Source: Minisyncoccota bacterium (lineage in GTDB: Bacteria > Patescibacteriota > Minisyncoccia > Phycocordibacterales > UBA9973). Taken from it: 64,000 nt of DNA. Positions 1 to 64,000 of the stretch are shown here, piece after piece. The translations under genes were made by a program, and so were the position numbers. Position 1 is the stretch's first letter, and each line of letters begins with the position of its first letter. The notes beneath the pieces were generated by a model, which was not told the origin of the DNA, ran no database searches, and was given only the letters and a program-made list of their open reading frames with translations. The stretch is from NCBI GenBank assembly GCA_028718635.1, contig JAQULK010000001.1:152626-216625 (forward strand), in the 5' to 3' direction.

Positions 1-729
1 AAAATCGGAGACACGCTTCCAGCAATTTCTGGTCGCGCCGTTAACTTAGAGGGAAATAAAAAATGGCTGACAAAAAAAGAAATAGAAATAGAAAAGGAGC
101 TTATGGATATGATAAATAATTTTCCTGGAAACCATTCAGTATATGGAGAAAATATAAATAATGTTTTTAAACCGAATGATAATATTTGGATTATCGATTC
201 AATCAGCAATACGATAAATTTCATTAATGGAATGCCTCACTATTCAATAGTTGTAAGTCATTTATTTAAAGGAGAAATTAAATTTGCGGTAGTTTATGAT
301 CCCACCAATAAGGAACTGTTTACCGCAGAAAAAGGGAAAGGCGCATTTTTAAACAATAAACGAATTTATGTTTCTAATCGCCAGAAAGACTTTTTTCCTT
401 TAATTGGCCCATACTTAACCCCACCAAAACCTTATAGGAAAAAAGCATTAAAAATAATAGAAGCAATGTCGGAAAATGGGCATACGGTAAGAATTTTAGG
501 ATCTCTCGGAGTGCATTATGCCTATATTGCTTGCGGCAGAGCTGATGTGGCTATTTCTTTTAACGAGGACACGTTTCCAGAGTTTGCCGGGAAACTTTTA
601 GTAGAAGAGGCTGGAGGAAAATTTACCGATTTTAATGGCAAAGTCTTAAATATTAAGACCCATGGAATCATTGCTAGCAATGGATTGGTCCATAACAAAA
701 CAAAAGGTCTCATTAGTAGTATAATTTAA
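1..729 (+). CDS. Inositol monophosphatase family protein (SuhB/IMPase-like); reading frame is open to position 1, so the 5' end lies outside the window
   Basis: Motif WIIDSISNT..F..G.P.YSI matches the IMPase metal-binding motif W.iDPiDGT, and the protein is about 55 aa short at the N-terminus relative to typical IMPases. The frame upstream of the ATG at 103 is open back to position 1. An RBS aaaaggag precedes the internal ATG at 103. Confidence 0.65.
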   Translation, partial: KIGDTLPAISGRAVNLEGNKKWLTKKEIEIEKELMDMINNFPGNHSVYGENINNVFKPNDNIWIIDSISNTINFINGMPHYSIVVSHLFKGEIKFAVVYDPTNKELFTAEKGKGAFLNNKRIYVSNRQKDFFPLIGPYLTPPKPYRKKALKIIEAMSENGHTVRILGSLGVHYAYIACGRADVAISFNEDTFPEFAGKLLVEEAGGKFTDFNGKVLNIKTHGIIASNGLVHNKTKGLISSII

Positions 730-737
730 TAACAATT

Positions 738-1472
738 ATGAAAAACAAAATTAAAATTGCTTTAGTCGGTTTTGGGAAAATGGGAAAAGAAATTAATGCT
801 CTGTGTGAAGAGTCTGATGTTTTCGAAGTAGTTTCAATCAGTTTTAAAAATATAGATGATGCTTTGGATGTGGAGGGTATAGCTAAAGCAGATATCGCAA
901 TTGATTTTACATCAAAAGATGTAGTGATAAAAAACATAGAACAAGTCGCGAAGCTTGGAAAGAATTTAGTGATAGGCACTACTGGATGGTATGGTGACAT
1001 CGAAACAGTTAAAAAAATAGTTGATAAATATCAAATAGGTTTGATATACGGAGCAAATTTTTCAATCGGAGCTAATATTTTTTTTAAAATGGTAGCTTCC
1101 GCTTCTTCTCTTTTTGCCAAATTTCCTGAATATGATGTATATGGATTTGAAATTCATCATAAAATGAAAGCAGATAGCCCTTCTGGCACTGCTTTGAAAA
1201 TCGCTGGTAAAATTTTAGAAAATTTCCCAGCAAAAAAATCAATTCAAGTGGAAAAATTAGACAGAGAAATTGACCCGAGCGAGCTTCATTTTGCTTCAGT
1301 CCGCGGGGGCAGAAATCCCGGTTTCCATGAAGTTGTGTTTGATAGTAATGCTGACGGTATAACTCTTTCTCATCAAGCTTATGGAAGAGTTGGTTTTGCC
1401 AAAGGAGCATTGCTGGCAGCGGAGTTTATAAAGAGTAAAAAAGGATTTTATTCTTTTGAAGATATATTATAA
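738..1472 (+). CDS. dapB: 4-hydroxy-tetrahydrodipicolinate reductase
   Basis: N-terminal Rossmann motif KIALVGFGKMG and the DapB signature EIHHKMKADSPSGTA. Confidence 0.9.
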   Translation: MKNKIKIALVGFGKMGKEINALCEESDVFEVVSISFKNIDDALDVEGIAKADIAIDFTSKDVVIKNIEQVAKLGKNLVIGTTGWYGDIETVKKIVDKYQIGLIYGANFSIGANIFFKMVASASSLFAKFPEYDVYGFEIHHKMKADSPSGTALKIAGKILENFPAKKSIQVEKLDREIDPSELHFASVRGGRNPGFHEVVFDSNADGITLSHQAYGRVGFAKGALLAAEFIKSKKGFYSFEDIL

Positions 1473-1488
1473 ATAATTTTTTAAAAAT

Positions 1489-2418
1489 ATGAAAAACGTA
1501 AAATTTTTTGGTTCTATCCCCGCAATAGTTACGCCATTTAAAAAAAATGGAGAATTGGACTTACCTGCTTTAGAAAAAATGGTTGCTTATCAATTAGCTG
1601 GCGGAGTGGATGCGATAGTAGTGTGCGGCACAACAGGAGAGGCTTCAACTTTAAATGAGGAGGAGTATAGTATTGTTGTAAAAACAGTTGTTCAAAAGGT
1701 TTCCCTTGGCCATAGCCGTACGGGCGAGGCTAAAAAAGTTCCAGTTATCGCAGGGGCAGGCTCGAATGATACTAAAAAAGCAATCAAGCTTTCTATCTTA
1801 GCGAAAAAAGCAGGGGCTGATGCCTTGCTTCACGTAACTCCTTATTACAATAAACCAACTCCGAATGGCCTTGTGCTTCATTTTAAAGAAATTGCCAAAG
1901 CTGTAAACCTACCCATTATTATTTATAATGTTCCGGGAAGAACTGGATCAAATGTTTCTCCCGCAACCATTGTAAGAATTGCGAGAGAGGTACCAGAAGT
2001 GAAAGCAGTCAAAGAAGCTTCAGGTTCCTTCGGCCAAATGATGGAAATTATTAATGAAATAGAAAAAAATGGCCCAAAAGATTTTGTAGTGTTGTCTGGA
2101 GATGACTCTTTGGCTTTGCCGTGCATTGCTCTCGGCGGGAAAGGTTGTATTTCTGTTGTTTGCAATGAAGTTCCTAAATTATTTTCTAAAATGATTCATT
2201 TGGCTATCAAAGATAATTTAAAAGAGGCAAGGAAATTGCATTATCTTTTGTTAAAATTAATGAATATTAATTTTGTCGAATCTAATCCAATTCCAGTGAA
2301 AACAGCTTTGGCTCTGATGGGAAAGATTGAAGAAAGTTTTAGGCTACCGCTTACTCTTATTGAGGACAAGAACAGGGTTTTGATAGAGAAAACTTTAAAA
2401 GAATCAAAATTAATTTAA
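1489..2418 (+). CDS. dapA: 4-hydroxy-tetrahydrodipicolinate synthase
   Basis: IPAIVTPF...DAIVVCGTTGE, typical DapA/DHDPS family; directly follows dapB. Confidence 0.9.
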   Translation: MKNVKFFGSIPAIVTPFKKNGELDLPALEKMVAYQLAGGVDAIVVCGTTGEASTLNEEEYSIVVKTVVQKVSLGHSRTGEAKKVPVIAGAGSNDTKKAIKLSILAKKAGADALLHVTPYYNKPTPNGLVLHFKEIAKAVNLPIIIYNVPGRTGSNVSPATIVRIAREVPEVKAVKEASGSFGQMMEIINEIEKNGPKDFVVLSGDDSLALPCIALGGKGCISVVCNEVPKLFSKMIHLAIKDNLKEARKLHYLLLKLMNINFVESNPIPVKTALALMGKIEESFRLPLTLIEDKNRVLIEKTLKESKLI

Positions 2419-2428
2419 AATAATATTT

Positions 2429-3661
2429 ATGGCCACTATAAATAAAAATTTTGATAAATTACAGAGAGGATATTTGTTCGGTGAGATTGCAAGACGCACA
2501 AAAGAATTCATTGAAAAAAACCCAGGCGTCGAAGTAATGCGTCTCGGAGTTGGCGACACTACAGAACCATTGTCCCCGACAATTATTAAAGGATTGAAAA
2601 AAGGAGTTGAGAAACTCGCCAATGTTAAAACATATACAGGGTATCAAGACGCAGAAGGCAAAGAAGGGAATCAAGAATTATTGAACGCTTTAGTGAATTT
2701 TTATAAAGAAAAAAATATTAGTTTTAGCAAACAAGAAATTTTTGTTAATGATGGGGCCAAGCCAGATTTGGCCAATATTCAATCAATTTTTGGCTCAGAC
2801 AATGTTGTAGCGATTTCAGATCCTGTATATCCAGCATATTTAGATGCCACAGTTATTTCTGGCCGGACTGGTGAATATGTTGATGGAAAATATAAAGGTC
2901 TGGTGTATATGAAATGCAATGAACAAAATGGTTTTGTTCCTTTTCCTCCAAAGCAAAAAGTGGATATAATTTATCTTTGCAATCCAAACAATCCTACGGG
3001 TTCGGTGGCTACCAAAAAGCAATTAAAAGCTTTTGTTGATTATGCGATAAAAAACAAAGCGGTAATTATTTTTGATGCTGCCTACGCGGAATATATTTCT
3101 GATAAATCCTTGCCTAAAAGTATTTATGAAATAAAAGGAGCAAAAAAATGCGCCATTGAAATTAATAGTTTTTCAAAATGGTCAGGATTTACCGGTGTTC
3201 GTCTTGGTTGGACCGTTGTGCCGATGGACTTAGTTATTGAAAATACTTCCAAGGGAAAAGTTAATAGTTTGTGGAGCAGGCGCCAAGGAACTATGTTTAA
3301 CGGAGCTTCAAATATTGCTCAAGAAGGCGCCGTGGCGGCTTTATCTTCTCAAGGCAGAAAAGAAAGTAAAAAAATGGTTGCATATTATATGAATAATGCT
3401 TCAATAATAAAAAAGAATTTATTGAAACTTGGTTTAAAAGTTTTTGGCGGTCAAAATGCTCCATACCTTTGGATAAAAAATCCGAAGAATTTAAGCTCCT
3501 GGGAATTTTTCGACAAGCTTTTGAATGAAGCGCATGTTGTTGGAACCCCTGGTGTTGGTTTTGGAATGGAAGGAGAAGGCTATTTGCGATTGAGTTCCTA
3601 TGGACACACGAAGGATATCGAAAAAGCGGTGAAAAGTATTCGAGATAATTTTAAATTATAA
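2429..3661 (+). CDS. dapL: LL-diaminopimelate aminotransferase
   Basis: N-terminus INKNF..L..YLF.EI......NP...V..LGVGDTTEPL matches DapL; class I aminotransferase fold; lies between dapA and dapF. Confidence 0.8.
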   Translation: MATINKNFDKLQRGYLFGEIARRTKEFIEKNPGVEVMRLGVGDTTEPLSPTIIKGLKKGVEKLANVKTYTGYQDAEGKEGNQELLNALVNFYKEKNISFSKQEIFVNDGAKPDLANIQSIFGSDNVVAISDPVYPAYLDATVISGRTGEYVDGKYKGLVYMKCNEQNGFVPFPPKQKVDIIYLCNPNNPTGSVATKKQLKAFVDYAIKNKAVIIFDAAYAEYISDKSLPKSIYEIKGAKKCAIEINSFSKWSGFTGVRLGWTVVPMDLVIENTSKGKVNSLWSRRQGTMFNGASNIAQEGAVAALSSQGRKESKKMVAYYMNNASIIKKNLLKLGLKVFGGQNAPYLWIKNPKNLSSWEFFDKLLNEAHVVGTPGVGFGMEGEGYLRLSSYGHTKDIEKAVKSIRDNFKL

Positions 3662-3679
3662 TATACGTACATCATAAAT

Positions 3680-4501
3680 ATGATTGAATTTTACAAATAT
3701 CACGGCGCTGGGAATGATTTTATTATGATAGACAATATCAATAAAAATATTTCTATGCCAAAGGAGCAAATTGCTTTTTTGTGCGATCGGCACATGGGCA
3801 TAGGGGCGGATGGATTAATTTTCCTTGAGCTGTCCCCGAAGGCAGATTGTTTTATGAATTATTACAATGCGGATGGAAGCTTGGCAGAAATGTGCGGTAA
3901 TGGTATCAGGTGTACAGCCAAATTTTTCTTAGAATTAACAAAATCAAAAAAGAAAGAATTATTTATAGACACCAGGGCTGGAATAAAAAAAGTAACATGC
4001 AATAAAGACGGAAGTTTTTCTGTGAATATGGGAATTCCAGTTTTTTCTCATAAGGATTTCCCAAAAGAACCTCTTGTGTTGGAAAACATTAAATTTAATT
4101 TCGTTTCGATGGGTAATCCGCATGCTGTTGGTTTTATAAAAAATATTTCTGAAATTGATATATCTAAAATCGGCCCCAAAATAGAATCGGATTCTAATTT
4201 TCCAAATAAAATAAATGCAGAGTTCGTGGAAAAAGTTAATGATACTTATTTTAAAGTAAGAGTTTGGGAACGCGGATGTGGGGAGACTCTAGCTTGCGGC
4301 ACAGGGGCTTGTGCTGTGTTTGCCTGCGTTAGGCCTTGCCTAACGCAGGCAAAGAGTACAAAAGAAATAACATTAGAATTTCCTGGCGGGAATCTTTTTT
4401 TATCAGAGAATAAAGAAGGAGAAATTATTCTTCGCGGGGAAGCGCAATTTGTTTTTAAGGGAGAAATAAATAATATACAAGGCAAAACTTTGTATATTTA
4501 A
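3680..4501 (+). CDS. dapF: Diaminopimelate epimerase
   Basis: YHGAGNDFIMID N-terminal motif and the two catalytic Cys-containing segments (MCGNGIRC, ACGTGACA). Confidence 0.9.
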   Translation: MIEFYKYHGAGNDFIMIDNINKNISMPKEQIAFLCDRHMGIGADGLIFLELSPKADCFMNYYNADGSLAEMCGNGIRCTAKFFLELTKSKKKELFIDTRAGIKKVTCNKDGSFSVNMGIPVFSHKDFPKEPLVLENIKFNFVSMGNPHAVGFIKNISEIDISKIGPKIESDSNFPNKINAEFVEKVNDTYFKVRVWERGCGETLACGTGACAVFACVRPCLTQAKSTKEITLEFPGGNLFLSENKEGEIILRGEAQFVFKGEINNIQGKTLYI

Positions 4502-4505
4502 ATTT

Positions 4506-6206
4506 TTATTCCTCTTTTAGGTCTACTACGCTTTGCACTTCTTCAAAAGAAGTAATGCCATTTAACATTTTTACCAGACCATCTTGGCGCATTGAAAGTA
4601 TTCCTTGCGTGCTTGCCACTTTTTTGATTTCTCTTTCGCTTGGATTTTCAGGTATAATTTTTTCGATAGCCTCATCAGTTTTTATCGCTTCGAATATTCC
4701 TATCCTGCCCTTATATCCGATCATATTGCATTTGTCACAACCTACTGCTCCAAATAATTTTATTGGCGCATCGGGATTTATATTATAATTTGAAAGATTT
4801 TTACCTTCATTTTTTATACTGTCCATGACTAATTTTACGGTTTTCAATTCTTCTTCACTAGGTATTTTTTCTTTCTTGCAAAAAATACATAATTTGCGGA
4901 CCAATCGTTGAGCAATGGAAAGGGAGAGGGCGGAAACTAATATTTTAGGGTTTACTCCCAGGTCGATCAAACGGGGAATGACACCAGCTGCGTTGTTTGT
5001 GTGCAGAGTAGAGAAGACGATATGGCCAGTAAGCGATGATTGGACTGCCGTCTCAGCGGTTTCTTTATCACGAATTTCTCCAACCATCACTACATCTGGA
5101 TCTTGGCGAAGCGCTGAACGCAAGCCCTCCACGAAAGTATAACCTTTTTCATCATTGGTTTGGGTTTGGGTTACGCCTATTAAATGGTATTCTACTGGGT
5201 CTTCTATGGTTATTATTTTTATTTCTGGAGAATAAATTTTTTGAAGAAAGGCGTAAAGAGTGGTGGTTTTTCCAGAACCAGTCGGTCCTGTAACCAAGAT
5301 GAGTCCATTTGGTTTTATAATTTCCTTTTGGATTATAGAGAAAAGAAAAGGCTCTATTCCCAGCTCCTCGAGTTTTACTTGGATAGACTTCGGGTCCAAA
5401 ATACGCATTACGATTGATTCACCATAAGCGCCGGGAATAAGAGAAGTACGAATATTTATCTCATCTTTTTCTTCAATAATACTAAAACGCCCGTCTTGGG
5501 CTATTTTAGAAGTGAGTTTCATACCAGAAAGTAATTTAATACGAGAATTAAGTAGGCGATATACGTCTAATCCAAAAAAGTTTGTATCTTGTAATACTCC
5601 ATCTAGTCGAAGCCTTAGCCTGCTTCTTTCTTGTTCTGGTTCGATGTGAATATCAGAAGCTTTAATCGCGATCGCGCCAGCTAAAATTATTTCAAGTAAA
5701 TGAGAAATTTTATGAATTTTTTTTCCTTCTAATGCCTCGGCAACCATTTTTTGGATATCTTGCATTTTTTCTATTTTTTTTGATGTTTCCCTTAAAACTT
5801 CTCCAGAAATATCTATCCCACCAATTAGAGAGTTTTCTGCCATGGAAATTTCTTTATATCTATCCCAAACCTTGTTTATACTTGCAGTAGATACCATATA
5901 AAAAGTTGGTACTAGGTTTTTTCTTTCCAGATCGTCTTTTAACTTTTTTATAAGATCGTCGGAGGGGGAGTGTAGTGCTATAAAAATATTTTTCCCAAAA
6001 AGCTTAAAAGGCGCGATGTTTAATTCTCTCGAATCTTTTTCAGATATTGCGCGAAGTGCTTCGTTGTCTATTCCAATGCGGGCAAGATTAATATAAGGCA
6101 GGTTATATTTTGATTCTGCCAGTGTCGCCACCAATTGTTCTTCTTCTTGTTTATGCAATTCGTCTAATTGTTTATTTTGTTTTTCCTCATCAAAAACTGT
6201 TGCCAT
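4506..6206 (-). CDS. pilB: Type II/IV secretion system ATPase (PilB/GspE family)
   Basis: Walker A LVTGPTGSGKTTTL, N-terminal T2SSE_N-like region, and a C-terminal CxxC...CxxC zinc-binding cluster. Confidence 0.85.
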   Translation of the reverse strand: MATVFDEEKQNKQLDELHKQEEEQLVATLAESKYNLPYINLARIGIDNEALRAISEKDSRELNIAPFKLFGKNIFIALHSPSDDLIKKLKDDLERKNLVPTFYMVSTASINKVWDRYKEISMAENSLIGGIDISGEVLRETSKKIEKMQDIQKMVAEALEGKKIHKISHLLEIILAGAIAIKASDIHIEPEQERSRLRLRLDGVLQDTNFFGLDVYRLLNSRIKLLSGMKLTSKIAQDGRFSIIEEKDEINIRTSLIPGAYGESIVMRILDPKSIQVKLEELGIEPFLFSIIQKEIIKPNGLILVTGPTGSGKTTTLYAFLQKIYSPEIKIITIEDPVEYHLIGVTQTQTNDEKGYTFVEGLRSALRQDPDVVMVGEIRDKETAETAVQSSLTGHIVFSTLHTNNAAGVIPRLIDLGVNPKILVSALSLSIAQRLVRKLCIFCKKEKIPSEEELKTVKLVMDSIKNEGKNLSNYNINPDAPIKLFGAVGCDKCNMIGYKGRIGIFEAIKTDEAIEKIIPENPSEREIKKVASTQGILSMRQDGLVKMLNGITSFEEVQSVVDLKEE

Positions 6207-6275
6207 ATGTAAAGTATACTGTATTTTCTTTAGTTCCCCAAGTCATCCCTTTAGATAAATGTTATAATTTATATA

Positions 6276-8789
6276 ATGCTAAAACAGAAAACAGATAATA
6301 GTAAAACATTAGTATTACTAGATGCTCATGCGATAATCCACCGCGCTTATCATGCCTTGCCGGAATTTTTGTCTTCCAAAGGCGAGCCGACGGGGGCGCT
6401 TTATGGGCTTTCCACTATGCTGATGAAAATAATTACTGAGTTAAAGCCGGATTATATTGTGGCCTGTTATGACTTGCCCCAAAAAACTTTTAGGCACGAA
6501 GCGCATGATGGATATAAGGCAGGCCGAGCGAAAACCGAAGATGCCTTGATAATGCAATTAAAAAATTCTCGCCAGATTTTTGACGCTTTTGATATACCTA
6601 TTTATGATGCGCCTGGTTTCGAAGCGGATGATGTTTTGGGGACTATCGTGGAGAAATATAAAAAAGATAAAAATTTGAAAATCATTATTGCATCAGGAGA
6701 TATGGATACTATGCAATTGGTGGATGATAAAAAAGTGCAAGTTTACACTTTGAAAAAAGGCATCAATGATACTATTTTGTACGATGAAGATGCGGTTGTA
6801 AATCGATTTCATTTTAAACCAAAATTCCTTCCTGATTTTAAAGGATTGCGCGGCGACCCTTCAGATAATATCATCGGCATTAAAGGCGTCGGCGAAAAAA
6901 CTGCTGAAATCTTAATCTCAAAATTTGGAACCATTGAAGAAATTTATAAAAAAATTAAACAAGACGAAGAAGTTTTTAAAAAAGCAGGCATCAGTCCTAG
7001 GATGATTGAGTTGCTCAAAAATAACGAGGAAGAGGCTTTATTTTCAAAAATTCTAGCGACGATCAGAACTGACACGCCGATAGATTTTGTTTTGCCTGAA
7101 AAGACTTTTTGGGAAAAGGTGGATTTTAAAAGAATTGAACAAATTTTTTCAACTTTTGAATTTAGAAGCTTAGTAACGCGTTTAAAAAACTTTTTTGAGA
7201 ATAATGGGAATAAGAATAAACAAGAGCCCCCAGAGGATTATGCTCGCCGTCATTCGCACTCCGTCTTGGAAGGGCAAGATCCATCTGGTCGCAGCGAAGA
7301 TTCCTCTGAGCATAATCCTCTGGGGGCTGAACCCATAGATTCGCAAAAACTTCAAGAAGCCAGTATCGCCCTTTGGCTTGTCAATTCTGATATACCGAAT
7401 CCCAGCTTGGAAGATATCTTATTTTTTACCCATACGAACTCTTTTGAAAAAGCTTATGAACATATTTTCAAAAAACTGAAAGAAAATAATTTGGAGAAAG
7501 TGTATGAAGAAATAGAAAAACCCATTATCCCGATAGTGAAAAAAATGGAGGATTATGGGATTTTGATAGATAAAAAATATTTTGAAAAATTGTCTGCTGA
7601 ATACCATAAAGAATTGGATATTTTAACTAAAAAAATATATGCGCAAGCTGGTGTTGAATTTAATATAAATTCACCCAAACAATTGGGAGAAATACTTTTT
7701 GGTAAAATGGGCATAAAATCACCAGGTAAAAATGGAGCAAAAAAAAGTGCAAACGGCGGATTTTCTACTAAGGTTTCAATTTTAGAAGAACTGGAAGAAG
7801 AAAATCCGATTATAAAAGAAATATTATTTTATCGAGAATTGCAGAAATTGCTTTCTACATATATTGATGTCATTCCTAAAATGGTGGATGCTAACGGCCG
7901 TTTACACACAAAGTTTTTGCAAAATGGTACCACGACGGGAAGATTTTCTTCTCAGAATCCTAATTTGCAAAATTTACCTATCAAAACAGAACTTGGTAGA
8001 AGGATCCGAGGCGGTTTTATTGCGCCCAAAGGTTGCAAACTAGTTGCTTTTGACTATAGTCAGATCGAATTACGCATGGCTGCAATGCTTTCTGGAGATG
8101 AAAAAATGACCCAAGTTTTCCGAGATAAAAAAGATATTCATGCGGGAGTTGCTTCTTTTGTTTTTGGTGTGCCAATAGAAAAAGTAGATAGTGAAATGCG
8201 CCGAAAAGCAAAAGTGATAAATTTCGGAATTATTTATGGTATGGGGGTTTCTGCTCTGCGAAAGAATCTCGTCCGACCAAAATCGGACTCCGACACAAGG
8301 TCGGAGGTGGTAACTCGCGAGGAGGCGCAAAGATTTTATGACAATTACTTCAATCAATTTTCTGGCGTGCGGGATTATTTAGAAAAAGTAAAAAAGTTTG
8401 TGCGAGAAAACGCTTATACCGAAACTTTATTCGGCAGACGCAGGAATTTTCCAAACATAAACTCCAGAATTCCATTTTTGAAAAATATGGCGGAGCGTAC
8501 CGCGACCAATGCTCCGCTCCAGGGAACAGCCGCCGATATTATCAAATTAGCCATACGATATGCGGAAGAAGATTTGAAAAAAGCCGGCTTGTCAGAAAGC
8601 ACTCATCTGATACTTCAAATTCATGATGAACTCGTTTACGAAGTGGAAGAAAGTGTACTCTCAAAAGCTGAAAAAATAATAATGGGTGCGATGGAAGGGG
8701 TGCTTCAAAGATCATATATACATTATAAAACGGATATTCCGCTCGAAGCGCACTTTGGTTTTGGGGACAATCTCAGGGAAGTCAAATAG
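6276..8789 (+). CDS. polA: DNA polymerase I (5'-3' exonuclease plus polymerase domains; no recognisable 3'-5' exonuclease domain)
   Basis: N-terminal 5' nuclease domain (LLDAHAIIHRAYHAL..., GIKGVGEKTA), C-terminal family A polymerase motifs (DYSQIELR, KAKVINFGIIYGM, ILQIHDELVYE). Two GC-rich in-frame insertions noted. Confidence 0.9.
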   Translation: MLKQKTDNSKTLVLLDAHAIIHRAYHALPEFLSSKGEPTGALYGLSTMLMKIITELKPDYIVACYDLPQKTFRHEAHDGYKAGRAKTEDALIMQLKNSRQIFDAFDIPIYDAPGFEADDVLGTIVEKYKKDKNLKIIIASGDMDTMQLVDDKKVQVYTLKKGINDTILYDEDAVVNRFHFKPKFLPDFKGLRGDPSDNIIGIKGVGEKTAEILISKFGTIEEIYKKIKQDEEVFKKAGISPRMIELLKNNEEEALFSKILATIRTDTPIDFVLPEKTFWEKVDFKRIEQIFSTFEFRSLVTRLKNFFENNGNKNKQEPPEDYARRHSHSVLEGQDPSGRSEDSSEHNPLGAEPIDSQKLQEASIALWLVNSDIPNPSLEDILFFTHTNSFEKAYEHIFKKLKENNLEKVYEEIEKPIIPIVKKMEDYGILIDKKYFEKLSAEYHKELDILTKKIYAQAGVEFNINSPKQLGEILFGKMGIKSPGKNGAKKSANGGFSTKVSILEELEEENPIIKEILFYRELQKLLSTYIDVIPKMVDANGRLHTKFLQNGTTTGRFSSQNPNLQNLPIKTELGRRIRGGFIAPKGCKLVAFDYSQIELRMAAMLSGDEKMTQVFRDKKDIHAGVASFVFGVPIEKVDSEMRRKAKVINFGIIYGMGVSALRKNLVRPKSDSDTRSEVVTREEAQRFYDNYFNQFSGVRDYLEKVKKFVRENAYTETLFGRRRNFPNINSRIPFLKNMAERTATNAPLQGTAADIIKLAIRYAEEDLKKAGLSESTHLILQIHDELVYEVEESVLSKAEKIIMGAMEGVLQRSYIHYKTDIPLEAHFGFGDNLREVK
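7225..7328 (+). repeat. 104-bp element with perfect 21-bp terminal inverted repeats inserted in-frame in the polA inter-domain linker
   Basis: AGCCCCCAGAGGATTATGCTC (7225..7245) and its exact reverse complement GAGCATAATCCTCTGGGGGCT (7308..7328); GC-rich relative to its surroundings. Confidence 0.75.
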
Positions 8790-8811
8790 TGTTTTGTGCT
8801 ATACTTATGGC

Positions 8812-9291
8812 ATGGAAATAGAAAATAATAACAAAAACACGCAAATACAAAAGGAGGGCGTACACAAGCTTTTGGCGCATTCGCACGCGATGCAGTTTGT
8901 TTTGTTTATATTCGGTTTTTGCCTTGATTTGATATTCGGGGTTAAATTTTTTACCGGTCCTGCTTTTTTGTGGACAGGATTGCTATTTTTAGTTCTTGGC
9001 ACCATTTTGATATTTTGGGCGCAATATACTTCGCATCATTTAAATAGAGAAAACATCACTAAAGAATCTTTTAGTAAAGGGCCGTATCGTTATATTAAAA
9101 ATCCTACCAATTGGGGAATATTTTTTATGATAGTGGGTTTTGGGGTCATCACTAATTCTTTTTTTGTTATTTTGTTTGGGATAATTTCTTCTCTGATTGC
9201 AAAGTTTGTTTTTCTAAATAAAGAGGAGAAAATTTTGACGGCAAAATACGGTGATCCATATTTGGAATATAGAAAATCCGTCAGGTTTTGA
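8812..9291 (+). CDS. Isoprenylcysteine carboxyl methyltransferase (ICMT)/phospholipid methyltransferase family membrane protein
   Basis: Multi-TM protein with a GPYRYIKNPTNWG motif resembling the ICMT family G.Y...RHP.Y. Start moved to the in-frame ATG at 8812 (MEIENN) to avoid overlap with polA. Confidence 0.55.
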   Translation: MEIENNNKNTQIQKEGVHKLLAHSHAMQFVLFIFGFCLDLIFGVKFFTGPAFLWTGLLFLVLGTILIFWAQYTSHHLNRENITKESFSKGPYRYIKNPTNWGIFFMIVGFGVITNSFFVILFGIISSLIAKFVFLNKEEKILTAKYGDPYLEYRKSVRF

Positions 9292-9312
9292 TTAATTTTT
9301 TAAAAAAAATTT

Positions 9313-9984
9313 ATGCTCTATCTTTTTTCTGGAGATGACTCTAAAAATAAAATTTTAAATTATGAAAAATTCATAAAATCTTTGTCTGAAAAAAAAGGGG
9401 TACCCCCTTCTGATATTTTTTTCATAAATAGAAATGACTTTGATCCCGTCCAAATTGAAAGTTTTTATTCTGGAGCCAGTCTTTTTTCAACCTTGTCGGT
9501 GATAGTTTTTCAGAATATTTTTGAGTATGAGGAAACAAGGGATTTTGTTTTAGATAAATTAAAACAGATGGGGGAGTCGGATAATATTTTCATATTTTCA
9601 GAGGGAAAACTCAAAAAACCGATACTCGATGCTTTTAAAAAAATCGGGGAAAAAAGAGTTCAGATTAATATTTTTGAGTTGCCAAAGCAAAAGCTGGAAA
9701 AGTTTGATAATTTTTTGGTGGCAAATGCTTTTGCTAATAAAGATAAGTTAAACACCTGGATTTATTTCAGGCAGGCGATGGACGCCGGAGTGATAATGGA
9801 AGAAATAATCGGAGTTCTTTTTTGGAAAATTAAAGACATGCTTTTGAAAAATAATTTTAATAAATTTTCTCCCGAACAGCTCAAAACTTTTGCTTCTAAA
9901 ATTTCCTATCTCCTGCCCGAGGCCCGCAAAGAAGGACGCGATGCCGAGTCTGCTTTTGAGCAGTTTTTACTTGAAGCTTTCTAA
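9313..9984 (+). CDS. Hypothetical protein (weak resemblance to DNA polymerase III delta subunit N-terminal region)
   Basis: 223-aa ORF with good codon usage and no strong motif; call is tentative. Confidence 0.3.
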   Translation: MLYLFSGDDSKNKILNYEKFIKSLSEKKGVPPSDIFFINRNDFDPVQIESFYSGASLFSTLSVIVFQNIFEYEETRDFVLDKLKQMGESDNIFIFSEGKLKKPILDAFKKIGEKRVQINIFELPKQKLEKFDNFLVANAFANKDKLNTWIYFRQAMDAGVIMEEIIGVLFWKIKDMLLKNNFNKFSPEQLKTFASKISYLLPEARKEGRDAESAFEQFLLEAF

Positions 9985-9987
9985 ATG

Positions 9988-10060
9988 TGCGCCCTGTTGG
10001 GATCGAACCAACGACCTTATCCTTAAAAGGGATCTGCTCTACCAGCTGAGCTAAGGGCGC
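9988..10060 (-). tRNA. tRNA-Lys (anticodon UUU)
   Basis: Reverse complement folds as a cloverleaf: acceptor GCGCCCT/AGGGCGC, D arm GCTCAGCTGGTAGAGC, anticodon loop CTTTTAA, T arm GTTGGTTCGATCCCAAC. Confidence 0.8.
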
Positions 10061-10082
10061 ATCATATGATAGTATAAGAAAT

Positions 10083-12329
10083 ATGTTGAAAAATCAACCT
10101 GCCCGCCCTCCTAAGTCAGGAGCAGGCGGGGGAAGTATCTTTAAATTACATAAACCTTTTGAGCCAGCGGGGGATCAGCCAGTGGCTATCAGAGCGCTTG
10201 TGCAAGGTCTGTCTAAGGGAATGAAAAAGCAAACATTACTAGGAGCCACCGGCACAGGCAAGACTTTTACTATGGCAAATGTCATAGCTCAATATAACAA
10301 ACCAACTTTGGTAATAGCTCACAACAAAACCCTTGCCGCCCAGTTGGCCCAAGAATTTCGTGAATTTTTTCCAGATTCCGCAGTGCATTATTTTGTTTCT
10401 TATTATGATTATTATCAACCAGAAGCCTACATGCCTGCATCGGATACTTATATTGAAAAAGATGCCTCTATCAATAAAGAAATAGACATACTTCGCCATG
10501 CTTCCACGCAAGCGCTTTTAACAAGACGAGATGTGATTATAGTTGCCTCGGTTTCTTGTATTTATGGTTTGGGTTCTCCGGAAGAATATGAAAAAGTTAA
10601 TTTAAAACTTGAAATTGGTATGACGATGGACAGATTGACCTTAATGAAGAAATTAATTCAAATTCATTTTGAACGTACCAATGCAGATCTTACTCCTGGA
10701 ACTTTTCGTTCCATCGGTTCGCGGGTGGAATTTATGCCAGTTTCGGAAAGTATAATGTACCAAGTTGAAATGCAGGGCGGGAGAATTTCCAAAATAACAA
10801 AAGTTGATCCAGTTTCTTCTATTATAATTTCTGAAGAAAAGAATATTTTTATTTTCCCAGCAAAACATTTTATTACTGAAGATGCAAAAAAGAAAAAAGC
10901 GCTTATAGAAATTAAAAAAGAGCTAGCACAACAGCTAAAAAAATTTGAAAAAGAAGGGAAACTTTTAGAGGCTGAACGTATAAAAAGAAGAACTAATTAT
11001 GATTTGGCGATGATAAAAGAAGCTGGTTATTGCAACGGCATAGAAAATTATTCTAGGCACTTATCAGGGAAAAAAGAAGGCGAACCGCCAGAAACATTGC
11101 TTTCCTATTTCCCTAAGACTGGTTTTCTTACGATTATTGATGAATCGCATGTCACAATTCCACAACTACAAGGAATGTACGCAGGAGATGCTTCAAGAAA
11201 AAACACTTTAGTAGAATATGGATTTAGACTACCCTCCGCAAAAGATAACAGACCTTTAAAATTCAATGAGTTTGAAAATAGAATATATAATTCTATTTAT
11301 ACTTCCGCTACACCTGCAAAATTTGAGAAATCAGAAAGTAATCAAATAGTGGAACAAATTATTCGTCCGACAGGGCTTGTGGACCCAGAGACAATAGTGC
11401 GACCAGTTTCCGAAGGCGCATTTCCTCCCCTCCTTAACAAGGAGGGGAATGAGGGGAGGTTCTTAATTAATTCACCTCACCCCAACCCTCTCCTTAGTAA
11501 GGAGAGGGGGAATAACTACCCTGGCCAGATTCAAGATTTTATTCAAGAAACAGAAAAAACAATTGCAAAAGGTTTCAGGGTTCTAGCGACGACGTTGACA
11601 AAAAAAATGGCAGAGGATCTTTCTGTTTATTTAAAGGACAAAAAGATCAAAGCAGAATATCTACACAGTGATGTAAAAACGATAGACAGGATAAAAATTT
11701 TAACCCAATTCCGCAAAGGCGAATTTGATGTTTTAGTTGGCGTAAATTTACTTCGTGAAGGGTTGGATTTGCCAGAAGTTGCTCTGATTGGAATTCTAGA
11801 TGCCGACAAGGCAGGTTTTTTACGATCTGAAACATCTTTAATTCAAACGATTGGCCGTGCGGCTCGCAATAGTGAGGGTAAGGTTATTCTTTATGCCGAC
11901 ATTATGACTCCCGCGATGGATTATGCCCTAAAAGAAACTGCTCGTCGCAGAAATATTCAGCTTGCTTACAACAAAAAACATGGCATTACCCCAAAAACAA
12001 TTATGAAAAAGATAAAGGATATCACCGAAGAAATGGAAAGCGAACATGGGAAAGTTGTAAACGCCGAGCTCCAGCTTGATTTGGAAGTTTTTAAGCGCGC
12101 TTATGCGAAAGAATTTAAAAAAGAAAAGAAACAAAATCGGAAAATACCGAACACCAGCTTGGGGCAGTCTTATTTGTCTGATGAAGAGATAGGCAATTTA
12201 ATCTATGAAAAAATAATAAAAATGAAAGAAAAAGAAATGAACAAGGCAGTCAAAGAGTTAGATTTCGAGACTGCGGCGATACTAAGAGACGAGATCGGAG
12301 TTTTGCGAATGCGTACAGAAAAAAAATAG
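10083..12329 (+). CDS. uvrB: Excinuclease ABC subunit B
   Basis: GATGTGKTFTMA Walker A, helicase motifs, beta-hairpin region and a C-terminal UVR domain. Contains an in-frame insertion of about 32 aa between IVRP and GQIQDF. Confidence 0.95.
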   Translation: MLKNQPARPPKSGAGGGSIFKLHKPFEPAGDQPVAIRALVQGLSKGMKKQTLLGATGTGKTFTMANVIAQYNKPTLVIAHNKTLAAQLAQEFREFFPDSAVHYFVSYYDYYQPEAYMPASDTYIEKDASINKEIDILRHASTQALLTRRDVIIVASVSCIYGLGSPEEYEKVNLKLEIGMTMDRLTLMKKLIQIHFERTNADLTPGTFRSIGSRVEFMPVSESIMYQVEMQGGRISKITKVDPVSSIIISEEKNIFIFPAKHFITEDAKKKKALIEIKKELAQQLKKFEKEGKLLEAERIKRRTNYDLAMIKEAGYCNGIENYSRHLSGKKEGEPPETLLSYFPKTGFLTIIDESHVTIPQLQGMYAGDASRKNTLVEYGFRLPSAKDNRPLKFNEFENRIYNSIYTSATPAKFEKSESNQIVEQIIRPTGLVDPETIVRPVSEGAFPPLLNKEGNEGRFLINSPHPNPLLSKERGNNYPGQIQDFIQETEKTIAKGFRVLATTLTKKMAEDLSVYLKDKKIKAEYLHSDVKTIDRIKILTQFRKGEFDVLVGVNLLREGLDLPEVALIGILDADKAGFLRSETSLIQTIGRAARNSEGKVILYADIMTPAMDYALKETARRRNIQLAYNKKHGITPKTIMKKIKDITEEMESEHGKVVNAELQLDLEVFKRAYAKEFKKEKKQNRKIPNTSLGQSYLSDEEIGNLIYEKIIKMKEKEMNKAVKELDFETAAILRDEIGVLRMRTEKK
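11420..11515 (+). repeat. Two tandem GC-rich palindromic mini-elements (CCCCTCCTTAACAAGGAGGGG and CCTCACCCCAACCCTCTCCTTAGTAAGGAGAGGGGG) inserted in-frame in uvrB
   Basis: Perfect hairpin palindromes; they encode VSEGAFPPLLNKEGNEGRFLINSPHPNPLLSKERGNNYP, which is absent from canonical UvrB between RP and GQI. Confidence 0.8.
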
Positions 12330-12487
12330 ACTTTTTAGTTTTTTGTTGTATACTGTTTCTAATTTAATATTAAAAGAAAGTCATTGACACCCCCTATGAG
12401 TAACGGCGGGTGTATTGGATATTTTATACAAAAAAAATGAAAAATGACCCCGAAGGAAAGAGTACTTCCTACGGGGCAGGAAAAAAT

Positions 12488-15148
12488 ATGAAAAAAGATT
12501 TTCAAGACAAAATAATAGTAAAAGGCGCACGAACCCATAATTTAAAGAATATAAATGTGGAAATGCCTCGTAATAAAATGATAGCCATTACTGGTGTTTC
12601 TGGTTCTGGAAAATCATCTTTGGCTTTTGATACCATTTTTGCCGAAGGACAACGCCGATACGTGGAGTCTCTTTCTTCTTATGCGCGACAATTTTTAAAC
12701 CAAATGCCTAAACCTGATGTGGATGAGATCACGGGTCTTTCTCCTGCAATATCTATTGATCAAAAATCTCGTTCAAATAATCCGCGCTCGACTGTGGCGA
12801 CGATTACAGAGATCTATGATTACTTGCGAGTGATGTATGCGCGCATTGGGCATCCACATTGTCCTTTGTGTGGCGAAGAAATTAAAAAACTTTCCAATGA
12901 AGAAATTTTAAATTTTGTTTTGGAAAAGTTGAAAACACCCTCCTTGATTAAGGAGGGTGTAGGGGGTGGTAATTCCAAGAAATCACCACCTCGCCCTTCG
13001 GGCACTCCTCCTCAAAAAGGAGGAGATAAAATTCGTAAGGTTATGGGAGTCGAATGGGATGAAACAGAAATCAGTATTTTTTCACCAGTAATCAGGGGAA
13101 GAAAAGGGGAATATTATCAACTGCTTTATGATTTGCTTGGAAAAGGTTTTGCCGAAATTCGTCTTGATGGGATGATGAAAAAACTTCGCGAGCAAATAAC
13201 TCTTTCTAAAAACAAAGCACACAATATTGATATTCTAGTGGATCATTTTGCTCTACATGAGTTTACGGATGATAAGGACGGTAGTAGAATGCGTCTTTCT
13301 GAGGCTCTAGAACGTGCGCTTCTCGAGTCTGATGGTTTAGTAACTATAAAAATCGGCGATGAGGAATTTATTATGTCTGCAAAATTCGCTTGTAAGAATG
13401 ACGGTTTTTCTTTTCCAGAAGTGGAGCCGAGATTATTTTCTTTCAATTCTCCTTATGGTGCCTGTCCAGCTTGTAATGGCCTTGGTTCAAAATATTTTAT
13501 GGGAGATGAACCTTGTGAAACTTGCCATGGCGCGCGTTTACGCTCTGAAGCCTTAAATGTTTTTTTAGAGGCTTCCAAGAAGAAGGTAAACATATTAGAT
13601 CTTGCTTCTCTTTCTATAAAAGACGCATATACTTTTTTCAAAAACTTAAAACTCTCAGAACAAGAGAAGGAAATATCGGTGCCAGTCGTTCGGGAGATAG
13701 AAGCCAGACTTCAATTTATGCTGGACGTAGGTTTGGATTATTTGCAGTTGTCTCGCAAGGCGAACACTCTCTCTGGCGGAGAAGCGCAGCGTATCCGCTT
13801 GGCTTCTCAGCTTGGTTCGAGGCTCGTCGGCGCGCTTTATGTGCTCGATGAACCCACGATCGGACTTCACCAGCGAGACAACGATCGTTTGATAAAAACA
13901 CTTCAAAATTTACGTGATTTAGGCAATACAATTTTAATTGTAGAACATGATGAGGATACTATATATGCTTCGGATTATATCGTAGATATAGGACCGAAGG
14001 CCGGGGTGCACGGCGGGGAAGTGGTTGTTTCCGGTTATTTAGAAGATCTATTAACTGCAAAAAAGAACACAAATAATTCTCGAACACTTAGTTATTTGCG
14101 CGGAGAAACAAAAATAGAAATTCCTAAAAAACGGCGCCATCCTAAAGGCGCGCTTCGAATTGCCGGAGGAAATATTTTTAATATTAACAACCTTAATGTA
14201 GAAGTGCCTCTCGGAGTAATGACATCTATCACTGGTGTTTCTGGTTCCGGAAAAAGTTCTTTTATGTATGAGATTCTTTATAAAAATCTTCAAGCCCGCT
14301 TTGAGCGAAAGTATCGCACAGCCAAGATTTTTAATTGTTCCTCATTTTCTGGGACTGAATATCTATCCAGAGTTATTTTGATTGATCAATCGCCCATAGG
14401 CAGGACTCCGCGTTCAAATATTGTTACTTATACAGGAGCCTTCACGCATATCCGAGATCTTTTTGCTTCGACCGAAGAAGCGCGCTTGCGAGGATGGAAA
14501 GCAAATCGTTTTTCTTTCAATGTGAAAGGTGGTCGTTGTGAGGCCTGCGAAGGCAATGGTGAGATAGCTGTCGAAATGCATTTTTTGCCGACGGTTTATG
14601 TCACTTGCGATGTATGTGATGGAAAACGTTTTGATAAAGAGACGCTTACTGTAAAATACAAGAAAAAAAATATTTACGAAGTCCTGCATATGACTGTAGA
14701 AAATGGCCTTACTTTTTTCAAAGATATTCCGGCGATTTCCGATAGACTGCAGACCCTCTTTGATGTAGGGCTTGGTTACTTGGAACTCGGCCAATCAGCT
14801 ACAACGCTCTCTGGCGGGGAAGCGCAACGAGTAAAAATAAGTAGCGAGCTTTATCGTCCGCATTTGGAAAAAACTATTTATCTTTTAGATGAACCGACTG
14901 TGGGGCTTCATTATGATGACGTGCAGAAACTTTTGGAGGTTTTAAATAAATTGGTATCTCATGGCAATACGGTTGTCCTAATTGAACACAACCTTGATAT
15001 TGTGAAAAGTTCAGATTACATTATAGATATTGGTCCAGAAGGAGGAGTAGACGGAGGTAAAATTGTTGCCAAAGGCACGCCGGAAGAAGTGGCTGGAAAC
15101 AGCAAATCACACACTGGCAAATACTTAAGAAGAGTTTTGAGAAAATAA
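12488..15148 (+). CDS. uvrA: Excinuclease ABC subunit A
   Basis: Two ABC ATPase modules ([12 protein letters not shown] and [10 protein letters not shown]), zinc fingers, and ABC signature LSGGE twice. Start set at the ATG at 12488 ([21 protein letters not shown]) by alignment to the UvrA N-terminus. The ORF-track start at 12410 is a GTG. Confidence 0.9.
12935..13026 (+). repeat. Three small GC-rich palindromes inserted in-frame in uvrA
   Basis: CACCCTCCTTGATTAAGGAGGGTG, GGTGGTAATTCCAAGAAATCACCACC and CCTCCTCAAAAAGGAGGAG; the encoded segment [30 protein letters not shown] is absent from canonical UvrA. Confidence 0.75.
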
Positions 15149-15226
15149 AATTACATTTGTCCCGTACTAAATTTTTGATTACGGGGTATAAAGATAAGCA
15201 TTAATAATTAAAATTTTAGTACTGGG

Positions 15227-16519
15227 ATGACGAATGAAACTCTAAAAAAATTAAAACTGCCAGATAAGCCCGGTGTATATTTTTTCTTAAAAAATAAGAA
15301 AATTTTATACATCGGAAAAGCGACCTCTCTTCGAGACCGCACCAAAAGCTATTTCAGCAAGGACTTGATAAATACCCGAGGTCCGCTTGTTTTAGATATG
15401 GTTTTTAAATCGGACAATATAAAATGGGAAGCCACCGATTCTGTTTTAGAAGCTCTTATTTTAGAAGCTAATTTAATAAAAAAATATCAGCCTTATTACA
15501 ATACAAGAGAAAAAGATGATAAGAGTTTCAATTATGTCTGCATCACAAGGGAGAAATTGCCAAGAGTATTAGTAGTTAGAGGCCGAGTTTTAAAAAATTA
15601 TAAAGGAAGTATCTTTGGCCCGTATACTAGCGGTACCCAATTGCATGAGGCGTTAAAAATCTTACGCAGAATTTTTCCTTTTATTGATGACAAATCGAGT
15701 AAAAAACAAAACTATGAATTTTATAAACAGCTTGGACTGACTCCAGACGCATCATCTCCGAGTGAAATTTATTTGGATAATATAAAATATTTGAAACTTT
15801 TCTTTAAAGGCAAAAAGAAAGATATCATCCGAGATTTGAAAAAAAAGATGATGCAAAAAGCCAAAGAGGGAGAATTTGAAAAGGCCGGAGAAGTTAAAAG
15901 GCAAATTTTTGCGCTGAAACACATCAATGATATTGCGCTTATAAAAAATAGCTTCGCAGATAATAAAATTTTTGGTCCTGCGCCCTCCTTTGGGCGCATT
16001 TCTGGGAGCAAAGCGGGACCCTCGGACACAAAAATTTTATTATCTGCTTTGCTATTTCGCATTGAGGCTTATGACATAGCGCACATGGGAGGCAAAAATA
16101 TGGTTGGGGTGATGACAGTTTTGGAAAACGACGAAGCAGTAAAGAGTGAGTACAGAAAATTCAAAATTAAGACTCAGAATAATGTAAATGATACCGGCGC
16201 ACTCGCGGAAGTTTTAGAAAGAAGGTTGATGCATAAAGAATGGGCATTTCCAGATTTAATTGTGGTGGATGGCGGTATGGCGCAAATTAATGCCGCCAAA
16301 AGTGTTTTAAAAAAAATGGGTTTAAACATACCCGTAGTTTCTGTTGTTAAAGATGAACACCATAAACCGAAAGCCATAATGGGGGACAATCCACGCCACG
16401 GCAGGGCAAGAGATTTTGGATTAAAATATAAAAGAGAAATTCTACTAGCGAACAGCGAAGCACACCGATTTGCCATCAGTTATCATAAAAATATGAGGAA
16501 TAAGAATTTCTTGATTTAG
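15227..16519 (+). CDS. uvrC: Excinuclease ABC subunit C (short form, about 430 aa, lacking C-terminal HhH region)
   Basis: N-terminal GIY-YIG domain (PGVYFFLKNKKILYIGKATSLRDR) and a C-terminal RNase H-like endonuclease domain (VVDGGMAQINAA...). Confidence 0.85.
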   Translation: MTNETLKKLKLPDKPGVYFFLKNKKILYIGKATSLRDRTKSYFSKDLINTRGPLVLDMVFKSDNIKWEATDSVLEALILEANLIKKYQPYYNTREKDDKSFNYVCITREKLPRVLVVRGRVLKNYKGSIFGPYTSGTQLHEALKILRRIFPFIDDKSSKKQNYEFYKQLGLTPDASSPSEIYLDNIKYLKLFFKGKKKDIIRDLKKKMMQKAKEGEFEKAGEVKRQIFALKHINDIALIKNSFADNKIFGPAPSFGRISGSKAGPSDTKILLSALLFRIEAYDIAHMGGKNMVGVMTVLENDEAVKSEYRKFKIKTQNNVNDTGALAEVLERRLMHKEWAFPDLIVVDGGMAQINAAKSVLKKMGLNIPVVSVVKDEHHKPKAIMGDNPRHGRARDFGLKYKREILLANSEAHRFAISYHKNMRNKNFLI

Positions 16520-16544
16520 CGCGTAAAAAGCATAATATGTAAAT

Positions 16545-18293
16545 ATGAATTCCGAAACGCGGGTCTGCCAAAATTGCAAAAAAGATTTCACGATAGAACC
16601 AGAAGATTTTTCTTTTTATGAGAAACTAAAAGTGCCAGCGCCCACTTGGTGTCCGGACTGCAGATTTGTACGCAAACTCACTTTTATTAATGAACGATCT
16701 TTATATAAAGAAACTTGCGGTAATTGCAAAAAATCAATAATTTCAATGTATAGTCCAGAGAGCGGTATTTCTTCTTGGTGTATCAAATGCCACTTGAGCG
16801 ATGTCTGGGATGCGCGCGATTATGGCAGGGAATATGATTTTTCGAAGACATTTTTTGAGCAGTTTAAAGAATTAAAATACAATATTCCTCACAGAGCGCT
16901 TGATCAAAATGAACGCAACGGAGAAGGCTGTGAATATTCAAATTTATGCTTTGCGAACAAAGATGTCTATTTATCTTTTAATATTGTGGGTTCTGAGCAT
17001 ATAAAATATTCTAATAATGTTTTAAAACGAAATAAAAATTGTTTGGATTCTATGATTATTAAAGCCAACGATAGAGGATACGAGCTGGTACAAGCCAGCA
17101 ACAATTACAACTCGACTTTTTTAATAGAAAGTGATCAGTGTGTGGATTCACATTTCCTTTATGATTGTTCAAATTGCGTAAAATGTTGTTTATCATGTAA
17201 TCTTCGCAATAAAAGTAATGTTTTTAAAAATCAACAATTATCTAAAGAGAAATATGAAGAAGCAGTTACAAATTTGAAATTAGAAACATATTCAGGACAA
17301 ATAAAGGCTAAGGATATTTTTAGGGATTTAGCAAAAAATGCTATTCATAAACATGCGCACATTAAAAATTCAGTAAATGTAGTTGGGGATTTTGTGGAAA
17401 ATTCAAAAAATGTTTATCACTGCTATTGTGTGGCTGATGCGGAAAATGTTAAATATGTTTTTTTTAGTGCCAATGCTATGAAAGATAGCCAAGATGTTGT
17501 GTCATGTGGAAAGATTGAAGAATGTTATGAATTTACTTTAGGAGGAAGAGGTTCCAATCGAGTAGTTTTATGTCTTAGTTGTGGAGGAGGGAATAATAAT
17601 TTGTTTTATTGTGATAATGTTAGAAGTAGTTCTAATTGCTTTGGTTGTGTGAATTTAATTAAGAAACAATATTGTATATTTAATAAGCAATATTCAAAAG
17701 AAGAATATTTCGAATTGTTGTCGAAAATTATGAAACATATGAATGAGATGCCGTATGTGGATGCGCTTGGAAGGGAATATGTTTTTGGTGAATTTTTTCC
17801 TACAGAGATTTCTCCTTTTGCTTATAATGAAACTCGAGCATTTGAAGAATGTCCACTTTCAAAAGAAGAAGTGCTTGCTTTTGGTTATAAATGGAAGGAA
17901 ATAGAAGCCAAAGCCTATGTTCCAACAATAAAAGGAGATGCTATTCCTGATAGCATTAAAGATGTTGAGGATACAATTTGCGACGAAGTTATCGAGTGTC
18001 CCAATAAAGGTAAAGTAGAGACGCGATGCACTTCAGCCTATAAAATATTACCGGATGAGCTTTCTTTTTATCGACAAATGAATCTGCCGATACCTAGATA
18101 TTGTCCGAATTGTAGATACCACCAGCGTTTAGCTTGGAAAAATCCTTTTCATTTTTATAAACGAGAGTGTATGTGTGAATTGCAGAATCATCAACACAAA
18201 GGAAAGTGTCTAAATAAATTTGAAACTATGTATGCTTCTGATCGACCAGAGATAATTTATTGCAAAGAATGTTATCAGGCAGAAATATATTAG
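16545..18293 (+). CDS. Cys-rich protein of unknown function (paralogue 1 of a two-member family in this window)
   Basis: 582 aa. N-terminal CQNCKKDFTIEPEDFSFYEKLKVPAPTWCPDCR and C-terminal MNLPIPRYCPNCR zinc-ribbon-like modules, plus internal C.GC.NL...YCI.NKQYSKEEY repeats. Full-length homology to the ORF at 51882..53585. Confidence 0.7.
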   Translation: MNSETRVCQNCKKDFTIEPEDFSFYEKLKVPAPTWCPDCRFVRKLTFINERSLYKETCGNCKKSIISMYSPESGISSWCIKCHLSDVWDARDYGREYDFSKTFFEQFKELKYNIPHRALDQNERNGEGCEYSNLCFANKDVYLSFNIVGSEHIKYSNNVLKRNKNCLDSMIIKANDRGYELVQASNNYNSTFLIESDQCVDSHFLYDCSNCVKCCLSCNLRNKSNVFKNQQLSKEKYEEAVTNLKLETYSGQIKAKDIFRDLAKNAIHKHAHIKNSVNVVGDFVENSKNVYHCYCVADAENVKYVFFSANAMKDSQDVVSCGKIEECYEFTLGGRGSNRVVLCLSCGGGNNNLFYCDNVRSSSNCFGCVNLIKKQYCIFNKQYSKEEYFELLSKIMKHMNEMPYVDALGREYVFGEFFPTEISPFAYNETRAFEECPLSKEEVLAFGYKWKEIEAKAYVPTIKGDAIPDSIKDVEDTICDEVIECPNKGKVETRCTSAYKILPDELSFYRQMNLPIPRYCPNCRYHQRLAWKNPFHFYKRECMCELQNHQHKGKCLNKFETMYASDRPEIIYCKECYQAEIY

Positions 18294-18332
18294 GTGTTAT
18301 CAAACTTGACGACCGTCATAAACTGATAATAT

Positions 18333-18818
18333 ATGAAAAAGGAAAATCAACAAGAAAATATTTTAATATTACACAATATCCGAAGCGTGGAAAACGTCGG
18401 GGCGATGTTTCGCACGGCTGATGCGGCGGGAATAAACAAAATTTATTTGTCGGGCTACACCCCAACTCCGCTTGATCGTTTTGGCAGAAAGAGAAGGGAT
18501 TTAGCTAAGTCTGCGCTCGGAGCGGAAGAATATATAACTTGGGAATATAAAAAAAGCTTGCCCGCCATTTTGCGAAGCTTAAGGCGGGAGAAATATTTAA
18601 TTATTGGAATAGAGCAGGATAAAAAATCGGTTGATTATAAAAAGGTAAAATTACATAATAAAAATGTTTTTATCGTAGGAACGGAAGTGACAGGCATACC
18701 TAAAAGTATTTTAAAAAAATGTGATGTAATTGCTGAAATTCCAATGCGAGGCAAAAAAGAATCGTTAAATGTTTCCGTGGCACTAGGAATAGCGCTCTTC
18801 GGGATTCTAAAATTATAG
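18333..18818 (+). CDS. SpoU/TrmH-family RNA 2'-O-methyltransferase
   Basis: ILILHNIRSVENVGAMFRTADAAGI... typical SPOUT methyltransferase motifs. Confidence 0.8.
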   Translation: MKKENQQENILILHNIRSVENVGAMFRTADAAGINKIYLSGYTPTPLDRFGRKRRDLAKSALGAEEYITWEYKKSLPAILRSLRREKYLIIGIEQDKKSVDYKKVKLHNKNVFIVGTEVTGIPKSILKKCDVIAEIPMRGKKESLNVSVALGIALFGILKL

Positions 18819-18857
18819 AATCAAAATTTTTGCCGGTACGGATTTTTTGAAGCTTAA

Positions 18858-18925
18858 AAAATCCTGAAGTTGGCTCGCCGTCGCTCGCCAAACCCCTTAA
18901 AAACTTTATTCTCTAATTTTAGAAT
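18858..18925 (+). repeat. Intergenic repeat family R1 (CGGTACGGATTTTTTGAAGCTTAAAAAATCCTGAAGTT...GGCTCGCC...AAACCCCT), copy 1; copy 2 at 41197..41265
   Basis: 38-bp identical core containing a perfect 9-bp-stem hairpin GGATTTTTT-GAAGCTT-AAAAAATCC, with similar flanks; both copies lie immediately 3' of genes. Confidence 0.7.
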
Positions 18926-18954
18926 CCAGAAATAAAATAAATATAAAATTTAGA

Positions 18955-19020
18955 AAGCCTTGCGCAGGCTGACGAGCCGAGCAGTTCGCTGGCGCACCAG
19001 CGCCAGATAGATTGCTTTAT
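18955..19020 (+). repeat. Intergenic repeat family R2 (CCTTGCGCAGG...GACGAGC.GAGCAGTTCGCTGGC-hairpin-CCAGATAGATTGCTTT), copy 1; inverted copy at 20869..20960
   Basis: Collinear similarity after reverse complement. The central hairpin differs in sequence (CTGGCGCACCAGCGCCAG vs CTGGCAAAGCTTTGCCAG) but remains a palindrome in both copies. Confidence 0.65.
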
Positions 19021-19037
19021 AAGTTTTGATATTTATT

Positions 19038-19943
19038 TTATTTCTGATGCACGGAGCAAAAATGCGCGCTGCGGCCGTTTATTATTTTTCTAATTATTGT
19101 GCCTTTACAACCTTTTTTTCTGCATTTTTCTCCTGTGCGTCTATAAGCTTCATGATGCAGTTGGAATTTTCCGGGCAGGCCATAAATATTTTTGTAATCT
19201 GACATTGAGTCTCCGCCGAAATCTATGCCTTTCGCGAGTGTTTCTTTGATGGCTTTGAATATCAATTTAATTTCTGGCTTTTTGAGCGTGGAAACTTTTC
19301 TCTCCGGATGCACTCCGGCGCGCCAAAGTATTTCATCTGAATAAATATTACCAATGCCGGCAATAATTCTTTGATCCATCAAGACTGTCTTAATTTTCCC
19401 ATTTTGTTTTTTAAAAATTTGTAATTCGAAATTCGTAATTGTAAATTGTTTCTCTAACGGTTCCGGTCCGATATTATTCAGATGTTTACTACCTGCCCCG
19501 TAGGAAGTAATCTTTCCTTCGGGGTCGTGGGCAACGTTAGTATCTAATAAAGTAATTTTTCCGAATTTACGCATATCTGAAAAAATTAAATAATGTTTGC
19601 TTGTCCCGCCATGGCGTGGGTTAGATAAAGTGAAAACCACATGCGCAAATTTAATTTTTGGATCTTTGCCGTAAAATAAATAACCGGTCATCTTCATATG
19701 AACCAAGATGGTTTTACCTTCGGACAAGTTTATCAGGATATTTTTTGCACGTCTTTCGGCTGATATAATTTTCTTATTTAAAACTTCCTTTTTAAAATTT
19801 CTGAAAAATTTTGGATTTGCCACGCTGTCTCTTTTGCGCTTGTCTTTCGTCGCCAAATCAGTCCAAACGTCCTTTATTACAAGGCCTAGGACAGTCTTTT
19901 TGAGACCTCTTGTAGTTGTTTCTACTTCTGGTAATTCAGGCAT
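19038..19943 (-). CDS. mutM: Formamidopyrimidine-DNA glycosylase
   Basis: N-terminal MPELPEVE catalytic motif, H2TH region, and a C-terminal CxxC...CxxC zinc finger. Contains a 29-bp GC-rich palindrome in-frame (PEGKITSYGAG). Confidence 0.9.
   Translation of the reverse strand: MPELPEVETTTRGLKKTVLGLVIKDVWTDLATKDKRKRDSVANPKFFRNFKKEVLNKKIISAERRAKNILINLSEGKTILVHMKMTGYLFYGKDPKIKFAHVVFTLSNPRHGGTSKHYLIFSDMRKFGKITLLDTNVAHDPEGKITSYGAGSKHLNNIGPEPLEKQFTITNFELQIFKKQNGKIKTVLMDQRIIAGIGNIYSDEILWRAGVHPERKVSTLKKPEIKLIFKAIKETLAKGIDFGGDSMSDYKNIYGLPGKFQLHHEAYRRTGEKCRKKGCKGTIIRKIINGRSAHFCSVHQK
19496..19524 (+). repeat. 29-bp palindromic element (CCCCGTAGGAAGTAATCTTTCCTTCGGGG) in-frame in mutM; a near-identical inverted copy lies at 12448..12476 just upstream of uvrA
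   Basis: The two copies differ at 2 of 29 positions after reverse-complementing one; each forms an 11-bp stem hairpin. Confidence 0.75.
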
Positions 19944-19947
19944 GGTT

Positions 19948-20514
19948 TTATTTGCCTCCTAAAATTTTTAAAGCTTCACGGATTTTAGTATTAGTATTCG
20001 CATCAGGAGACACTTTTTTCAATGCTTCGCGCGCTTCATTTTGAGAATATCCTAGGGATTTAAGTGCTTCTAAAACATCCAGCTCTTCCTGTAGAGAACT
20101 TCCTTCCAGTTCAGTTCCTATTTTGTCGCGCAATTCAATCACGATTCTTTCCGCAGTCTTTTTGCCGATGCCGGATATTTTTGTGAGGTAGGAAGTGTCA
20201 TTCATGCCTATGGCTTTCCGCAATGTTTCGATCGAAGCAATTCCTAAAATAGCTAAAGCCGACTTTGGCCCTATGCCCGATACTCCAATGAGCATTTCGA
20301 AAAATTCTAATTCTGAACGTTCTAAAAATCCATACAAATCCAAAGCATCTTCTCGCACGTGCGTATGTGTCCAGAGTGTCATCTCGTCGCCTACTTTTTT
20401 TGTTTTAGACAATACATCTGGGGAGACATTTATTTTATATCCAACCCCGCCCGTTTCCACGATTAAAAATTTATCCGCTTTAAATATAATTTTTCCTTTA
20501 ATGCTTCCGATCAT
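19948..20514 (-). CDS. ruvA: Holliday junction branch migration protein RuvA
   Basis: MIGSIKGKI...VETGGVGY N-terminal OB domain, HhH motifs and a C-terminal domain. Confidence 0.9.
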   Translation of the reverse strand: MIGSIKGKIIFKADKFLIVETGGVGYKINVSPDVLSKTKKVGDEMTLWTHTHVREDALDLYGFLERSELEFFEMLIGVSGIGPKSALAILGIASIETLRKAIGMNDTSYLTKISGIGKKTAERIVIELRDKIGTELEGSSLQEELDVLEALKSLGYSQNEAREALKKVSPDANTNTKIREALKILGGK

Positions 20515-20587
20515 AGATTAATCATATCATATTTGCTCTGACGCAGCAGGGATTGCATCTATGCCTTTTTTTTGCTATATTAGCTTT

Positions 20588-20851
20588 ATGCCAATAACAC
20601 AATCAGCTAAAAAAGCAATTCGCGGTTCTCTTCGAAAGAAGGCTTTCAATGACCAACGCAAGAAGGCAATGAAAGAAATAATCAAGAAAATCGAGAAAGT
20701 TGTAAAAACAAACAAGGAAACAGGCAAGGCTGAAGCTAAAAAAATGCTCTCACTTGCTTTTCAAGCGATCGACAAATCCGCGCAAAAAGGGGTGATCAAA
20801 AAGAACAACGCAGCTCGCAAGAAATCTCGGTTATCAAAGTTGGTTAAATAG
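20588..20851 (+). CDS. rpsT: 30S ribosomal protein S20
   Basis: MPITQSAKKAIRGSLRKK... typical S20 N-terminus. Start set at the internal ATG at 20588. Confidence 0.9.
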   Translation: MPITQSAKKAIRGSLRKKAFNDQRKKAMKEIIKKIEKVVKTNKETGKAEAKKMLSLAFQAIDKSAQKGVIKKNNAARKKSRLSKLVK

Positions 20852-21008
20852 TTCATCAAAAATTTATATTTTAAAAAGCAATCTATCTGGCAAAGCTTTG
20901 CCAGCGAACTGCTCGTCGATCAAGAAAATAATAGAAAGAGTACTTTCTTTATTTTCTAATCTCCTGCGCAAGGCTTTTAAAAATACAAATTTTTGACCAC
21001 CATATATT

Positions 21009-21290
21009 ATGTCATCACATCTGTTAGAATTTTATGGAACTGAATGCCCGCATTGTGTAAATATGCACGAGCTGGTGGAGCGTTTGGAAAAGGAAGAGGG
21101 GATAAAAATCGAAAGCTTGGAAGTTTGGCATAATAAAGAAAACGAAAAGAAATTACTCGAAATTGATAATGGAGAATTATGCGGCGGGGTTCCTTTTTTC
21201 TACAATACCCAAACAAAAAAATTTATTTGCGGGGATGCAGGCTATGATATACTAAAAAAGTGGGCAAAAGGGGAAGAATTCACTCAGTAA
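21009..21290 (+). CDS. Thioredoxin-fold protein (glutaredoxin/thioredoxin-like, CPHC active site)
   Basis: YGTECPHC motif near the N-terminus, about 93 aa. Confidence 0.6.
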   Translation: MSSHLLEFYGTECPHCVNMHELVERLEKEEGIKIESLEVWHNKENEKKLLEIDNGELCGGVPFFYNTQTKKFICGDAGYDILKKWAKGEEFTQ

Positions 21291-21297
21291 AAAAATT

Positions 21298-22095
21298 ATG
21301 TCTATTATAGAAGTAAAAAACTTAACAAAGAAATTTGGAGATTTTACAGCCGTAAATGATATTTCTTTTACGGTTGAAAAGGGCGAAATTTTTGCATTTT
21401 TAGGACCTAATGGAGCAGGCAAAACCACCACGATAAAAATGTTGACGACACTTCTAGAGCCGACAGAAGGAGAGGCAAAAGTTAATGATTTTAATTTAAG
21501 GCGAGAGCGGGATAAAGTCAGGCGTTCTTTTGGAATTGTCTTTCAAGATCCTTCGCTAGATGATGATTTGACTGCTTATGAAAATATGGAATTTCATGCG
21601 GTGCTTTATTCTGTCGATAAAGCCACTCGTATAAAAAGAATTGAAGAACTTTTAAAATTAGTGGATCTATGGGACAGAAGAAAAGAGCTCGTAAAGAATT
21701 TTTCTGGAGGAATGAAGCGCAGACTTGAAATAGCTCGTTCTTTAATCCACACACCCAAGGTCATTTTCTTAGATGAGCCCACTGTGGGTCTCGATCCGCA
21801 AACTCGCAATCATATTTGGTCTTATGTTGTCGATCTTTCTAAAAAAGAAGGGGTAACGGTTTTCCTTACCACTCATTATATGGAGGAGGCGGAGAAGATG
21901 GCAGATAAAGTAGTCATTATCGATCAAGGGAAAATAATAGGTTCTGGGACTCCGCAAGAGCTAAAAAATTCAACTGCCACAAATTCACTAGAAGAAGCCT
22001 TTTTGAAATTAACAGGCGAGGCTATTAGAAGCGATGAGGCAAGCGATGTAGACAAGCTTCGTTCTCATGCGAGAGCCTGGGGTAGAAGAAGATAA
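21298..22095 (+). CDS. ABC transporter ATP-binding protein (ABC-2 type exporter)
   Basis: Walker A GPNGAGKTT, signature FSGGMKRRL, Walker B IFLDEPT. Confidence 0.9.
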   Translation: MSIIEVKNLTKKFGDFTAVNDISFTVEKGEIFAFLGPNGAGKTTTIKMLTTLLEPTEGEAKVNDFNLRRERDKVRRSFGIVFQDPSLDDDLTAYENMEFHAVLYSVDKATRIKRIEELLKLVDLWDRRKELVKNFSGGMKRRLEIARSLIHTPKVIFLDEPTVGLDPQTRNHIWSYVVDLSKKEGVTVFLTTHYMEEAEKMADKVVIIDQGKIIGSGTPQELKNSTATNSLEEAFLKLTGEAIRSDEASDVDKLRSHARAWGRRR

Positions 22096-22099
22096 CAAT

Positions 22100-22846
22100 A
22101 TGAACACAATATATATTCTTTGGTTAAGACAATTAAAAAAATACAGCAGATCTATTCCGAGAATCATCGGAAGCTTGGGCCAGCCGATTCTTTTTCTTTT
22201 GGTTTTTGGCTTCGGTTTCGGTTCGATCTTTTCCAAGGCGGGCGGTGGAAATTATATCCAATTCCTCGTGCCCGGCATTGTGGCGATGGCCGTTGTTTTT
22301 ACCGCCATTTTCGGAGGCATTGAACTTATTTGGGATAGACAATTTGGTTTTCTAAAGGAAACGATGGTGGCGCCTGTTTCTCGTTTTAATATTATGCTGG
22401 GCAGAACTTTTGGCGGAGCGACGGTGTCAGTCATCCAAGGGATCGCTGTTCTGATTATTTCTTTTTTTGTCGGTTTTAAATTGTCCAACCCTTTGATGAT
22501 TTTCCCTGCACTTCTTTTTATGTTTTTAACGGCATTTTTCTTTACCGCTTTAGGCACGGCGATAGCCTCCCAGCTTACCGACATGCAAGCTTTTCCAATT
22601 ATTATGAATTTTTTGGTGATGCCTTTATTTTTCCTTTCTGGTTCGATTTTTCCACTTACCACCGCGCCTAAAGCCCTGCAAATAATAGGGAAGCTCGATC
22701 CTCTTTCTTATGGGATAGACGGCTTGCGTTATGTTTTTGAAGGCATCTCGATTTATAATCCATGGATTGATTTATTTGTACTCATTGGTTTTTCTGTGGT
22801 TGTTGTTTTGATCGGCAGATATTTGTTTGAGAAAATGGAAGCTTGA
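22100..22846 (+). CDS. ABC-2 family transporter permease
   Basis: Six predicted TM helices, immediately downstream of the ABC ATPase. Start set at the in-frame ATG at 22100. Confidence 0.75.
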   Translation: MNTIYILWLRQLKKYSRSIPRIIGSLGQPILFLLVFGFGFGSIFSKAGGGNYIQFLVPGIVAMAVVFTAIFGGIELIWDRQFGFLKETMVAPVSRFNIMLGRTFGGATVSVIQGIAVLIISFFVGFKLSNPLMIFPALLFMFLTAFFFTALGTAIASQLTDMQAFPIIMNFLVMPLFFLSGSIFPLTTAPKALQIIGKLDPLSYGIDGLRYVFEGISIYNPWIDLFVLIGFSVVVVLIGRYLFEKMEA

Positions 22847-22861
22847 TACGCTTCAAAAAGA

Positions 22862-22918
22862 AATAAAAAAAACTCTGCTTACTCCAGCCAAGCTGGAACC
22901 TTCCGCAGAGTTTTTTTA
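22862..22918. terminator. Bidirectional rho-independent terminator between the ABC-2 permease gene and cspA
   Basis: AAAAAAACTCTGC...GCAGAGTTTTTTT long stem with an inner CCAGC-CAA-GCTGG hairpin, with A/T runs on both sides. Confidence 0.7.
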
Positions 22919-22932
22919 TTTCTTTTTTGAAA

Positions 22933-23133
22933 CTACGCGCGTTGTACGTTTGTAGCATTCAATCCTTTTGGTGATTCTTCTGTTTCAAAAGAAAGAGTGT
23001 CTCCTTCTTTCAATTCATCGAAGGTTACGCCTACAAGAGAATTGCTGTGGAAGAATAAATCCTTCTGTAGTCCTTCTGCTGTTATAAAGCCGAAACCTTT
23101 TTCACTTACTAGTTTTTTTATTGTACCAGTCAT
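22933..23133 (-). CDS. cspA: Cold-shock protein (CspA family)
   Basis: MTGTIKKLVSEKGFGFI... RNP motifs; about 100-nt 5' leader. Confidence 0.85.
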   Translation of the reverse strand: MTGTIKKLVSEKGFGFITAEGLQKDLFFHSNSLVGVTFDELKEGDTLSFETEESPKGLNATNVQRA

Positions 23134-23237
23134 TGATTTTTTGGTTAAAATTATTAAATACAAAGATATACTTTAGAAATCGACTCTTTAAACTCTCTTC
23201 GCACCTACTTTGTTTCTTTAGTATGTCACAAAACAGC

Positions 23238-23951
23238 CTAATTTGTCAAGCTTAATGAGTTTAGGAAAATAGCCAATTCTTCTCCCTTTATTTCTCTTAA
23301 AGTATTTGGTTTTAAGTTGTTCAATTTGATATTCATAATTCTTTCACGTTTTAAGTCGGCTACTTCTTGAAAAAGATTCGAGCACATCCGGCGGATTTGG
23401 TGTTTTTTCCCTTCAGTCAAAATTACTTTAAAAGTATTTTCACTCATTGTTTTTACTTTGCATGGTTTGGTGACATAGCCTTCAATATTTACTCCTGCTT
23501 CCATTTTTTGTTTGAAGTTGGAGCGGAGTTTTTCTTTGGTGCGGACGATGTATTCTTTTTCGTGAAAATATTTTGGGTTTAGGAGCTGGTCAGTGATGCG
23601 CCCGTCATTTGTTAGGATCATTAGTCCGTGGCTAGCCTTATCTAGTCTTCCTAAAGGAAACAAGCCTTCTTTGGGAGAACTGGTTTCTGTGCCTTTTGGC
23701 TTATAGTATGCATAATATTTATATGCCGTTGGTTTTGCGCCCTTCACTTCCACTATGTCATTTTCATTTACCTGACTGCCTAGGACCGCTAATTTTTTAT
23801 TGATATATACTTTTTTTTCTTTTATTAAAAGATCCGCTCCTCGTCTGGTAGAGATTTTTTTTAAAGCTAGGTATTTATTTATCCGTACACCAACTTTGGT
23901 ATTGCTTTTTTTGTTCTGCTCTGAATTTATTGACTGATTATTATTTTTCAT
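23238..23951 (-). CDS. rsuA: rRNA pseudouridine synthase (RsuA/RluB family)
   Basis: S4 RNA-binding domain followed by a GRLDKASHGLMILTNDG catalytic motif. Confidence 0.8.
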   Translation of the reverse strand: MKNNNQSINSEQNKKSNTKVGVRINKYLALKKISTRRGADLLIKEKKVYINKKLAVLGSQVNENDIVEVKGAKPTAYKYYAYYKPKGTETSSPKEGLFPLGRLDKASHGLMILTNDGRITDQLLNPKYFHEKEYIVRTKEKLRSNFKQKMEAGVNIEGYVTKPCKVKTMSENTFKVILTEGKKHQIRRMCSNLFQEVADLKRERIMNIKLNNLKPNTLREIKGEELAIFLNSLSLTN

Positions 23952-24088
23952 AAAATGATATATTTAGTAATTAAAAATATTGAAAAAGCAGAACAATACC
24001 AAAGTTGGTGTTGGGATTTATCCGCATGGCTGTCAGTATAGCATATTATGCATTTGCAGATAATGAGTTATTGAGATAAAGTGGTTGT

Positions 24089-24835
24089 ATGCGCATAGTA
24101 ATAAAGGTAGGCACTCAAGTAATTTCTGATAAAAAAGGATTAAATAAGAGGAGAATTAGGCAAATCATTAAAGAAATTGATGAGCTTTTTAAACTTGGGC
24201 ATGAAGTTGTGTTGGTGACTTCTGGCGCCATAGGCACAGGATTGCCCTTGGTTAATTTTTCAAGCTTGCTTCGGAAGAAAATTGCCGCAGCTGTTGGTCA
24301 ACCTATGTTGATGCACAACTATATTAATGAGGCAAAAAAATATAAAATTGTTGTTGGTCAAATTCTAATATTGAGTGATGACTTTACGAACCATGAACGT
24401 TTTAAGAATTTTGTTTTAAATATAAAGGCGATGCTTGCTCATAAAATTCTTCCAATCATAAATGAGAATGATGTGATGAAAAGAGAAGATTTAAGAATTA
24501 ATGACAATGATATGCTAAGCGCGATGGTGGCGGTAGGGTTAAAGGCAGACAAACTTTTGATTTTAACTAATCAAGACGGACTTTTTACAGATAATCCTGA
24601 CCACAATAAAAACGCAGAATTAATAAAAAATGTATGTAAAATTGATGCTAAAATAAAAGCATTATGTTCAGTTGGAAAGTCTGACCTTGGATTTGGTGGA
24701 ATGTGCGCAAAGATTTCATCTGTCGATTATGCAACCAAAAGAGGGATAGAAACATTTATAGGTAACGGGGAAAAATCTGGGACGATAGTAAAAGCTTTTA
24801 GTAAAAATTTTCCAGGTACAAGATTTTTAGCTTAA
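24089..24835 (+). CDS. proB: Glutamate 5-kinase (short form without PUA domain)
   Basis: Amino-acid kinase fold RIVIKVGTQVI...VVLVTSGAIGTG; followed by proC and proA. Confidence 0.8.
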   Translation: MRIVIKVGTQVISDKKGLNKRRIRQIIKEIDELFKLGHEVVLVTSGAIGTGLPLVNFSSLLRKKIAAAVGQPMLMHNYINEAKKYKIVVGQILILSDDFTNHERFKNFVLNIKAMLAHKILPIINENDVMKREDLRINDNDMLSAMVAVGLKADKLLILTNQDGLFTDNPDHNKNAELIKNVCKIDAKIKALCSVGKSDLGFGGMCAKISSVDYATKRGIETFIGNGEKSGTIVKAFSKNFPGTRFLA

Positions 24836-24843
24836 AAACAATA

Positions 24844-25602
24844 ATGAAAACTCAAGTTACAATTATTGGTTTCGGCACGATGGGTAAAGCTATTGCAAAA
24901 GCAATTCTCAAAAAAGATAAAAAAATCTCCGTTTTCGGTATAGATAAAGATAAACCTGATAAAAATAATTTTATTCGGAAAGTAGAAAAATCTGATTTTG
25001 TAATATTAGCTACAAAACCGCAAGATGCAAAAGAGGCAATCCTTGAAATTAAGAATTATTTAAATAAAAAAATAATACTGATATCTATCATGGCTGGCAC
25101 TTCGATAAAAAAGATTGAAAATCTTTCCGGGCATAAAAAAATAATAAGAATGATGCCAAACTTAGGACTTTCTGTGGGTTGTGGTATAGCTGTTTGGAAG
25201 GGTGTGGGAATATCTACATTAGAAAAAAAGAAAGTTAAAAATTTTATAAATAAAATCACAGAAAATTTTGAAGTCAAAAATGAAGATACTATAAATAAAG
25301 TAACAGCGATATCTGGCAGCGGACCAGCCTATTTTTTTCTTTTAGCAGATTGTTTGATTAAAGCTTGCGCTAGTCTTGGATTTAATAAAAATGAAAGCAG
25401 ACAGCTTGTAGAGAAAACATTTTCAGCTGCCGCTATTTTAAGCAGAGAAGAAGATTATTCTTCCCTTATAAAAAAAGTTGCTTCCAAAGGTGGCACCACA
25501 GAAGCGGCACTCGATGTTTTTCAAAAAGAAAATTTCAACGGAATTGTATTAAAAGCTATTCGTTCTGCATATAAAAGAGCGCAAGAATTAAATCAAGGCT
25601 GA
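24844..25602 (+). CDS. proC: Pyrroline-5-carboxylate reductase
   Basis: N-terminal Rossmann IIGFGTMGKAI and P5CR C-terminal region; operon context. Confidence 0.8.
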   Translation: MKTQVTIIGFGTMGKAIAKAILKKDKKISVFGIDKDKPDKNNFIRKVEKSDFVILATKPQDAKEAILEIKNYLNKKIILISIMAGTSIKKIENLSGHKKIIRMMPNLGLSVGCGIAVWKGVGISTLEKKKVKNFINKITENFEVKNEDTINKVTAISGSGPAYFFLLADCLIKACASLGFNKNESRQLVEKTFSAAAILSREEDYSSLIKKVASKGGTTEAALDVFQKENFNGIVLKAIRSAYKRAQELNQG

Positions 25603-25603
25603 A

Positions 25604-26869
25604 ATGGATAAAAAAATATTAAAACAATTAAATAAAGCGAAAGAAGCCTCTAGAGAATTTGCCCTTTTGCCTCATTCAAAAAGAATTTTAATTTTAAAAA
25701 ATATTGTAAAAGAATTGCGTAAAAATAAAAAAACAATTATTACAGCAAATGCTAAAGATCTAAAAAAATTTCCATTAAATGATCCCATGCGTGATCGCAT
25801 GCTTTTAAATGAAACACGGATTGAGGGCATGGCAAAAGAAATAGAAAGTTTGATAAAAATGCCGGATCCTATAGGTGAAATTTTTGATTGCCGAAATAGT
25901 AAAGGGAATAAAGAACTTAAAATTTGCAAAAAAAGAGTGCCTTTCGGGGTGATCGGTGTTATTTATGAATCACGACCAAATGTAACCACAGATGTGGCTG
26001 CGATATGTATTAAGTCGGGCAATGCGGTTATTCTTAAGGGAGGGAAGGAGGCAAGAGAAAGTTATATTATTCTCCACAAAATTATTAAAAAGGCGTTGGT
26101 TTCATCCGGAGCTAGTTTCGAAGCGGTTCAGTTTATAGATCCAAAAACAAAAGATGCTGTTTTGAATATAATTTCGGCAAACGGTTTAGTGGATGTAATT
26201 ATCCCAAGAGGAAGCTCCAATTTAATAAATTTTGTACGAGAGAATGCTACTGTGCCAGTAATCGAAACGGGGGCCGGGGTTTGTCATACTTTCGTGGACG
26301 TTTCTACCAAGCTTGATTCTTCTGCTCGGATTATTTTTAATGCTAAAACACAGCGACCAAGTGTTTGCAACGCCTTAGATACCTTGTTAGTGCACCAAAA
26401 AATAGCGGAAAAATTTCTTCCAATGATCGCTCAATTGTTAATTCAAAAAGAAGTAGAAATTTTTGCCGATTCTCCAAGCTTTAAAATATTACAAAAATAT
26501 TATAGAACTGATCTTTTAAAAAAGGCCACAGAAAAAGATTTTGGACGAGAATTCCTAAGCCAGAAAATGTCTGTGAAAATTGTTTCAGATATTAATGAAG
26601 CGATAAAGCATATCAATAAATATTCCTCCAAACATTCTGAGGCTATTCTCTCAGAAAATAAACAAAACTCCCAGAAGTTCTTGGATAAAGTTGATGCGGC
26701 GGTGGTTTATGTGAATGCCTCGACTCGATTTTCTGATGGCGCAGTATTCGGACTCGGTTCAGAGATCGGTATTTCCACTTCTAAGCTTCACGCTCGTGGT
26801 CCTATGGGTGCGAAAGAAATGACTACTTATAAATGGATAGCGACTGGTAACTATTCTGTCAGAAAATAA
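25604..26869 (+). CDS. proA: Gamma-glutamyl phosphate reductase (glutamate-5-semialdehyde dehydrogenase)
   Basis: ALDH-like fold with IIPRGSSNLINFV...ETGAGVCHTFVD matching the ProA catalytic region. Confidence 0.85.
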   Translation: MDKKILKQLNKAKEASREFALLPHSKRILILKNIVKELRKNKKTIITANAKDLKKFPLNDPMRDRMLLNETRIEGMAKEIESLIKMPDPIGEIFDCRNSKGNKELKICKKRVPFGVIGVIYESRPNVTTDVAAICIKSGNAVILKGGKEARESYIILHKIIKKALVSSGASFEAVQFIDPKTKDAVLNIISANGLVDVIIPRGSSNLINFVRENATVPVIETGAGVCHTFVDVSTKLDSSARIIFNAKTQRPSVCNALDTLLVHQKIAEKFLPMIAQLLIQKEVEIFADSPSFKILQKYYRTDLLKKATEKDFGREFLSQKMSVKIVSDINEAIKHINKYSSKHSEAILSENKQNSQKFLDKVDAAVVYVNASTRFSDGAVFGLGSEIGISTSKLHARGPMGAKEMTTYKWIATGNYSVRK

Positions 26870-26945
26870 TTCTTTGTCTATAATAAGTTTTTGTGTGGAT
26901 AACTTTATTTGTTAAATATGCACAAGGAGAGATATACTAGAGTAT

Positions 26946-29201
26946 ATGAAAAAATATATGTCGGTTTTGTTTGTTTTTGCTTTATTCTTAACTTTATTAT
27001 TAAGTTTTAACGCTAAACCTGTGAGTGCAGCTAATTGTGCGTCTGGCGATTTATTTAATTCGGTAACTGGCCAAGCTTGTATTAGCACAAGTTTAGTTGT
27101 TTCTTGTCCAACTGGTGATATATTTAGTACAACAACAGGCAAGCGTTGTAATACATGGACAGAAAATACAGGAAATAATTCTATCCTAGATACTTTATTT
27201 AAACGACAACTTGCAATGGGCTCAAAAGGAGAAGATGTTAAAGTCGTCCAACAGATTTTAAAAGATGCTAATTTTCTTTCTGGAAAAGTTGATGGTATTT
27301 ATGGTCCCATAACTAAAAGCGCAGTGATGAAATATCAAGCAGAAAATAGTATTACTACAACAGGAGTAGTGGGTTCTGATACTTTAGAAAAAATAAAACT
27401 TACACCATGGCAAAAGATGTGTCCTTTGATTAATAGTACTTATGGAGTTTCTTATTCTTGTTCTTCAGTTGCGCCTGCTTGTGTATCTGAGGGTGGAAGT
27501 TTGGGCGCGGTAGTACCGGGAAATATTCCGCCTCCATCTTGCTGTCCAGGATTAATGGCTTATGCTCCTCGTGATATTGCAGGAACTTTTGGTACTTGTG
27601 TGAAATCTACCAACCAAACTCTAATAATTTCTGGAATAAGCGGACCAACTGTTTTAGATGTTGGGCAAACTGGCACTTGGACTGTAATGGCGAATGATTC
27701 AGAGCAAGGAGTTTTGTCTTATAATGTGAGTTGGGGAGACATAGCAAGTAGTGCTAGTGCTATGAGCGCGAACTTTGTTTCAACAGCCACCTTTTCTCAT
27801 ATTTATAATAATGTAGGAATTTACACGGCTAAATTTACCGTAAAGAATAGTCAAGGGCTTACTGCTGAAACAACCATTAACGTGAATGTGGTTGATTCTA
27901 CTTCCCCTGTTCTGTCTAAATATAAATGTTCAGAAACTGGTTGTGTTCAAGATGATGCTAACGGAACTTTTACATCTTCTACTTGTGATAATTCTTGTAA
28001 TGTCGGGGTAGTTCCAAAGTACAAGTGTGCTAATACCGGTTGTGTCCAAGATAATGTTAACGGAACTTTTACATCTTCTACTTGTAATAATATGTGTTCA
28101 CCATCTTGTGTTAAAGCAACATCATGCCCTCAGGGAATAATTTGTGGAGCTTGGACTGATGGGTGTGGGGGGTATATAGGTTGTGGAAACTGCAATTTTG
28201 GATATTATTGCGGCGAGCATCAAAAAGTATGTGAACGTCAATTTCCTTCTGGTCCACGCACTATAAGCACTTCAGGAGGTTCAAATTTAAAAGTTGTAAG
28301 TAATCTAGCGGGGATAAATTGTGGACAAGGAGGGACTCAATGTAGAGCAACTTTTAATGAATCTGATACTGTTATATTGACAGCAACACCTAGTACGGGC
28401 TATTCATTTATGGGATGGTCTGGGTATACGAATGCTCAATACCCATTACTTCCAGGGTTTGGAAGTGATTGTGCCACTAAAAGTGGAACATGCACAATTA
28501 CAATGTCGACATTAATGACTGATGTGAATGTTGGAGCGTCAGTAGAACTGACACCCGGAACTACTTATTATGATTTGGTTGTAAAAAATGGGTGGGGAAA
28601 GATTACCGGTAATAAAGGAACGATAGAGTGCGAAGGTGCCGGAAATAATAAAATATGCAGACAGAGATATAATGTTGGGGATTTGGTAACTCTTATAGCT
28701 CAAGTAACAGATCCAATTTATACATTTAAAAGGTGGACTGCCGGATGTAGTTGCGAGAATGGTTGTTCTCAGGAGCCGTCTGGATGTTCTACAAACGGCA
28801 CTTGTTCTTTAACTATTCCTCAATCAACACAAAGTGATCTAATAGCCGGAATCGATGCTTGTTTTGTCGCGCCGGCGAATTATAAAAAAATAACCGTTAG
28901 CGCGCAGTTTGTTGGGGGGTATGTATCTGATAGTATTGGGAAAATGCAATGCGGGGTAAAAGCAGGTTCAAGTATGTGGGCATGCGGTTATGATTATTCT
29001 CCAACAAGTGTGATAAAATTTACCGCTCATCCAGAAGCCGGTTATAAATTCAATGGGTGGTCGGGATATAGGAATAGTCAGGGTTTGGTCGGAGGGTTTG
29101 GAAGTGATTGTGCAGACTTGTCGGCAGGTACTTGCACGGTAAATATGAGCGCGATGACTATTTCTAGTGTTAATATAGGTTGGTCTTTCGCAAGACAATA
29201 A
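26946..29201 (+). CDS. Secreted Cys-rich repeat protein with peptidoglycan-binding domain and Listeria-Bacteroides (InlB B-repeat-like) repeats
   Basis: Signal peptide MKKYMSVLFVFALFLTLLLSFNAKPVSA; PG_binding_1-like segment (KGEDVKVVQQILK...VDGIYGPITKSAVMKYQ); tandem 35-aa Cys repeats (KYKC..TGCVQD..NGTFTSSTC.N.C); two GY.F.GWSGY...GFGSDCA...GTCT modules. Confidence 0.7.
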   Translation: MKKYMSVLFVFALFLTLLLSFNAKPVSAANCASGDLFNSVTGQACISTSLVVSCPTGDIFSTTTGKRCNTWTENTGNNSILDTLFKRQLAMGSKGEDVKVVQQILKDANFLSGKVDGIYGPITKSAVMKYQAENSITTTGVVGSDTLEKIKLTPWQKMCPLINSTYGVSYSCSSVAPACVSEGGSLGAVVPGNIPPPSCCPGLMAYAPRDIAGTFGTCVKSTNQTLIISGISGPTVLDVGQTGTWTVMANDSEQGVLSYNVSWGDIASSASAMSANFVSTATFSHIYNNVGIYTAKFTVKNSQGLTAETTINVNVVDSTSPVLSKYKCSETGCVQDDANGTFTSSTCDNSCNVGVVPKYKCANTGCVQDNVNGTFTSSTCNNMCSPSCVKATSCPQGIICGAWTDGCGGYIGCGNCNFGYYCGEHQKVCERQFPSGPRTISTSGGSNLKVVSNLAGINCGQGGTQCRATFNESDTVILTATPSTGYSFMGWSGYTNAQYPLLPGFGSDCATKSGTCTITMSTLMTDVNVGASVELTPGTTYYDLVVKNGWGKITGNKGTIECEGAGNNKICRQRYNVGDLVTLIAQVTDPIYTFKRWTAGCSCENGCSQEPSGCSTNGTCSLTIPQSTQSDLIAGIDACFVAPANYKKITVSAQFVGGYVSDSIGKMQCGVKAGSSMWACGYDYSPTSVIKFTAHPEAGYKFNGWSGYRNSQGLVGGFGSDCADLSAGTCTVNMSAMTISSVNIGWSFARQ

Positions 29202-29225
29202 ACAGATCATTCGTTTGATTGTTTC

Positions 29226-31310
29226 TTAATGCTCTATTTTAGTGGTGATAGTTTTCTTCGTAAATGGTTCGGTATAACCAAACAAATATCGTGCCAAGAA
29301 GATGAGAACGAGGATCAGAACGATTAGCAAGAGCCAGCCGAATAGATTTGTCGGGAAGAATCCAGCCCAGAAAGCGTTTGCTCCGAGGGGTACAACAATT
29401 TCATTTTCTGGATTACTCCAAACTTGTGCGGAAACATTTGCGCTTACTGATTGGTTTTGACCGGAAGGATCAGTGTAGTTCAAAGTTGCAGGGAAATTTA
29501 AGTTCGTTCCAGCAGGAATATTTTCTCGCACTCGAGTCCTGATGGTTACTGTCCCTTTGCCATTTGCTTTGAGTGTTCCTAGATTGAAGATTAAGGTATT
29601 GCCAGAGATAATCGGATTATTTGGATTAGAAGACAGATAATCTACTTCAAAAGGAAGATTTATTTGCAGATTAAGATTGGTAATTGACCCTGTGCCAATA
29701 TTTTGATAACTCACAGTGTAATTAATCTCATCTCCTGGGCGCGGTCTGGTGTTGTCTATGGTAGGAACTATTGGTTGATTGCGATCGATAGAAGAAGTGA
29801 TAAGCACGAGCGAAGTCGGAGTAGGTTTTGGACCAACGGGATTTCGAACACTTATTGTTTCTGAATCAGTAGCAGATCCAAAACTATTGCTACAGGTAAG
29901 GGTATAAGATTTACTACTCGTTAGTGATCCAGTGAAAAAACTTCCCGGACCAATACTTTTTGCTCCTGCCCAGCCGACAGATCCACCGCTTGCATAACAA
30001 GAAGTTGCATTGGTGGTAATCCAGCGAACAGTGGCAGTTCCATTATAAGGAACACTCACTTTATCTGAATAGACTGTTACCGTAGGTTGGTTATTTACAG
30101 CCCTATAGATACAAGGCAATACCCCTCTGTAATTTATAGCGTTAGGGTCTTGGCATACCTGAATATAATTATTGTAGGTACAAGGCAATACTCCCCCATA
30201 ATTATTAGCATTTCTGTCTAAGCAAGTTTGCTGTACTTGATTCACATATACCGTCGCAGAAGCGGTGGCACTCAAGCCGTTCGTTCCGTAACAAGTAATG
30301 CTGTAGGTGGTAGTGACATTTGGCACGACAATTCCAGAACCGGAAGTGGCATTACTGTTCATCCAGTAACCGGAACAGGAAGTAGCATTGGTAGAATACC
30401 AGGTCAAGGTAGAGTTTTGTCCAGATTGGATACTTGAAGGGCTAGCGTACAGAGTAACGGTAGGATTTGCGTTTTGGTATCTGCAAGGCAATGAACCACC
30501 GTAGTTTATCGCATTCGGATCTTGGCAAGTCTGTTGTGCTTGATTCACGTACACAGTAGCTTGTGCTGTAGCGCTCAAGCCGCTGGCGCCGTAACAAGTG
30601 ATACTGTATGTGGTGGTAATATTTGGTACGACAATACCGAAACCATTCGTAGCGGTACTTGAAGTCCAGTATGCGGAACAGGAAGTTGCGTTTGTGGAAT
30701 TCCAGGTCAAATTAGAGTTTTGTCCAGATTGGATAGTCGTCGGATTAGCATTCAAGGTAACAGTGGGTTGCTGAACTGGGCAAGGTGCAGTTGTATATGA
30801 TTGACTAGATGGTCCAGAACAATAGGCTCCTCCGTTAGCTGGAGCTGGATTAGTACAAGTGCGAGTTTGAGTGCCGGTGTATCCACATTGAGTAGACTGA
30901 GGACTCCAATCACTCCAGCCTCCGTTTATGGGAGTTGGGGTTGGGGTACAAGCGGGAGTGGTAATAGATTTAATACCACCAGTGTTAGTGCCGTAATTAT
31001 TTGTTACTATGAGTTCGAAATAATAGGTGGTACTTGGAGACAGGTTAGCGACAAATTGTTCAATTGGAAAAGTTCCTTCTGTATAAAAATATTTTGTCTC
31101 AGTTACCATTCCTCCACCGTTTTGCACGGTAGTAAAATCTGGACTGTATATAAACCTAGCATAGGCAGGAGGGGTGCCGGTAGTTACGTCACCAACAAAG
31201 GTTGCACTATTGCAAGTCAAAGCGGAAGCCTTAGATGGAATTATAAAAAAGCTAAAGAGTGCAAAGACACTCAATATCAACCCGATCGACAATTTTATTT
31301 TTTTATTCAT
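29226..31310 (-). CDS. Surface protein with signal peptide, Ig-like tandem repeats, DUF11-like domain and C-terminal TM anchor
   Basis: Signal peptide MNKKIKLSIGLILSVFALFSFFIIPSKASA; three copies of an 80-aa repeat (QPTVT..A.P..IQSGQNS.LTW.STNATSC..YW...); DUF11-like segment; C-terminal hydrophobic helix. Tandem DNA repeats of about 250 bp lie inside the gene. Confidence 0.7.
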   Translation of the reverse strand: MNKKIKLSIGLILSVFALFSFFIIPSKASALTCNSATFVGDVTTGTPPAYARFIYSPDFTTVQNGGGMVTETKYFYTEGTFPIEQFVANLSPSTTYYFELIVTNNYGTNTGGIKSITTPACTPTPTPINGGWSDWSPQSTQCGYTGTQTRTCTNPAPANGGAYCSGPSSQSYTTAPCPVQQPTVTLNANPTTIQSGQNSNLTWNSTNATSCSAYWTSSTATNGFGIVVPNITTTYSITCYGASGLSATAQATVYVNQAQQTCQDPNAINYGGSLPCRYQNANPTVTLYASPSSIQSGQNSTLTWYSTNATSCSGYWMNSNATSGSGIVVPNVTTTYSITCYGTNGLSATASATVYVNQVQQTCLDRNANNYGGVLPCTYNNYIQVCQDPNAINYRGVLPCIYRAVNNQPTVTVYSDKVSVPYNGTATVRWITTNATSCYASGGSVGWAGAKSIGPGSFFTGSLTSSKSYTLTCSNSFGSATDSETISVRNPVGPKPTPTSLVLITSSIDRNQPIVPTIDNTRPRPGDEINYTVSYQNIGTGSITNLNLQINLPFEVDYLSSNPNNPIISGNTLIFNLGTLKANGKGTVTIRTRVRENIPAGTNLNFPATLNYTDPSGQNQSVSANVSAQVWSNPENEIVVPLGANAFWAGFFPTNLFGWLLLIVLILVLIFLARYLFGYTEPFTKKTITTKIEH
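29880..30700. repeat. Tandem ~250-bp direct repeats (2 full plus 1 partial) within the surface protein gene 29226..31310
   Basis: Long near-identical DNA blocks (e.g. ...CAAGGCAATGAACCACCGTAGTTTATCGCATTCGGATCTTGGCAAGTCTG... vs ...CAAGGCAATACTCCCCCATAATTATTAGCATTTCTGTCTAAGCAAGTTTG...) encoding the repeated QPTVT...TW.STNATSC module. Confidence 0.6.
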
Positions 31311-31509
31311 GTTGTTTTTGCCTCTTTAGAGGTAGTTATTTTTTTAATTTTAAAGTAAAAATTCGACATTTTTACTTTCCGGAATTATGAATCTTAAACT
31401 AGCACTAATTCATAACTTTGGAAAGTAGTGGAGTTTCGTGTGTAAACAAACGAAACTCCACTATGATGTTAGCATTCCCAGAAATATAACTTAAGGAATG
31501 CCTAGAAAT

Positions 31510-32325
31510 TTAGCGACCACCGATGGTGTTGGCACCGGGGCCGACTCCTCCTCCGCGGTGTCCGCCACCACCACCTCGGTTGCCACCGCGTTGACCACCG
31601 TTGTTGAAGTTGTTGTTTATAACAACTCTTCCCCCCCTACCTCCTCTTCCGCTTTCTGTGGGGTAGTATACTGGACCGTTGCCCGGATAGTATACTGAAC
31701 CACTATAAGAAGGGGGATTACAGATGGGTCCAGCTGTAAAGCCGATGAACCCAAAAGGTCCTACGTCGACCCCAACACCATGCCTTGCGCATGGGTCCTC
31801 ATACTGTTGAGGTTGTGTTGCCGGTGCCGGTTGTTGTGCCGGCACGTTTACCATGATCACGGTCGGGGTGGTAGACGCTGGCTGGGTCACCACCTGCGAC
31901 TGGGTCATGTTTTGCGCCAGCTTTTGTGCTGGCTGCGAGGTGGGGGTAGCCGGGGGGCCGTAGGAAATCCCGTCTATAGGATTTCCGCAGTCGTCACGGG
32001 CGATGGGTCTTATAAGGACCCCATCTTTGGCTTCCCAGCGCAGGACTGTCCCAATTTCTTGCCCTACCCACTGCCAGCCGGCCGTAGTCAGCATGTGTGC
32101 GCAGAGATCCCTCTCTGTCGGAGCGGCGACTATTGTCGTCCCATTGACAGGATTTTTTCCCTTGAGACCGAAATATTTCGGCTCGTAGGAAGTGAAATCC
32201 TTTGTCGGCAATGAGTTTTCACACTTTGCCTTATCATTTCCGAAAAACCTCTGCTTTTCCGCGTTAGCAAACGCGGAATACAACAGTACGGTAGCCACTA
32301 GTGTGGCTAGGAATAGCTTTTTCAT
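31510..32325 (-). CDS. Secreted protein with Gly/Arg-rich C-terminal tail (unknown function)
   Basis: Start set at MKKLFLATLVATVLLYSAFA (signal peptide) with a strong SD AAGGAGG. C-terminus is GRGGRGGR...GGQRGGNRGGGGGHRGGG. A strong promoter lies upstream. Confidence 0.6.
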   Translation of the reverse strand: MKKLFLATLVATVLLYSAFANAEKQRFFGNDKAKCENSLPTKDFTSYEPKYFGLKGKNPVNGTTIVAAPTERDLCAHMLTTAGWQWVGQEIGTVLRWEAKDGVLIRPIARDDCGNPIDGISYGPPATPTSQPAQKLAQNMTQSQVVTQPASTTPTVIMVNVPAQQPAPATQPQQYEDPCARHGVGVDVGPFGFIGFTAGPICNPPSYSGSVYYPGNGPVYYPTESGRGGRGGRVVINNNFNNGGQRGGNRGGGGGHRGGGVGPGANTIGGR

Positions 32326-32398
32326 GGCTATTACCTCCTTTTTTATTAAAAAATTTATAGAACTTGTGAGGGAAATCCCCACTCCTTTTCCACCTAGG

Positions 32399-32431
32399 AT
32401 TGTATCATACCTTGACAAAAATGTCAATCTG
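32399..32431 (-). promoter_or_regulatory. Near-consensus sigma70-type promoter (TTGACA-17-TACAAT) for the Gly/Arg-rich secreted protein gene, with a palindromic -35 region TTGACAAAAATGTCAA
   Basis: Minus strand reads GATTGACATTTTTGTCAAGGTATGATACAAT about 65 nt upstream of the ATG at 32325. Confidence 0.6.
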
Positions 32432-32641
32432 TGAAAACTATCCCAAAACTCCTCTTCATTTTTATAAAAAATTATTAAATTCCTGATTAAGTTTGAATTT
32501 TAAGTAAAAAATACATTTGTGCCCTCGGCAGGGTAATCTTTCCTTACAGGAACAGTATACCTTTTACATTTTTTATAAATAAAAAATAAGTAAAAGCCTT
32601 TCGCTTCCTGCAAGAAGCCAAGAAGTTGGCTTCACTCGTGC

Positions 32642-32716
32642 TGGTGCCCTCGGCAGGAATCGAACCTGCATCACAACTTCCGCAAAGTTGCGTCCTATCC
32701 ATTGAACGACGAAGGC
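32642..32716 (-). tRNA. tRNA-Arg (anticodon reads GCG as parsed; CCA encoded)
   Basis: Cloverleaf on the minus strand: acceptor GCCTTCG/CGAGGGC, anticodon stem CAACT/AGTTG with loop TTGCGGA, T arm GCAGGTTCGATTCCTGC. Confidence 0.7.
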
Positions 32717-32849
32717 ATAATTTCTTTGGTAGTTTTAGATTAACAGTTTTTTGTTTTAAGGTAAAGATGCAACCCCCTAAATCCCCCTTGTCAGGGGGAC
32801 TATAAGAATTTTCCCTCCTTGATAAGGGAGGGCAGGGAGGGTTGTATTT

Positions 32850-33344
32850 CTAAAACCCCAAGGCCTCCATTATTTTTTCTGAAGCATGTTCTTTCATTTC
32901 CACTTCTGGAATATTTTTTGAAAGCATTATGGAGTGAATATCTTCTGCTATTGCTTCAGCTATTGGGATAGAGAGAATAGGCATAAAAGCTCTTTCTGAA
33001 TGAATGAAAAGGATTGGTTTAATACCTGCTTCAGGATGTTCTCCTAATTGAACCCAAAAGGATTTTATATTTTCAAAAGGATAAAGGCGGTTTCTAATGA
33101 TCAAGCCCTTTTGATTTAATTCATAGGTGATCGTATCTGGTTTTTTAATGGCAAAAAATCCGAGCAGGATTCCAGCAAGAATAATTAAAGCTGCAAAAAA
33201 ATAATTTTCAAAAATAATAGAAGCGATGGAGCTTGTCACCACAATGATGCCGAGCGCCCAAAACCAATCCGAGGTTCGATCTTTCTCTTCGTATTCCAAG
33301 GCAGACCAAACTAATTTTTCATCTGATCTTTCGATTATTTCCAT
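32850..33344 (-). CDS. Hypothetical membrane protein (2 TM)
   Basis: ORF with two hydrophobic helices. Its ATG is provided by the end of a MITE-like repeat. Confidence 0.5.
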   Translation of the reverse strand: MEIIERSDEKLVWSALEYEEKDRTSDWFWALGIIVVTSSIASIIFENYFFAALIILAGILLGFFAIKKPDTITYELNQKGLIIRNRLYPFENIKSFWVQLGEHPEAGIKPILFIHSERAFMPILSIPIAEAIAEDIHSIMLSKNIPEVEMKEHASEKIMEALGF

Positions 33345-33466
33345 CCCGTTAGAAGCAGATCGCGATCAACTCGCGTATCTGATATATTAGGTTATTAATT
33401 TTCTCAATACTTGGTTTCATGTTTTTGTTTGTTTTAAAATTGCGATCGCGGCTTCTAACGGGATCC
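33342..33466 (-). mobile_element. MITE-like ~125-bp element, copy A, with ~22-bp terminal inverted repeats (ATCCCGTTAGAAGC.GATCGCGATC)
   Basis: About 85% identical over its full length to the reverse complement of 59112..59236; termini CATCCCGTTAGAAGC...GCTTCTAACGGGATCC. Confidence 0.7.
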
Positions 33467-33530
33467 ATAAAGTAATTGTAACATATTTTCGAAAAGTTGT
33501 GTTTTGTCATTCGCAGTATATAATGAAACG

Positions 33531-34973
33531 ATGCAAATCAACACAATTTTAATGAGAATAAGGGCGTTTTTTACCAAAAAGAAGATTATTTGGACAATCG
33601 TTATATTAGTCCTATTGTTTTTGGGCTACCTTATTTTTGGCAAAAAATCTAACACCAGCAACATTCAAACCGTTTTGGTTAAACAGCAAGATATCCAAAA
33701 AACAGTTCTAGCCACCGGACAAGTCGTCAGTTCTACGGATTTAGATTTGAGCTGGCAATCAAGCGGAGTAGTGAAAAAAGTTTTGGTAAAAGAAGGAGAT
33801 GTGGTGCACGCCGGAGAAGTACTAGCAGAACAAGACACGAGCGATCTTGTAGCTCAATTGCACAATGCGCAAGCTGGTTTGGTTTTAGCACAAGAGCGTG
33901 CGTCTTCTTCAAAAAGTAATCTCGCAAACGTAACTGCTGAGCAAAACATCCTCGTCCAAAACGCCCACCGCACTCTCCTAAACTCCACCCTTTCTGTTCT
34001 AACAGTCGGAGACTATAGCGGTTCGGATGCTCCAACAGTTTCCGGAACCTACAGCTGTGATCAAGAAGGAACTTATGACTTAAAAACTTATGGTTCAGCA
34101 GGCGGTGTTTCTGTAAACTACTCTGGGCTAGAACAAGGATCTCTGTTGTTAACCGATATTCCAAGACCTATGGGAAACTGTGGACTCTTTCTATCTTTTG
34201 ATAAAACCAAGACTTTACAATCTGGAGTTGAATTTAAGATAAACATTCCGAACAAAACTGCTACCAATTACAATACCAACTACAATGCTTACCAACTCGC
34301 TTTACAGAATCGAGATACTGCTATTGCGGGGGCGGAGGCAAATGTGGGAGTCACTGATTCTGTAGCTGAAGCGCAAATTGCTCAAGCGCAAGCCAGCGTG
34401 GATAGTATTTTAATAAAAATTCAGAATGCTAAAATTATTGCTCCTACGAGCGGTACGATTACCCAGGTGGATATAAAAGTTGGGGAATTGGCGCAGGCCT
34501 CAAAAGAAGCGCTAAAATTATTAAATGTCGGAGAATTGCATGCCGAAGCTTTGGTTAGTGAAGCTGACATTGCCTCTGTCGCCGTAGGTCAATCAATCGA
34601 CAATACTTTTGATGCGCTTGGTCCGGATAAACATTTTACAACCAAAGTGCTTACAGTGAATCCTGCCTCCACTGTTATTTCTGGCGTAGTCAATTACAAA
34701 GTGACTGGTAGTTTGGAAAAAATTCCTGAGATCAAGCCTGGCATGACCGACAACATGACGATAACCGTGGCGGAAAAGAAAAATGTATTAGTGATTCCAA
34801 ACAGCGCGATCATAAACAAAGACAACAAGCGCATTGTAAGAGTGATCAATGATCCGAAAACGAAAACTTACACCGAAGTGCCGGTGGAAACAGGACTCGA
34901 AGCAGATGGTGGGCTGACAGAGATTATGTCTGGGCTCAGCCTAGGGCAGGAGGTGGTAACTTTTATTAAATAG
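33531..34973 (+). CDS. HlyD-family membrane fusion protein (efflux periplasmic adaptor)
   Basis: N-terminal TM anchor, coiled-coil and beta-barrel/lipoyl-like regions typical of MFP. First gene of an MFP-ABC-permease-permease module. TATAAT lies 8 nt upstream of the ATG at 33531. Confidence 0.75.
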   Translation: MQINTILMRIRAFFTKKKIIWTIVILVLLFLGYLIFGKKSNTSNIQTVLVKQQDIQKTVLATGQVVSSTDLDLSWQSSGVVKKVLVKEGDVVHAGEVLAEQDTSDLVAQLHNAQAGLVLAQERASSSKSNLANVTAEQNILVQNAHRTLLNSTLSVLTVGDYSGSDAPTVSGTYSCDQEGTYDLKTYGSAGGVSVNYSGLEQGSLLLTDIPRPMGNCGLFLSFDKTKTLQSGVEFKINIPNKTATNYNTNYNAYQLALQNRDTAIAGAEANVGVTDSVAEAQIAQAQASVDSILIKIQNAKIIAPTSGTITQVDIKVGELAQASKEALKLLNVGELHAEALVSEADIASVAVGQSIDNTFDALGPDKHFTTKVLTVNPASTVISGVVNYKVTGSLEKIPEIKPGMTDNMTITVAEKKNVLVIPNSAIINKDNKRIVRVINDPKTKTYTEVPVETGLEADGGLTEIMSGLSLGQEVVTFIK

Positions 34974-35006
34974 AATTTTGATTCTTATAATGTTTTTTGC
35001 TTTGTT

Positions 35007-35723
35007 ATGCCTCTGATAAAAATAGAAAATTTAACTAAAGATTATGAGAGCGGAGGAATTGTCACTTCTGTTTTACGAGGAGTGGATTTTGTCATGGAGC
35101 AAGGAGAATTTGTGGCTATTATGGGGCCGTCCGGGTCTGGGAAGTCGACCTTGATGCACATATTGAGTTTTTTAGACAAGCCGACTGCTGGGTCGTACGA
35201 GTTTGAAGGACAGGATACGAAAGATTTTGATAAGGATTATCTCGCCAAACTCCGAAACGAGCGCATTGGATTCGTCTTTCAATCATTCAATCTGCTCGCG
35301 CGCACTACAGTGCTAGATAACGTGAAGTTGCCACTATCCTACAGCAATAAAAAAGATCACGATAGTTTGGCTAAAAAGGCTTTAGCAGACGTGGGTCTTT
35401 CTCATCGTCTTGATTATTTTACTAACCAAATTTCCGGAGGAGAAAAACAGCGTGTCGCCATAGCGAGAGCTTTAGTCTGCGACCCGGCAGTTATTTTTGC
35501 CGATGAGCCGACCGGCAACCTTGATTCAAAATCAGGCAATGCAGTTTTGGAAATTTTACAAAAATTAAATGATAAGGGGCACACTATTATCTTGGTAACT
35601 CACGAGATGGACACGGCGAATCATGCCAAAAGAATAATCTACATCAAAGACGGCATGATTATCGGAGATGAAAAAGTATTAAAGCGAACGATGGCCACTT
35701 CGGACGGAGAATTAAAGAAGTAG
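35007..35723 (+). CDS. ABC transporter ATP-binding protein (MacB/LolD type)
   Basis: Walker [10 protein letters not shown], signature ISGGEKQRV, Walker B IFADEPT. Confidence 0.9.
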
Positions 35724-35735
35724 CATAAATTTTAC

Positions 35736-37007
35736 ATGAGTTTTTTCCTGACAATTAAAATGACCGTGCGCAGTTTGCTCAGTAGAAAAGGAAGATCTTT
35801 TCTTACTATGCTTGGCATTGTGATCGGAGTGGCGGGGGTGATCATCATCATCTCTCTCGGCGCGGGAGCGCAATCATTAGTGCTTGGCCAAATCAATAAG
35901 CTCGGTTCCAATCTGCTCTCTATCCAACCGGGGAAAAGCGATCCCAAAGGACCGCCAGCGCAAGTTTTTGGCGTTGTCGTTACCACTTTAGTTGAATCTG
36001 ACGCCGAAGCTCTGCGTTCTCCTTCCCAAGTTCCGCATGCGATAGCTATCAATGCTATGGTCCGCGGAGCTGGCACGGTAACTTGGCAAAATAGAAGTAC
36101 GGATACGAGTTTTTTGGGTACAGATTATGGATATGATAAGGTGGTTAATTTTTCAATGAGTTCCGGAGAATTTATTAGTGAGACGGCAAACAAAGCAGGA
36201 ACAAAAGTGGTAGTGCTGGGTTCTAAAGTTGCCGATGCTTTATTTGGAGGTACGGGAGTAGATCCTATTGACCAAGTCATTAAAATTAGAAGTACTTCTC
36301 AGGCGGATGCCGGCGGAGTACCCTTGCGCATAGTTGGAGTTGTCGAAAAAAGAGGCAGTGCTTTTTTTCAAGATCAAGATGATCAGATATTTATCCCGCT
36401 TTCCGTGGCGCAGAGTGAGCTTCTTGGGATTCATTACTTACAAGCGATAAATGTAAAAGTAGATTCGGCAGACAATATCGATCAGACGATAAGCGATATA
36501 ACTTATACTTTAAAACAAAGACATCACATATTGTCAGATGATAATATTGATTTTACTATCAGGGACCAGGCGGCGGCTGCCGATATTTTAAAAACCATTA
36601 CCAGCGCATTGTCTTTATTCCTTACTTCTATGGCGGCTGTTGCTTTGGTCGTGGGTGGTATTGGAATTTTAAACATAATGCTTGCCACAGTGGCGGAGAG
36701 AACTCGCGAGATAGGGTTGCGCAAAGCAGTGGGTGCCACAAACTCAATGGTCATGAGGCAATTTTTACTTGAAGCGGGAACGTTGACTTTGATCGGCGGA
36801 GTGATCGGCATTATTGTCGGCGTTTTAGTGTCTTACCTGATGGCGCTTTTAATGAAGTATTTGGGTTTTGATTGGGATTTTGTTATTTCGATTACATCTG
36901 TTCTCTTGGCTGTCGGAGTGTCTGTTTTGACTGGAGTTATTTTCGGTTTATATCCATCATTAAAAGCTTCGAGATTAAATCCAATAGATGCATTAAGATA
37001 TGAATAA
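35736..37007 (+). CDS. ABC transporter permease (MacB-like periplasmic domain plus FtsX domain)
   Basis: N-terminal TM, large periplasmic domain, C-terminal FtsX-type four-helix region ending PIDALRYE. Confidence 0.85.
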   Translation: MSFFLTIKMTVRSLLSRKGRSFLTMLGIVIGVAGVIIIISLGAGAQSLVLGQINKLGSNLLSIQPGKSDPKGPPAQVFGVVVTTLVESDAEALRSPSQVPHAIAINAMVRGAGTVTWQNRSTDTSFLGTDYGYDKVVNFSMSSGEFISETANKAGTKVVVLGSKVADALFGGTGVDPIDQVIKIRSTSQADAGGVPLRIVGVVEKRGSAFFQDQDDQIFIPLSVAQSELLGIHYLQAINVKVDSADNIDQTISDITYTLKQRHHILSDDNIDFTIRDQAAAADILKTITSALSLFLTSMAAVALVVGGIGILNIMLATVAERTREIGLRKAVGATNSMVMRQFLLEAGTLTLIGGVIGIIVGVLVSYLMALLMKYLGFDWDFVISITSVLLAVGVSVLTGVIFGLYPSLKASRLNPIDALRYE

Positions 37008-37122
37008 TCCCGAACGAAATCGCGGACGCATAAAGTAAACAAAATTATGAAATTGATAAAATATATTATAAATAATAAAAAGGACAAACAAGCGTAAGCG
37101 TACGCGTCCTATTTCGTACGGG

Positions 37123-38367
37123 ATGAATAAAGCATTAAGACAATCTATTAAAGCGCTACGAGCCAATAAAGGAAGAACTTTTTTGACGATGCTTGGAATT
37201 ATTATTGGCATTGGAACGGTTGTTTTGGTGCTTTCTGCCGGGGCAGGCTTTCGTTCGTTGATTGATTCCCAAGTCGCAGTGTATGGAAGCAACACTTTGT
37301 TTGTCCAAACCCACATTCCTTCTGCCACAAAACAAAGAAGCGATGCAACGGATGGTCCCGGAGGCGCAATCGTCGGAGTTGTTATTACTAGTTTTAAGCA
37401 AAGAGACTTAGATACTATTAATAAATTGCACAATGTGGCTGGAAGTTATGGTTTTATCACCGGACAAGCCGTTGCGCAATATAGAGACAATAAAAAAAGT
37501 TCTATCTATTATGGAGTCGGGGCGGACAGATTTAATTTTGATAAAACAAAACTTTCTTCCGGAAGATTTTTTTCTAAAGTAGAAGATGCGAGCGGAGCGC
37601 AAGTAGCGATCCTCGGGGCTACCGTCGCCGAAGATCTTTTTGGACAAGATGATCCAATCGGAAAATCTTTTAAACTCGGCGGTTTAAATTTTCAGGCGAT
37701 CGGAGTCTATGCTCCGCAAGGAGCGCTCTCTGAGAGCGATGGTATAGTTTTTATTCCGCTTAATACAGCGCAGAAAAAATTACTTGGTGTAAATTATATC
37801 ACTATCGCAGTGGTGGCTTTGAACGATATGAATGAAGCGGATGCTACCGCCGAGCAAATAAAAATTGCGCTTAGAAACAATCACAATATTACTGATCCAG
37901 CCAAAGATGATTTCATTGTTCAGACACAAGCGCAAGCCTTGGAAACTTTCAACGTTATTTTCGATGGCATAACTTATCTGCTTATCGCTATCGCCGCTAT
38001 CTCTCTTTTGGTGGGAGGCGTTGGTATTATGAACATTATGTACGTCGTGGTCACAGAACGAACAGCAGAAATCGGGCTCAAGAAAGCTCTTGGCGCGCGC
38101 GAGTCGGATATTTTAAAAGAGTTTCTAGTAGAAGCGGTGCTGGTCACTATTGCGGGAGGTCTGATAGGGATAGGCCTCGGATCATTTTTGGGTTTTATTA
38201 TTTCTCTCATTGCCAAAGGAGCAAACCTCGCTTGGACATTTTCCGTGCCGGTCTATGCCATTGTGCTTGCGTTTAGCGTCTCGGCAATAATCGGAATATC
38301 CTTCGGGGTTTTTCCAGCCAAATCAGCCGCCCAAATGGATCCCGTGGAGGCCATGCGATATGAATAA
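37123..38367 (+). CDS. ABC transporter permease (MacB/FtsX family, second copy)
   Basis: Same architecture as the preceding permease; ends PVEAMRYE. Confidence 0.85.
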   Translation: MNKALRQSIKALRANKGRTFLTMLGIIIGIGTVVLVLSAGAGFRSLIDSQVAVYGSNTLFVQTHIPSATKQRSDATDGPGGAIVGVVITSFKQRDLDTINKLHNVAGSYGFITGQAVAQYRDNKKSSIYYGVGADRFNFDKTKLSSGRFFSKVEDASGAQVAILGATVAEDLFGQDDPIGKSFKLGGLNFQAIGVYAPQGALSESDGIVFIPLNTAQKKLLGVNYITIAVVALNDMNEADATAEQIKIALRNNHNITDPAKDDFIVQTQAQALETFNVIFDGITYLLIAIAAISLLVGGVGIMNIMYVVVTERTAEIGLKKALGARESDILKEFLVEAVLVTIAGGLIGIGLGSFLGFIISLIAKGANLAWTFSVPVYAIVLAFSVSAIIGISFGVFPAKSAAQMDPVEAMRYE

Positions 38368-38376
38368 GTTAGTGAT

Positions 38377-38640
38377 TTAGATTTCTTTATTCAAGCGAGC
38401 GTTGCGATAGAAGAGCAAAATATCTATCGAGACCATTATGCTATTTAGTATGTAAAGATAAATTACTAGATCAAAATTATAAAAAATTTTGTGTAATATT
38501 CCAAATATATAGCCCAAAAGAAGTATAAATAAAAACGTCACACTTTTTCCGTTATTTTTCCTAGAAGTATAGGAACGATAAATAGAAAAAGGCCAAGCAG
38601 AACCAAAACACACCAACATTCCAATTTCAAATATAGACAT
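38377..38640 (-). CDS. Small 3-TM membrane protein (possible PQ-loop/SemiSWEET-like)
   Basis: 87 aa, three hydrophobic helices; weak resemblance only. Confidence 0.35.
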   Translation of the reverse strand: MSIFEIGMLVCFGSAWPFSIYRSYTSRKNNGKSVTFLFILLLGYIFGILHKIFYNFDLVIYLYILNSIMVSIDILLFYRNARLNKEI

Positions 38641-38659
38641 AGGGTGTATTATAGCATGT

Positions 38660-39628
38660 CTATCTCAGAATCAAATTAAATAAATACCCAGTGAACATAA
38701 TTCCCACTCCCACAATTCCGGCAAATATAAAAATAAGTTTCGTTTTCATAACTTTCTTCAAGATCATAAATTCCGGCAAGGATAGGCCCGTAACAGACAT
38801 CATAAATGCCAGAGTTGTGCCGATGGACACTCCTTTTTCAGTCAAAGTAGACACAAGGGGAATAACTCCGGCTGCGTTTGAATATAAAGGAATGCCTATG
38901 AGTACAGCGAGCGGTACAGCGTACCATTTATCACTTCCTGCATATTGAGCCAAGAAATCAGCGGGAACATAACCGTGTATCCAAGCGCCAATCCCGATAC
39001 CTATTAAAATATAAACCCAAACTTTTCTTAAAATATCTAAAGTGTAATCTCTCGCGTAAAGGATTCTTTCTTTTTTGGTCATTATTGGCAGGCTTCCATT
39101 TTTATTTATTATGTTCTCGTAAACAAACGGTTCAACTAAATTTTCCACTTTCATTTTGCTAATAATAATTCCTGAAAGAATTGAAATAACGAGTCCGCTC
39201 ACTACATACATCAAGGCAATCTTCCAGCCGAACATTCCTAAAAGCAACACGAGAGCCACTTCGTTTATCATCGGGGAGGCTACTAAAAAAGAAAACGTTG
39301 TCCCGAGCGGAACTCCTGCTTGAATAAAACCCAAGAACAATGGAATAGCGGAACAAGAGCAAAAAGGCGTAATTATTCCCAAAAGCGAAGCAATGACATT
39401 TCCCATATATTTACTTTCGCGGGAAAGAATAGTCCTTATCTTTTCTGGCGGTAAATAAGAACGGATTATTGAAACGATAAAAATAATAACTGAAAGCAGG
39501 ATAATTATTTTTAAAGTGTCATAAATAAAAAAATTAACTGCGCTGGCTTTTAATGTGCTGGGAATTATTTTAAAAACAGAATATGTAAACCAATCAGCTA
39601 ATAATTGTATGGGATAAAATATATTCAT
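38660..39628 (-). CDS. Permease of the DUF318/ArsP family
   Basis: Multi-TM protein with the conserved TPFCSCSAIP motif characteristic of DUF318 (ArsP-like) permeases. Confidence 0.65.
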   Translation of the reverse strand: MNIFYPIQLLADWFTYSVFKIIPSTLKASAVNFFIYDTLKIIILLSVIIFIVSIIRSYLPPEKIRTILSRESKYMGNVIASLLGIITPFCSCSAIPLFLGFIQAGVPLGTTFSFLVASPMINEVALVLLLGMFGWKIALMYVVSGLVISILSGIIISKMKVENLVEPFVYENIINKNGSLPIMTKKERILYARDYTLDILRKVWVYILIGIGIGAWIHGYVPADFLAQYAGSDKWYAVPLAVLIGIPLYSNAAGVIPLVSTLTEKGVSIGTTLAFMMSVTGLSLPEFMILKKVMKTKLIFIFAGIVGVGIMFTGYLFNLILR

Positions 39629-39666
39629 AAATCTGTGAAACTTCTTTATTTAATTTAATTCGTTTG

Positions 39667-39751
39667 CGGAAACGGTGAGATTCGAACTCACGGTGCCTTG
39701 CGGCACTCTTGTTTTCAAGACAAGTGCGTTAGACCACTCCGCCACGTTTCC
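39667..39751 (-). tRNA. tRNA-Ser (anticodon UGA)
   Basis: Minus-strand cloverleaf with long variable arm; acceptor GGAAACG/CGTTTCC; anticodon loop CTTGAAA. Confidence 0.8.
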
Positions 39752-39762
39752 GTCTTTTATGA

Positions 39763-40275
39763 CTAGTTCAGTATAGCTATTTCAGGTTTTTTCTCAAGTT
39801 TATTTTTTAACCAGCTGTTTTTTAAAAAATGTTCTTCATAATGACAATTTGGGCAAATAAGCTCTAAATTTTTGAGTTCATTATTATTTCTATCTCTGTT
39901 TTTATGATGAACTTGCAATATTTCATATTTATCATAATCACATTTCTCGCATTTTTTACCTCTTACTTTTAGCAATCTAAGTTTCAAAAGTTGTTGAGAC
40001 TTTACTTTGCTTTTTGAAGGTCTTCCGATTTTATATTTTATGCCTGTTCTGTATTTATTTGCACAACTTCTGCTACAAGTTTTTTTATTTAGGCCAGTCA
40101 AAATTAATTTTCCACACATTGAGCAGGGGATTTCTTTTCTAAGAGAAATACCATAACAAGCAGGACTACAAAAGACTCGACCCTTATTTGCTGCTATCTC
40201 AGAAGGTCTTCTATAAATTTCTTTTTTACAAATACTGCAATTAGTATTTGGATTTCTTTTATATGCCTCAGCCAC
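39763..40275 (-). CDS. HNH endonuclease with N-terminal zinc-ribbon repeats
   Basis: CEKCDYDKYEILQVHHKNRDRNNNELKNLELICPNCH HNH motif; GTG start; 12 nt from tRNA-Ser. Confidence 0.8.
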   Translation of the reverse strand: MAEAYKRNPNTNCSICKKEIYRRPSEIAANKGRVFCSPACYGISLRKEIPCSMCGKLILTGLNKKTCSRSCANKYRTGIKYKIGRPSKSKVKSQQLLKLRLLKVRGKKCEKCDYDKYEILQVHHKNRDRNNNELKNLELICPNCHYEEHFLKNSWLKNKLEKKPEIAILN

Positions 40276-40341
40276 TCATCCAGTATACCACAAAATTTGC
40301 ATCAAAAAATACCCCAGTTGGCTGGGGTATTTTTTGATTAT

Positions 40342-40599
40342 TTATTTAATTTCAGTTTTGTTGGCGGTTAGAATTTCTTTTATATCTGCCCATTTCTTTT
40401 TAGAAACGTAAAAGATATAAATAATTTCTAAGATACCGACGGTGTTCAATACAAGAAGCGCAAGAAACCACCCTTTTTGATTATTTTTGGAGGCTGTCCA
40501 CAAAGCGCAACCTTTCCAAAATAGAGACCATATTAAAATTGGTAATAATAGACCCCAACCCCAACCGCTATTCATAAACAATGGATTAAATTGATTCAT
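40342..40599 (-). CDS. Small membrane protein (2 TM), hypothetical
   Basis: 85 aa, Trp-rich N-terminus and two TM helices. Confidence 0.4.
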   Translation of the reverse strand: MNQFNPLFMNSGWGWGLLLPILIWSLFWKGCALWTASKNNQKGWFLALLVLNTVGILEIIYIFYVSKKKWADIKEILTANKTEIK

Positions 40600-40720
40600 G
40601 CGGTATATTATAACAGATAATTATTTTTGTGCTACCCCGACACTTATTTTTGCAAGGTGCCAAGGGCACGCAACAAAGTTGCATTGCAAAGATAAGTGTG
40701 GGGGTGCTAGTATTCTCAAT

Positions 40721-41179
40721 ATGAATACAGGGAGATTTTTGGGAATTGATTTTGGGACAAAAAGGATAGGAGTGGCTATTTCAGACGAAAATCACACCTT
40801 GGCTTTTCCAAAAGAAATCGTTTTGAATAACCCAAATACTTTTAAAAAGCTCGGCGAGATAATAAAAAAAGAAAAAGTGGCAGAAATCGTGGTCGGAGAA
40901 TCTGTGGATTTTTCAGGGAAATTAAATGCTTTATCCGGTAGGATTGAAGTTTTTATTTTGGAATTGAAAGAGCATTTCAAATTGCCGGTGCATAAGCAAA
41001 AAGAATTCTTAACTTCAGTGGAGGCTCGCCGATATGAAGATCTTGGCGGGCAAGCTAGAAAATCTAATGCTCATAGCAGATTGAAGCAAATAAAGTCTGG
41101 CCGAATAGATGCCTCCGCGGCGGCTCTCATCTTACAGCGATATTTAGATAAAATAAATATCGTAAATCATGAAACATAA
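40721..41179 (+). CDS. ruvX: Putative pre-16S rRNA nuclease / Holliday junction resolvase-like protein YqgF (RuvX)
   Basis: FLGIDFGTKRIGVAISDE N-terminal RNase H-like motif. Start set at the ATG at 40721 rather than the ORF-track start at 40598. Confidence 0.8.
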   Translation: MNTGRFLGIDFGTKRIGVAISDENHTLAFPKEIVLNNPNTFKKLGEIIKKEKVAEIVVGESVDFSGKLNALSGRIEVFILELKEHFKLPVHKQKEFLTSVEARRYEDLGGQARKSNAHSRLKQIKSGRIDASAAALILQRYLDKINIVNHET

Positions 41180-41302
41180 ACTTTTCTTCGGTACGGATTT
41201 TTTGAAGCTTAAAAAATCCTGAAGTTCTCGGCTCGCCAGCCTCGAAACCCCTGCGAAAAGTTATGTTTCGTGATTTAGAGACAAATAGGTTATAATATTT
41301 GT

Positions 41303-42400
41303 ATGTCTGGTAATTTATTTAATAAATTCCTTCTAAGATTTTTTCCTTTGCCTAAATTTCTTTCTGAACCTTTTTTTGGTTTAGATATTTCAGATGAATC
41401 CATAAAATTCGTAGAGCTTGTTTCCACTAAAAATGGTATTCGAGTGGGGAAGTATGGAGAGCGAAGTATCCCCCAAGGAGTCATCGAGTCGGGGAAAATA
41501 AAAGACTCAAGAAAAATGGAGGAAATTCTCTCAGCGCTCCGAAAAGAAGAAAAAATAAAATACGTTCGGGTTTCCTTGCCGGAAGAACAAGCGTACCTTT
41601 TTCCGCTTAAATTAGAAAAAAACGGTTTGAAAAATGTCCGAGAGGGAATCGAGCTTGCCCTTGAAGACCATATCCCGATTTCGGCCCAGGATACAATTTT
41701 TGATTACGAAATAGTTAGTGAAAATGTTAAAAATCTGGAAGTTCAAGTCACCGCAGTTCCTCAAAATATAATTAAAAATTACTTATTGATTTTTAAACAG
41801 TCTAATATATCAGTCAAATCATTTGAACTCGAAGCACAGGCAGTTTCGAGAGCGGTTGTAAAAAAGGGAGATATGGATACTTATATGATCGTGGATTTTG
41901 GCAAAAGACGAACCGGTATTTTTATTGTTTCCAGAGGTATCGTGGTATTCACATCCACTCTCGATTTGGGAGGAATGACGCTGACCCAGATGATTCAGAA
42001 AAATTTCAACATTAGTTTCGAAGAAGCGGAAGAAAAAAAGGAAAAGTACGGGTTGGAGCGAAATGCGGACAATAAAGAAATATTCTCAGTGCTTTTAAAC
42101 AGTGTTTCCATTTTGCGGGACGAAATAGTAAAACACTTTTTATATTGGCAGACGCATAAAGACGAGGAGGGGAAAAATAATCCACTGATAAAAAAGATAA
42201 TTTTTTGCGGAGGAGATGCCAATTTAAAAGGGTTGGCTGATTACATTTCTATCAGCATGAAAAGTACTGTGGAGATGGCAAACGTCTGGACTAATATATC
42301 AAATACAGAAAATTATATTCCGGAAATGAGTTTCAAGCAGTCGCTTTCATTTGCTACAGCTTTAGGGTTGGCGCTCGGGGATTTTGATAAGAATAATTAG
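41303..42400 (+). CDS. pilM: Type IV pilus assembly protein PilM
   Basis: Actin-like ATPase fold: FFGLDISDESIKFVEL..., about 350 aa, followed by PilN/PilO-like genes. Confidence 0.8.
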   Translation: MSGNLFNKFLLRFFPLPKFLSEPFFGLDISDESIKFVELVSTKNGIRVGKYGERSIPQGVIESGKIKDSRKMEEILSALRKEEKIKYVRVSLPEEQAYLFPLKLEKNGLKNVREGIELALEDHIPISAQDTIFDYEIVSENVKNLEVQVTAVPQNIIKNYLLIFKQSNISVKSFELEAQAVSRAVVKKGDMDTYMIVDFGKRRTGIFIVSRGIVVFTSTLDLGGMTLTQMIQKNFNISFEEAEEKKEKYGLERNADNKEIFSVLLNSVSILRDEIVKHFLYWQTHKDEEGKNNPLIKKIIFCGGDANLKGLADYISISMKSTVEMANVWTNISNTENYIPEMSFKQSLSFATALGLALGDFDKNN

Positions 42401-42947
42401 TTATATGATTAATTTAATTCCAAAAGAAGAAAAAAAGGAGAAAGTCATAGATTTCTATTTTAGGCTTGTGATTTTATTTATAGCCATGCTGGATTTTTGT
42501 ATTTTGGTCGCCTTTTTCTCTTTGCTCCCATCCTATTTTATTTCTTCTGTAAAACATTCCTTGACCAGCGCAAGGTTGGAAAATCAAAAATTAGAACCAC
42601 TGCCTCTTCAAGGAGAGGATTCCTTGGTTTTATTAAAAGACATAAACAATAAAATTACCCTAGTCGAAAAATTTGAAAAAAATAAATTTCCCCTCTCTGT
42701 CAAAGTGATCAATGCTATTCTCTTAAACAAAAGACCCGATATTAAAATCACGGAAATTTCATATGAAAACAACGGGACAAGCGAGAAAAAAATAAGCATT
42801 ACCGGCGTCGCGCCGTCTCGCGAAGTCTTGCTTTTATTCCGCGAGGCATTGGAAAACAGTTCGTCTTTCAAGAATGTCAATTTGCCGATTTCAAATTTTG
42901 TGAAAGGATCCAATATCAATTTCAATTTGAGCTTAACCCCTTCATAA
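42384..42947 (+). CDS. pilN: Type IV pilus assembly protein PilN-like (single N-terminal TM)
   Basis: Size, single TM near the N-terminus, position after pilM. Confidence 0.5.
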   Translation: MIRIISYMINLIPKEEKKEKVIDFYFRLVILFIAMLDFCILVAFFSLLPSYFISSVKHSLTSARLENQKLEPLPLQGEDSLVLLKDINNKITLVEKFEKNKFPLSVKVINAILLNKRPDIKITEISYENNGTSEKKISITGVAPSREVLLLFREALENSSSFKNVNLPISNFVKGSNINFNLSLTPS

Positions 42948-42960
42948 TCACAATAGAACC

Positions 42961-43500
42961 ATGAAAAATAATTTTCAAAAAATATTAATACTCATTTCCA
43001 TAATACTTTTGTTTTTGCTTTCTTTTGCTTTTGTATTTACTTATCAAAAGATTAATGACAATAATCAAAAAACAGAGCAAGATACGATAAATTTAAAAAC
43101 AGAGACGCTCCGACGCGACAACATCGCCTCTCTTGATCAGTCTCTTCAAAAAATCGCCCCCGATAGGATTTCGCTTGAAAACCATTTTATCAAAAGTTCG
43201 GATATTGTCCCTTTTTTGAATATGATCGAAAGGTTGGGAGAGGAATCAGGGGTTTCGACTGAAATCAATTCAATCAGTACCAAGACGGACAACACAGAAC
43301 TGACGGTTGAGTTAAGGGCAGCAGGCAGGTTTGAAGGAATCTATAAATTTCTAACGCTCTTAGAAAATTCTCCATACGAACTTGATTTTACCTCAATGAA
43401 CATCCATAAAGCCGGCTCCTCCAGCGCAACTGATAAAAATGCCAAAGGTCCGAATTGGGAGGCCGTTTTTAAAATTAAACTTTTAAGCTTTATTCCATGA
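42961..43500 (+). CDS. pilO: Type IV pilus assembly protein PilO-like
   Basis: N-terminal TM, predicted coiled coil, position after pilN. Confidence 0.45.
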   Translation: MKNNFQKILILISIILLFLLSFAFVFTYQKINDNNQKTEQDTINLKTETLRRDNIASLDQSLQKIAPDRISLENHFIKSSDIVPFLNMIERLGEESGVSTEINSISTKTDNTELTVELRAAGRFEGIYKFLTLLENSPYELDFTSMNIHKAGSSSATDKNAKGPNWEAVFKIKLLSFIP

Positions 43501-43808
43501 ATAAAATAAATTTATTTAAAAAAGAGAAAAGTTTTAAGAAAAAAGATTTAACTTTCCATTCCAGTTTGTATTGGAGAATTATTCTTTTCGTTGCAGCTAT
43601 TATAATTCTTTTGTCTTTTATTTTCGGTTACCGTCTTTTCCTCCAAATAAATCAAGATCCTGCTTTGCCAATTGGAGACAATAGCGGACAACTTCCTTTG
43701 GTTAATAAAGACCGCATTGACAAGGCGTTGAATTATTTTTCCGAGAGAGAAAGCAAGTCGACAGAAATATTAAATTCTCCTGCGCCTATCGTTGACCCTT
43801 CGTTGTAA
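43497..43808 (+). CDS. Hypothetical small membrane protein (possibly pilus-associated)
   Basis: 103 aa with one TM; translationally coupled to the preceding gene. Confidence 0.35.
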   Translation: MNKINLFKKEKSFKKKDLTFHSSLYWRIILFVAAIIILLSFIFGYRLFLQINQDPALPIGDNSGQLPLVNKDRIDKALNYFSERESKSTEILNSPAPIVDPSL

Positions 43809-43924
43809 AAATGGTAATTTGAATAGGTGTTGAGAGGTAAGATTAATATTTGCGCGGTTAGCTGTTTTGGTAGGTCGTTAACTTAGAGTTAGTTATTAGG
43901 TAATTTTTTTGACAGTATAAATAT

Positions 43925-44000
43925 GCGCGGTTAGCTCAGTTGGTAGAGCAACTCATTTACACTGAGAAGGTCGGGGGTTCAAGTCCCTCACCGCGCACCA
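43925..44000 (+). tRNA. tRNA-Val (anticodon UAC), CCA encoded
   Basis: Acceptor GCGCGGT/ACCGCGC, D arm GCTCAGTTGGTAGAGC, anticodon loop TTTACAC, T arm GGGGGTTCAAGTCCCTC, 3' ACCA. Confidence 0.8.
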
Positions 44001-44011
44001 GAATAGAACTT

Positions 44012-44419
44012 ATGGAAAAATATCACAAAGAAAAAAGTAAAATAGAAAGGTGGTCGCCACAGGCAGAGGAAATAGAAAATTCAAAAAGAGAAATAAAAAT
44101 TCTTGCAAATAAATTAGTTGTTTTAGAAGATGAAATTAAAGTTTTGGAAGATAAAATGGTTGGAGTGAAAAATAAACTGAAAGGAATTATGCCTATGTCT
44201 AAAACCGGTAAAGAAAAAGAATTTAAAACTTTTAACTGTCATTTGAGGGAGCGGGAGGACTTTATCCAAAAAGAAATAGATAACAAAACGGAATTAATGA
44301 CGCTCTATAATATGGAGATGGAGGCTTTAGGGGTGTGGATTAATGGATTGCGAATGGATGAAAGAGTGGAAGATATTTTGTTTTCCGCCCAAGAAAGCCC
44401 ATCTAATCTTGAGAACTAA
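44012..44419 (+). CDS. Hypothetical coiled-coil protein
   Basis: ORF starts MEKYHKEKSKIERW. The ORF-track N-terminal extension overlaps tRNA-Val and was rejected. Confidence 0.4.
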   Translation: MEKYHKEKSKIERWSPQAEEIENSKREIKILANKLVVLEDEIKVLEDKMVGVKNKLKGIMPMSKTGKEKEFKTFNCHLREREDFIQKEIDNKTELMTLYNMEMEALGVWINGLRMDERVEDILFSAQESPSNLEN

Positions 44420-44648
44420 TATTTTATAATTTCGGTCCTGACAAATTCCGTTCAGCTTGATGGCTATATAAAAGATATGCGTCGACGTGATAAGGAACTT
44501 TCTAAAGGGTGGGGGCAAATTGCCACCCCCCTTTCGGTAGAGACAAAAGGTGGTAAACAAATGCTAAATTGCGCAAATTTGCAGGGTGTTTTCCGTATCA
44601 TTTGCGAATAGTGTCAGTGTGGGGATAAAAATGTAGTATAATAGATTT

Positions 44649-45476
44649 ATGGACAACGAAATCAAAATAGCCATTTTCAAAGGCAAGGAAATCAGAAAAA
44701 TCATTTATAATAATGAATGGTGGTTTTCGGTTGTGGATGTTATTGAAGTTTTGACGGATAGCGTCAATCCTCGAGATTATTGGTATAGAATGAAAGCAAG
44801 AGTTAAAGATGAGGATGGGGTTGAGTTGTCGACAATTTGTCGACAACTGAAACTGCAATCTTCCGACGGGAAATTTTATGAAACCGACTGTGCCAACACC
44901 GAAGGCTTATTTCGAATTATTCAGTCCATTCCTTCTCCTAAAGCCGAGCCACTAAAAAGATGGCTTGCCAAAGTGGGCTATGAACGAATTCAGGAAATTG
45001 AAGATCCTGAATTAGCCACCAAAAGAACACGAATTTTATACAAACTCAAAGGCTATCCCGACAACTGGATCGAAAAAAGAATGCGAGGCATCGCTATCCG
45101 CGAAGAATTGACAGACGAATGGAAAAAACGAGGAGCCAAAGAGCAACGGGAATACGAAATTTTGACAGCGGAAATTTCCAAAGCGAGTTTCGGTGTTACT
45201 CCGAGCGAATACAAAAAACTAAAAGGATTAAAAAGGGAAAACCTGCGTGACCATATGGACGATTTTGAACTTATCTTTAATATGCTCGGCGAAAGAGCTA
45301 CAACTGAAATACACAGAACTGAAAATTCCCAAGGTGTGGTAAAATTAAAAGCTGATGCTAAAGCTGGTGGCAGTATTGCCGGTGGGGCCAGGAAAAAACT
45401 TGAAAAACGATTAGGCCGGTCCATTGTTTCTAAAAACAATTTTAAGTTGTTAAAAAATAGGAAAAGGTTAAAATAA
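44649..45476 (+). CDS. Bro-N domain protein / DNA-damage-inducible protein D (DinD)-like
   Basis: N-terminal Bro-N-like segment (IKIAIFKGKEIRKIIYNNEWWFSVVDVIEVL) and a C-terminal DinD-like region (LRDHMDDFELIFNMLGERATTEIH...GGSIAGGARKKLE). TATAAT lies 7 nt upstream of the ATG. Confidence 0.65.
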   Translation: MDNEIKIAIFKGKEIRKIIYNNEWWFSVVDVIEVLTDSVNPRDYWYRMKARVKDEDGVELSTICRQLKLQSSDGKFYETDCANTEGLFRIIQSIPSPKAEPLKRWLAKVGYERIQEIEDPELATKRTRILYKLKGYPDNWIEKRMRGIAIREELTDEWKKRGAKEQREYEILTAEISKASFGVTPSEYKKLKGLKRENLRDHMDDFELIFNMLGERATTEIHRTENSQGVVKLKADAKAGGSIAGGARKKLEKRLGRSIVSKNNFKLLKNRKRLK

Positions 45477-45509
45477 AATCAAACTATGCCTTACACAAAC
45501 TTCAAAATC

Positions 45510-45524
45510 GAGAGAGAGAGAGAG
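45510..45524 (+). repeat. (GA)7 dinucleotide microsatellite abutting the GTG start of the beta-helix surface protein gene
   Basis: GAGAGAGAGAGAGAG immediately followed by GTGAATGAC. Confidence 0.8.
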
Positions 45525-48142
45525 TGAATGACGCTCGCCAATTTTGTCATCCTGAACTTGTTTCAGGATCTAATGCGTTTGCCAAAATAATAAAACTTTT
45601 CCGTTTCATTTTTTTCTTCTCGATATTTCTGGGAAGCTTTTTTGTTTTGGCAAACGAAGCAAGCGCGGCGACGTATTATGTGGATGCGACTCTTGGAAAG
45701 GATACATATAATGGTATAACCACAACTATAAATGATGGAGCAAGTGAAGGTCCATGGAAAACACTAACTAAAGTAAATGCCGCGCTGAATGCCGCTTCTA
45801 TTCATGCTGGTGATAGTGTTTTATTTAAAGCAGGGGAGACTTTCTTTGGCTATTTGTATGTTAAGGTAACGGGAACGGTAGGAAATATATTAACATTTGA
45901 TTCCTATGGAAGTGGAAATAAACCTATAATCGACGCTACTGGAAATAATAGCGGTATCGATCTTCGTGGAATAAATTATGTTACGTTTAATAATTTGGAT
46001 GTTAGAAATGCAACATTCCAAGGATACTTTTTTCTCAATGGAAATGACCACATAACAATAAATAATGGAAGTATATCTTCTTCTGCAAAGGCTATCCATC
46101 TCTATAACAATACAATTTCAAATCTAACAATTTCAAATCTAAATGCCAGTAATAATACATATGGTATTTATGGATTTGCCGGGGTTACTGTTAACACATT
46201 GTCCATATCCAATAGCCATTTCGACGACAACACATCAGAAGGTTTTTTCACCGATGGCACTGCGAACGGGAGTAATTTTACGATAACAGATACCACCATG
46301 TCCCGTAATGGGATCGGATCTGATAAAAATGGATTTTTACTACAAGGGACCGGCAGTACAGTTATCCTTACCAGGGTAACATCAGCCAACAACGGAGGGG
46401 ATGGATTTGGTGTCCATAACACTTGGATTGGTGTTATTTTTGATTATTGTACGGCGGATACTAACGGAACAGACGGGATAGGATCAGATGGAGACGGATT
46501 CAGTTTCCATGAGACTTCTTCTGGAATAATCAGGTATTCAATCAGCAAAAATAATTTAAAAACTGCGATTGCTCACGTTAATAGCTCCGCTGTTGAAATG
46601 TATTATGATCTTTTTTATCATGCAACCAATGGCACCTTGCCGCTTGTTTTATTACAAAATACTGGAAATCATAAATTATATAATAATATTATTTACAGTG
46701 GAAGTCAGACTGGTGATGCAGTAAGCGTTGAAGGGACCGTTGATATGCAAAACAATATAATAGATGGTTTCAATCGTGGCCTTATAAAAACTGGAGGAAC
46801 AATATCCAATGACCATGATATTATTTATGGAGTATTAACTTCTAATTATGTTGGTATTTCTGCCGGTGCTTATTCAATTATACAGGATCCAAAATTTTTT
46901 AATTCCAGTATTTATAACTTTTCCCTTCTCCCCACTTCCCCCGCCATCGACTCTGGCACCGATGTCTCATTAACCACCGACTACGCCGGCAATTCCATCT
47001 ACGGTACGCCCGACATCGGCGCTTATGAATACCAGCCGCCATATACCATGGGCACGGATGCAGTAAACACTTCCACCAGTGTCAGAATGTACGGAGACGA
47101 AAAGTTCAGAAACAAAACCGCCACCACCACGGAAACCACGGCTGATCTCTCAATTACCATTCCCGACTCGGATAAAACCAAGTGGCTGGACATAGCAGTT
47201 TCCACCTGGGACAACTCCGGAACTTATCACAAAACCTGGACGGAAAACACTACCAGCACCATTACCAACACCCTCCATACCATCGGAGACCTGGAACCCA
47301 ACAAATACTACAATGTGTCCGTGGATTCCGTTCTGGGAAACAACATTACCGGCGATAACTGTTCAAACGGCCTCTGTCTTTCCAACGCGGAAGGTAAAAT
47401 ATCTTTTACCTATACTGGTTCATATTCCGAACACACCTTTGACGTGGAAGAAGGAGATAATACCGCCCCCATCCGTTCCGCCGGTTTGCCTTCCGGCAGT
47501 CAACCTGCTGGCACAACGCAAGTAACAATGTCTTTGACCACCGACGAAAACGCCACCTGCAAATACTCCACCTCTGCCGACACCGCTTACGCTTCCATGA
47601 CCGATACCTTTACCACAACTGGCACCCAATCCCATTCCACCACCATTTCCGGTCTCTCCAACGGCAATACATACAATTACTATGTCCGCTGCACTGACGG
47701 CTCAAATGCTAACAGCAACGATTACCCTATTTCTTTTTCCATTACTAACCCTACCGCGCATTCTTCAGGCAACAGTGCTCAGAGTCGAATCAACAATCTG
47801 CTCTCCATGGGCAACTACACCCAAGCGCAACAATTGGCTAATCAATACAATATTTCAATTCCAGTAATTACCACCCCGCCTACAGCACCCCTCCTGAATC
47901 AAGGAGGGGAAAGAAGTGTTAATGCTTACAACTTTGGTCTCTCTGTTCTCAAAAAAGGAAGCAAAGGTGAAGCTGTCAAAGAACTCCAGAAGTTCTTAAA
48001 CCAAGATCTGAAACTAAACTTGAAAATAGATGGCATCTTGGGATCAAAAACAACTATGGCTATCAAACAATACCAAAAAGCGCATAATCTAAAAGTGGAT
48101 GGGGTAGTGGGGGAGAAGACGAAGGGGAGGATGGGGGTGTGA
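45524..48142 (+). CDS. Secreted right-handed beta-helix (pectate-lyase-like repeat) protein with C-terminal peptidoglycan-binding domain
   Basis: Hydrophobic signal-like segment then cleavage-like ANEASAA; many N.T.S..N..I/..N repeats typical of parallel beta-helix; C-terminal PG_binding_1-like segment (KGEAVKELQKFLNQ...IDGILGSKTTMAIKQYQ). GTG start preceded by a (GA)7 repeat. Confidence 0.7.
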   Translation: MNDARQFCHPELVSGSNAFAKIIKLFRFIFFFSIFLGSFFVLANEASAATYYVDATLGKDTYNGITTTINDGASEGPWKTLTKVNAALNAASIHAGDSVLFKAGETFFGYLYVKVTGTVGNILTFDSYGSGNKPIIDATGNNSGIDLRGINYVTFNNLDVRNATFQGYFFLNGNDHITINNGSISSSAKAIHLYNNTISNLTISNLNASNNTYGIYGFAGVTVNTLSISNSHFDDNTSEGFFTDGTANGSNFTITDTTMSRNGIGSDKNGFLLQGTGSTVILTRVTSANNGGDGFGVHNTWIGVIFDYCTADTNGTDGIGSDGDGFSFHETSSGIIRYSISKNNLKTAIAHVNSSAVEMYYDLFYHATNGTLPLVLLQNTGNHKLYNNIIYSGSQTGDAVSVEGTVDMQNNIIDGFNRGLIKTGGTISNDHDIIYGVLTSNYVGISAGAYSIIQDPKFFNSSIYNFSLLPTSPAIDSGTDVSLTTDYAGNSIYGTPDIGAYEYQPPYTMGTDAVNTSTSVRMYGDEKFRNKTATTTETTADLSITIPDSDKTKWLDIAVSTWDNSGTYHKTWTENTTSTITNTLHTIGDLEPNKYYNVSVDSVLGNNITGDNCSNGLCLSNAEGKISFTYTGSYSEHTFDVEEGDNTAPIRSAGLPSGSQPAGTTQVTMSLTTDENATCKYSTSADTAYASMTDTFTTTGTQSHSTTISGLSNGNTYNYYVRCTDGSNANSNDYPISFSITNPTAHSSGNSAQSRINNLLSMGNYTQAQQLANQYNISIPVITTPPTAPLLNQGGERSVNAYNFGLSVLKKGSKGEAVKELQKFLNQDLKLNLKIDGILGSKTTMAIKQYQKAHNLKVDGVVGEKTKGRMGV

Positions 48143-48244
48143 ATTCCTTTTTAAAATAATACAAAAATAGCAAGGGTGGTCTTGATATTTTTTGGCTAAA
48201 TATATACATTTGTGGTAGATTTGATAAAGTAGGATTTATAATAT

Positions 48245-48316
48245 GCCCTTGTAGTTCAATGGATAGAACAGAGCTCTTCTAAGGCTTCGATGTAGGTTCG
48301 ATTCCTACCAAGGGCA
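48245..48316 (+). tRNA. tRNA-Arg (anticodon UCU)
   Basis: Acceptor GCCCTTG/CAAGGGC, D arm GTTCAATGGATAGAAC, anticodon loop CTTCTAA, T arm TAGGTTCGATTCCTA. Confidence 0.75.
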
Positions 48317-48500
48317 CATGCGTGTGAGACCGACCGAGAGGCTTATTTTGTAAGCTTTTTGGAAAGTTGAATACAAAAAAAGTATTCCTAGTGGGGTACC
48401 TCTTAAGTTATTTGGAACCCAAAAATATTTAGGTTCTATTTTGTAAATTACATTACTATTTAATAGAGCTTGATTATAGAAAAAATGATATATTTATATC

Positions 48501-49253
48501 ATGGATAAAAAATCCAACAATAGAACATTCCTATTACCGCAATTCTCGCTTTTCGATATTCAAATAGGTGTGGGCGAAGAAGAATTCAAAAAAGGGTACA
48601 AATTATTTAATGACGGCAAGGTTGGGAAAATAAAGTCAGATATTCGTGGTTTTAGTGCCGCTGTTGCTGGTGCGCATCCTTATGAAGTATTTGTTGAAGC
48701 TAATGATTTTGACCAAGGGTCTTGCAGTTGCTACCTAGGGCAAAAAGACATTCTTTGTAAACATATGATTGCACTCGCTATTGCTGCAATCTTCAAATAT
48801 AATCCTGAAAACTTCAAGCTCATCACAAGTCCGCTTGATCGAGCAGTATGTTCTGGACAAATACGAGATATCACAAAAGAAGAATTAGTTGCTATCAAAA
48901 AAGAATTGAAACACGGATTATCATATATAAAATATTATGACGGACCGTCTTCAAAATGGTTTACGTATCAAGATACTTTGTTAAAAGGCGGGCGACTTAT
49001 GCGGTACGCACTTTCAAAACTTCCCATATGCGAAGAGTCGGCAAAGATATGTATTGATTTTCTTGTGAAGCTGGATAAAAAAGTTTGCAATGGGGTTGAT
49101 GATTCTGATGGAACAGTGGGTGAGCTTATGACAGATATAGTTGAAGTGCTAAATTTATTTGTAAGCAATAAACCTGACCTTCGTAATTTTATTAGTGAGC
49201 ACTTGCCAAAAGAAACCTCCTTTGGCTGGGAGAGGATGTTTGGTGTAATTTAA
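48501..49253 (+). CDS. SWIM zinc-finger domain protein
   Basis: CSCYLGQKDILCKHMIALAI matches the CxCxnCxH SWIM signature. Confidence 0.6.
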   Translation: MDKKSNNRTFLLPQFSLFDIQIGVGEEEFKKGYKLFNDGKVGKIKSDIRGFSAAVAGAHPYEVFVEANDFDQGSCSCYLGQKDILCKHMIALAIAAIFKYNPENFKLITSPLDRAVCSGQIRDITKEELVAIKKELKHGLSYIKYYDGPSSKWFTYQDTLLKGGRLMRYALSKLPICEESAKICIDFLVKLDKKVCNGVDDSDGTVGELMTDIVEVLNLFVSNKPDLRNFISEHLPKETSFGWERMFGVI

Positions 49254-49254
49254 T

Positions 49255-50304
49255 TTACTTCTTTCTATACCTCGTCGTCCTCCCTTGTCCGATGCGTTCC
49301 ACTTTTTTCAAACGCAAAAGAGTGTCGATTGCTTGTGATACAGTTGGTCTCGCTACTTTTGTGTTCTTTGAAATTTCTCCCGGGGTTGCTTCAGAAACTT
49401 TTTCAAGATATTCCCAAACCAAAAGCTGTTTTGGAGATAAAAGTTTTTCAATATTTTCTTTTGACAATAATTCAATTGCTTGCTTTGCCTGAGTGAGTAG
49501 AACATTAAAAAAGAATTCAAGCCATGGCTCAATATTTGCATTGTTAGATTTTAAAGTTTTCTGACTTTTGCGAAGAGCGATATAGTACTCAGCTTTGTTG
49601 TCTTCAATTAATTTCTCATGCGAGACATAAGGCATATACGCGTAGCCAGCCTGAAGCATCATTAAATTTGTTAGTACTCTGGAAAGTCTGCCGTTGCCAT
49701 CTTGGAATGGGTGAATATTTAAAAATTCAATTAAAAAATTAGCAACAATAAGCAGTGGGTGGATTTCTTTTTGAATAAAAGATTCTTTTGTCCATTCCAC
49801 TAACTCCTGCATTTCCTTTGGCGTAAGCCAAGCAGGCGTAGTATCAAATAACACGCCGACGGATTCACCAGCCTCGTTTATCATTTCAACCCTATTCTCT
49901 GTTTTTTTGTATTCGCCTCTGTGAAGCTTATCCTTCTCTACATACTTCAAAAGTTCTTTATGCAGATGCTGAATACTACTTTCCGAAAATGGTATTTTGT
50001 TATAAGAATTGAAAACATTATTCAGCAGTTCGTAATATCCTTGCACCTCCTGCTTGTCCCGATCAGCGAATTTTTGCATAGAAAGTCCGCGCATCATTTT
50101 TTCAACATCTTCGTCTGAAAGTTTTGCTCCTTCAATACGAGTTGATGCGCCAGCCGAAGTAATTAAAACCGAGCGTTTCAATCTTCCGAGCGCCTGCGGA
50201 TTTATCTCCGCTCCACCAATCCATCTTCCTTTTAACTCATCAATTTGGTTGATGATTGTCCATAGACTTTGTGGTATATTTTGAATACGTTTATTGTAAT
50301 TCAT
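49255..50304 (-). CDS. Fic family protein with C-terminal winged-helix domain
   Basis: Canonical Fic motif HPFQDGNGRLSRV; C-terminal HTH-like tail. Confidence 0.85.
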   Translation of the reverse strand: MNYNKRIQNIPQSLWTIINQIDELKGRWIGGAEINPQALGRLKRSVLITSAGASTRIEGAKLSDEDVEKMMRGLSMQKFADRDKQEVQGYYELLNNVFNSYNKIPFSESSIQHLHKELLKYVEKDKLHRGEYKKTENRVEMINEAGESVGVLFDTTPAWLTPKEMQELVEWTKESFIQKEIHPLLIVANFLIEFLNIHPFQDGNGRLSRVLTNLMMLQAGYAYMPYVSHEKLIEDNKAEYYIALRKSQKTLKSNNANIEPWLEFFFNVLLTQAKQAIELLSKENIEKLLSPKQLLVWEYLEKVSEATPGEISKNTKVARPTVSQAIDTLLRLKKVERIGQGRTTRYRKK

Positions 50305-50391
50305 ATATTAATTAATCTAATGTATTAACTATATGAGATTATATTAGATTAGTTTAATAAAAGCAAGTTTTTTATAATTTTTTAGCACAAT

Positions 50392-51033
50392 ATGAAAATC
50401 AGAAAAATAACTCAAATACTCATCGTGGTGTCGGTTATCGCTATTATTTTTATCCTTTTTCGTTTGGATTTGTCGGGAGTAGAAACTCCTGGTTATTTGA
50501 TCTGGAATCTTTTTTTAGCTTGGATACCTTACATAATTTCTTCGTATTTTATTAAAAAGGAAACATCAATAAGTATTTTTATACCATTGTTTATTTTCTG
50601 GCTTTTGTTTTTCCCAAATGCTCCATATTTAGTGACTGATGTTACGCACATAGTCTCGAGTCCTGCGTCCTTCGTGTGGTATGACAGCTTGCTCTTCTTT
50701 TTCTTCGGATGGGTCGGTTTGCTTTTGGGAATGGTTTCTCTTTATCGTATTCATCAATATTTCAAAAATCATTTAAGCAATTTTATTTCTGAACTGATAA
50801 TTTTTGTTATTTGTTTTGTTTCGAGTTTCGGAGTGTATTTGGGAAGATTCGAAAGATGGAATAGCTGGGATCTTTTTTTAAACCCATTTAATTTAATTAA
50901 GCAGTCAGTTAATATTTCAGCTGACCTCATTAATGCAGGCGCCCCATTAATTTTTGTCGGCATATTTACTATATTCATGTACTCAGTTTATAAAACAGTA
51001 TATATTCTGATTGCAGATAACTCTGAATTATAA
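50392..51033 (+). CDS. DUF1361-like integral membrane protein
   Basis: WNLFLAWIPY and FFPNAPYLVTD motifs in a 5-6 TM protein. Confidence 0.5.
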   Translation: MKIRKITQILIVVSVIAIIFILFRLDLSGVETPGYLIWNLFLAWIPYIISSYFIKKETSISIFIPLFIFWLLFFPNAPYLVTDVTHIVSSPASFVWYDSLLFFFFGWVGLLLGMVSLYRIHQYFKNHLSNFISELIIFVICFVSSFGVYLGRFERWNSWDLFLNPFNLIKQSVNISADLINAGAPLIFVGIFTIFMYSVYKTVYILIADNSEL

Positions 51034-51797
51034 TGCCAGCAATAACAAATTCAAAAATAAAAGTTTTATACGAGGATGCAAATATCCTGGCCATAGACAA
51101 ACCGTCTGGAATTTTGGTGCACCCTGACGAAAGAAGTAAAGAGAAAACAATTTTAGATTTATTTATAAAAAAATATCTGAAATTAGAGATAGTGCATAGA
51201 CTTGATAGAGAGACTTCCGGAGTTCTCTTGTTGGCTAAAAATAAAAAAGCTCACGAATTTCTAAAAAAACAATTTCAAAATCGGGAGATAAAAAAAGTTT
51301 ATCATGCTATCGTTTCCGGCAATGTAAAAAATGAGAGGGGGATAATAAATAAGCCAATCGGGCGAAGCCCGAAAGATTTTCGCCGTTATTCGGCTGGCAG
51401 AGGAGCCCGGGGAGAGATGCGAGAAGCGATAACCCAGTATAGGGTTTTGAAACGTTTTGTTGCTAAGGCGAAGCTTCAAGAAATTTTACATCCCCGAGGG
51501 TCCCACTCCGCAGGAGAAGGGCGCAGGGGTGGAAAATTACTTGAAGCGAAGCCACAAAGATTTACCTATCTGGAAATAAGACCAAAAACTGGCCGGACGC
51601 ATCAGATCAGGGTGCATATGAAATATTTGAATCATCCCATTGTGTGCGATTCGCTTTATAATCCTGATAATCCTTGCCCGAAAGGCATTTTTCGAGTGGC
51701 CCTGCATGCCAAATCCATAGAATTTAAGAACTTAAAAGGGGAAACTATAAAAGTGGAATCCGCAATTCCAAAAGAGTTTGAGAAGGTGGTAAAATGA
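51033..51797 (+). CDS. RluA-family pseudouridine synthase
   Basis: HRLDRETSGVLLLAKN catalytic motif and TGRTHQIRVH. Contains a GC-rich, roughly 30-aa in-frame insertion. Confidence 0.85.
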   Translation: MPAITNSKIKVLYEDANILAIDKPSGILVHPDERSKEKTILDLFIKKYLKLEIVHRLDRETSGVLLLAKNKKAHEFLKKQFQNREIKKVYHAIVSGNVKNERGIINKPIGRSPKDFRRYSAGRGARGEMREAITQYRVLKRFVAKAKLQEILHPRGSHSAGEGRRGGKLLEAKPQRFTYLEIRPKTGRTHQIRVHMKYLNHPIVCDSLYNPDNPCPKGIFRVALHAKSIEFKNLKGETIKVESAIPKEFEKVVK

Positions 51798-51881
51798 ATC
51801 TAAGAAATACTTTCTCACCCCAACCCCTCTCCATAAATTGATTTATGGAGAGGGGAAAGCAAGGGGAGAGGTGAATTAATT

Positions 51882-53585
51882 ATGAATCAAGAAACTAAAT
51901 CCTGCCAAAATTGCCAAAAAGATTTCACGATAGAGCCAGAAGATTTTAATTTCTATGGAAAGATAAAAGTTCCATCGCCCTCTTGGTGTCCAGAATGCCG
52001 AATAGTACGTAGATTTGCTATTCACAATACTTGGAGTTTGTTTTGGCGAAATTGTGAAAAGTGTGGGATTAAAACTCTATCAACTTTTGAACCGGAAACA
52101 AAAATCACAACTTACTGCCAACCTTGCTGGTGGGGAGATTCTTGGGATGGCACAGAGTATGCTATGGACTACGATCCATCGCGTCCGTTTTTGGAACAAT
52201 TAAAAGAGTTGAGTAACAAAACGCCGTATGCTGCGCTTGAAACAGCTTATTTAACATTAAAAAATTCTGATTATTCAAATGATATTGCCTGGAGTAAAGA
52301 TTGTTATTTAGTTTTCTGGGCTGATTATTGTGATACAGTTTTTTACTCTTCTTTATTAAATGGTTTGAAATATAGTGCAGATTGTATTAGGGGATATGAA
52401 TCAGAATTATGTTATGAGTCTATAGGTTTTACGAAAAATTATAGAACTTTTTTTTCCGATGAATGTGATACCTGTGTGGATGTATGGTTTTCGCGTAATT
52501 GTTACGGTTGCACCAATTGCATCGGATGTGTGAACCTTCGTGGAGCTTCTAATTATATTTTTAATGTAAAATATTCTAAAGAAGAATATGCGGAAAAATT
52601 AAAAGAACTCAGTCTAGATTCTTGGAGTAAATTACGCGAGCTTGAAAAAAGAGCGCATGAATTTTGGCTGACTTTACCATATAGAGAATATGATGGCCAT
52701 TCTTTAAATTTAAATGTAACAGGAGAACATGTGTATACATCTAAAAATTCTAAAGAGGTATATGTTGTAAATGGTGCAGAAAATTGTAAATGGACTCAGT
52801 TTATAACAGTTCCTACTGCAAAAGATTGCATGGACTACTCTGGCTGGGGTAACAATTCTTCTCTTATTTATGAATCTGCCACTGTAGGAGAGAACGCGAA
52901 TTCAATTTATTTTTGTTATGGCTGTTGGCCGGATTCTCTTAATCTTCAATATTGTTCTTGGAATATATCCGGCAAAAATAATTTTGGCTGTTTTAATCTA
53001 AAGAGAAAGCAATATTGCATCCTAAATAAACAATATTCCAAAGAAGAATACGAGAAACTGAAAAATGAAATTATCGCAGATATGAAAATAAATCCGTATA
53101 TAGATAAACTGGGACGCAAATATTATTATGGAGAATTTTTTCCATCCGAGTTAAGTAAATTTTCTTATAATAAATCAAATGCCATACGTTTTTTCCCAAA
53201 GACAAAAGAGCAAGCGACCCGTGAAGGGTTTAACTGGAGTGATAGAGAAAATATCGTATATAATATTTCTAAACCAGCAAATTCTTTACCGGAAAAAATT
53301 GCGAATACAGGAGAAGATATCTTAAACGAAGTTATTGAATGTGAAAATTGTGGGAATGGATATAGGGTAGTTCAGGGTGAATATGATTTATTGCGTAAAA
53401 TGAATTTACCTATCCCGCATGAATGTCCCAAATGCCGTGAAATTAAACGATTTGCCAGAATGAATAAACCAAAGTTGCATCACCGAAATTGTATGAAATG
53501 CGGTGTAAATATTTATACCCCTTATTCTCCCGAAAGTCCTAATATTGTGTATTGCGTGAAGTGTTATCAGCAAGAATTTGCTTAA
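51882..53585 (+). CDS. Cys-rich protein of unknown function (paralogue 2)
   Basis: 567 aa. N-terminus CQNCQKDFTIEPEDFNFYGKIKVPSPSWCPECR, C-terminus MNLPIPHECPKCR, internal C.GC.NL...YCILNKQYSKEEYEKL repeats. Collinear homology to 16545..18293. Confidence 0.7.
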   Translation: MNQETKSCQNCQKDFTIEPEDFNFYGKIKVPSPSWCPECRIVRRFAIHNTWSLFWRNCEKCGIKTLSTFEPETKITTYCQPCWWGDSWDGTEYAMDYDPSRPFLEQLKELSNKTPYAALETAYLTLKNSDYSNDIAWSKDCYLVFWADYCDTVFYSSLLNGLKYSADCIRGYESELCYESIGFTKNYRTFFSDECDTCVDVWFSRNCYGCTNCIGCVNLRGASNYIFNVKYSKEEYAEKLKELSLDSWSKLRELEKRAHEFWLTLPYREYDGHSLNLNVTGEHVYTSKNSKEVYVVNGAENCKWTQFITVPTAKDCMDYSGWGNNSSLIYESATVGENANSIYFCYGCWPDSLNLQYCSWNISGKNNFGCFNLKRKQYCILNKQYSKEEYEKLKNEIIADMKINPYIDKLGRKYYYGEFFPSELSKFSYNKSNAIRFFPKTKEQATREGFNWSDRENIVYNISKPANSLPEKIANTGEDILNEVIECENCGNGYRVVQGEYDLLRKMNLPIPHECPKCREIKRFARMNKPKLHHRNCMKCGVNIYTPYSPESPNIVYCVKCYQQEFA

Positions 53586-53684
53586 AGAGGTTGTTTATGT
53601 TAGATTAAATCGACTACTTGTCCCGTTAGAAAATCAGCGGACTGGTAAGAAGTAGTAAGTTTATTATTTAAATTTTTTAATGGG

Positions 53685-54095
53685 ATGGCAGGAAATAAAA
53701 TCAATAAAATAAAATTCACTCCGGTAGATATCGAAGAGCGAAAGAAGCTTAATTTCAAGGCTGGAGATACTGTTTCTGTTTCGTCAAAGATTATAGATGA
53801 AAAAGGCAAGTCTCGTTTTCAAGTTTTTGAGGGTATCGTGCTTGCTAGAAAACATGGCACTGAAGCGGGTGCTACTTTTACCGTCAGAAAGGTTTCTTCT
53901 GGTGTTGGAGTAGAAAGAATTTTTCCGTTATATTCTCCAATGATAGGGGAAATCAAAATAACTAAAAGGTCTCGCGCTCGCAGGTCAAAACTTTACTATA
54001 TCCGTACCAAGGCAGTCAAAGATGTTCGCAAAAAAATGCGTTCCATCGCTCATTCAGAGGAAGCAAACGATGCAGTAGAAAAAGTTGCAGAATAA
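53685..54095 (+). CDS. rplS: 50S ribosomal protein L19
   Basis: Typical L19 core (FKAGDTVSV...RFQVFEGIV...) with a basic C-terminal extension. Confidence 0.9.
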   Translation: MAGNKINKIKFTPVDIEERKKLNFKAGDTVSVSSKIIDEKGKSRFQVFEGIVLARKHGTEAGATFTVRKVSSGVGVERIFPLYSPMIGEIKITKRSRARRSKLYYIRTKAVKDVRKKMRSIAHSEEANDAVEKVAE

Positions 54096-54139
54096 ATTTT
54101 TGTTTAATTTTTATTAATCTATTGTTATACTCATAATAT

Positions 54140-54223
54140 GCCCAGGTGGCGAAACTGGTAGACGTACTACCTTGAGGTGGTAGCGCCCGCAAGGGCATGG
54201 GAGTTCAAATCTCCCCCTGGGCA
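54140..54223 (+). tRNA. tRNA-Leu (anticodon GAG)
   Basis: Acceptor GCCCAGG/CCTGGGC, long variable arm, anticodon loop TTGAGGT. Confidence 0.8.
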
Positions 54224-54327
54224 CAAAAGAAATATTAAAGAATCTCTTTAAGTGGCAAGAACACTTGTGAAAAATATCCACAAGTGTTCTTGTTTACCTT
54301 GTCTTTCTTTTTTGGTATAATGTACTT

Positions 54328-54849
54328 ATGCCAATAGTTAAATGCAAATTATGTTCAAAAGAATTTTATGGTAAACCATTTTTTCTAAAGAATGGTTGGG
54401 CTAAGTATTGTTCTACCGCATGTCAGTACAAAGCTAGACGAAGTGGAAAATTTTTACCCTGCGAGATTTGTGGAGAAAAGACCTATAAACAGTTAAAAAG
54501 ACTAAAAAAATCTAAAAGTGGTAAATTCTTTTGTAGCAAGTCTTGCCAAACAGTGTGGAGAAATCAAGAATTCATAGGAATTAAACATCATAATTGGAAA
54601 ACTGGGTTATCTGCTTACAGAAGCGTATTGGCGAGAAATAAGATTCCTAAATTTTGCAATTTATGTAGAACAAAAGATGAAAGAGTTCTTTCTACCCATC
54701 ATATTGATAAGAATAGAAACAATAATCATGTATCAAATCTTGCATGGCTTTGTAACAATTGTCATTTTTTAGTTCACCATTATAAAGATGAATCCTTGAA
54801 ATTTAAAAAAAATCTGTCAGTATATAGAATACGAGGTAAATCCTCATAA
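54328..54849 (+). CDS. HNH endonuclease with N-terminal zinc-ribbon repeats (paralogue of 39763..40275)
   Basis: CRTKDERVLSTHHIDKNRNNNHVSNLAWLCNNCH HNH motif; flanked by tRNA-Leu (105 nt upstream) and tRNA-His (4 nt downstream). Confidence 0.8.
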   Translation: MPIVKCKLCSKEFYGKPFFLKNGWAKYCSTACQYKARRSGKFLPCEICGEKTYKQLKRLKKSKSGKFFCSKSCQTVWRNQEFIGIKHHNWKTGLSAYRSVLARNKIPKFCNLCRTKDERVLSTHHIDKNRNNNHVSNLAWLCNNCHFLVHHYKDESLKFKKNLSVYRIRGKSS

Positions 54850-54852
54850 CAT

Positions 54853-54925
54853 GGTGCCCGTAGTTTAGTGGTAAAACTTCGGCTTGTGGAGCCGATATCG
54901 AGAGTTCAATTCTCTCCGGGCACCC
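54853..54925 (+). tRNA. tRNA-His (anticodon GUG) with extra 5' G(-1)
   Basis: G-1 plus acceptor GTGCCCG/CGGGCAC, anticodon loop TTGTGGA, T arm GAGTTCAATTCTC. Confidence 0.8.
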
Positions 54926-54929
54926 ATTA

Positions 54930-56204
54930 ATGAAAAATAAAATCAGAAATACCTTTCTTTCGCTTAGAATAAGAAATTACAGATTGTATTTTATTGGTCA
55001 GGCAATTTCTTTGTCTGGTACATGGATACAGACAATCGCTCAGGGTTGGCTTGTATTACAACTAACACATTCAGGTACTCAGCTTGGAATTGTGTACACT
55101 TTTCAATTTTTACCGATTCTTATTTTGGGTCCCTGGGGCGGGTTGGTTGCTGATAGATTTTCAAAAAGAAAGATTCTCTATTTAACCCAAGGTATTTTTG
55201 GTGTTTTGGCTTTAGTATTAGGTATTCTTGTTTTGACTCATAGTATCCAAATTTATATGGTTTATATATTCGCCTTAATCCTTGGATTAGTCAATGTTAT
55301 AAACAGCCCAACATTACATACCTTTATTCCAGAGATGGTAGGAAAGGAGAATTTACAAAATGCAGTTTCTTTAAATGTAATGGAGTCTAATTTAGCTCGT
55401 GCTATTGGGCCAGCCTTAGCTGGAATTTTAATTTTATCTGTTGGAATCGGTTGGTGTTTCATTTTTAATGCAATCTCCTTCATTGCCGTAATTATTGCTT
55501 TTTCCATTATGAAGGAAAAGGAGTTACATTTAACTTTTAGAGCTCAAAATAAAAGTGGGCAATTAATGGAGGGTTTGCGTTATGTGCGATCTAACCCAAT
55601 TCTTTTTAACACACTTCTAATGATGGCGATTATTGGTACTTTGTCGTATGAATTTGCCACTTCGCTGCCATTAATCGCTCAATATACTTTTCATGGCGAT
55701 GCTGGAAGTTATGCATTTTTGCAAACTTTTATAGGAATTGGATCTGCTGTAGGTGGCTTGCTGGCAGCCAGCAGAAAAAAAATATCCTCTAATATGATTG
55801 TTGTGTCGGCCATGGGGTTAGGCGTATCTTTAACAATTGCCGCATTTATGCCAAATATTTTTCTTATGATTTTAGTTATGTTTATTGTCGGCATATTTTC
55901 TATTAATTATATTTCTTTAAGTAATACAACTTTACAAACGGAAAGCAGACCAGAAATGCGGGGTCGAGTAATGGCACTTTGGACAGTGGCCTTTCTTGGA
56001 TCCACGTCAATCGGTGGACCAATCATTGGTTGGATTGGAGAACACATAGGTCCACGTTACGGGTTAGCCGTAGGAGGAGTAGCCGCAATTATCGCTGCTT
56101 TTATTGGAAAAATTAAAATTGCACGCAATAATGAAACACATATTGTTTCTAGTGAAACAAAAATATTAGAAGAAGAAGTCGGCGAACAAATGAACTTAAA
56201 ATAA
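54930..56204 (+). CDS. MFS transporter
   Basis: 12 TM with MFS loop motifs (G.LVADRFSKRK). Confidence 0.8.
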   Translation: MKNKIRNTFLSLRIRNYRLYFIGQAISLSGTWIQTIAQGWLVLQLTHSGTQLGIVYTFQFLPILILGPWGGLVADRFSKRKILYLTQGIFGVLALVLGILVLTHSIQIYMVYIFALILGLVNVINSPTLHTFIPEMVGKENLQNAVSLNVMESNLARAIGPALAGILILSVGIGWCFIFNAISFIAVIIAFSIMKEKELHLTFRAQNKSGQLMEGLRYVRSNPILFNTLLMMAIIGTLSYEFATSLPLIAQYTFHGDAGSYAFLQTFIGIGSAVGGLLAASRKKISSNMIVVSAMGLGVSLTIAAFMPNIFLMILVMFIVGIFSINYISLSNTTLQTESRPEMRGRVMALWTVAFLGSTSIGGPIIGWIGEHIGPRYGLAVGGVAAIIAAFIGKIKIARNNETHIVSSETKILEEEVGEQMNLK

Positions 56205-56209
56205 TTAAA

Positions 56210-56596
56210 ATGAAAAAAATTCTTTCAATATTTGCTTCTGCTTTTATTCTGAATGTAATTTGGGAGAATTTGCATTCTGTTTTTTATGCAAATTATATGG
56301 GTGGAAAAATCACGGAGATTATACTTTTGCGAGCCAGTTTAGCTGATGCCCTTATTGTCGCAATCATTACCTTGCCATTTATTTTTTATTCTCCACTCAA
56401 AAATAAAAGTTGGCTGATAATTTTTATCGGAATAATAATTTCCATTTTTATAGAATATTGGGGACTTGGAACAGGCAGGTGGGCGTACAATTCCCTCATG
56501 CCTATTATTCCTGTTTTAGGAACGGGATTAACTCCGACCGTTCAGCTTGGCTTGCTTGGGTACGTTTCATTCAAAATAGCAGAGTATCTTAATTAA
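56210..56596 (+). CDS. Hypothetical small membrane protein
   Basis: 128 aa, 4 predicted TM. Confidence 0.35.
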   Translation: MKKILSIFASAFILNVIWENLHSVFYANYMGGKITEIILLRASLADALIVAIITLPFIFYSPLKNKSWLIIFIGIIISIFIEYWGLGTGRWAYNSLMPIIPVLGTGLTPTVQLGLLGYVSFKIAEYLN

Positions 56597-57005
56597 TTTT
56601 TTTTTTCACTTCACCATCTATATGGTCCAGCTTTTTCTCTAATCTAGAGAGTGTATTTTGTAAGTTTTTGAGCTGAACTTCTTCTGTTTGAATTTCTTTT
56701 TCTTCCTTTTTAATTTCACCCTCTTCTTTTTTTGTAATTTTTTCTTCACCGATAAGGCCGGAGATGATAAGACGGTTTCCGATGAATTCATAGACAAGCA
56801 AGCCTGTTACTAAAAGAATAATAATTCCCAAAAGAAGAGAAAGAGTGCTGCTCATGCTCATGTCGTCTGCAGTGTGCCAGATTCCGCGCCAAAGAAGTAC
56901 TACGCCGATACTTCCAATAAACGCATAAATAATGGGATAACGACTCAAAAATGCCCTTATTTTATTTTCTGTATTTTCGCAAAAATCTAAAAATCTTTTT
57001 ATCAT
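56589..57005 (-). CDS. Hypothetical membrane protein with C-terminal coiled coil
   Basis: Two TM helices then EEKITKKEEGEIKKEEKEIQTEE... Start set at the internal MIKRFLDF to avoid overlap with the divergent tsaC. Confidence 0.4.
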   Translation of the reverse strand: MIKRFLDFCENTENKIRAFLSRYPIIYAFIGSIGVVLLWRGIWHTADDMSMSSTLSLLLGIIILLVTGLLVYEFIGNRLIISGLIGEEKITKKEEGEIKKEEKEIQTEEVQLKNLQNTLSRLEKKLDHIDGEVKKKIN

Positions 57006-57048
57006 TGTATTGTATAAATAATACACTAAGAGTAGAATTATTTCCATA

Positions 57049-57627
57049 ATGATTTGGAATAACCCTAATTTAATAAAAGTTCTAAAAGATGGTGGGGTGG
57101 CAGTGATGCCGACTGATACTATATATGGAATAGTCGGAAGGGCGCAAAACCTCGCGACAGTTGAGCATATTTACGCCTTGCGCAAAAGAAGCCCCAATAA
57201 GCCTTGCATTATATTAATTGGAAATATTAACGAACTGGAAAAGTTTTCCATTTCTTTATCACAACAGCAACAAAGCAAACTAAAAGAAAGTTTGTTTAAT
57301 TTAAGCGGAATCGAAGGATCCGAACCTTTGAGTATTGTTTTAGATTGCCCGGATGATGCTTTTGCATTTTTGCATCGAGGAACGAATACTCTTGCATTTA
57401 GAGTTCCTCTTAATGAAGAACTTAGAAATTTGTTGATCCAAACAGGTCCACTTATCGCTCCCTCGGCAAACATAGAAGATATGCCTCCTGTGCAAAATAT
57501 CGATGAAGCAAAAAAATATTTTGGCAACTCAGTTAATCTGTATGTGGATGGAGGCGCTATTGCAGGCAAAGCATCCAAGGTGATCAGATTAAATAAAGAT
57601 GGAACAGTGACTGTTGTCAGAGAATGA
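57049..57627 (+). CDS. tsaC: L-threonylcarbamoyladenylate synthase (YrdC/TsaC family)
   Basis: VAVMPTDTIYGIVGRAQN and ALRKRSPNKP motifs of the YrdC domain. Confidence 0.8.
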   Translation: MIWNNPNLIKVLKDGGVAVMPTDTIYGIVGRAQNLATVEHIYALRKRSPNKPCIILIGNINELEKFSISLSQQQQSKLKESLFNLSGIEGSEPLSIVLDCPDDAFAFLHRGTNTLAFRVPLNEELRNLLIQTGPLIAPSANIEDMPPVQNIDEAKKYFGNSVNLYVDGGAIAGKASKVIRLNKDGTVTVVRE

Positions 57628-57664
57628 CAACAACTCCATGGCAAGACCTATGGGGTAGAGTAAA

Positions 57665-59023
57665 TTATAAAAACGAAACGAGTAGCGCTATGGCAAATAC
57701 GCCCATTAATACAAAAGCGGCCCAGAGTCCAAGCTTTGAGGCTAGACCGCTTTTATGCTCGCCCATTACATCATTTCGGCTAGAAAGTCTTGTAATAAAA
57801 TAAATTAGAGGGACTGCTGCGACTCCGTTGAATACGGCGGTAAAGATAAGCGCCTTGATAGGATCAAAACCTATAAAATTAAAAACCAGACCAATCAAGG
57901 TGCCGACAATAATCACAAAATAAAAATTGCGCGATTGTTTGAATTTGCGGAACAGTCCTTCTCGCCAGCTAAAGGTCTCAGCCACTGCGTAGGCAGAACT
58001 TCCCGCCAACACCGGTATGCTCTGAAGACCGATGCCAATTATTCCGATGGAAAAAATAAGCTTCGCCAGAAAGCCAGCGTTTGGAAATGTGTGTACTAAT
58101 GGTTCAAGAGCGCGGGCGGCATCAGCAGCCGTATTAATATTCGTCACTCCATTTTGATTGAGCACGAGAGCTCCCACTACGATGATAAACCATGCAGTGA
58201 CGTTGGAAAAAAGCATACCTACGGCATTATCAATACGCAGATTTTTTAAATAAGATTTTGTTAATTTAGGAATGCCACCGCTTTGGGGCATTTTATGTTT
58301 AGCGATACTGTCCTCGACAACGTTGCTCGTCTGCCAGAAGAATAAATAAGGCGAGATAGTTGTGCCAAAAATTCCGACTATGATGTACAGAAAAGATCTA
58401 TTGAATTGGACCTGGGGGATGAGAGTAGATTTTAATACATCAACCCAAGGTACGGCAATTAAAAATGCTGTAATGAAATAGGCAAATAATGCCATTGCCA
58501 GCCATTTTAAAATACGAATATACGTGCGATAAGGAATAAGCACTTCTAATAATATTATAAGGATAGCAAAACCAACCGCTAAAACAGAAAATGGAATAAT
58601 CGGAATAATAAGCCGAGTGCTGGCTGCCATTGCTCCGATGTCTGAACCGATATTGAGAGTATTAGCGCACACCACGAGCAATACGATCGGATACAATACT
58701 ATTTTGGGATAACGTTCACGGACCACGGCCGCCAATCCTTTGCCGGTGACGGCTCCTATGCGCATGCAAGCTTCTTGCACGGCGGTCATAAGCGGAAGAG
58801 TGAAAAGCATAGTCCAGGGCAAGGAGAACCCGAATTGCGCTCCCGCTTGGGAATATGTAGCGATTCCAGACGGATCGTCATCGGCTGCTCCTGTGACAAT
58901 CCCTGGACCGAGGATTCTTAAAAATCTCCCGAATGGTTTCGGAGTTTTTCTTTTTTTCCTTGTTTTATCTGGTACGGCACTTTGTTCTGTGTCAGCGATT
59001 AATTCATCAGGAAATTTAACCAT
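57665..59023 (-). CDS. mntH: NRAMP-family divalent metal transporter
   Basis: GPGIVTGAADDDPSGIATYSQAGAQFGF motif, 11 TM. Start set at the ATG at 59023. The longer GTG-initiated ORF overlaps an upstream hairpin. Confidence 0.85.
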   Translation of the reverse strand: MVKFPDELIADTEQSAVPDKTRKKRKTPKPFGRFLRILGPGIVTGAADDDPSGIATYSQAGAQFGFSLPWTMLFTLPLMTAVQEACMRIGAVTGKGLAAVVRERYPKIVLYPIVLLVVCANTLNIGSDIGAMAASTRLIIPIIPFSVLAVGFAILIILLEVLIPYRTYIRILKWLAMALFAYFITAFLIAVPWVDVLKSTLIPQVQFNRSFLYIIVGIFGTTISPYLFFWQTSNVVEDSIAKHKMPQSGGIPKLTKSYLKNLRIDNAVGMLFSNVTAWFIIVVGALVLNQNGVTNINTAADAARALEPLVHTFPNAGFLAKLIFSIGIIGIGLQSIPVLAGSSAYAVAETFSWREGLFRKFKQSRNFYFVIIVGTLIGLVFNFIGFDPIKALIFTAVFNGVAAVPLIYFITRLSSRNDVMGEHKSGLASKLGLWAAFVLMGVFAIALLVSFL

Positions 59024-59055
59024 ATATGAAGTATAGCGAATTTTTTTCTTTTGGT

Positions 59056-59092
59056 ATACCCCCACACTTATTGTTGATTTAATAAGTGTGGG
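59056..59092. repeat. Perfect 17-bp-stem hairpin ATACCCCCACACTTATT-gttgattt-AATAAGTGTGGGGGTAT; a longer interrupted relative lies at 40626..40709
   Basis: Both copies lie in divergent promoter regions; the 40626 copy has arms TGCTACCCCGACACTTATT / AATAAGTGTGGGGGTGCTAG with a structured 45-nt insert between them. Confidence 0.65.
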
Positions 59093-59111
59093 GGTATAGC
59101 ATAGAAGTGAT

Positions 59112-59236
59112 GGATCCCGTTAGAAGCCGCGATCGCAATTTAAAAACAAACAAAATATGAAATCAAATATTTGGGAAATTAATAATATAAAACATAAGAT
59201 ACGTGAGTTGATCGCGATCTGCTTCTAACGGGATGG
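59112..59236 (+). mobile_element. MITE-like ~125-bp element, copy B
   Basis: GGATCCCGTTAGAAGCCGCGATCGC...GATCGCGATCTGCTTCTAACGGGATGG; its 3' terminus supplies the murB ATG. Confidence 0.7.
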
Positions 59237-60246
59237 AAATTTTAAAGAACTACAATCTTTCTAAGTTAAACACCCTCGGTATCAACGTCGAGGCGAAATT
59301 TTTCGTCGAAGTGCAATCTGAAAAAGATCTGAAAGAACTTTTTGTTTTGCCCGAATTTAAAAATAATAAGAAAATGTTCCTCGGGGGAGGGAGCAATGTT
59401 TTATTTACCAAAGATTTTGACGGAATGGTGGTTTTAAATAAATTAAGAGGCATAGAAATCACGGAAGAAGATTCTGAAAATGTTTATATTCGCGGAGCGG
59501 GCGGAGAACTTTGGCATGATTTGGTAATGTTTGCTGTCAATCATGGATATTGGGGCATAGAAAATTTATCATTCATTCCTGGGACTGTCGGTGCTGCGCC
59601 GGTACAAAACATAGGAGCATATGGACTAGAGCTCAAGGATGTGCTTTTTAACGTTGAAACTTTTGAAATTGAAACAGGAATAAAAAGGATTTTTAGCAAA
59701 GAAGAGTGCAAGTTGGGATACCGGGACAGTGTTTTTAAAAATAAATTAAAAAATAAATATTTTATTTCAGCTATTACTTTAAAATTAAGCAAAAAAGAAA
59801 AGCGAAACATAAAATATAAAATTTTGTCAGATTTTTTAGAAAAAAATAAAATAGAAATTAAGAGCCCAAAAGATATTAGCGATGCTGTGATGTGTATACG
59901 CCAAAGCAAATTACCAGACCCAAAAATTATAGGCAATGCCGGGAGTTTTTTTAAAAATGTTTTTGTGGGGAAAGAACAGCTGCAAGTTTTGCAAATAAGT
60001 TATCCGGAAATCCCTCATTTTGAAAATAATGGAATTATAAAAATTCCTGCTGCTTGGTTGGTTGAACAGTGCGGATGGAAAGGACACAGAGTGGGGAATG
60101 TCGGGGTGCATGAAAAGCAAGCACTAGTTTTAGTAAATTACGGAGAGGTGAAAGGTTTAGAGATTTTGGAGTTAGCAAACAAAATAATTGCATCCGTAAA
60201 AGAAAAATTCGGACTGGATTTAGTGCCCGAAGTTAATATTGTGTAA
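59233..60246 (+). CDS. murB: UDP-N-acetylenolpyruvoylglucosamine reductase
   Basis: FAD-binding domain with FLGGGSNVLF and a C-terminal MurB domain. Start codon is embedded in the terminal repeat of a MITE-like element. Confidence 0.85.
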   Translation: MEILKNYNLSKLNTLGINVEAKFFVEVQSEKDLKELFVLPEFKNNKKMFLGGGSNVLFTKDFDGMVVLNKLRGIEITEEDSENVYIRGAGGELWHDLVMFAVNHGYWGIENLSFIPGTVGAAPVQNIGAYGLELKDVLFNVETFEIETGIKRIFSKEECKLGYRDSVFKNKLKNKYFISAITLKLSKKEKRNIKYKILSDFLEKNKIEIKSPKDISDAVMCIRQSKLPDPKIIGNAGSFFKNVFVGKEQLQVLQISYPEIPHFENNGIIKIPAAWLVEQCGWKGHRVGNVGVHEKQALVLVNYGEVKGLEILELANKIIASVKEKFGLDLVPEVNIV

Positions 60247-60301
60247 GTGGCGCTATTTTGAAAACAGTTGCCTTTTTATATAATTGTATTATACTGTACA
60301 T

Positions 60302-60904
60302 ATGAGTACAGGTAAAAATGATAAAGTTGCAAGAAAAAGCGGTTATTTAGGTCGTTTTGCGCAATTAGCCGGGTTGGGTATGGTAATTTTTCACGCTGGC
60401 GATCTGGCTAATTTATGGCAGATAAAGAACAAAAATACTTTGCATACCACTTTAAAACGTTACACCCGGGCCGGATTATTGACGCGAGTTTATCGAGGCC
60501 TGTATTCCTTAAAGCCGGTTGAGAAACTGGAGCCAGCGCTTTTGGGCGCAAAGGCTTTGCATAGATATGCATACATGAGTGCGGAAACGGTCTTGGCACA
60601 AGAAGGGATTATCCAGCAAAAAATCAATCGGATTACCCTTGTGAGTTCAGTGTCAAAGAAATTTTCCATAAACGGACAGAATTTCCATTCCCGGAAATTA
60701 GCTGACCGGTTTCTATATAATCCGGCCGGCATAATTGAAAAAGATGGAGTGAAAAGGGCGATGGCAGAAAGAGCGGTGGCGGATATGCTATATTTCAATC
60801 CCAAGACTCATTTCGACGCGGAAGGTTTGATAAATTGGCGCAAGGTCAAGGAGATACAGGAGACTATCGGCTATTCGCCAACCTTTAAGCATTACCGGAA
60901 ATAA
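60302..60904 (+). CDS. AbiEi-like antitoxin/transcriptional regulator (type IV TA system)
   Basis: About 200 aa, wHTH-like N-terminus, immediately upstream of (4-nt gap from) an AbiEii-type nucleotidyltransferase gene. An inverted repeat spans its start codon. Confidence 0.65.
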   Translation: MSTGKNDKVARKSGYLGRFAQLAGLGMVIFHAGDLANLWQIKNKNTLHTTLKRYTRAGLLTRVYRGLYSLKPVEKLEPALLGAKALHRYAYMSAETVLAQEGIIQQKINRITLVSSVSKKFSINGQNFHSRKLADRFLYNPAGIIEKDGVKRAMAERAVADMLYFNPKTHFDAEGLINWRKVKEIQETIGYSPTFKHYRK

Positions 60905-60907
60905 TTT

Positions 60908-61645
60908 ATGATTTTACCCAATACCAAAGACACCATCCACAAAGCCTGGCTTTACAGGTTGCTTTCGGGAATTTACGACGAGCCTCAACTCGCTGGGTTT
61001 TTGTATTTCAAGGGCGGAACTTGTGCGGCGATGCTCGGGTATCTTGATCGTTTTTCGGTGGATTTGGATTTTGATTTTACCGGTAAAAAGGAAGATGTTC
61101 CGATGGTTCAAAAAAAACTGGAAAAAGTTTTCAGAAAGCTCGGCATGGAAATAAAAGACCGAAGCAAAAACGTTCCGCAATATTTTTTGAAATATCCCGC
61201 TAAAGATCATGAGCGAAACACGATAAAATTGGATGTTACTTTTCCTCCGCCCTTGGCCAACAAATATGAACCCAAGGAATTTGCTGATATTGACAGGATC
61301 ATTACTTGCCAGACTATCGAAACGATGTTTGCCAATAAATTGGTGGCGCTTATCGACCGTTATGAGAAAAACGAGTCCATCGCCGGGCGCGACCTGTATG
61401 ACATCCATCATTTTTTCTTTCAAGGCTTCACTTATGACAAGGAAGTGATTGAGGAAAGAAGGAAAAAGTCTGTCGCGGAGTTTTTTAGGGAGCTAGCGGA
61501 TTTTATCGAGAAAAACATCACTGAAACGATTATCAACCAGGACTTGAATTCTTTGCTCGCACCTGATCAATTCCAAAAAATTAGAAAGATATTGAAGCGG
61601 GAAACACTGATGTTTCTGCGGGACGAAATAAAAAGGAGTAGTTGA
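60908..61645 (+). CDS. AbiEii/AbiGii-family nucleotidyltransferase toxin (DUF1814)
   Basis: FKGGTCAAMLGYLDRFSVDLDFDF matches the GGTa...RfSeDlDF nucleotidyltransferase motif. Confidence 0.75.
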   Translation: MILPNTKDTIHKAWLYRLLSGIYDEPQLAGFLYFKGGTCAAMLGYLDRFSVDLDFDFTGKKEDVPMVQKKLEKVFRKLGMEIKDRSKNVPQYFLKYPAKDHERNTIKLDVTFPPPLANKYEPKEFADIDRIITCQTIETMFANKLVALIDRYEKNESIAGRDLYDIHHFFFQGFTYDKEVIEERRKKSVAEFFRELADFIEKNITETIINQDLNSLLAPDQFQKIRKILKRETLMFLRDEIKRSS

Positions 61646-62039
61646 TTATTTTTTAGTGGAGCGGGTTGAGCGTGATATAATATCTGCAAGGAGTTCCTTC
61701 TACATTGCATTATGTTTGTACAAATAGTTTTACACATTGCACATTATGACTTCCGACTCGGAGTCATGATATTATTAAAATATGAAAACCCGACCCAACC
61801 CGCGACCCCACTTCATTGTATTTCTTTTACATGGCATCAAGAGATTAACTACCTCGCTAAACAATCCCAACATTTTCAAACCAGCCCTATTGTTACTTTG
61901 CTCGGATGGGGTAGTGGGGGAGAAGACGAAGGGGAGGATGAATGGGGATATTTAAAGTGCGTTGGACAAGACTCTAACTTGCTTAGCTTGATTACTTGTT
62001 GTTATAATTAAATTATTAAAAATCTAATTAATCTTAATT
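61646..62039 (+). other. GC-richer non-coding or degraded region downstream of the AbiE pair, holding a displaced 36-bp fragment of the PG-binding domain gene tail and a strong hairpin
   Basis: GATGGGGTAGTGGGGGAGAAGACGAAGGGGAGGATG at 61906..61941 is identical to 48104..48139 (3' end of the CDS 45524..48142) but in a different frame. The ORF 61712..62011 has low-complexity translation. Hairpin ATGACTTCCGACTCGGAGTCAT at 61748..61773. Confidence 0.5.
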
Positions 62040-62534
62040 ATGAATACAGAGAAAAAAAATATGAATATAGTTTTGGCAGTGGTGATTTGTTTAGCTTTGG
62101 TGGGAGTTTTAATTTTTATCAGCCTTAAAAATAAAGAAAATATGCCTTTGAATAATGACGTAAACAATATTGTTAATGATGTTTCTGACAATACTACTCC
62201 AACTATTCCATCTGAGGATTCTGTTTCAGTGGGAGAAGTAGCGAAAAATGGAGACACAGTTTCTGTAAATTATACCGGCCGTTTAGAAAACGGTACAGTT
62301 TTTGATTCAAATGTCGATCCGAAATTTAACCACGTACAGTCTTTCAATTTCACTTTGGGTTCCGGACAAGTTATCCCTGGTTGGGAAAAAGGAATTGTCG
62401 GAATGAAAGTGGGAGAGAAAAAAATCCTTACTATACCTCCAGCGGATGCTTATGGGGCAACTGGTGTCGGAGGAGTTATCCCGCCGAATGCGACCCTTAT
62501 TTTTGATGTCGAATTACTAGCGATTAAAAAATAA
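62040..62534 (+). CDS. FKBP-type peptidyl-prolyl cis-trans isomerase with N-terminal membrane anchor
   Basis: GDTVSVNYTGRLENGTVFDSN...GWEKGIVGMKVGEKKILTIPP...LIFDVELLAIK. Confidence 0.85.
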   Translation: MNTEKKNMNIVLAVVICLALVGVLIFISLKNKENMPLNNDVNNIVNDVSDNTTPTIPSEDSVSVGEVAKNGDTVSVNYTGRLENGTVFDSNVDPKFNHVQSFNFTLGSGQVIPGWEKGIVGMKVGEKKILTIPPADAYGATGVGGVIPPNATLIFDVELLAIKK

Positions 62535-62538
62535 ATAT

Positions 62539-63372
62539 ATGGAAATATCGCCAGAACAAAAAGTAAAATTATATAACGGATTAAAGATCGCGCTTATTGT
62601 TTTCTTGGCTGTTGTGGTCGCAAATGCTTTGTTTGATTGTAGAGGCGATAGAGACGAAGATAAAACACCTAACACTATATCTTTTTCTGGGCACGGGGAA
62701 GTCACAGCGGTGCCTGATATAGCGAATATTTATTTTACGATTAGCCAAGATGCAAAAACAGTGAAAGATGCTCAAACGGCAGTGGCAACCATAGAGAAAA
62801 AAGCCTTAGATTTATTGAAAGCAAAAGGGGTGGCAGACAAAGATATTCAGACCGCGAATGCATCCTTTAATCCTAAGTATCAATATCAAAATGCTGTTTG
62901 CCCTCCTGTTCCTGTGGGTGCCGGCACAGCCGGGATTGCAGTTGGCTCAACTTCTCCTTCTTATTGTCCTCCTGGCAGGCAAGTGCTTGTCGGCTATACA
63001 GCAAACGAAAGTATTACGGTAAAAATTAGAAATATCGATTCTGTCGGTGATATTATGCAAGGACTAGGGACAACAGGCGTTTCTGATTTGAACGGCCCTA
63101 ATTTCGCAATTGATAAAGAAGATTCTTTAAAAGCAGAAGCAAGGAAAAAAGCTATTGATGACGCCAAAGCAAAAGCAAAAGTGTTGGCAAAAGATTTAGG
63201 AGTACGTTTGGGAAAAATTACTTCTTTCAGTGAAAATGGAAATACTCCGATTATGTATACCGCGAGCGCTATGATGAAAGATAGTGCGGGGGCAGCTCCG
63301 GCACCGGCAGTGATTCCAAAAGGGGAGAACACCATCAGCTCGGATGTGACTATAACTTACGAAATAAGGTAG
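62539..63372 (+). CDS. SIMPL domain (DUF541, YggE-like) periplasmic protein
   Basis: ISFSGHGEVTAVPDIANIYF...ITVKIRNIDSVGDIM pattern of the SIMPL family. Confidence 0.7.
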   Translation: MEISPEQKVKLYNGLKIALIVFLAVVVANALFDCRGDRDEDKTPNTISFSGHGEVTAVPDIANIYFTISQDAKTVKDAQTAVATIEKKALDLLKAKGVADKDIQTANASFNPKYQYQNAVCPPVPVGAGTAGIAVGSTSPSYCPPGRQVLVGYTANESITVKIRNIDSVGDIMQGLGTTGVSDLNGPNFAIDKEDSLKAEARKKAIDDAKAKAKVLAKDLGVRLGKITSFSENGNTPIMYTASAMMKDSAGAAPAPAVIPKGENTISSDVTITYEIR

Positions 63373-63441
63373 AAAGACCTCACCCCAGCCCTCTCCTTGT
63401 TAAGGAGAGGGGGGTTCATTTGACTATTTGAGCAAAAAGAG

Positions 63442-63472
63442 TATTATTAAGAAAGCCCTTGAAAGGGGGCTT
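63442..63472 (+). terminator. Rho-independent terminator downstream of the SIMPL gene
   Basis: AAAGCCCTTGAAAGGGGGCTTTTTTAAAA: GC-rich stem-loop followed by a T run. Confidence 0.6.
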
Positions 63473-63513
63473 TTTTAAAATAATTTAAAAATCCGCTATA
63501 GGCGGGGAAGTAT

Positions 63514-63699
63514 ATGTCAAAAATCACTGAATACTTAGAAGAAACAAAAACAGAATTAAAACATGTTATCTGGCCATCTAGGAATCAAACTTTATATTAT
63601 ACGCTCTTAGTTATTGTTTTATCCGTGGTGATTGCCTATTATTTAGGTTTTTTTGATTTTATTTTCTCCCAAGTCTTACAAAAAATAATTACCCCTTAA
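63514..63699 (+). CDS. secE: Preprotein translocase subunit SecE
   Basis: 61 aa, ELKHVIWPSRNQ followed by a single TM; lies upstream of nusG as in the conserved secE-nusG arrangement. Confidence 0.75.
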   Translation: MSKITEYLEETKTELKHVIWPSRNQTLYYTLLVIVLSVVIAYYLGFFDFIFSQVLQKIITP

Positions 63700-63773
63700 G
63701 AACACTTGTCCCGTAGTAAATTCAGCAAATGGGACATAGTCGATAAATATTATTAATTAAAATTTTACTACTG

Positions 63774-64000
63774 GGATGGCTAAACAAGAAACGCTAGGAA
63801 CAAGAAATTGGTACGCAATACATACTTATGCCGGATACGAGAACGTTGTTCTTCGTAATTTGAAACAGCGCATAGACTCTCTCGGGATGAATGATAAAAT
63901 TTTTAACGTGATTGTCCCAGTTGAAAAGAAAATAAAAATCAAAGCCGGCAAGCGAGTAGAAGTGGAAGAAAAAATTTATCCCGGATATGTGTTGGTGGAT
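63774..64000 (+). CDS. nusG: Transcription termination/antitermination factor NusG (5' partial; continues beyond window)
   Basis: MAKQETLGTRNWYAIHTYAGYENVV... NGN domain N-terminus. Confidence 0.8.

Follow-up and report, generated by a model that had tools for sequence, protein, structure and literature searches.

A palindromic module of Paceibacteria inserted directly before start codons, with the AUG at the base of a predicted end-to-end RNA stem

Introduction

In a 64,000-nt stretch of DNA from a Minisyncoccota bacterium (the window, by which we mean the whole stretch analyzed), a leader of about 75 nt recurs upstream of uvrC, rplS, and nusG. What kind of element is it, and how are the genes behind it expressed? 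An earlier reading based on the letters of the DNA (the sequence-only reading) had proposed a functional RNA or DNA structure, for example a terminator-promoter cassette or a regulatory leader. The Candidate Phyla Radiation (CPR)/Patescibacteria account for a large share of bacterial diversity and, to our knowledge, almost nothing is known of how translation starts in them; a literature search for leaderless translation or MITEs in these bacteria returned nothing relevant. The window suggests a lineage that largely dispenses with Shine-Dalgarno (SD) sites, and a 72-nt structured leader lacking an SD site is nevertheless tolerated before housekeeping genes such as rplS, dnaB, gyrA, and secY.

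Results

The three leader sequences proposed by the sequence-only reading were found at the expected places, with offsets of 1-3 nt, and their common TTGTCCCGT, A/T-rich box, and GGGATG were borne out on the sequence. All three copies lie on the + strand. The first (15155..15226; 72 nt, subtype a) is preceded by the uvrA stop codon (15146-15148) and a 6-nt spacer, aattac, and is followed by the uvrC ATG (15227). The second (53616..53684; 69 nt, subtype b) extends from the rplS promoter to the rplS ATG (53685), and the third (63704..63775; 72 nt, subtype c) is separated from the secE stop codon (63697-63699) by a 4-nt spacer, gaac, and precedes the nusG ATG (63776). In all three cases the last base of the module directly adjoins the ATG. 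According to Pfam, the gene pairs surrounding the copies are uvrA/uvrC, a zinc-finger protein gene and rplS, and secE/nusG. An nhmmer search with a profile built from the three copies detected just those three in the window (E = 2e-24, 9e-21, and 5e-19; next best 0.18), and an unfiltered covariance model returned the same three and no other apart from a weak match at 54448-54529, which was rejected as lying within a coding region and being unlike the module. The 22-nt 3′ box occurs twice in the window, compared to 0.01 occurrences expected by chance.

We compared these sites with the same genes in relatives. At rplS, two relatives (L002 and L003) read ...ttagattaaatccact|ATGGCAGG with the module absent, and a third (L004) also lacks it. 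The secE-nusG spacer measures 3-30 nt in 22 relatives, none of which carries the module there (0/22), and at the uvrA-uvrC junction one relative (L201) has TAAaattat|ATG where the window has TAAaattac|module|ATG. At these genes, the close relatives have either a leaderless-type promoter that leads straight into the ATG or an ATG located 0-30 nt past (or overlapping) the preceding stop codon. The module replaces no sequence, the original spacer being kept on its 5′ side. Given that relatives lack the module at all three sites, each copy is therefore an exact insertion just 5′ of the ATG. Tandem units at two loci (L097 and L148) set the unit as ACY...GGG. Exact insertion directly 5′ of the start codon is a point that the sequence-only reading had missed.

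Comparison of the sequence with at least 30 relatives' rplS upstream regions led us to predict an rplS promoter composed of TTGCTT, a 17-nt spacer, and TAGATT (53578..53606, + strand). The distance from TAGATT to the first base of the module is 9 nt, and in the relatives the same layout ends at the ATG. Among the matches listed, the -10 box has its peak exactly 6 nt upstream of the A with which the module begins (25-32 of 123 copies); in 43 of 125 copies, the distance from the end of an upstream ORF to the module is 0-12 nt, most commonly 4 nt. Judging transcription starts by their spacing from -10 boxes, copies thus appear to begin either at a predicted transcription start or about 4 nt past an upstream stop codon. 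A -10-like box is located 5-9 nt before the ATG in 20 of the 53 genes of the window, compared to 4.1 in random sequence, and SD-like cores are at background (4 vs 4.1). We infer that this genome hardly uses SD sites and relies on leaderless starts together with tight coupling.

The main structure of the module is a long-range stem in which its 5′ end (UGUCCCGU...) pairs with its 3′ end (...GGGAUG), and because of this pairing the start codon lies within the helix. In the uvrC copy, the 5′ arm (UGUCCCGUACUAAA; 15158..15171, + strand), assigned from the MFE fold and covariation, pairs with 15215-15222 and 15224-15229 (MFE -21.9 kcal/mol, z = -4.2), and the 3′ arm (UUUAGUAC, a bulged U at 15223, GGG, and AUG; 15215..15229, + strand) holds the uvrC start codon (15227-15229). 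The arms of the rplS copy (UGUCCCGUUAGAAAAU, 53619..53634, and AUUUUUUAAUGGGAUG, 53672..53687, both + strand) form a 16-bp stem that takes in the rplS start codon. In the predicted fold of the nusG copy, the 5′ arm is UGUCCCGUAGUAAA (63707..63720, + strand) and the 3′ arm, consisting of UUUACUAC, a bulged U, GGG, and AUG (63764..63778, + strand), takes in the nusG start codon. The uvrC and nusG stems differ by a compensatory change (GUACUAAA/UUUAGUAC vs GUAGUAAA/UUUACUAC): compared with the uvrC copy, nusG has a G at 63716 together with a compensating C at 63768. Stems are 14-16 bp long, with up to 9 bp more in subtype a. At the stem base there is a CCC/GGG clamp, and the AUG pairs as U.G, G.U, and U-A. 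It was paired with UGU in every fold and, among the matches listed, in all 103 arm sets; covariation is uninformative for these three pairs because both sides are invariant.

Elsewhere in the stem, positions show 2 to 4 standard pair types among the matches listed and are at least 96% paired (e.g., CG 59, AU 46, UA 6, and GC 5). The covariation score for these matches was 0.109, compared to 0.034 in shuffles (0 of 500 as high) and 0.011-0.049 for slid controls. Within subtype b, 98.7% of cells are paired in the 48 arm pairs among the matches listed, and one pair switches among G.U, G-C, and A-U. The wobbles are asymmetric, with about 74 G.U pairs on the sense strand vs about 1 A.C-type mismatch among the matches listed, and the covariance-model score is 94 bits on the sense strand compared to 30 bits on the reverse strand. 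Viewed as a DNA inverted repeat, the arms match imperfectly and with a strand bias (G:T only). An additional pair, of the ACY pyrimidine with the nucleotide that follows the AUG, was considered and discarded (unpaired in 34 of 55 cases among the matches listed). These statistics were obtained by anchor-based counting with the two arms aligned separately; RNAalifold on a plain MAFFT alignment of 122 copies recovered just 6 invariant base pairs, because that alignment did not correctly place the one-base bulge by which subtypes a and b differ. Part of the constancy of UGUCCCGU and GGGAUG across the metagenome matches is imposed by the search pattern, and a copy found without that bias (L025) has AGG in place of GGG. 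Taken together, folding and covariation show that the transcribed sense-strand RNA is predicted to form an end-to-end stem with the AUG at its base, which supports the earlier proposal of a functional structure: the module is conserved, does not result from chance, has a nucleic-acid structure under selection, and serves as a sense-strand leader.

The same reading had attributed the compensatory changes to a small internal hairpin. The 5′ arm of that hairpin is invariant, so none occur there; the covarying structure is the end-to-end stem, and the local hairpin is only a predicted alternative fold. In the uvrC copy, this hairpin would bring together the 5′ arm and an alternative partner, an internal G-run (UACGGGG; 15180..15186, + strand), and the RNA is predicted to adopt it when the 3′ arm is taken away. 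In the nusG copy, an internal competitor, UGGGACA (63730..63736, + strand), can pair with the UGUCCCG of the 5′ arm, and the truncated fold has an energy of -11.1 kcal/mol vs -5.5 +/- 2.7 for shuffled interiors. After removal of the 3′ arm, an alternative 5′ hairpin was predicted in 67 of 122 copies among the matches listed, compared to 13% with shuffled interiors; for the same set, its mean energy is -8.2 kcal/mol and that of the full fold -18.0 kcal/mol. The register of the alternative hairpin differs among subtypes a, b, b′, and c, and subtype a′ (19 copies among the matches listed) and others have no competitor. A conserved A/U-rich tract makes up the 3′ half of the loop.

The sequence-only reading had made its proposal depend on the existence of more copies, and at least 128 of them were found on at least 120 metagenome loci. 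Including the window there are at least 131 pattern matches, one of which (L145) is a chance match. Among the matches listed, the downstream genes are of about 80 different kinds, mostly housekeeping, and 79 non-redundant proteins encoded by them match 94 Pfam families with unrelated functions; many of the genes are essential, those for L19, L4, S9, DnaB, GyrA, SecY, and FtsW among them. Since the downstream genes are so varied and so often essential, the insertion cannot abolish expression. Such a mixture also does not fit a riboswitch or other gene-specific cis-regulator, for which one aptamer before functionally coherent genes would be expected. A less biased sample of 1.19 Mb, picked by rplS protein rather than by DNA pattern, yielded 10 short-type copies with the covariance model, all 10 with an ATG directly 3′. 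The family unit spans 69-75 nt, from A-C-Y-UGUCCCGU to ...(C/A)UGGG, directly 5′ of the start codon, and its orientation relative to the gene is constant. Where copies precede the same gene in diverged genomes (the rplS, S14, and L28 sets), the stems are kept while the loops drift. When Rfam gathering scores were applied, tRNAs alone passed and the module matched no family. In E-value scans, the uvrC copy gave sub-threshold matches only, mostly to generic microRNA-precursor hairpins and far from gathering scores, and the rplS copy gave a single weak, sub-threshold Lnt match and no match to the L19 leader. These results show that the module is a member of a large, undescribed palindromic family in Paceibacteria/Nomurabacteria of the CPR. 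The carriers are tiny groundwater bacteria.

The resemblance of the TCCCGTTAGAA core to a MITE terminal repeat, also pointed out in the earlier reading, held, as the core forms both ends of larger palindromic elements in the window. One such long-type sister element (59115..59232, + strand; ends TCCCGTTAGAA.../...TTCTAACGGG) stops at the ATG of a murB-like gene and has an ATGGA repeat on both sides. A second (33345..33463, - strand), likewise flanked by ATGGA repeats, ends at the ATG of the ORF at 32850..33344, and a variant (TCCCGAACGAAAT.../...ATTTCGTACGGG; 37008..37122, + strand) is located between two MacB/FtsX paralogues and is flanked by ATGAATAA repeats. The 5-8-nt direct repeats of the long type resemble target duplications, and the first 5 nt of the gene itself (AUGNN) are copied at the 5′ end of the element. 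TCCCG...CGGG termini are common to all types. One locus (L102) carries two copies that lie 0.9 kb from each other and precede different genes, and only 1 nt distinguishes them. Mobility is suggested both by the tandem copies and by the larger sister element, whose direct repeats start with ATG. Of the traits of MITEs, the module has terminal inverted repeats (its ends pair over 14-16 positions) and many dispersed, short, non-coding copies whose presence differs between relatives; a target-site duplication was sought for the short type at rplS, nusG, and uvrC, and no repeated flank was found. Nor did 1.9 Mb of fragments contain a pair of matching ends 0.2-4 kb apart around an insertion sequence.

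Discussion

A 72-nt leader that lacks an SD site and buries the AUG should block translation unless it is neutralized. The reading that we tentatively favor, at somewhat less than even probability, is that the hairpin is excised by a double-strand-specific RNase, restoring a leaderless mRNA. The transcribed hairpin would be cut out at its conserved base, and the cut mRNA would begin at or beside the AUG and be translated like the other leaderless mRNAs of the organism. Such excision would serve promoter-adjacent copies and copies within operons alike. On this view, the element would be mobile, and insertions would persist only at sites where cutting them out recreates a 5′-AUG; this would explain why every copy adjoins a start codon. 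RNase III is the candidate nuclease because CPR bacteria retain it: their genomes keep rnc, RNase J, and PNPase (PMC12641178). Transcripts of Correia elements are cut by RNase III at their inverted repeats (PMC10969869; PMC2649163). A tblastn search of the window and loci, a fragment sample of about 2 Mb that is too small to be informative, with an approximate E. coli RNase III sequence as the query gave no match.

Several observations weigh against excision. Extended double-stranded stems of about 1.5-2 turns characterize RNase III substrates, and the stems of the module, at 14-16 bp with up to 9 bp more in subtype a, are of this kind; however, the 16-bp stem of subtype b is short for this enzyme. 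The enriched internal G-run looks more like part of a stem-opening switch than of a cutting substrate, the AUG, held by two wobble pairs, may open by simple breathing, and the exact adjoining of the ATG could be explained by the insertion mechanism alone.

The main rival, which we consider rather unlikely, is that the stem is opened and not cut, acting as a translational off-state that hides the AUG. The 5′ arm would be held by the internal G-run, the small 5′ hairpin forming first as the RNA is transcribed, or by a ribosome finishing the upstream gene. The open form would present about 35 nt of unstructured A/U-rich leader before the AUG for SD-independent initiation, and the closed form would also shield the 5′ end from RNase J. 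The excess of the alternative 5′ hairpin over shuffled interiors among the matches listed and the shifting register of the competitor across subtypes a, b, b′, and c are consistent with such a gate, as are the conserved A/U-rich tract in the 3′ half of the loop, the fact that just U.G, G.U, and U-A pairs hold the AUG, and the many copies that begin about 4 nt past an upstream stop codon. However, the competitor is not essential, as subtype a′ and others do without it, and where ACY and a spacer of 4 nt separate stop codon and stem, a terminating ribosome would, by its estimated footprint, reach the stem but not open it. A gate alone also leaves the zero spacing to the ATG in every copy unexplained, and it would need internal SD-less initiation to be efficient in a bacterium whose genes otherwise seem leaderless or coupled.

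Alternatively, the module may be a purely selfish miniature transposon, whose arms are transposase-binding terminal inverted repeats and whose RNA hairpin is a tolerated by-product; the link to start codons would result from ATG target choice and from the purging of other insertions in a compact genome. The exact-boundary presence/absence differences and tandem copies, the near-identical pair of copies at L102, the 5-8-nt direct repeats of the long sister type, and the shared TCCCG...CGGG ends argue in its favor. We nevertheless regard it as unlikely, since the short type has no target duplication and no autonomous partner with such ends was found in the 1.9 Mb of fragments. Furthermore, covariation through many pair types and sense-biased wobbles are expected of RNA pairing and not of protein-bound DNA ends, and stems are kept while loops drift in the rplS, S14, and L28 sets.

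In another scenario, likened to shunting or bypassing, the closed hairpin loops out 70 nt and brings the AUG up to either the 5′ end of the mRNA or the upstream stop codon, so that a 70S ribosome, either 5′-loaded or just terminated, re-engages at the AUG without scanning, SD, or cleavage. This would fit with the original spacer being kept 5′ of the module and the ATG adjoining its 3′ side, with the strong CCC/GGG clamp at the helix base, with the long type bearing the gene's first 5 nt (AUGNN) at its 5′ end, and with the tolerance of tandem units. We know of no such mechanism in bacterial initiation, which counts against a hand-over, and the short type has no 5′ AUG; from what is known of ribosome structure, a helix immediately preceding the P-site codon should collide with the ribosome. 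The hand-over is improbable. If it is true, bacteria would have their own counterpart to ribosome shunting, and a mobile element would be invisible between expression signal and start codon.

Control at the level of DNA, with the inverted repeat bound by a regulator or extruded as a cruciform to control an adjacent promoter, seems very improbable: despite the inverted-repeat layout and the conserved TCCCG/CGGGA half-sites beside promoters in some copies, the half-sites are separated by 55-60 bp, one third of the copies among the matches listed lie within operons with no promoter, the wobble pairs are strand-asymmetric, and the orientation to the gene is always the same. The terminator-promoter cassette of the sequence-only reading, in which transcription from upstream would stop at the hairpin and resume from the A/T-rich box, fits the intergenic place, the hairpin, and the A/T-rich 3′ half but is largely refuted. 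A search of the + strand of the three copies found neither an intrinsic terminator (a G+C-rich stem-loop with a U-run after it) nor a sigma-70-like -35/-10 pair (16-18 nt spacing), and neither hairpin has a U-run behind it. The hexamers at the clade's 6-nt spacing before the ATG (TTTAGT or TTTTTT) are without the key A in their second place, covariation ties the 3′ box to the 5′ arm, and many copies directly follow a promoter.

Whichever of excision, switch, or hand-over is true, it would reveal how such organisms express operon genes, and any answer would show how a mobile element occupies a gene's most sensitive position non-lethally. The module is a compact 72-nt cassette with natural with/without alleles, and therefore a test object for leaderless initiation and RNA processing; as a new RNA family, it could join CPR genome annotation pipelines.

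Several known elements were considered and set aside. A leader peptide or uORF is suggested by a 39-codon frame in one long-type copy, extending from the 5′ ATG to a TAA 4 nt before the gene, but it was rejected because the sister long-type copy stops after 16 codons and subtype b after 3. On inspection by eye, an integron attC site (the core order is reversed), a REP/RAYT element (no conserved GTAG), IS200/IS605-type guided insertion (the 3-nt CAT target is too unspecific), and the hammerhead, twister, and pistol ribozymes (cores absent, and no Rfam match) were also rejected. Correia elements, a Neisseria MITE, resemble the module in being short, non-coding palindromes in many copies, often just upstream of genes and co-transcribed, whose presence varies by strain and whose RNA hairpin is bound and cut by RNase III (PMC2649163, PMC10969869). 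They differ in having a duplicated TA target, an IHF site, and promoters at their ends, in not being tied to start codons, and in residing in SD-using hosts, whereas the short type of the module lacks a duplication, is always oriented the same way, directly adjoins the ATG, and includes the AUG in its stem. The characteristic 26-bp inverted repeat of Correia elements was unmatched at up to 3 mismatches, and the flanks of the copies are not TA repeats.

REP/BIME, ERIC, RUP, and BOX are dispersed, transcribed extragenic hairpins that can stabilize or destabilize the mRNA of a neighboring operon (PMC2229807). The module shares this dispersed, transcribed, extragenic character, while those elements are mostly located at 3′ ends or anywhere in spacers. 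We know of no report of any of them occupying precisely the stretch between a transcription start or stop codon and the AUG. The intervening sequences in the rRNA of Salmonella, Leptospira, and others are sporadic hairpin insertions, tolerated because RNase III excises them from the transcript without re-ligation, although they occur in 23S/16S rRNA helices and the module in mRNA leaders, where its excision is only inferred. RNA thermometers, the MS2 maturation-gene leader, and hok mRNA also pair the start region with upstream sequence and feature an early competing hairpin and weak G.U pairs, but they are gene-specific, SD-hiding, and immobile, whereas the module is a single cassette before about 80 unrelated genes, with no SD. 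Finally, in mitochondrial tRNA punctuation, structured RNA is excised between cistrons to give leaderless mRNAs. The module differs in being a simple hairpin and not a tRNA, and in that its nuclease is putative. A likeness to this arrangement is also seen in the window itself, where the tRNA-His ends 4 nt upstream of an ATG.

Exact insertion in front of start codons

The three leader sequences quoted in the sequence-only reading were all located in the window, and we redrew the module boundaries to 15155-15226 (copy 1, uvrC, subtype a), 53616-53684 (copy 2, rplS, subtype b) and 63704-63775 (copy 3, nusG, subtype c), with the ATG starting at the next base in each case. According to Pfam, the gene pairs around them are UvrA/UvrC, a zinc-finger protein/L19 and SecE/NusG. 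A profile built from the three copies recovered these in the window with E = 2e-24 to 5e-19 and gave no other match below 0.18, and an unfiltered covariance model search of the window returned the same three copies and no others. The 22-nt 3′ box occurs twice in the window, compared with 0.01 occurrences by chance.

Comparison with relatives, which were retrieved via L19 and are Candidatus Nomurabacteria/Paceibacterota metagenome-assembled genomes (loci and contigs carry L-numbers), shows every copy in the window to be an exact insertion directly 5′ of the ATG. In at least 30 relatives the rplS ATG lies about 9 nt past a TTGCC-N17-TAAAGT-type promoter; the junction reads ...ttagattaaatccact/ATGGCAGG in L002 and L003, whereas the window has ...ttagattaaatcgact/(69 nt)/ATGGCAGG. 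The module occupies the identical site in L012 and L013 and is missing from closer relatives. The secE stop codon is separated from the nusG ATG by 3-30 nt in 22 relatives, none of which (0/22) has a module there. In relatives, uvrA and uvrC overlap by 11 nt or leave a gap of 1-6 nt, and TAAaattat/ATG in L201 corresponds to TAAaattac/(72 nt)/ATG in the window. Two modules are adjoined by a paralogous gene pair (16545-18293 and 51882-53585; 567-582 aa, C-terminal treble-clef zinc finger). The former paralogue separates uvrC from a SpoU methylase gene, and because these two are directly adjacent in L201-L204, it is a lineage-specific insertion itself.

A family defined by its position

One exact-pattern scan of metagenome contigs yielded at least 120 loci with the module; scan, other loci and window together gave at least 131 pattern matches, including one chance match (L145). 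The sequence-only reading had let its case turn on further copies, and at least 128 were found outside the window. As the scan demanded GGGATG, its matches could not be used to assess adjacency to the ATG, for which an unbiased test was made by running R1, the covariance model of the module, over 1.19 Mb selected by the rplS protein alone. This returned ten short-type copies (the three in the window plus L012, L013, L017, L025, L036, L044 and L072), and an ATG followed directly in 10/10. A hairpin scan requiring only TCCCG...GGG found no family members off start codons. The proteins encoded downstream of modules (79 non-redundant) match 94 Pfam families and include L19, L4, S9, DnaB, GyrA, SecY, FtsW, ClpP, PGK, DHFR and MreB, a variety that rules out a ligand-specific riboswitch.

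An Rfam search with the module matched no family, and a Correia element was rejected since the module has no Correia repeat. A terminator-promoter cassette, suggested earlier, found no support: the + strand of the module contains neither terminator-like nor promoter-like sites.

The stem is maintained as RNA

In the RNA fold of each copy, the 5′ end of the module pairs with its 3′ end. In copy 1, UGUCCCGUACUAAA is paired with UUUAGUAC-U-GGGAUG, which places the start codon in the stem base. Fold energies of copies 1, 2 and 3 were -21.9, -14.4 and -19.5 kcal/mol (z = -4.2, -1.4 and -2.8). The stem segment GUACUAAA/UUUAGUAC of uvrC is replaced in nusG by GUAGUAAA/UUUACUAC, a true compensatory change.

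Among 122 distinct copies, stem positions 0-7, counted outward from the invariant anchors, were at least 96% paired, with pair types GC 72/GU 50; AU 68/UA 52; CG 59/AU 46/UA 6/GC 5; and UA 68/GU 24/GC 16/AU 12. The covariation score of 55 bulge-type arm sets was 0.109, compared with 0.034 for shuffles (0/500 as high) and 0.011-0.049 for slid partners. In the 48 bulge-free arm sets 98.7% of cells were paired and one pair varies among G.U, G-C and A-U; because module copies share descent, and the search pattern itself fixed parts of both arms in the copies counted, all these cell counts exceed the number of independent events. Wobble pairs numbered about 74 on the sense strand vs about 1 on the antisense strand, and bit scores were 94 and 30, respectively. 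These comparisons argue that the stem is under selection, and as RNA.

Upstream contexts and start signals

Across 123 copies, the -10-like hexamer shows a sharp peak 6 nt 5′ of the A that opens the module (25-32 copies, where the background at any one offset is about 3-10), so the predicted transcription start is the module's first base. A second context, to which the uvrC and nusG copies belong, was found for 43/125 copies: a co-directional ORF (60 codons or longer) terminates 0-12 nt 5′ of the module, with 4 nt the commonest distance. In both contexts the entire interval to the AUG is occupied by the module. Of 53 ATG-start genes in the window, 20 are preceded by a -10-like box whose end lies 5-9 nt from the ATG (4.1 +/- 1.9 at random positions), and Shine-Dalgarno (SD)-like cores number 4 vs a background of 4.1. 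The window genome looks SD-poor and leaderless-rich, and we infer that the lineage depends chiefly on leaderless mRNAs and on cistrons that overlap or are tightly spaced. A gap of 4 nt separates a tRNA-His (54854-54925) from the start codon of an MFS transporter (ATG at 54930), and processing of the tRNA could release a nearly leaderless transporter mRNA.

How the module may be neutralized

A 72-nt SD-less leader hiding the AUG would be expected to silence genes where 5′-terminal AUGs and tight coupling are needed. Despite this, the module persists before many housekeeping genes, including several that are essential, and this would imply neutralization at the RNA level. Where it precedes the same gene in diverged genomes, the stem is kept and the loop drifts. 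The explanation we favor is that a double-strand RNase excises the hairpin, cutting at the conserved base of the stem. Candidate Phyla Radiation (CPR) bacteria keep RNase III (PMC12641178), an enzyme that in Neisseria cuts Correia-element hairpins (PMC10969869, PMC2649163). Excision would restore a leaderless mRNA in promoter and upstream-ORF contexts alike, which may be why only copies abutting a start codon survive.

Alternatively, and this is the main rival, the stem may be opened rather than cut, either co-transcriptionally, by a 5′ hairpin that competes with it, or by ribosomes further upstream; an A/U-rich leader would then be exposed. The small hairpin of the sequence-only reading consists of the 5′ arm and an internal G-run. 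It had been presented as the compensated structure, but its 5′ arm is invariant and it has no compensatory evidence of its own; as the same arm also serves the end-to-end stem, the two folds compete. When the 3′ arm was deleted, pairing of the 5′ arm with the G-run was predicted in 67/122 copies vs 13% with shuffled interiors. Subtype a has UACGGGGCA as its G-run, b has either ACGGGC or GCGGAC, b′ has AUGGGA and c has UGGGACA; the G-run is missing from the 19 copies of subtype a′. Less likely than excision or opening are a selfish element that is merely tolerated, ribosome hand-over across the stem base, and roles at the DNA level.

Mobility and related elements

Presence/absence differences with exact boundaries, tandems and near-identical copies are signs of mobility. 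Tandem double modules lie ahead of an fpg-like gene in L097 (531-594 and 596-668) and L148 (minus strand, ~1430-1565); GGG of unit 1 directly abuts ACT of unit 2, so the module limits are ACY...GGG. In L102, the sequences of two modules before different genes differ at one position.

A larger sister element shares the TCCCG(T/A)...CGGG ends and finishes at an ATG in every case. Direct repeats of 5-8 nt starting with that ATG (ATGGA, ATGAA, ATGCAA, ATGAATAA) lie on both sides of it, the upstream repeat copy 6-9 nt past a -10 box. Window examples (115-119 nt), at 59115-59232 (+), 33345-33463 (-) and 37008-37122 (+), end exactly at the ATG; for the last, the ATGAATAA repeat at 37000-37007 and 37123-37130 is the would-be stop/start overlap of two MacB/FtsX paralogues. 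The short type lacks this duplication, and a search of 1.9 Mb of fragments for an autonomous element with TCCCG...CGGG ends found none. A variant in L075 (742-858, minus strand; ends CCCCGTTAGAAAAT.../...ATTTTCTAACGGGG, then TGAAC) may abut a GTG start codon.

Elements of this kind, palindromic repeats that are transcribed or hairpins in leaders, are already known; our literature search on CPR bacteria returned no account of such an element and none of leaderless translation. What appears new is the exact expression-signal-to-start-codon fit, the AUG within the stem, the SD-poor, leaderless-rich host, and one cassette before ~80 unrelated genes.

Other repeats were noted in the window. Inverted-repeat arms of 36 nt (23881-23916 and 23982-24017; ATCCCAAC... 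and ...GTACGGAT, minus strand) surround the annotated start of ORF 23238..23951(-); they may represent a related kind of element, or the ORF start may be mis-called. An intergenic 87-nt repeat (18823-18909 and 41178-41264; 76% identity, GGTACGGATTTTTTGAAGCTTAAAAAATCCTGAAGTT core) is enclosed at each copy by its own inverted repeat. A 37-nt G-rich exact repeat (GGATGGGGTAGTGGGGGAGAAGACGAAGGGGAGGATG; 48097-48133 and 61904-61940) lies at the 3′ ends of two ORFs that are unlike elsewhere. Intergenic G+C-rich hairpins (CCCTCTCC...GGAGAGGG) recur at 11474-11510, ~51850-51880 and 63377-63413, and the hairpin at 63389-63411 has a terminator-like score.

Follow-up and report, generated by a model that had tools for sequence, protein, structure and literature searches.

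A very large multigene family of proteins, each of about 580 amino acids, is confined to the Parcubacteria (Paceibacteria/Minisyncoccia) and is built to one fixed architecture: at each end a bipartite treble-clef unit that is predicted to bind zinc and, between the two, a pair of predicted solenoid modules followed by an acidic domain. We tentatively read these proteins as rigid, non-enzymatic, zinc-stapled adaptors or scaffolds, restricted to Parcubacteria, whose targets may differ from one paralogue to the next. Few uncultivated bacteria are as abundant as the Parcubacteria, whose genomes are very small and have lost much standard metabolism. Despite this reduction, the family is maintained in as many as nine copies or more, diverged from one another and conserved like the DNA-repair and ribosomal genes that adjoin them. 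The family comprises thousands of 50%-identity clusters, its core has neither a Pfam or NCBIfam model nor a solved relative, and it marks a well-defined gap in our knowledge of Parcubacteria. Presented here are a map of the domains with their candidate metal ligands, a division of the chain into parts that stay constant and parts specific to a paralogue, and a ranking of candidate partners. Together they open the family to expression tests, analysis of metals, structure determination and interaction screens, and they set the widespread unit of zf_Tbcl plus CxxC-x17-CxxC fingers in a larger context for the first time.

Architecture of the two paralogues

Two members of the family are encoded in the window, the whole 64,000-nucleotide stretch of DNA that was analysed. 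An earlier note had described them as paralogues homologous over their full length, not assignable to any characterised family, with a suggested zinc ribbon at either terminus and duplicated motifs in the middle region. These points are supported. The pair align from end to end at 38% identity; Pfam, NCBIfam, profile and fold searches yield no characterised family; profile matches and the structural model place Cys4 modules, zf_Tbcl-like and CxxC-x17-CxxC, at both termini; and HHalign detects the internal homology. In the protein collection used here, paralogue 1 is 100% identical to entry P0001 and paralogue 2 is entry P0121. Their features are as follows, with residue numbers referring to paralogue 1.

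16545..18293, + strand: paralogue 1 (par1), an ORF of 582 aa; NCBI MDD5720979.1, 'hypothetical protein'
16545..16694, + strand: ZnA1, zf_Tbcl-like treble-clef finger; residues 1-50; candidate ligands C8, C11, C36, C39
16695..16829, + strand: ZnB1, CxxC-x17-CxxC finger; residues 51-95; candidate ligands C58, C61, C79, C82
16830..16904, + strand: conserved aromatic/acidic linker and helix; residues 96-120; YDFS..FF.QF..L....P
16905..17348, + strand: solenoid module 1 and capping helix; residues 121-268
17349..17750, + strand: solenoid module 2 and capping helix; residues 269-402; ends FGCVNL....YCIFNKQYSKEEY
17751..17984, + strand: acidic domain; residues 403-480; net charge -9; motif GEFFP.E.S.F.YNE..A
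17985..18149, + strand: ZnA2, second zf_Tbcl-like finger; residues 481-535; candidate ligands C485, C495, C520, C523
18150..18290, + strand: ZnB2, second CxxC-x17-CxxC-type finger; residues 536-582; candidate ligands C542, C555, C573, C576
51882..53585, + strand: paralogue 2 (par2), 567 aa; NCBI MDD5721016.1; same architecture as par1

Of all parts of the protein, ZnA1 varies least across the family; in the AF2 model of par1 (pLDDT 82.7) it forms a beta-hairpin, a helix and then a second helix that begins at C36/C39. Pfam zf_Tbcl (PF13451) matches par1 residues 5-44 with 16.2 bits (E 0.01), short of its gathering cutoff of 24 bits, and reaches E<=0.01 in only 4 of 30 aligned members. Nevertheless, the ZnA modules are homologous to zf_Tbcl at the profile level, though below Pfam's cutoff: ZnA1 aligns with the PF13451 part of stand-alone zinc-unit proteins at HHalign 97.9% (E 5e-13) and ZnA2 with the stand-alone family at 97.6% (E 3e-12), compared with 0.8% for a control with solenoid 1; the stand-alone proteins used are annotated PF13451+PF23477. 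ZnB1, whose spacing in par1 (C58-x2-C61-x17-C79-x2-C82) can be read straight off the sequence, matches the PF23477 part of the same proteins (96.1%, E 3.5e-9). Each finger at the N-terminus has its homologue at the C-terminus, ZnA1 in ZnA2 (99.4%, E 2e-21) and ZnB1 in ZnB2 (97.4%, E 1e-11). In proteins of the par1 type, the first knuckle of ZnA2 is broadened to C-x9-C and ZnB2 holds a 10-residue His-containing insertion with the outer ligands kept; ZnB2 of par2 is an intact C-x2-C-x17-C-x2-C. Direct scans gave the par2 ZnB2 region 25.7 bits with PF23477 (cutoff 27) and 22.4 bits with TIGR04272 (E 7.5e-5; cutoff 36), and found neither model in par1. PF23477 reaches E<=0.01 in 11 of 30 members, and the precomputed PF23477.2 assignments, which use E-value thresholds and not Pfam's cutoff, include par2 and many of its orthologues. 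Because 16 conserved cysteines fall into four Cys4 sets across the fingers, and zinc binding by the homologous CxxC-x17-CxxC domains of related archaeal small proteins has been shown by ICP-MS (PMC12704099), the four fingers are predicted to be zinc sites.

The stand-alone proteins just mentioned are named 'CxxC-x17-CxxC domain-containing' or 'zinc-ribbon domain containing', comprise PF13451 zf_Tbcl plus PF23477 zf_Tbcl_2 (TIGR04272) in ~110-145 aa, and occur in Thermomicrobiales, Dehalococcoidia, cyanobacteria and others. They possess the same bipartite unit with its fingers in the same order, align in full to the N-terminal pair of par1 (HHalign 98.7%, E 2e-16) as well as to the C-terminal pair (98.5%, E 3e-15), and share the ligand spacing and the signature F.I...[DE]..FY...P..C..CR. 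Unlike the window proteins, where the linker between fingers measures about 18 residues, they have a long Gly/Tyr-rich linker and nothing more, whereas the window proteins carry the unit twice with ~385 residues of solenoid and acidic domain in between. The gene contexts of four stand-alone proteins showed no common neighbours. LIM domains (CRP1, 1CTL/1B8T) have a similar layout, with two Cys-rich zinc fingers in a row and ...YC..CY at the end; the sole match of a profile search of the PDB was LIM-like (residues 520-581) and insignificant.

Between the zinc units, the model and the sequence pattern together point to a pair of Cys/Asn-rich beta-solenoid modules that are homologous to each other, repeat every ~12 residues and are each predicted to be closed by a helix. 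The periodicity measured in the middle region is 12/24 residues, the matches there are to beta-solenoids only, and the internal homologies of the architecture reach 99.7% and 99.9%. Core cysteines track the 12-residue rung pattern, as structural ladder residues should. In the preceding linker, which the AF2 model shapes into a helix at 103-113, conservation among 145 representatives is 95% or higher at F103, Q106, L110 and P115, a level also attained by F366, G367, C368, I378, N380 and Y383 in solenoid 2 and by G415, P419, Y427 and N428 in the acidic domain. Solenoid 1 of par1 ends in CxxCxxCC (C208, C211, C214, C215) followed by NLRNK....N..LSKEKY; in par2 and in the family consensus the same cluster reads CxxCxxCxxC, without proline and with a variable fourth cysteine. 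The acidic domain is modelled at pLDDT 86-96 within the full-length chain. That pTM is 0.86 for the full-length chain and 0.41 for the C-terminal third modelled by itself suggests that the termini pack on the core.

Folds named as near are the narrow beta-solenoids of a ryegrass ice-binding protein (3ULT), insect antifreeze proteins (1M8N), curli CsgA (8C50) and bactofilin (2N3D), and of left-handed beta-helix acyltransferases and gamma-carbonic anhydrases; a Foldseek search of the model against the PDB gave nothing at E<=0.001. The likeness to the bactofilin, curlin and pentapeptide families is one of fold class only, and their Pfam models (PF04519 for bactofilin) have 0 matches in both paralogues and 30 aligned members. 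Pentapeptide-repeat proteins, which are multi-paralogue solenoids in cyanobacteria and, as Qnr/MfpA, DNA mimics, differ further in that the period here is 12 and not 5 or 20, the window proteins are near-neutral and not strongly acidic, and the zinc caps have no counterpart. The 'Knotted Solenoid' fold is unrelated, being that of a Brevundimonas family. Our literature search found no description of the family, and in the CPR protein-family preprint 'cysteine-rich' names only a CAP-domain family.

A large and conserved family

Searches for relatives returned over 6,029 and over 7,931 matches, and the named ones are all 'hypothetical protein' of Paceibacterota, Nomurabacteria or Patescibacteria. 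Of the 4,881 representatives left after clustering at 50%, 2,067 have E<=1e-30; full-length sequences make up nearly all of the 150 best. Genomes hold from 1-2 to at least 9 copies, old and diverged and often in co-oriented tandem arrays; 53 of 83 loci contain at least two copies, the maximum being 9 per locus, and adjacent copies in arrays are 29-54% identical (median 39.5%). Each orthologue is about as conserved as the housekeeping genes that adjoin it, at 63-68% identity for par1 and par2 against 54-65% for UvrC, RluA and L19, and many Paceibacteria have a par2 orthologue at 64-80% identity. Conservation is unevenly spread along the chain. In ZnA1, 48% of positions are common to both orthologue groups and 0% are paralogue-specific; the paralogue-specific share rises to 19% in solenoid 1 and 18% in ZnA2.

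Members contain 22-44 cysteines (median 33), have a pI of about 6.3 and, judged by their sequences, are soluble cytoplasmic proteins. No signal peptide was found in the family members examined, and a secreted or membrane protein is ruled out by the count of 0 of 170 members with a hydrophobic segment of transmembrane grade. Positions conserved across the family are cysteine ligands, aromatics and Asn/Gly turns, and Pfam and NCBIfam contain no matching enzyme family; Fer4 and Radical_SAM do not match par1, par2 or 30 aligned members at E<=1. PADLOC defence models gave 0 matches, PHROGs only matches with E>=0.09, and viral contigs and phage records (IMG/VR, INPHARED) contained no relatives. An origin from mobile elements, viruses or recent transfer is ruled out: there are no viral copies, orthologues lie in conserved synteny, and GC3 is typical, staying within ~1.3 sd of the window's genes.

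Gene neighbourhoods

The surroundings of the family genes were surveyed in 82 loci, the window and 81 drawn from other genomes, with 187 family genes. Three neighbours in the window serve as context.

15227..16519, + strand: uvrC-like gene upstream of par1; Pfam UvrC_RNaseH_dom E 7e-37, GIY-YIG
18333..18818, + strand: SpoU/TrmH-type methyltransferase downstream of par1; Pfam SpoU_methylase E 2e-32
51033..51797, + strand: RluA-type pseudouridine synthase upstream of par2; Pfam PseudoU_synth_2 E 4.5e-35

Operon-like spacing had been suspected around par1, yet gaps of 25 nt after uvrC and 39 nt before SpoU are a weak sign where co-directional genes are separated by a median of 43 nt, half of them by at most 40 nt, and 76% of genes lie on the + strand. 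Scans for promoters and terminators around both genes stayed at shuffled expectation. Across the survey, a uvrC-like gene lies next to a family member in no more than 4 of 82 loci, an RluA-type gene occurs in 6 and SpoU in 4 (the window counting in both), and the family sub-clusters beside them number 4 and 2, respectively; with so few loci and sub-clusters, the association is limited to close relatives. TraG/VirD4-like ATPase genes and DnaK/GrpE/DnaJ genes each occur in 18 of 82 loci. Moreover, the SpoU and RluA contexts are not independent, since orthologues of par1 and par2 occupy a single array in locus L009, ordered RluA, par1 orthologue, another copy, par2 orthologue, L19. A par1 orthologue leads the array immediately after RluA in L002 and L011, the par1 type follows RuvX in L001, L006 and L014, and in L027 L19 comes straight after RluA with no family gene between them. 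The earlier note had argued from its two RNA-modification neighbours to a shared role and had staked that role on a recurrent association with such genes, which was not found across the 82 loci. Its sequence observations stand, as does that part of its interpretation which concerns homology, zinc termini and duplication; the RNA-modification role is not supported. We infer that neither SpoU nor RluA has a dedicated accessory in this family. A fixed multi-subunit operon is also ruled out, because the composition and order of arrays differ among genomes.

Possible functions

The commonest neighbours would fit a link to proteostasis or translocation, which we consider unlikely. Family members would then be clients, cofactors or substrates of the conserved dnaK - TraG/VirD4/HerA-like ATPase - dnaJ block, such as holdases with a zinc or redox switch, akin to Hsp33 or DnaJ, or else cargo that the P-loop ATPase handles. 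Within two genes of the ATPase lie 26 family genes, which belong to 12 different sub-clusters; DnaK, GrpE or DnaJ stand beside 9 sub-clusters (18 of 82 loci), and family genes are inserted at varied points of grpE...dnaK and dnaK-ATPase-dnaJ (L010, L045, L049, L061, L065, L079). The cysteine content (median 33) fits as well, DnaJ and Hsp33 being Cys-rich too. However, ~70% of loci, the window included, lack these genes, the scattered insertion points could merely mark a permissive region, and the counts come from phylogenetically non-independent loci and stand without a complete-genome background rate. Neither sequence nor fold resembles known chaperones, and the variant of secreted host-interaction effectors conflicts with the missing signal peptide and transmembrane segment and with housekeeping-level conservation. 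Slightly lower we place a metal-binding RNA or nucleic-acid factor that works with SpoU/TrmH and RluA, for instance as a substrate-recognition subunit whose paralogues address different RNA sites. Each paralogue in the window abuts an RNA-modification enzyme, family genes or arrays come right after an RluA-type gene in L002, L009, L011 and L032, and RuvX/YqgF, a tRNA_bind protein and the ribosomal proteins L19 and S9 are further neighbours; treble-clef fingers with a basic helix (CR..RR) are, besides, often nucleic-acid binders. Against it weigh the rarity of RluA and SpoU and their restriction to close relatives, the shared L009 array and the L027 arrangement, gap lengths that are the norm of this genome, and a near-neutral pI combined with an acidic domain. 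A nucleic-acid-related role for the family is conceivable but finds no specific support.

Arginines conserved after the second ZnA knuckle (R40, R43, R524, R528) would fit an improbable alternative in which the family would consist of regulators that bind DNA, or of nucleoid-associated proteins, with the finger pairs touching two DNA sites with the solenoid as a rigid spacer and different paralogues reading different sites. Homologous finger pairs at opposite ends of the chain and the dispersal of copies among many housekeeping operons would suit such proteins, but tandem arrays of up to 9 are unusual in regulators, 580 aa and a near-neutral pI are atypical, the high pTM suggests termini packed on the core and not extended, and no DNA-binding family matches. 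The solenoids might instead build a polymer or cytoskeleton like bactofilins or curli subunits, in which paralogues co-assemble and zinc units form end caps or junctions. This is more doubtful again, in that helices and zinc domains cap both modules, which normally prevents end-to-end growth, arrays vary in order and make-up among genomes, and no Pfam bactofilin or curlin match exists. The cysteines themselves (22-44 per protein, median 33), with the conserved CxxCxxCxxC that closes solenoid 1 beyond the 16 finger ligands, raise the idea of a metal or thiol buffer or store for zinc or iron-sulfur handling or redox buffering. We regard this as very improbable: full-length, paralogue-specific conservation and a fixed architecture exceed what a buffer needs, ferredoxin and radical-SAM matches are absent, and the core cysteines follow the 12-residue rungs of a structural ladder.

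The adaptor or scaffold reading, which we tentatively prefer, would have each protein act as a single rigid body held by at least four zinc ions and devoid of catalysis. Rigidity is suggested by the contrast in pTM, the solenoid matches and the 12-residue periodicity, and the absence of catalysis by the conserved cysteine, aromatic and Asn/Gly positions and by the lack of any matching enzyme family. The invariant ZnA1 would dock on one partner, either protein or nucleic acid, that every paralogue shares, and paralogue-specific surfaces, mainly those of solenoid 1 and ZnA2, would pick different targets, a division drawn from the conservation figures for these parts; each genome would in this way retain a set of specificities. 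A wider and rather unlikely extension makes the family the core of a Parcubacteria-specific cytoplasmic system without counterpart in studied bacteria, for example as zinc-capped solenoid adaptors serving the dnaK - TraG/HerA-like ATPase - dnaJ block or the translation/RNA machinery. If true, such adaptors would replace functions lost from reduced genomes. The largest array packs 9 copies into a 13.7-kb locus, and in a genome as large as the 672-kb source contig an array of that length (about 14 kb) would take up some 1-2%.

Two paralogous proteins and their architecture

The two genes and their nearest neighbours, whose identities as UvrC, SpoU and an RluA-type synthase were correctly named in the earlier note according to Pfam, are arranged in the window as follows:

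15227..16519, UvrC domains (Pfam)
16545..18293, + strand, paralogue 1, open reading frame of 582 aa
18333..18818, SpoU_methylase (Pfam)
51033..51797, PseudoU_synth_2 (Pfam)
51882..53585, + strand, paralogue 2, open reading frame of 567 aa
53685..54095, ribosomal protein L19 (Pfam)

Both open reading frames stand where they had been placed, and the full-length homology claimed for them is borne out by an end-to-end alignment with 38% identity and 53% positives (E = 3e-128). The N-terminal, C-terminal and central motifs described from the sequence are readable in this alignment and in a 30-sequence alignment of the family. That neither protein could be assigned to a characterised family also holds, as no Pfam or NCBIfam model reached its curated cutoff; the sole sub-threshold matches were to treble-clef fingers at the termini (zf_Tbcl 16.2, zf_Tbcl_2 25.7 and TIGR04272 22.4 bits). 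PADLOC and PHROGs scans of the two paralogues returned nothing, PDB searches with single sequences and profiles gave no significant match (a resemblance to LIM domains in the profile search was likewise not significant), and we found no published description of the family. The proteins are deposited as 'hypothetical protein' (MDD5720979.1 and MDD5721016.1) on a 671,958-bp contig of a Candidatus Paceibacterota MAG.

Alignments, an AlphaFold2 model (pLDDT 82.7, pTM 0.86) and profile-profile comparisons together yield a domain map, given here in paralogue 1 numbering:

1-50, finger ZnA1, ligands C8, C11, C36 and C39
51-95, finger ZnB1, ligands C58, C61, C79 and C82, an exact CxxC-x17-CxxC
96-120, conserved aromatic/acidic linker helix
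121-268, solenoid module 1 and helix
269-402, solenoid module 2 and helix
403-480, acidic domain, net charge -9
481-535, finger ZnA2
536-582, finger ZnB2

The family protein is soluble and cytoplasmic, capped by Cys4 fingers and built around a duplicated solenoid-like core. Its N- and C-terminal finger pairs are homologous to one another (HHalign 99.7%, E 6e-27), as are its two solenoid modules (99.9%, E 1e-36), against negative controls of 0.6-11.5%. In the model, ZnA has treble-clef secondary structure: a beta-hairpin bearing the knuckle, then a helix, then a further helix that begins with the last two ligands. The solenoid regions are modelled at a modest pLDDT of 62-77, and the fold class itself therefore needs experimental confirmation.

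Extent of the family and origin of its terminal units

Searches recovered more than 6,029 relatives of paralogue 1 and more than 7,931 of paralogue 2, both lower bounds. Among the matches listed, the names given at source were 'hypothetical protein' from Paceibacterota, Nomurabacteria, Patescibacteria group or Minisyncoccia, with the single exception of an automatic label, 'formylmethanofuran dehydrogenase subunit E'. Searched exhaustively with a profile, 1.84 billion representatives at 50% identity gave 4,881 proteins at E<=1e-3, of which 2,067 reached E<=1e-30; nearly all of the best 150 of the 4,881 were full length (520-612 aa). Neither the viral contigs of IMG/VR nor the phage records of GenBank yielded a relative. 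The family is genuine as well as very large, conserved and unstudied, and its map is now detailed enough for testing.

A consensus-style query for small finger-pair proteins returned 2,998 matches, and the best 120 of these were all 108-186 aa long, carried PF13451 plus PF23477, and were named 'CxxC-x17-CxxC domain-containing protein' or 'zinc-ribbon domain containing protein'; they came from Thermomicrobiales, Dehalococcoidia, Limnocylindrales and cyanobacteria. When a profile was made of these stand-alone proteins, its two fingers were both covered in the alignments to the N-terminal pair (98.7%, E 2e-16) and to the C-terminal pair (98.5%, E 3e-15) of the family; a solenoid control reached 0.8%. 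Each end therefore represents a single copy of an already existing bipartite unit, whose long, Gly/Tyr-rich linker is reduced to about 18 residues in the family. The closest known relatives are the stand-alone zf_Tbcl + zf_Tbcl_2 proteins, to which only the termini are demonstrably homologous; for the middle, the likeness to narrow beta-solenoids goes no further than fold class, and models of the bactofilin, curlin, pentapeptide, ferredoxin, radical-SAM and defence families gave no match. We regard the family as a greatly enlarged version of the CxxC-x17-CxxC domain proteins, duplicated and carrying a solenoid. The sole experimental fact found for this module is that archaeal small proteins carrying it bind zinc, as measured by ICP-MS (PMC12704099). 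Four stand-alone genes on long contigs shared no common neighbours, and their context therefore offers no clue to function.

Tandem arrays, gene neighbourhoods and possible roles

The window contains only two family copies; elsewhere, family genes form co-oriented tandem arrays. A family HMM run against six-frame open reading frames of 83 fetched loci, of up to about 13.7 kb each, counted one copy in 30 loci, two in 23, three in 15, four in 6, five in 5, six in 2, seven in 1 and nine in 1, the last being a Brennerbacteria MAG locus (L017) filled end to end. Several assemblies, represented by two fetched loci, hold at least 6-7 copies in total. Adjacent copies share 29-54% identity (median 39.5%, 73 pairs), which rules out recent duplication and marks them as old paralogues like the two in the window. 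Array composition and order are variable, with the paralogue 1 type adjoining five different subgroups and only 13 of the 73 adjacent pairs belonging to the same subgroup, which argues against an operon-encoded complex of fixed stoichiometry.

Genomes hold many old paralogues, and each orthologue is under housekeeping-level constraint: in like-for-like synteny comparison, family orthologues are as conserved as adjacent housekeeping genes. Locus L005 matches the window at 68% for the family protein, 62% for UvrC and 75% for SpoU, and L009 at 63% and 64% for two family orthologues, 54% for RluA and 65% for L19. At L051 and L067, the occupant of the uvrC-SpoU slot is only 43-45% identical to paralogue 1 between flanks as close as those of L005 (UvrC 63-64%, SpoU 74-75%), which indicates a stable slot in which one paralogue replaces another or the occupant diverges in bursts.

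The earlier note had read the RNA-modification enzymes beside each paralogue as signs of a shared role, possibly as a metal-binding factor associated with RNA or nucleic acid, and had taken the 25-nt and 39-nt spacings around paralogue 1 as operon-like. The spacings are correct; they are ordinary in the window, where gaps between co-directional genes have a median of 43 nt (half are <= 40 nt) and the + strand carries 76% of genes, and promoter and terminator scans around both genes stayed at chance level. The neighbourhood survey that the note had called for covered 82 loci (the window and 81 others) with 187 family genes marked, other products being clustered and the recurrent clusters identified by Pfam or inspection.

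Recurrent neighbours of family genes (loci of 82, window included; distinct family sub-clusters nearby)
RluA-type synthase: 6 loci; 4 sub-clusters
SpoU: 4 loci; 2 sub-clusters
RluA and SpoU combined: 9 loci; 5 sub-clusters
UvrC: 4 loci; sub-clusters not used
L19: 4 loci; sub-clusters not used
Soluble TraG/VirD4/HerA-like P-loop ATPase: 18 loci; 12 sub-clusters (26 family genes within two genes)
Hsp70 system (DnaK, GrpE, DnaJ): 18 loci; 9 sub-clusters

The window's two RNA-enzyme contexts are not independent, because relatives place orthologues of both paralogues near one RluA gene: L009 reads RluA, paralogue 1 orthologue (63%), another copy, paralogue 2 orthologue (64%), L19; L032 reads RluA, paralogue 2 orthologue, L19, with a paralogue 1 orthologue a few genes on; and in L002 and L011 an array of 4-5 genes headed by a paralogue 1 orthologue directly follows RluA. 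The paralogue 1 type follows RuvX in L001, L006 and L014. RNA-modification genes recur only as local synteny among relatives, an outcome that the note itself had named as refuting its reading; the hypothesis is not supported, and an RNA-modification or RNA-binding accessory is unlikely. The family might instead serve the dnaK - TraG-like ATPase - dnaJ block as holdase, cofactor or cargo. This reading draws on the more widespread neighbours, and the insertion points of family genes vary within this otherwise conserved block and within S9 - grpE ... dnaK; we regard it as unlikely, though slightly less so.

Paralogue specificity was mapped by comparing 90 paralogue 1 orthologues with 120 of paralogue 2. 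There is one constant finger, ZnA1, with 48% of positions fixed and identical in both groups and none fixed but different, together with several paralogue-specific regions (19% of positions fixed within each group but differing between them in solenoid 1, 18% in ZnA2 and 17% in the first capping helix). We tentatively favour a rigid adaptor or scaffold without enzymatic activity, held together by at least four predicted zinc ions, in which ZnA1 would bind something common to all paralogues, and solenoid 1 and ZnA2 would supply the specificity that sets them apart. Across 145 diverse representatives, the positions conserved to at least 95% are occupied by Cys ligands, aromatics, Pro, Gly and Asn; there are also a few conserved residues that are polar, and no catalytic-looking motif was seen. 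Whole-chain conservation inside orthologue groups, at 0.65-0.83, leaves room for an unrecognised enzyme. DNA-binding regulators or nucleoid proteins are improbable, a polymerising solenoid is more improbable still, and a metal or thiol buffer is highly improbable. No evidence so far points to a surprising mechanism, and it is doubtful that the family represents a new kind of cellular system.

Repeats and other observations in the window and its relatives

The dnaK - ATPase - dnaJ block is conserved in Parcubacteria loci L010, L045, L049, L065 and L079, where the ATPase is a soluble TraG/VirD4/TrwB/HerA-like P-loop protein of about 500 aa, an unusual partner for an Hsp70 operon. Elsewhere (L047, L050, L053, L081) it comes after a pair, clusters c42-c43, that consists of an HTH-like protein and a membrane protein rich in Trp.

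A 35-nt GC-rich, internally palindromic element, GACCCCGAAGGAAAGAGTACTTCCTACGGGGCAGG, lies at 12446-12480 (+) within the N-terminal extension of the UvrA open reading frame, with a second copy at 19492-19526 within Fpg (- strand). The copies are 97% complementary, are translated in-frame as DPEGK[SI]TSYGAG, and resemble the palindromic elements known to be inserted in-frame in Rickettsia; unusual inserts rich in Gly, Pro and Ser are present in UvrA, UvrC and the RluA-type gene as well. The fpg-ruvA segment (19038..20514) holds the only minus-strand genes within a long plus-strand run and is flanked by two inverted-repeat pairs (18939-19022 and 20871-20992; 45 nt at 84% and 30 nt at 80%), an arrangement suggestive of inversion via the repeats. 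An 87-nt intergenic repeat occurs right after SpoU (18823-18909) and right after RuvX/YqgF (41178-41264) in copies 76% identical, with the same two-hairpin fold (z -1.2 and -2.5), and could represent a small RNA, a terminator-like element or the footprint of a recombination event; the RuvX site is occupied by family genes in relatives L006, L014, L016 and L027. A perfect 37-nt G-rich direct repeat, GGATGGGGTAGTGGGGGAGAAGACGAAGGGGAGGATG (48097-48133 and 61904-61940), and a second, palindromic 37-nt family, ACCTCACCCCA.CCCTCTCCTT..TAAGGAGAGGGGG, present in both orientations (11424-11460, 11474-11510 and 63377-63413), suggest that this AT-rich genome contains several dispersed families of short, GC-rich repeats.

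Between L19 and a tRNA gene (54854-54924) lies a Cys-rich 173-aa open reading frame (54328..54849, +) with several CxxC pairs, an HNH-like motif, HHIDKNRNNNHVSNLAWLCNNCHFLVHH, and no Pfam match at E<=1e-3. Two large open reading frames contain internal tandem repeats: that at 29229..31310 (-) has a 296-nt unit at 30169-30464 and 30472-30767 (73% identical) with further 50-nt copies, and in that at 26946..29198 (+) a 75-nt unit (27918-27992 and 28017-28091, 84% identical) encodes a peptide repeat containing Cys.

Follow-up and report, generated by a model that had tools for sequence, protein, structure and literature searches.

A 33-nt tagged hairpin shared by mutM and the start of uvrA, probably a mobile REP/RPE-like element of Patescibacteria

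The palindromic sequence that occurs both within mutM and at the 5' end of uvrA in the stretch of bacterial DNA analysed here (the window, 64,000 nt, a chromosome segment of 36% G+C that carries polA, uvrB, uvrA, uvrC, mutM and ruvA) is probably a 33-nt non-autonomous mobile hairpin, i.e. a selfish element of the REP/RPE kind that is tolerated as a flexible loop. The alignment of filled with empty sites shows a precise insertion of 33 nt without target duplication, usually 3' of the dinucleotide RA. Compared across loci, the copies likewise show a tagged, strand-asymmetric hairpin with covarying stems, which occupies many independent sites and appears to have been retained with a bias of reading frame. 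The features of the window that bear on this are the following.

19492-19524, minus strand: 33-nt hairpin element with loop ATTA, in mutM; codes PEGKITSYGAG, residues 141-151 of Fpg; covariance-model score 57 bits
12448-12480, plus strand: 33-nt hairpin element with loop AGTA, in the uvrA leader or an N-terminal extension; covariance-model score 58 bits
19038-19943, minus strand: mutM/fpg host gene, 301 aa (Pfam Fapy_DNA_glyco and H2TH; orthologue set)
12488-15148, plus strand: uvrA host gene as annotated, 886 aa (Pfam; P0121 is 100% identical at 886 aa)
12444-12491, plus strand: putative 15-codon upstream ORF through the element, whose TGA overlaps the uvrA ATG (read from the sequence)
14061-14062, plus strand: empty target site in the window's uvrA, GCAAA^AAAG (alignment: exact 33-nt gap, no target duplication)

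A pattern search of the window placed the 29-mer CCCCGTAGGAAGTAATCTTTCCTTCGGGG at 19496-19524 on the plus strand, in mutM, and its reverse complement at 12448-12476. These were the only two sites when up to three mismatches were allowed, and 100 dinucleotide-preserving shuffles gave 0 matches. The sequence-only reading from which the analysis started had proposed a palindrome common to mutM and the 5' end of uvrA, and both sites were found where it had put them; the two mismatches that it had counted between the copies come down to one, a T/G difference at a loop base. It had also taken the unit to be 29 bp. A 29-nt palindrome does exist, imperfect, with arms of 11 nt that hold a single A·A mismatch and stand 7 nt apart, but the identity of the copies runs 4 bases past it, through CAGG, so that the shared unit is 33 nt. 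The opposite orientation ascribed to the copies holds for the plus strand only: relative to their host genes they have the same orientation and the same reading frame, with DPEGK[I/S]TSYGAG in common. Translated on the minus strand within the ORF at 19038-19943, the mutM copy gives DPEGKITSYGAG, confirming the peptide PEGKITSYGAG that had been proposed for this part of Fpg, and the uvrA-side copy gives DPEGKSTSYGAG, in an ORF that runs on into uvrA.

Judged by its orthologues, the mutM copy is a true insertion. Some 10 inserted residues had been suspected in Fpg, and the alignment gives an insert of exactly 11 codons. The commonest length of Fpg orthologues is 283 aa, as against 301 aa in the window, and within a set of 120 homologues with 68-100% identity to the window protein, PEGKITSYGAG is present, between AHD and SKHL, in two (the window protein and P0003) and absent from 118; the nearest relatives, P0002 and P0004, read AHD-SKHL and are insert-free. 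When mutM was aligned as DNA with two empty-site relatives (L121 and L122), a single gap of exactly 33 nt appeared, the placement of which is unambiguous. The filled site reads CACGA[CCCCGAAGGAAAGATTACTTCCTACGGGGCAGG]TAGTAA, with the insertion falling between CACGA and TAGTAA, and target-site duplication is absent. This exact gap, together with the more than 190 copies in the collections scanned, bears out the earlier suggestion of a copied or mobile hairpin, and the Fpg segment is not one that is conserved in orthologues. A second, independent filled/empty pair has the window as the empty allele: within uvrA, at the site equivalent to 14061/14062, a 33-nt copy is present in L078, L079, L102 and L069. 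Fpg itself has a second site, 8 residues upstream, which reads LLD^PEGKSTSYGAG^TK in seven other homologues as well as in L102 and L116; on the alignment, the copy there is independent of the window's mutM insertion. The two Fpg indels occur in all four combinations, which implies recombination. In an AlphaFold model of the window Fpg, residues 141-151 are a predicted coil with pLDDT <50, and this coil would sit between helices 135-138 and 153-156, in the linker of the N-terminal and H2TH domains.

The uvrA-proximal copy may, on the evidence of the sequence, lie either in a 5' untranslated region or in coding sequence. The NCBI gene call for UvrA (P0121) starts at the ATG at 12488, 11 nt after the end of the 29-mer copy; the element is in frame with this ATG as well as with an ATG at 12437, and a start at 12437 would add MKNDPEGKSTSYGAGKN. 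Four UvrA homologues are annotated from the upstream ATG, L125 and L079 have the same leader arrangement as the window, and other UvrA homologues have independent copies that are clearly within the first 10 codons and that read MKK-DPEGKSTSYGA-DFQ and DFQD-PERKQASYGAG-KII. The CAGG tag adjoins (within 7 nt) a Shine-Dalgarno-like AGGA, a candidate ribosome-binding site for uvrA, and a predicted promoter-like site at 12327-12354 would place the element inside the uvrA transcript. An empty counterpart of the leader copy was not found, the nearest element-free orthologues (L123 and L124) having an unrelated leader.

The 33-nt unit can be written CCCCGAAGGAAAG-NNNN-CTTCCTACGGGG-CAGG, and its anatomy is 5'-CCCCG·A·AGGAA·A·G-NNNN-C·TTCCT·A·CGGGG-CAGG-3', i.e. 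two 5-bp stems with a conserved A·A mismatch between them, then a bulged A and the G-C pair that closes a tetraloop of variable sequence; the 4 nt of the CAGG tag stay unpaired. The predicted fold, with energies of -14.7 kcal/mol as RNA (z about -3) and -8.4 as DNA, has the order 5 bp, 1x1 A·A loop, 5 bp and apical loop. Loop variants among the matches listed are led by AGTA (at least 41 copies) and CAAG (at least 33), the rest being rarer, and the loop-closing G13 and C18 are conserved. Flanks were tallied at 73 non-redundant sites among the matches listed. A stands at -1 in 82% and G or A at -2 in 75%, with background composition farther out, and the terminal tag is CAGG/CCTG in 57 of the 73 sites and CA[A/G]G in 71 of them. 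Since RA is already there in empty sites, it belongs to the target and not to the element; since empty sites lack CAGG, the tag is part of the element.

With a covariance model made from 32 distinct copies, more divergent relatives could be picked out of the collected loci. Sub-families have the inner stems ACCAA/TTGGT, ACGAA/TTCGT and AGCAA/TTGCT in place of AGGAA/TTCCT, compensatory swaps replace A10-T20 by G-C and G13-C18 by A-T, and some relatives have extended loops, those checked inside ORFs being 36 nt long. Of the aligned cells, 97.9% are paired, and 5 pairs have 23 cells changed on both sides, which 0 of 500 shuffles reach; the alignment behind these counts was fitted to the covariance model and leans towards structure. 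A scan of metagenomes is an independent check on structure because it left three inner-stem positions free on both sides. There, the inner stems were fully complementary as AGG/CCT (at least 55 copies), AGC/GCT (at least 8), ACC/GGT (at least 1) and TGG/CCA (at least 1), and had one extra mismatch as AGG/CCA (at least 12) and AGG/CCG (at least 3). From one sub-family to the next the A·A mismatch, the bulged A and the tag are kept, and such conserved irregularities are the pattern that would be expected of a site recognized by a protein.

A scan of one genome per GTDB species with the pattern CCCCGNAGGAA-N7-TTCCTNCGGGG returned at least 120 loci, including at least 102 copies with the asymmetric form CCCCGAAGGAA...TTCCTACGGGG. 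Among the matches listed, the asymmetric copies are nearly all in Patescibacteria MAGs, from the groups Nomurabacteria, Paceibacterota, Nealsonbacteria, Wolfebacteria and Parcubacteria. The looser metagenome scan added at least about 90 further copies of the family, in other hosts, and both scans combined gave more than 190 copies (Patescibacteria, mostly Nomurabacteria/Paceibacteria) in well over 50 host gene families. MAGs produced in many separate studies and by many assemblers contain this 33-mer. Approximately 15 genome-scan matches (Gluconacetobacter, Nocardiopsis, Oscillospiraceae and others) were set aside as unrelated perfect palindromes with C/G at the N positions, and at least 31 metagenome-scan matches as an unrelated multi-hairpin non-coding module. 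A phylum-wide range that includes Saccharibacteria was also rejected, as it probably stems from mislabelled TPA MAGs; the 'Saccharibacteria' labels are doubtful because the RuvB proteins concerned share 85-88% identity with those of Nomurabacteria, and one contig labelled 'Thermoplasmatota' matches a Nomurabacteria contig at 100%. Copies per genome appear to be few, with 2 in 64 kb here and 3-5 per MAG among the matches listed, in which only one inverted pair of the element is seen, in the TGT of L001 and L018. This low number is unlike that of classical REPs and counts against reading the hairpin as a selfish element. A DNA-uptake sequence is ruled out by the 2 copies per 64 kb and the 11-codon insertion. 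As to vectors and earlier descriptions, there were 0 matches in IMG/VR viral contigs and none in PLSDB plasmids; no Rfam family reached the gathering score across the window, nor E<=1 around the uvrA copy; and literature searches on the DNA and peptide sequences, and on CPR combined with REP, MITE or RAYT, found no description. The family appears to be undescribed, and the kind of element is known from other bacteria.

Among the matches listed, about 85% of copies lie inside ORFs of >110 aa, and intragenic copies are nearly all in sense orientation. In species genomes, at least 88 copies in ORFs of >=120 aa are read as PEGKxxSYGAG (72), PKERVLPTGQ (8), PRRKEYFLRGR (4) or antisense (4); in metagenomes, at least 47 copies of the canonical sub-family are read as PEGKxxSYGAG (31), PKERVLPTGQ (10) or PRRKEYFLRGR (6), with antisense at 0. 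The share of the PEGKxxSYGAG frame is about 66-82% in these two samples of the matches listed. The element is open in five of the six frames, and no long ORF of either tally uses the frame that contains a stop. The frame bias, the unused stop frame and the lengths of 33 or 36 nt are taken to mean that the element is translated and that insertions are filtered at the level of the peptide. An intron, an intein or a translational bypass is unnecessary, the lengths being 33 or 36 nt and the stop frame never being the host frame of a long ORF. What the favoured frame encodes is a hydrophilic peptide rich in Gly, Ser and Pro, in which each of the residues P, E, G, K, S, Y, G and A is shared by at least 90% of 68 aligned host proteins.

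Host proteins in the species genomes fall into at least 47 clusters and include P-type ATPase, RuvB, UvrA, PNPase, UvrC, TGT, UvrD and a Mg-chelatase-type ATPase, as well as many singletons. Metagenome hosts are H+-PPase, translational GTPases, TsaD, transketolase, tRNA synthetases, TIM, enolase and trigger factor, and also PNPase, P-type ATPase and UvrA. Together, unrelated genes provide more than 100 different insertion sites. Insertions recur in the same loop of PNPase (GK^Y and GKY^), of P-type ATPase (IR^ and IREGK^) and of Fpg (two sites), and in UvrC and PNPase different loop variants occupy one and the same site. At orthologous sites, in a sample ascertained for intact stems, the 11 pattern-free positions of the element are 89% identical, as against about 50% at flanking third-codon positions. 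This excess could, on the sequences compared, come from recent re-insertion or conversion, from ascertainment or from purifying selection. Purifying selection on the nucleotide sequence, or repeated conversion or re-insertion, would account for the contrast no less well than selfish spread. The sense-orientation bias, too, is explicable by tolerance of the peptide and equally by a role at the RNA level.

The special link to DNA-repair genes that had been suggested is partly supported. In species genomes, Uvr and Ruv repair proteins make up at least 19 of 68 host ORFs, or 21 when two Mg-chelatase-type ATPases, possibly ComM, are included, a count inflated by orthologous copies; in metagenomes the hosts are mostly housekeeping genes, with UvrA at 3 of 75 among the matches listed. 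After orthologous copies are discounted, the repair bias of the 33-nt element itself is weak. The window has other GC-rich hairpin families in frame, with two copies in uvrB and two in uvrA, a 21-nt hairpin in frame in mutM, and a further palindrome in dapF. Across 120 homologues with 85-93% identity to the window protein, UvrA ranges from 859 to 939 aa in 55 distinct lengths and has 22 indel islands of >=5 columns, filled by several recurring peptide families, and the 120 Fpg homologues (68-100% identity) range from 280 to 313 aa in 24 distinct lengths. By comparison, 120 homologues of a PilB-type ATPase (82-93% identity) span 564-572 aa in 4 lengths, 110 of them being exactly 565 aa. By these alignments, set against the single control protein PilB, UvrA and Fpg are real hot spots of short insertions in the clade.

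On the favoured explanation, that of a REP/RPE-like selfish hairpin, intragenic insertions do not destroy genes because of the element's length of 33 nt and because five of its six frames are open. Selection would mainly keep copies that fall in surface loops, linkers and termini and that are read in the sense PEGKxxSYGAG frame. The mutM copy would be such a tolerated insertion, placed where a linker joins the N-terminal and H2TH domains of Fpg, and the leader or extreme N-terminus of uvrA would be another tolerant place. By analogy with REP and IS200/IS605 systems, it is conceivable, and offered tentatively, that the element moves as a single-stranded DNA hairpin through a trans-acting enzyme of that type (an HUH tyrosine transposase or a functional analogue). 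No transposase, whether TnpA or RAYT, was found in the 64-kb window or adjoining 10 intergenic copies, and a tblastn search with an IS200-like query gave no match in about 1 Mb of loci; enzyme-driven mobilization is for this reason put forward as a hypothesis.

Among the alternatives, chance similarity or an assembly or sequencing artefact deserves virtually no credence. Nothing but the shortness of the sequence speaks for it, and it is refuted by the 0 matches in 100 shuffles, by the presence of the 33-mer in MAGs of so many independent studies and assemblers, and by the in-frame placement within conserved genes. The idea that selection acts on the peptide PEGKxxSYGAG itself, perhaps as a flexible linker with a Ser/Thr/Tyr modification or recognition site that benefits its hosts, would explain the strong single-frame bias, the eight residues kept in at least 90% of the 68 hosts and the repeated use of particular loops in UvrA, Fpg, PNPase and P-type ATPase. 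It is nonetheless very improbable, as synonymous positions are identical across copies, which argues for constraint on DNA or RNA; 18-34% of intragenic copies are read in other frames, as unrelated peptides (PKERVLPTGQ, PRRKEYFLRGR); some copies are intergenic; and stem sub-families alter the peptide (PEPKPSAWYGAG, PEAKQACYGAG) yet keep the hairpin. It is also quite unlikely that a small number of ancient insertions, passed on vertically and kept uniform by gene conversion or spread between relatives by homologous recombination of whole alleles, left the copies as relics, with no ongoing transposition. Occupation of the same sites across species whose host proteins are 84-90% identical fits that history, as do the rare ATTA loop common to P0001 and P0003, the four combinations of Fpg indels, with the recombination that they imply, and the natural competence reported for Patescibacteria (Saccharibacteria) (PMC10187176). 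However, with more than 100 distinct sites in unrelated genes, adjacent but non-identical insertion points in one loop, and different loop variants at one site, de novo insertion must have occurred many times, whatever its date, and 33 nt is very short for conversion between loci.

A functional cis-element in RNA or DNA, such as a stem-loop for mRNA stability or translation or a site for a regulatory protein, with in-frame coding as the price of a gene-dense genome, is unlikely, if a shade less so than relic insertions. Several observations suit it: nucleotide conservation at orthologous sites far above that of flanking synonymous sites, the conserved A·A mismatch, bulged A and CAGG with covarying stems, the nearly complete sense orientation, the uvrA copy lying in a leader beside the Shine-Dalgarno-like AGGA, and the view that REPs elsewhere work as RNA elements (PMC3733652). 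Yet the hosts are unrelated in function (enolase, TIM, transketolase, tRNA synthetases, H+-PPase, EF-G, P-type ATPase, PNPase and Uvr proteins, for example), the copies lie at scattered places within genes, close orthologues manage well where the element is absent, the frame bias and the lengths of 33 or 36 nt point to constraint on the translated peptide, and the irregularities of the hairpin are equally expected of a transposase recognition site. There is a small chance, marginally better than that of a cis-element, that the hairpin is more than tolerated junk: either a CAGG-tagged class, moved by a non-RAYT enzyme, that colonizes UvrA/B/C, Fpg and RuvB along with other hairpin families for a repair-altering benefit, or a conserved module, of RNA or of peptide, that purifying selection maintains. 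The benefit in the first case would be a mutator or competence-linked effect, as has been speculated for REPs (PMC3733652). What leaves room for this is the 89% versus ~50% identity, the sense bias, and the length variation of UvrA and Fpg versus the invariant PilB.

The selfish hairpin favoured here matters in several ways. Patescibacteria have tiny, gene-dense genomes that are usually called poor in mobile DNA, and the element represents one route by which selfish DNA can persist there, with a length that is a multiple of three, no stop and a harmless loop. Clean filled and empty sites for a single 33-nt hairpin bear on the movement of REP-like elements, and the earlier observation of palindromic repeats inside excision-repair genes is now extended to another phylum. 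In practice, such inserts inflate variation in protein length, lead gene callers to add false N-terminal extensions (uvrA here is a case), and can mislead the assignment of orthologues, the alignment and the structure prediction of CPR proteins.

With regard to known systems, IS200/IS605 elements, REP/RAYT systems and PATEs combine sub-terminal imperfect hairpins and a strand-specific architecture with insertion 3' of a short target and no target-site duplication. The 33-nt element resembles IS200/IS605 in its irregular hairpin, its strand asymmetry and the absence of target duplication. It too lies 3' of a short target, but only of an RA dinucleotide in place of a 4-5-nt site, and it has a single hairpin in place of distinct left and right ends. 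MITEs have IS terminal inverted repeats and a target-site duplication, whereas the element is one hairpin and shows no duplication at two sites. Organelle genomes have GC-rich palindromic elements as well (yeast mitochondrial GC clusters, and the repetitive hairpin-forming elements of sponge mitochondria, PMC2800124). These short GC-rich hairpins are similar in that they invade AT-rich compact genomes and sometimes lie in coding regions; they belong to other genetic systems, with other sequences, and are not known to be consistently a multiple of three or in frame.

The closest likenesses are with intragenic REPs and RPEs, and by that analogy the element would work like one of them. Di Nocera et al. 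(2013) found that intragenic GTAG- and CGTC-tagged REPs prefer uvrABCD, recBCD, polA and dnaE2 in Opitutus, Rickettsia, Thioalkalivibrio and Xanthomonas, and warned that N-terminal copies may be extragenic (PMC3733652). Intragenic REPs, including RPE-4 and RPE-6, are likewise imperfect palindromes of 20-40 nt, one end of which has an unpaired tag of 4 nt, and copies in ORFs add short peptides to hosts that include uvrA, uvrB, uvrC, uvrD and polA (PMC3733652). Mobilization of REPs by RAYT is a hypothesis, left open for CGTC REPs, which, like the element, are without a known dedicated transposase (PMC3733652). The element, a 29-nt imperfect palindrome plus a 4-nt tag with a stem supported by covariation, matches GTAG REPs in plan. 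Its tag, however, is CAGG/CCTG, a bottom-strand GTAG lying inside the stem and spanning the mismatch, and whereas GTAG REPs are mostly extragenic and abundant, about 85% of its copies are in ORFs >110 aa and there are 2 in 64 kb. CGTC REPs, RPE-4 and RPE-6 also have in-frame copies within ORFs, including excision-repair genes, but they combine a CGTC (TGTC/CCTC) tag with an 8-9-bp stem that begins with A-T, a 4-5-nt loop and a CCA tail, as opposed to the CCTG tag, the 5+5-bp CCCC-first stem split by A·A and the lack of a CCA tail seen here. The host phylum, Patescibacteria, is different as well. RPEs of the RPE-1 type, for which there is intragenic precedent in Rickettsia (PMC10969869), offer a further parallel, as palindromic selfish DNA in frame within many unrelated genes of a reduced genome, translated into a conserved peptide that is regarded as compatible with the protein fold; they are about 100-150 bp long, in contrast to a single 33-nt hairpin of unrelated sequence with exact empty and filled sites and no target duplication. 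On account of its CAGG/CCTG tag, its different stem plan and a length far below that of the RPE-1 type, the element is not filed in the REP or RPE families.

Within mutM, whose product is Fpg, and within uvrA, further palindromic segments are found besides the 33-nt element, the mobile hairpin with one copy in mutM and one in the leader or N-terminal extension of uvrA, and other features occur elsewhere in the window:

4317-4355, near-perfect palindrome TGTTTGCCTGCGTTAGGC-CTT-GCCTAACGCAGGCAAAGA with 18-nt arms, within the dapF coding region
12327-12354, promoter-like TAGACT-16-TATACT
12387-12413, uvrA leader hairpin ACACCCCC...GGGGTGT
12935-12990, paired neighbouring palindromes ACACCCTCCTTGATTAAGGAGGGTGT and GGTGGTAATTCCAAGAAATCACCACC in uvrA, encoding a 19-residue peptide
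19599-19619, 21-nt quasi-palindrome CCCACGCCATGGCGGGAC in mutM, adding seven residues, PRHGGTS

The presence or absence of the 21-nt quasi-palindrome across Fpg homologues is incongruent with that of the 33-nt insert, and all four combinations of the two are found, which implies recombination or recurrent gain and loss. The peptides encoded by the uvrA pair, among others, vary in presence across 120 UvrA homologues, an alignment with 22 indel islands, each of at least five columns. The leader hairpin is conserved at loci L123 and L125, and N-terminal extensions such as MSKVGC... and MSMAGC... are this same hairpin as translated by some gene callers. The dapF palindrome, which lies directly 3' of the GTGACA active-site motif, may be another in-frame insertion.

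A separate hairpin family was also observed in the window, with the form CCCTCTCCTT-nnn-AAGGAGAGGG and a common tag, CTCACCCCA(A/G), ahead of the hairpin:

11426-11448 and 11471-11510, in-frame copies in uvrB
51809-51855 and 63374-63413, sites outside uvrB

The two uvrB copies supply about 35 extra residues (EGAFPPLLNKEGNEGRFLINSPHPNPLLSKERGNNYP). One copy sits directly past the stop of the SIMPL gene, and one relative is intergenic; the stems include Shine-Dalgarno-like and anti-Shine-Dalgarno-like sequences. The window also carries accessory or surface-related genes, and its G+C content is raised to 41-46% at ~28-38 kb:

~28-38 kb, the higher-G+C stretch, with genes for cell-surface repeat proteins and for MacB/HlyD efflux
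44649-50304 and 60908-61645, genes of accessory or defence-like type: Bro-N, SWIM, Fic/DOC and AbiEii

As by-catch, the metagenome scan for the 33-nt element returned a conserved non-coding module of ~170 nt with several hairpins (...AAACCCCGTTAGAAG..CTTCTAACGGG..ACGGGGCATTAAACCCCGTG..CCCCGCTGCAAGCCCCGATAGAAGC..GCTTCGCACGGGGCAAGCAGCGGGGCTTTCTAACGGGGTAAA), present, among the matches listed, in L127, L129, L131, L137, L142, L145, L148, L149, L158 and ~20 others. These metagenomic contigs have 39-52% G+C, and the flanks of the module vary from one to the next. An Rfam search with the module gave zero matches, even at E<=0.1; the module and the 33-nt element are unrelated.

In the TGT gene of two MAGs, elements from different sub-families are paired in inverted orientation, with ~45-50 bp between them:

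L001, 540-575 with 619-651
L018, 1753-1788 with 1841-1873

The antisense reading of one element of the doublet is PAPYQAKGFGSG. The pair resembles a REPIN, being a REPIN-like doublet that is here intragenic.
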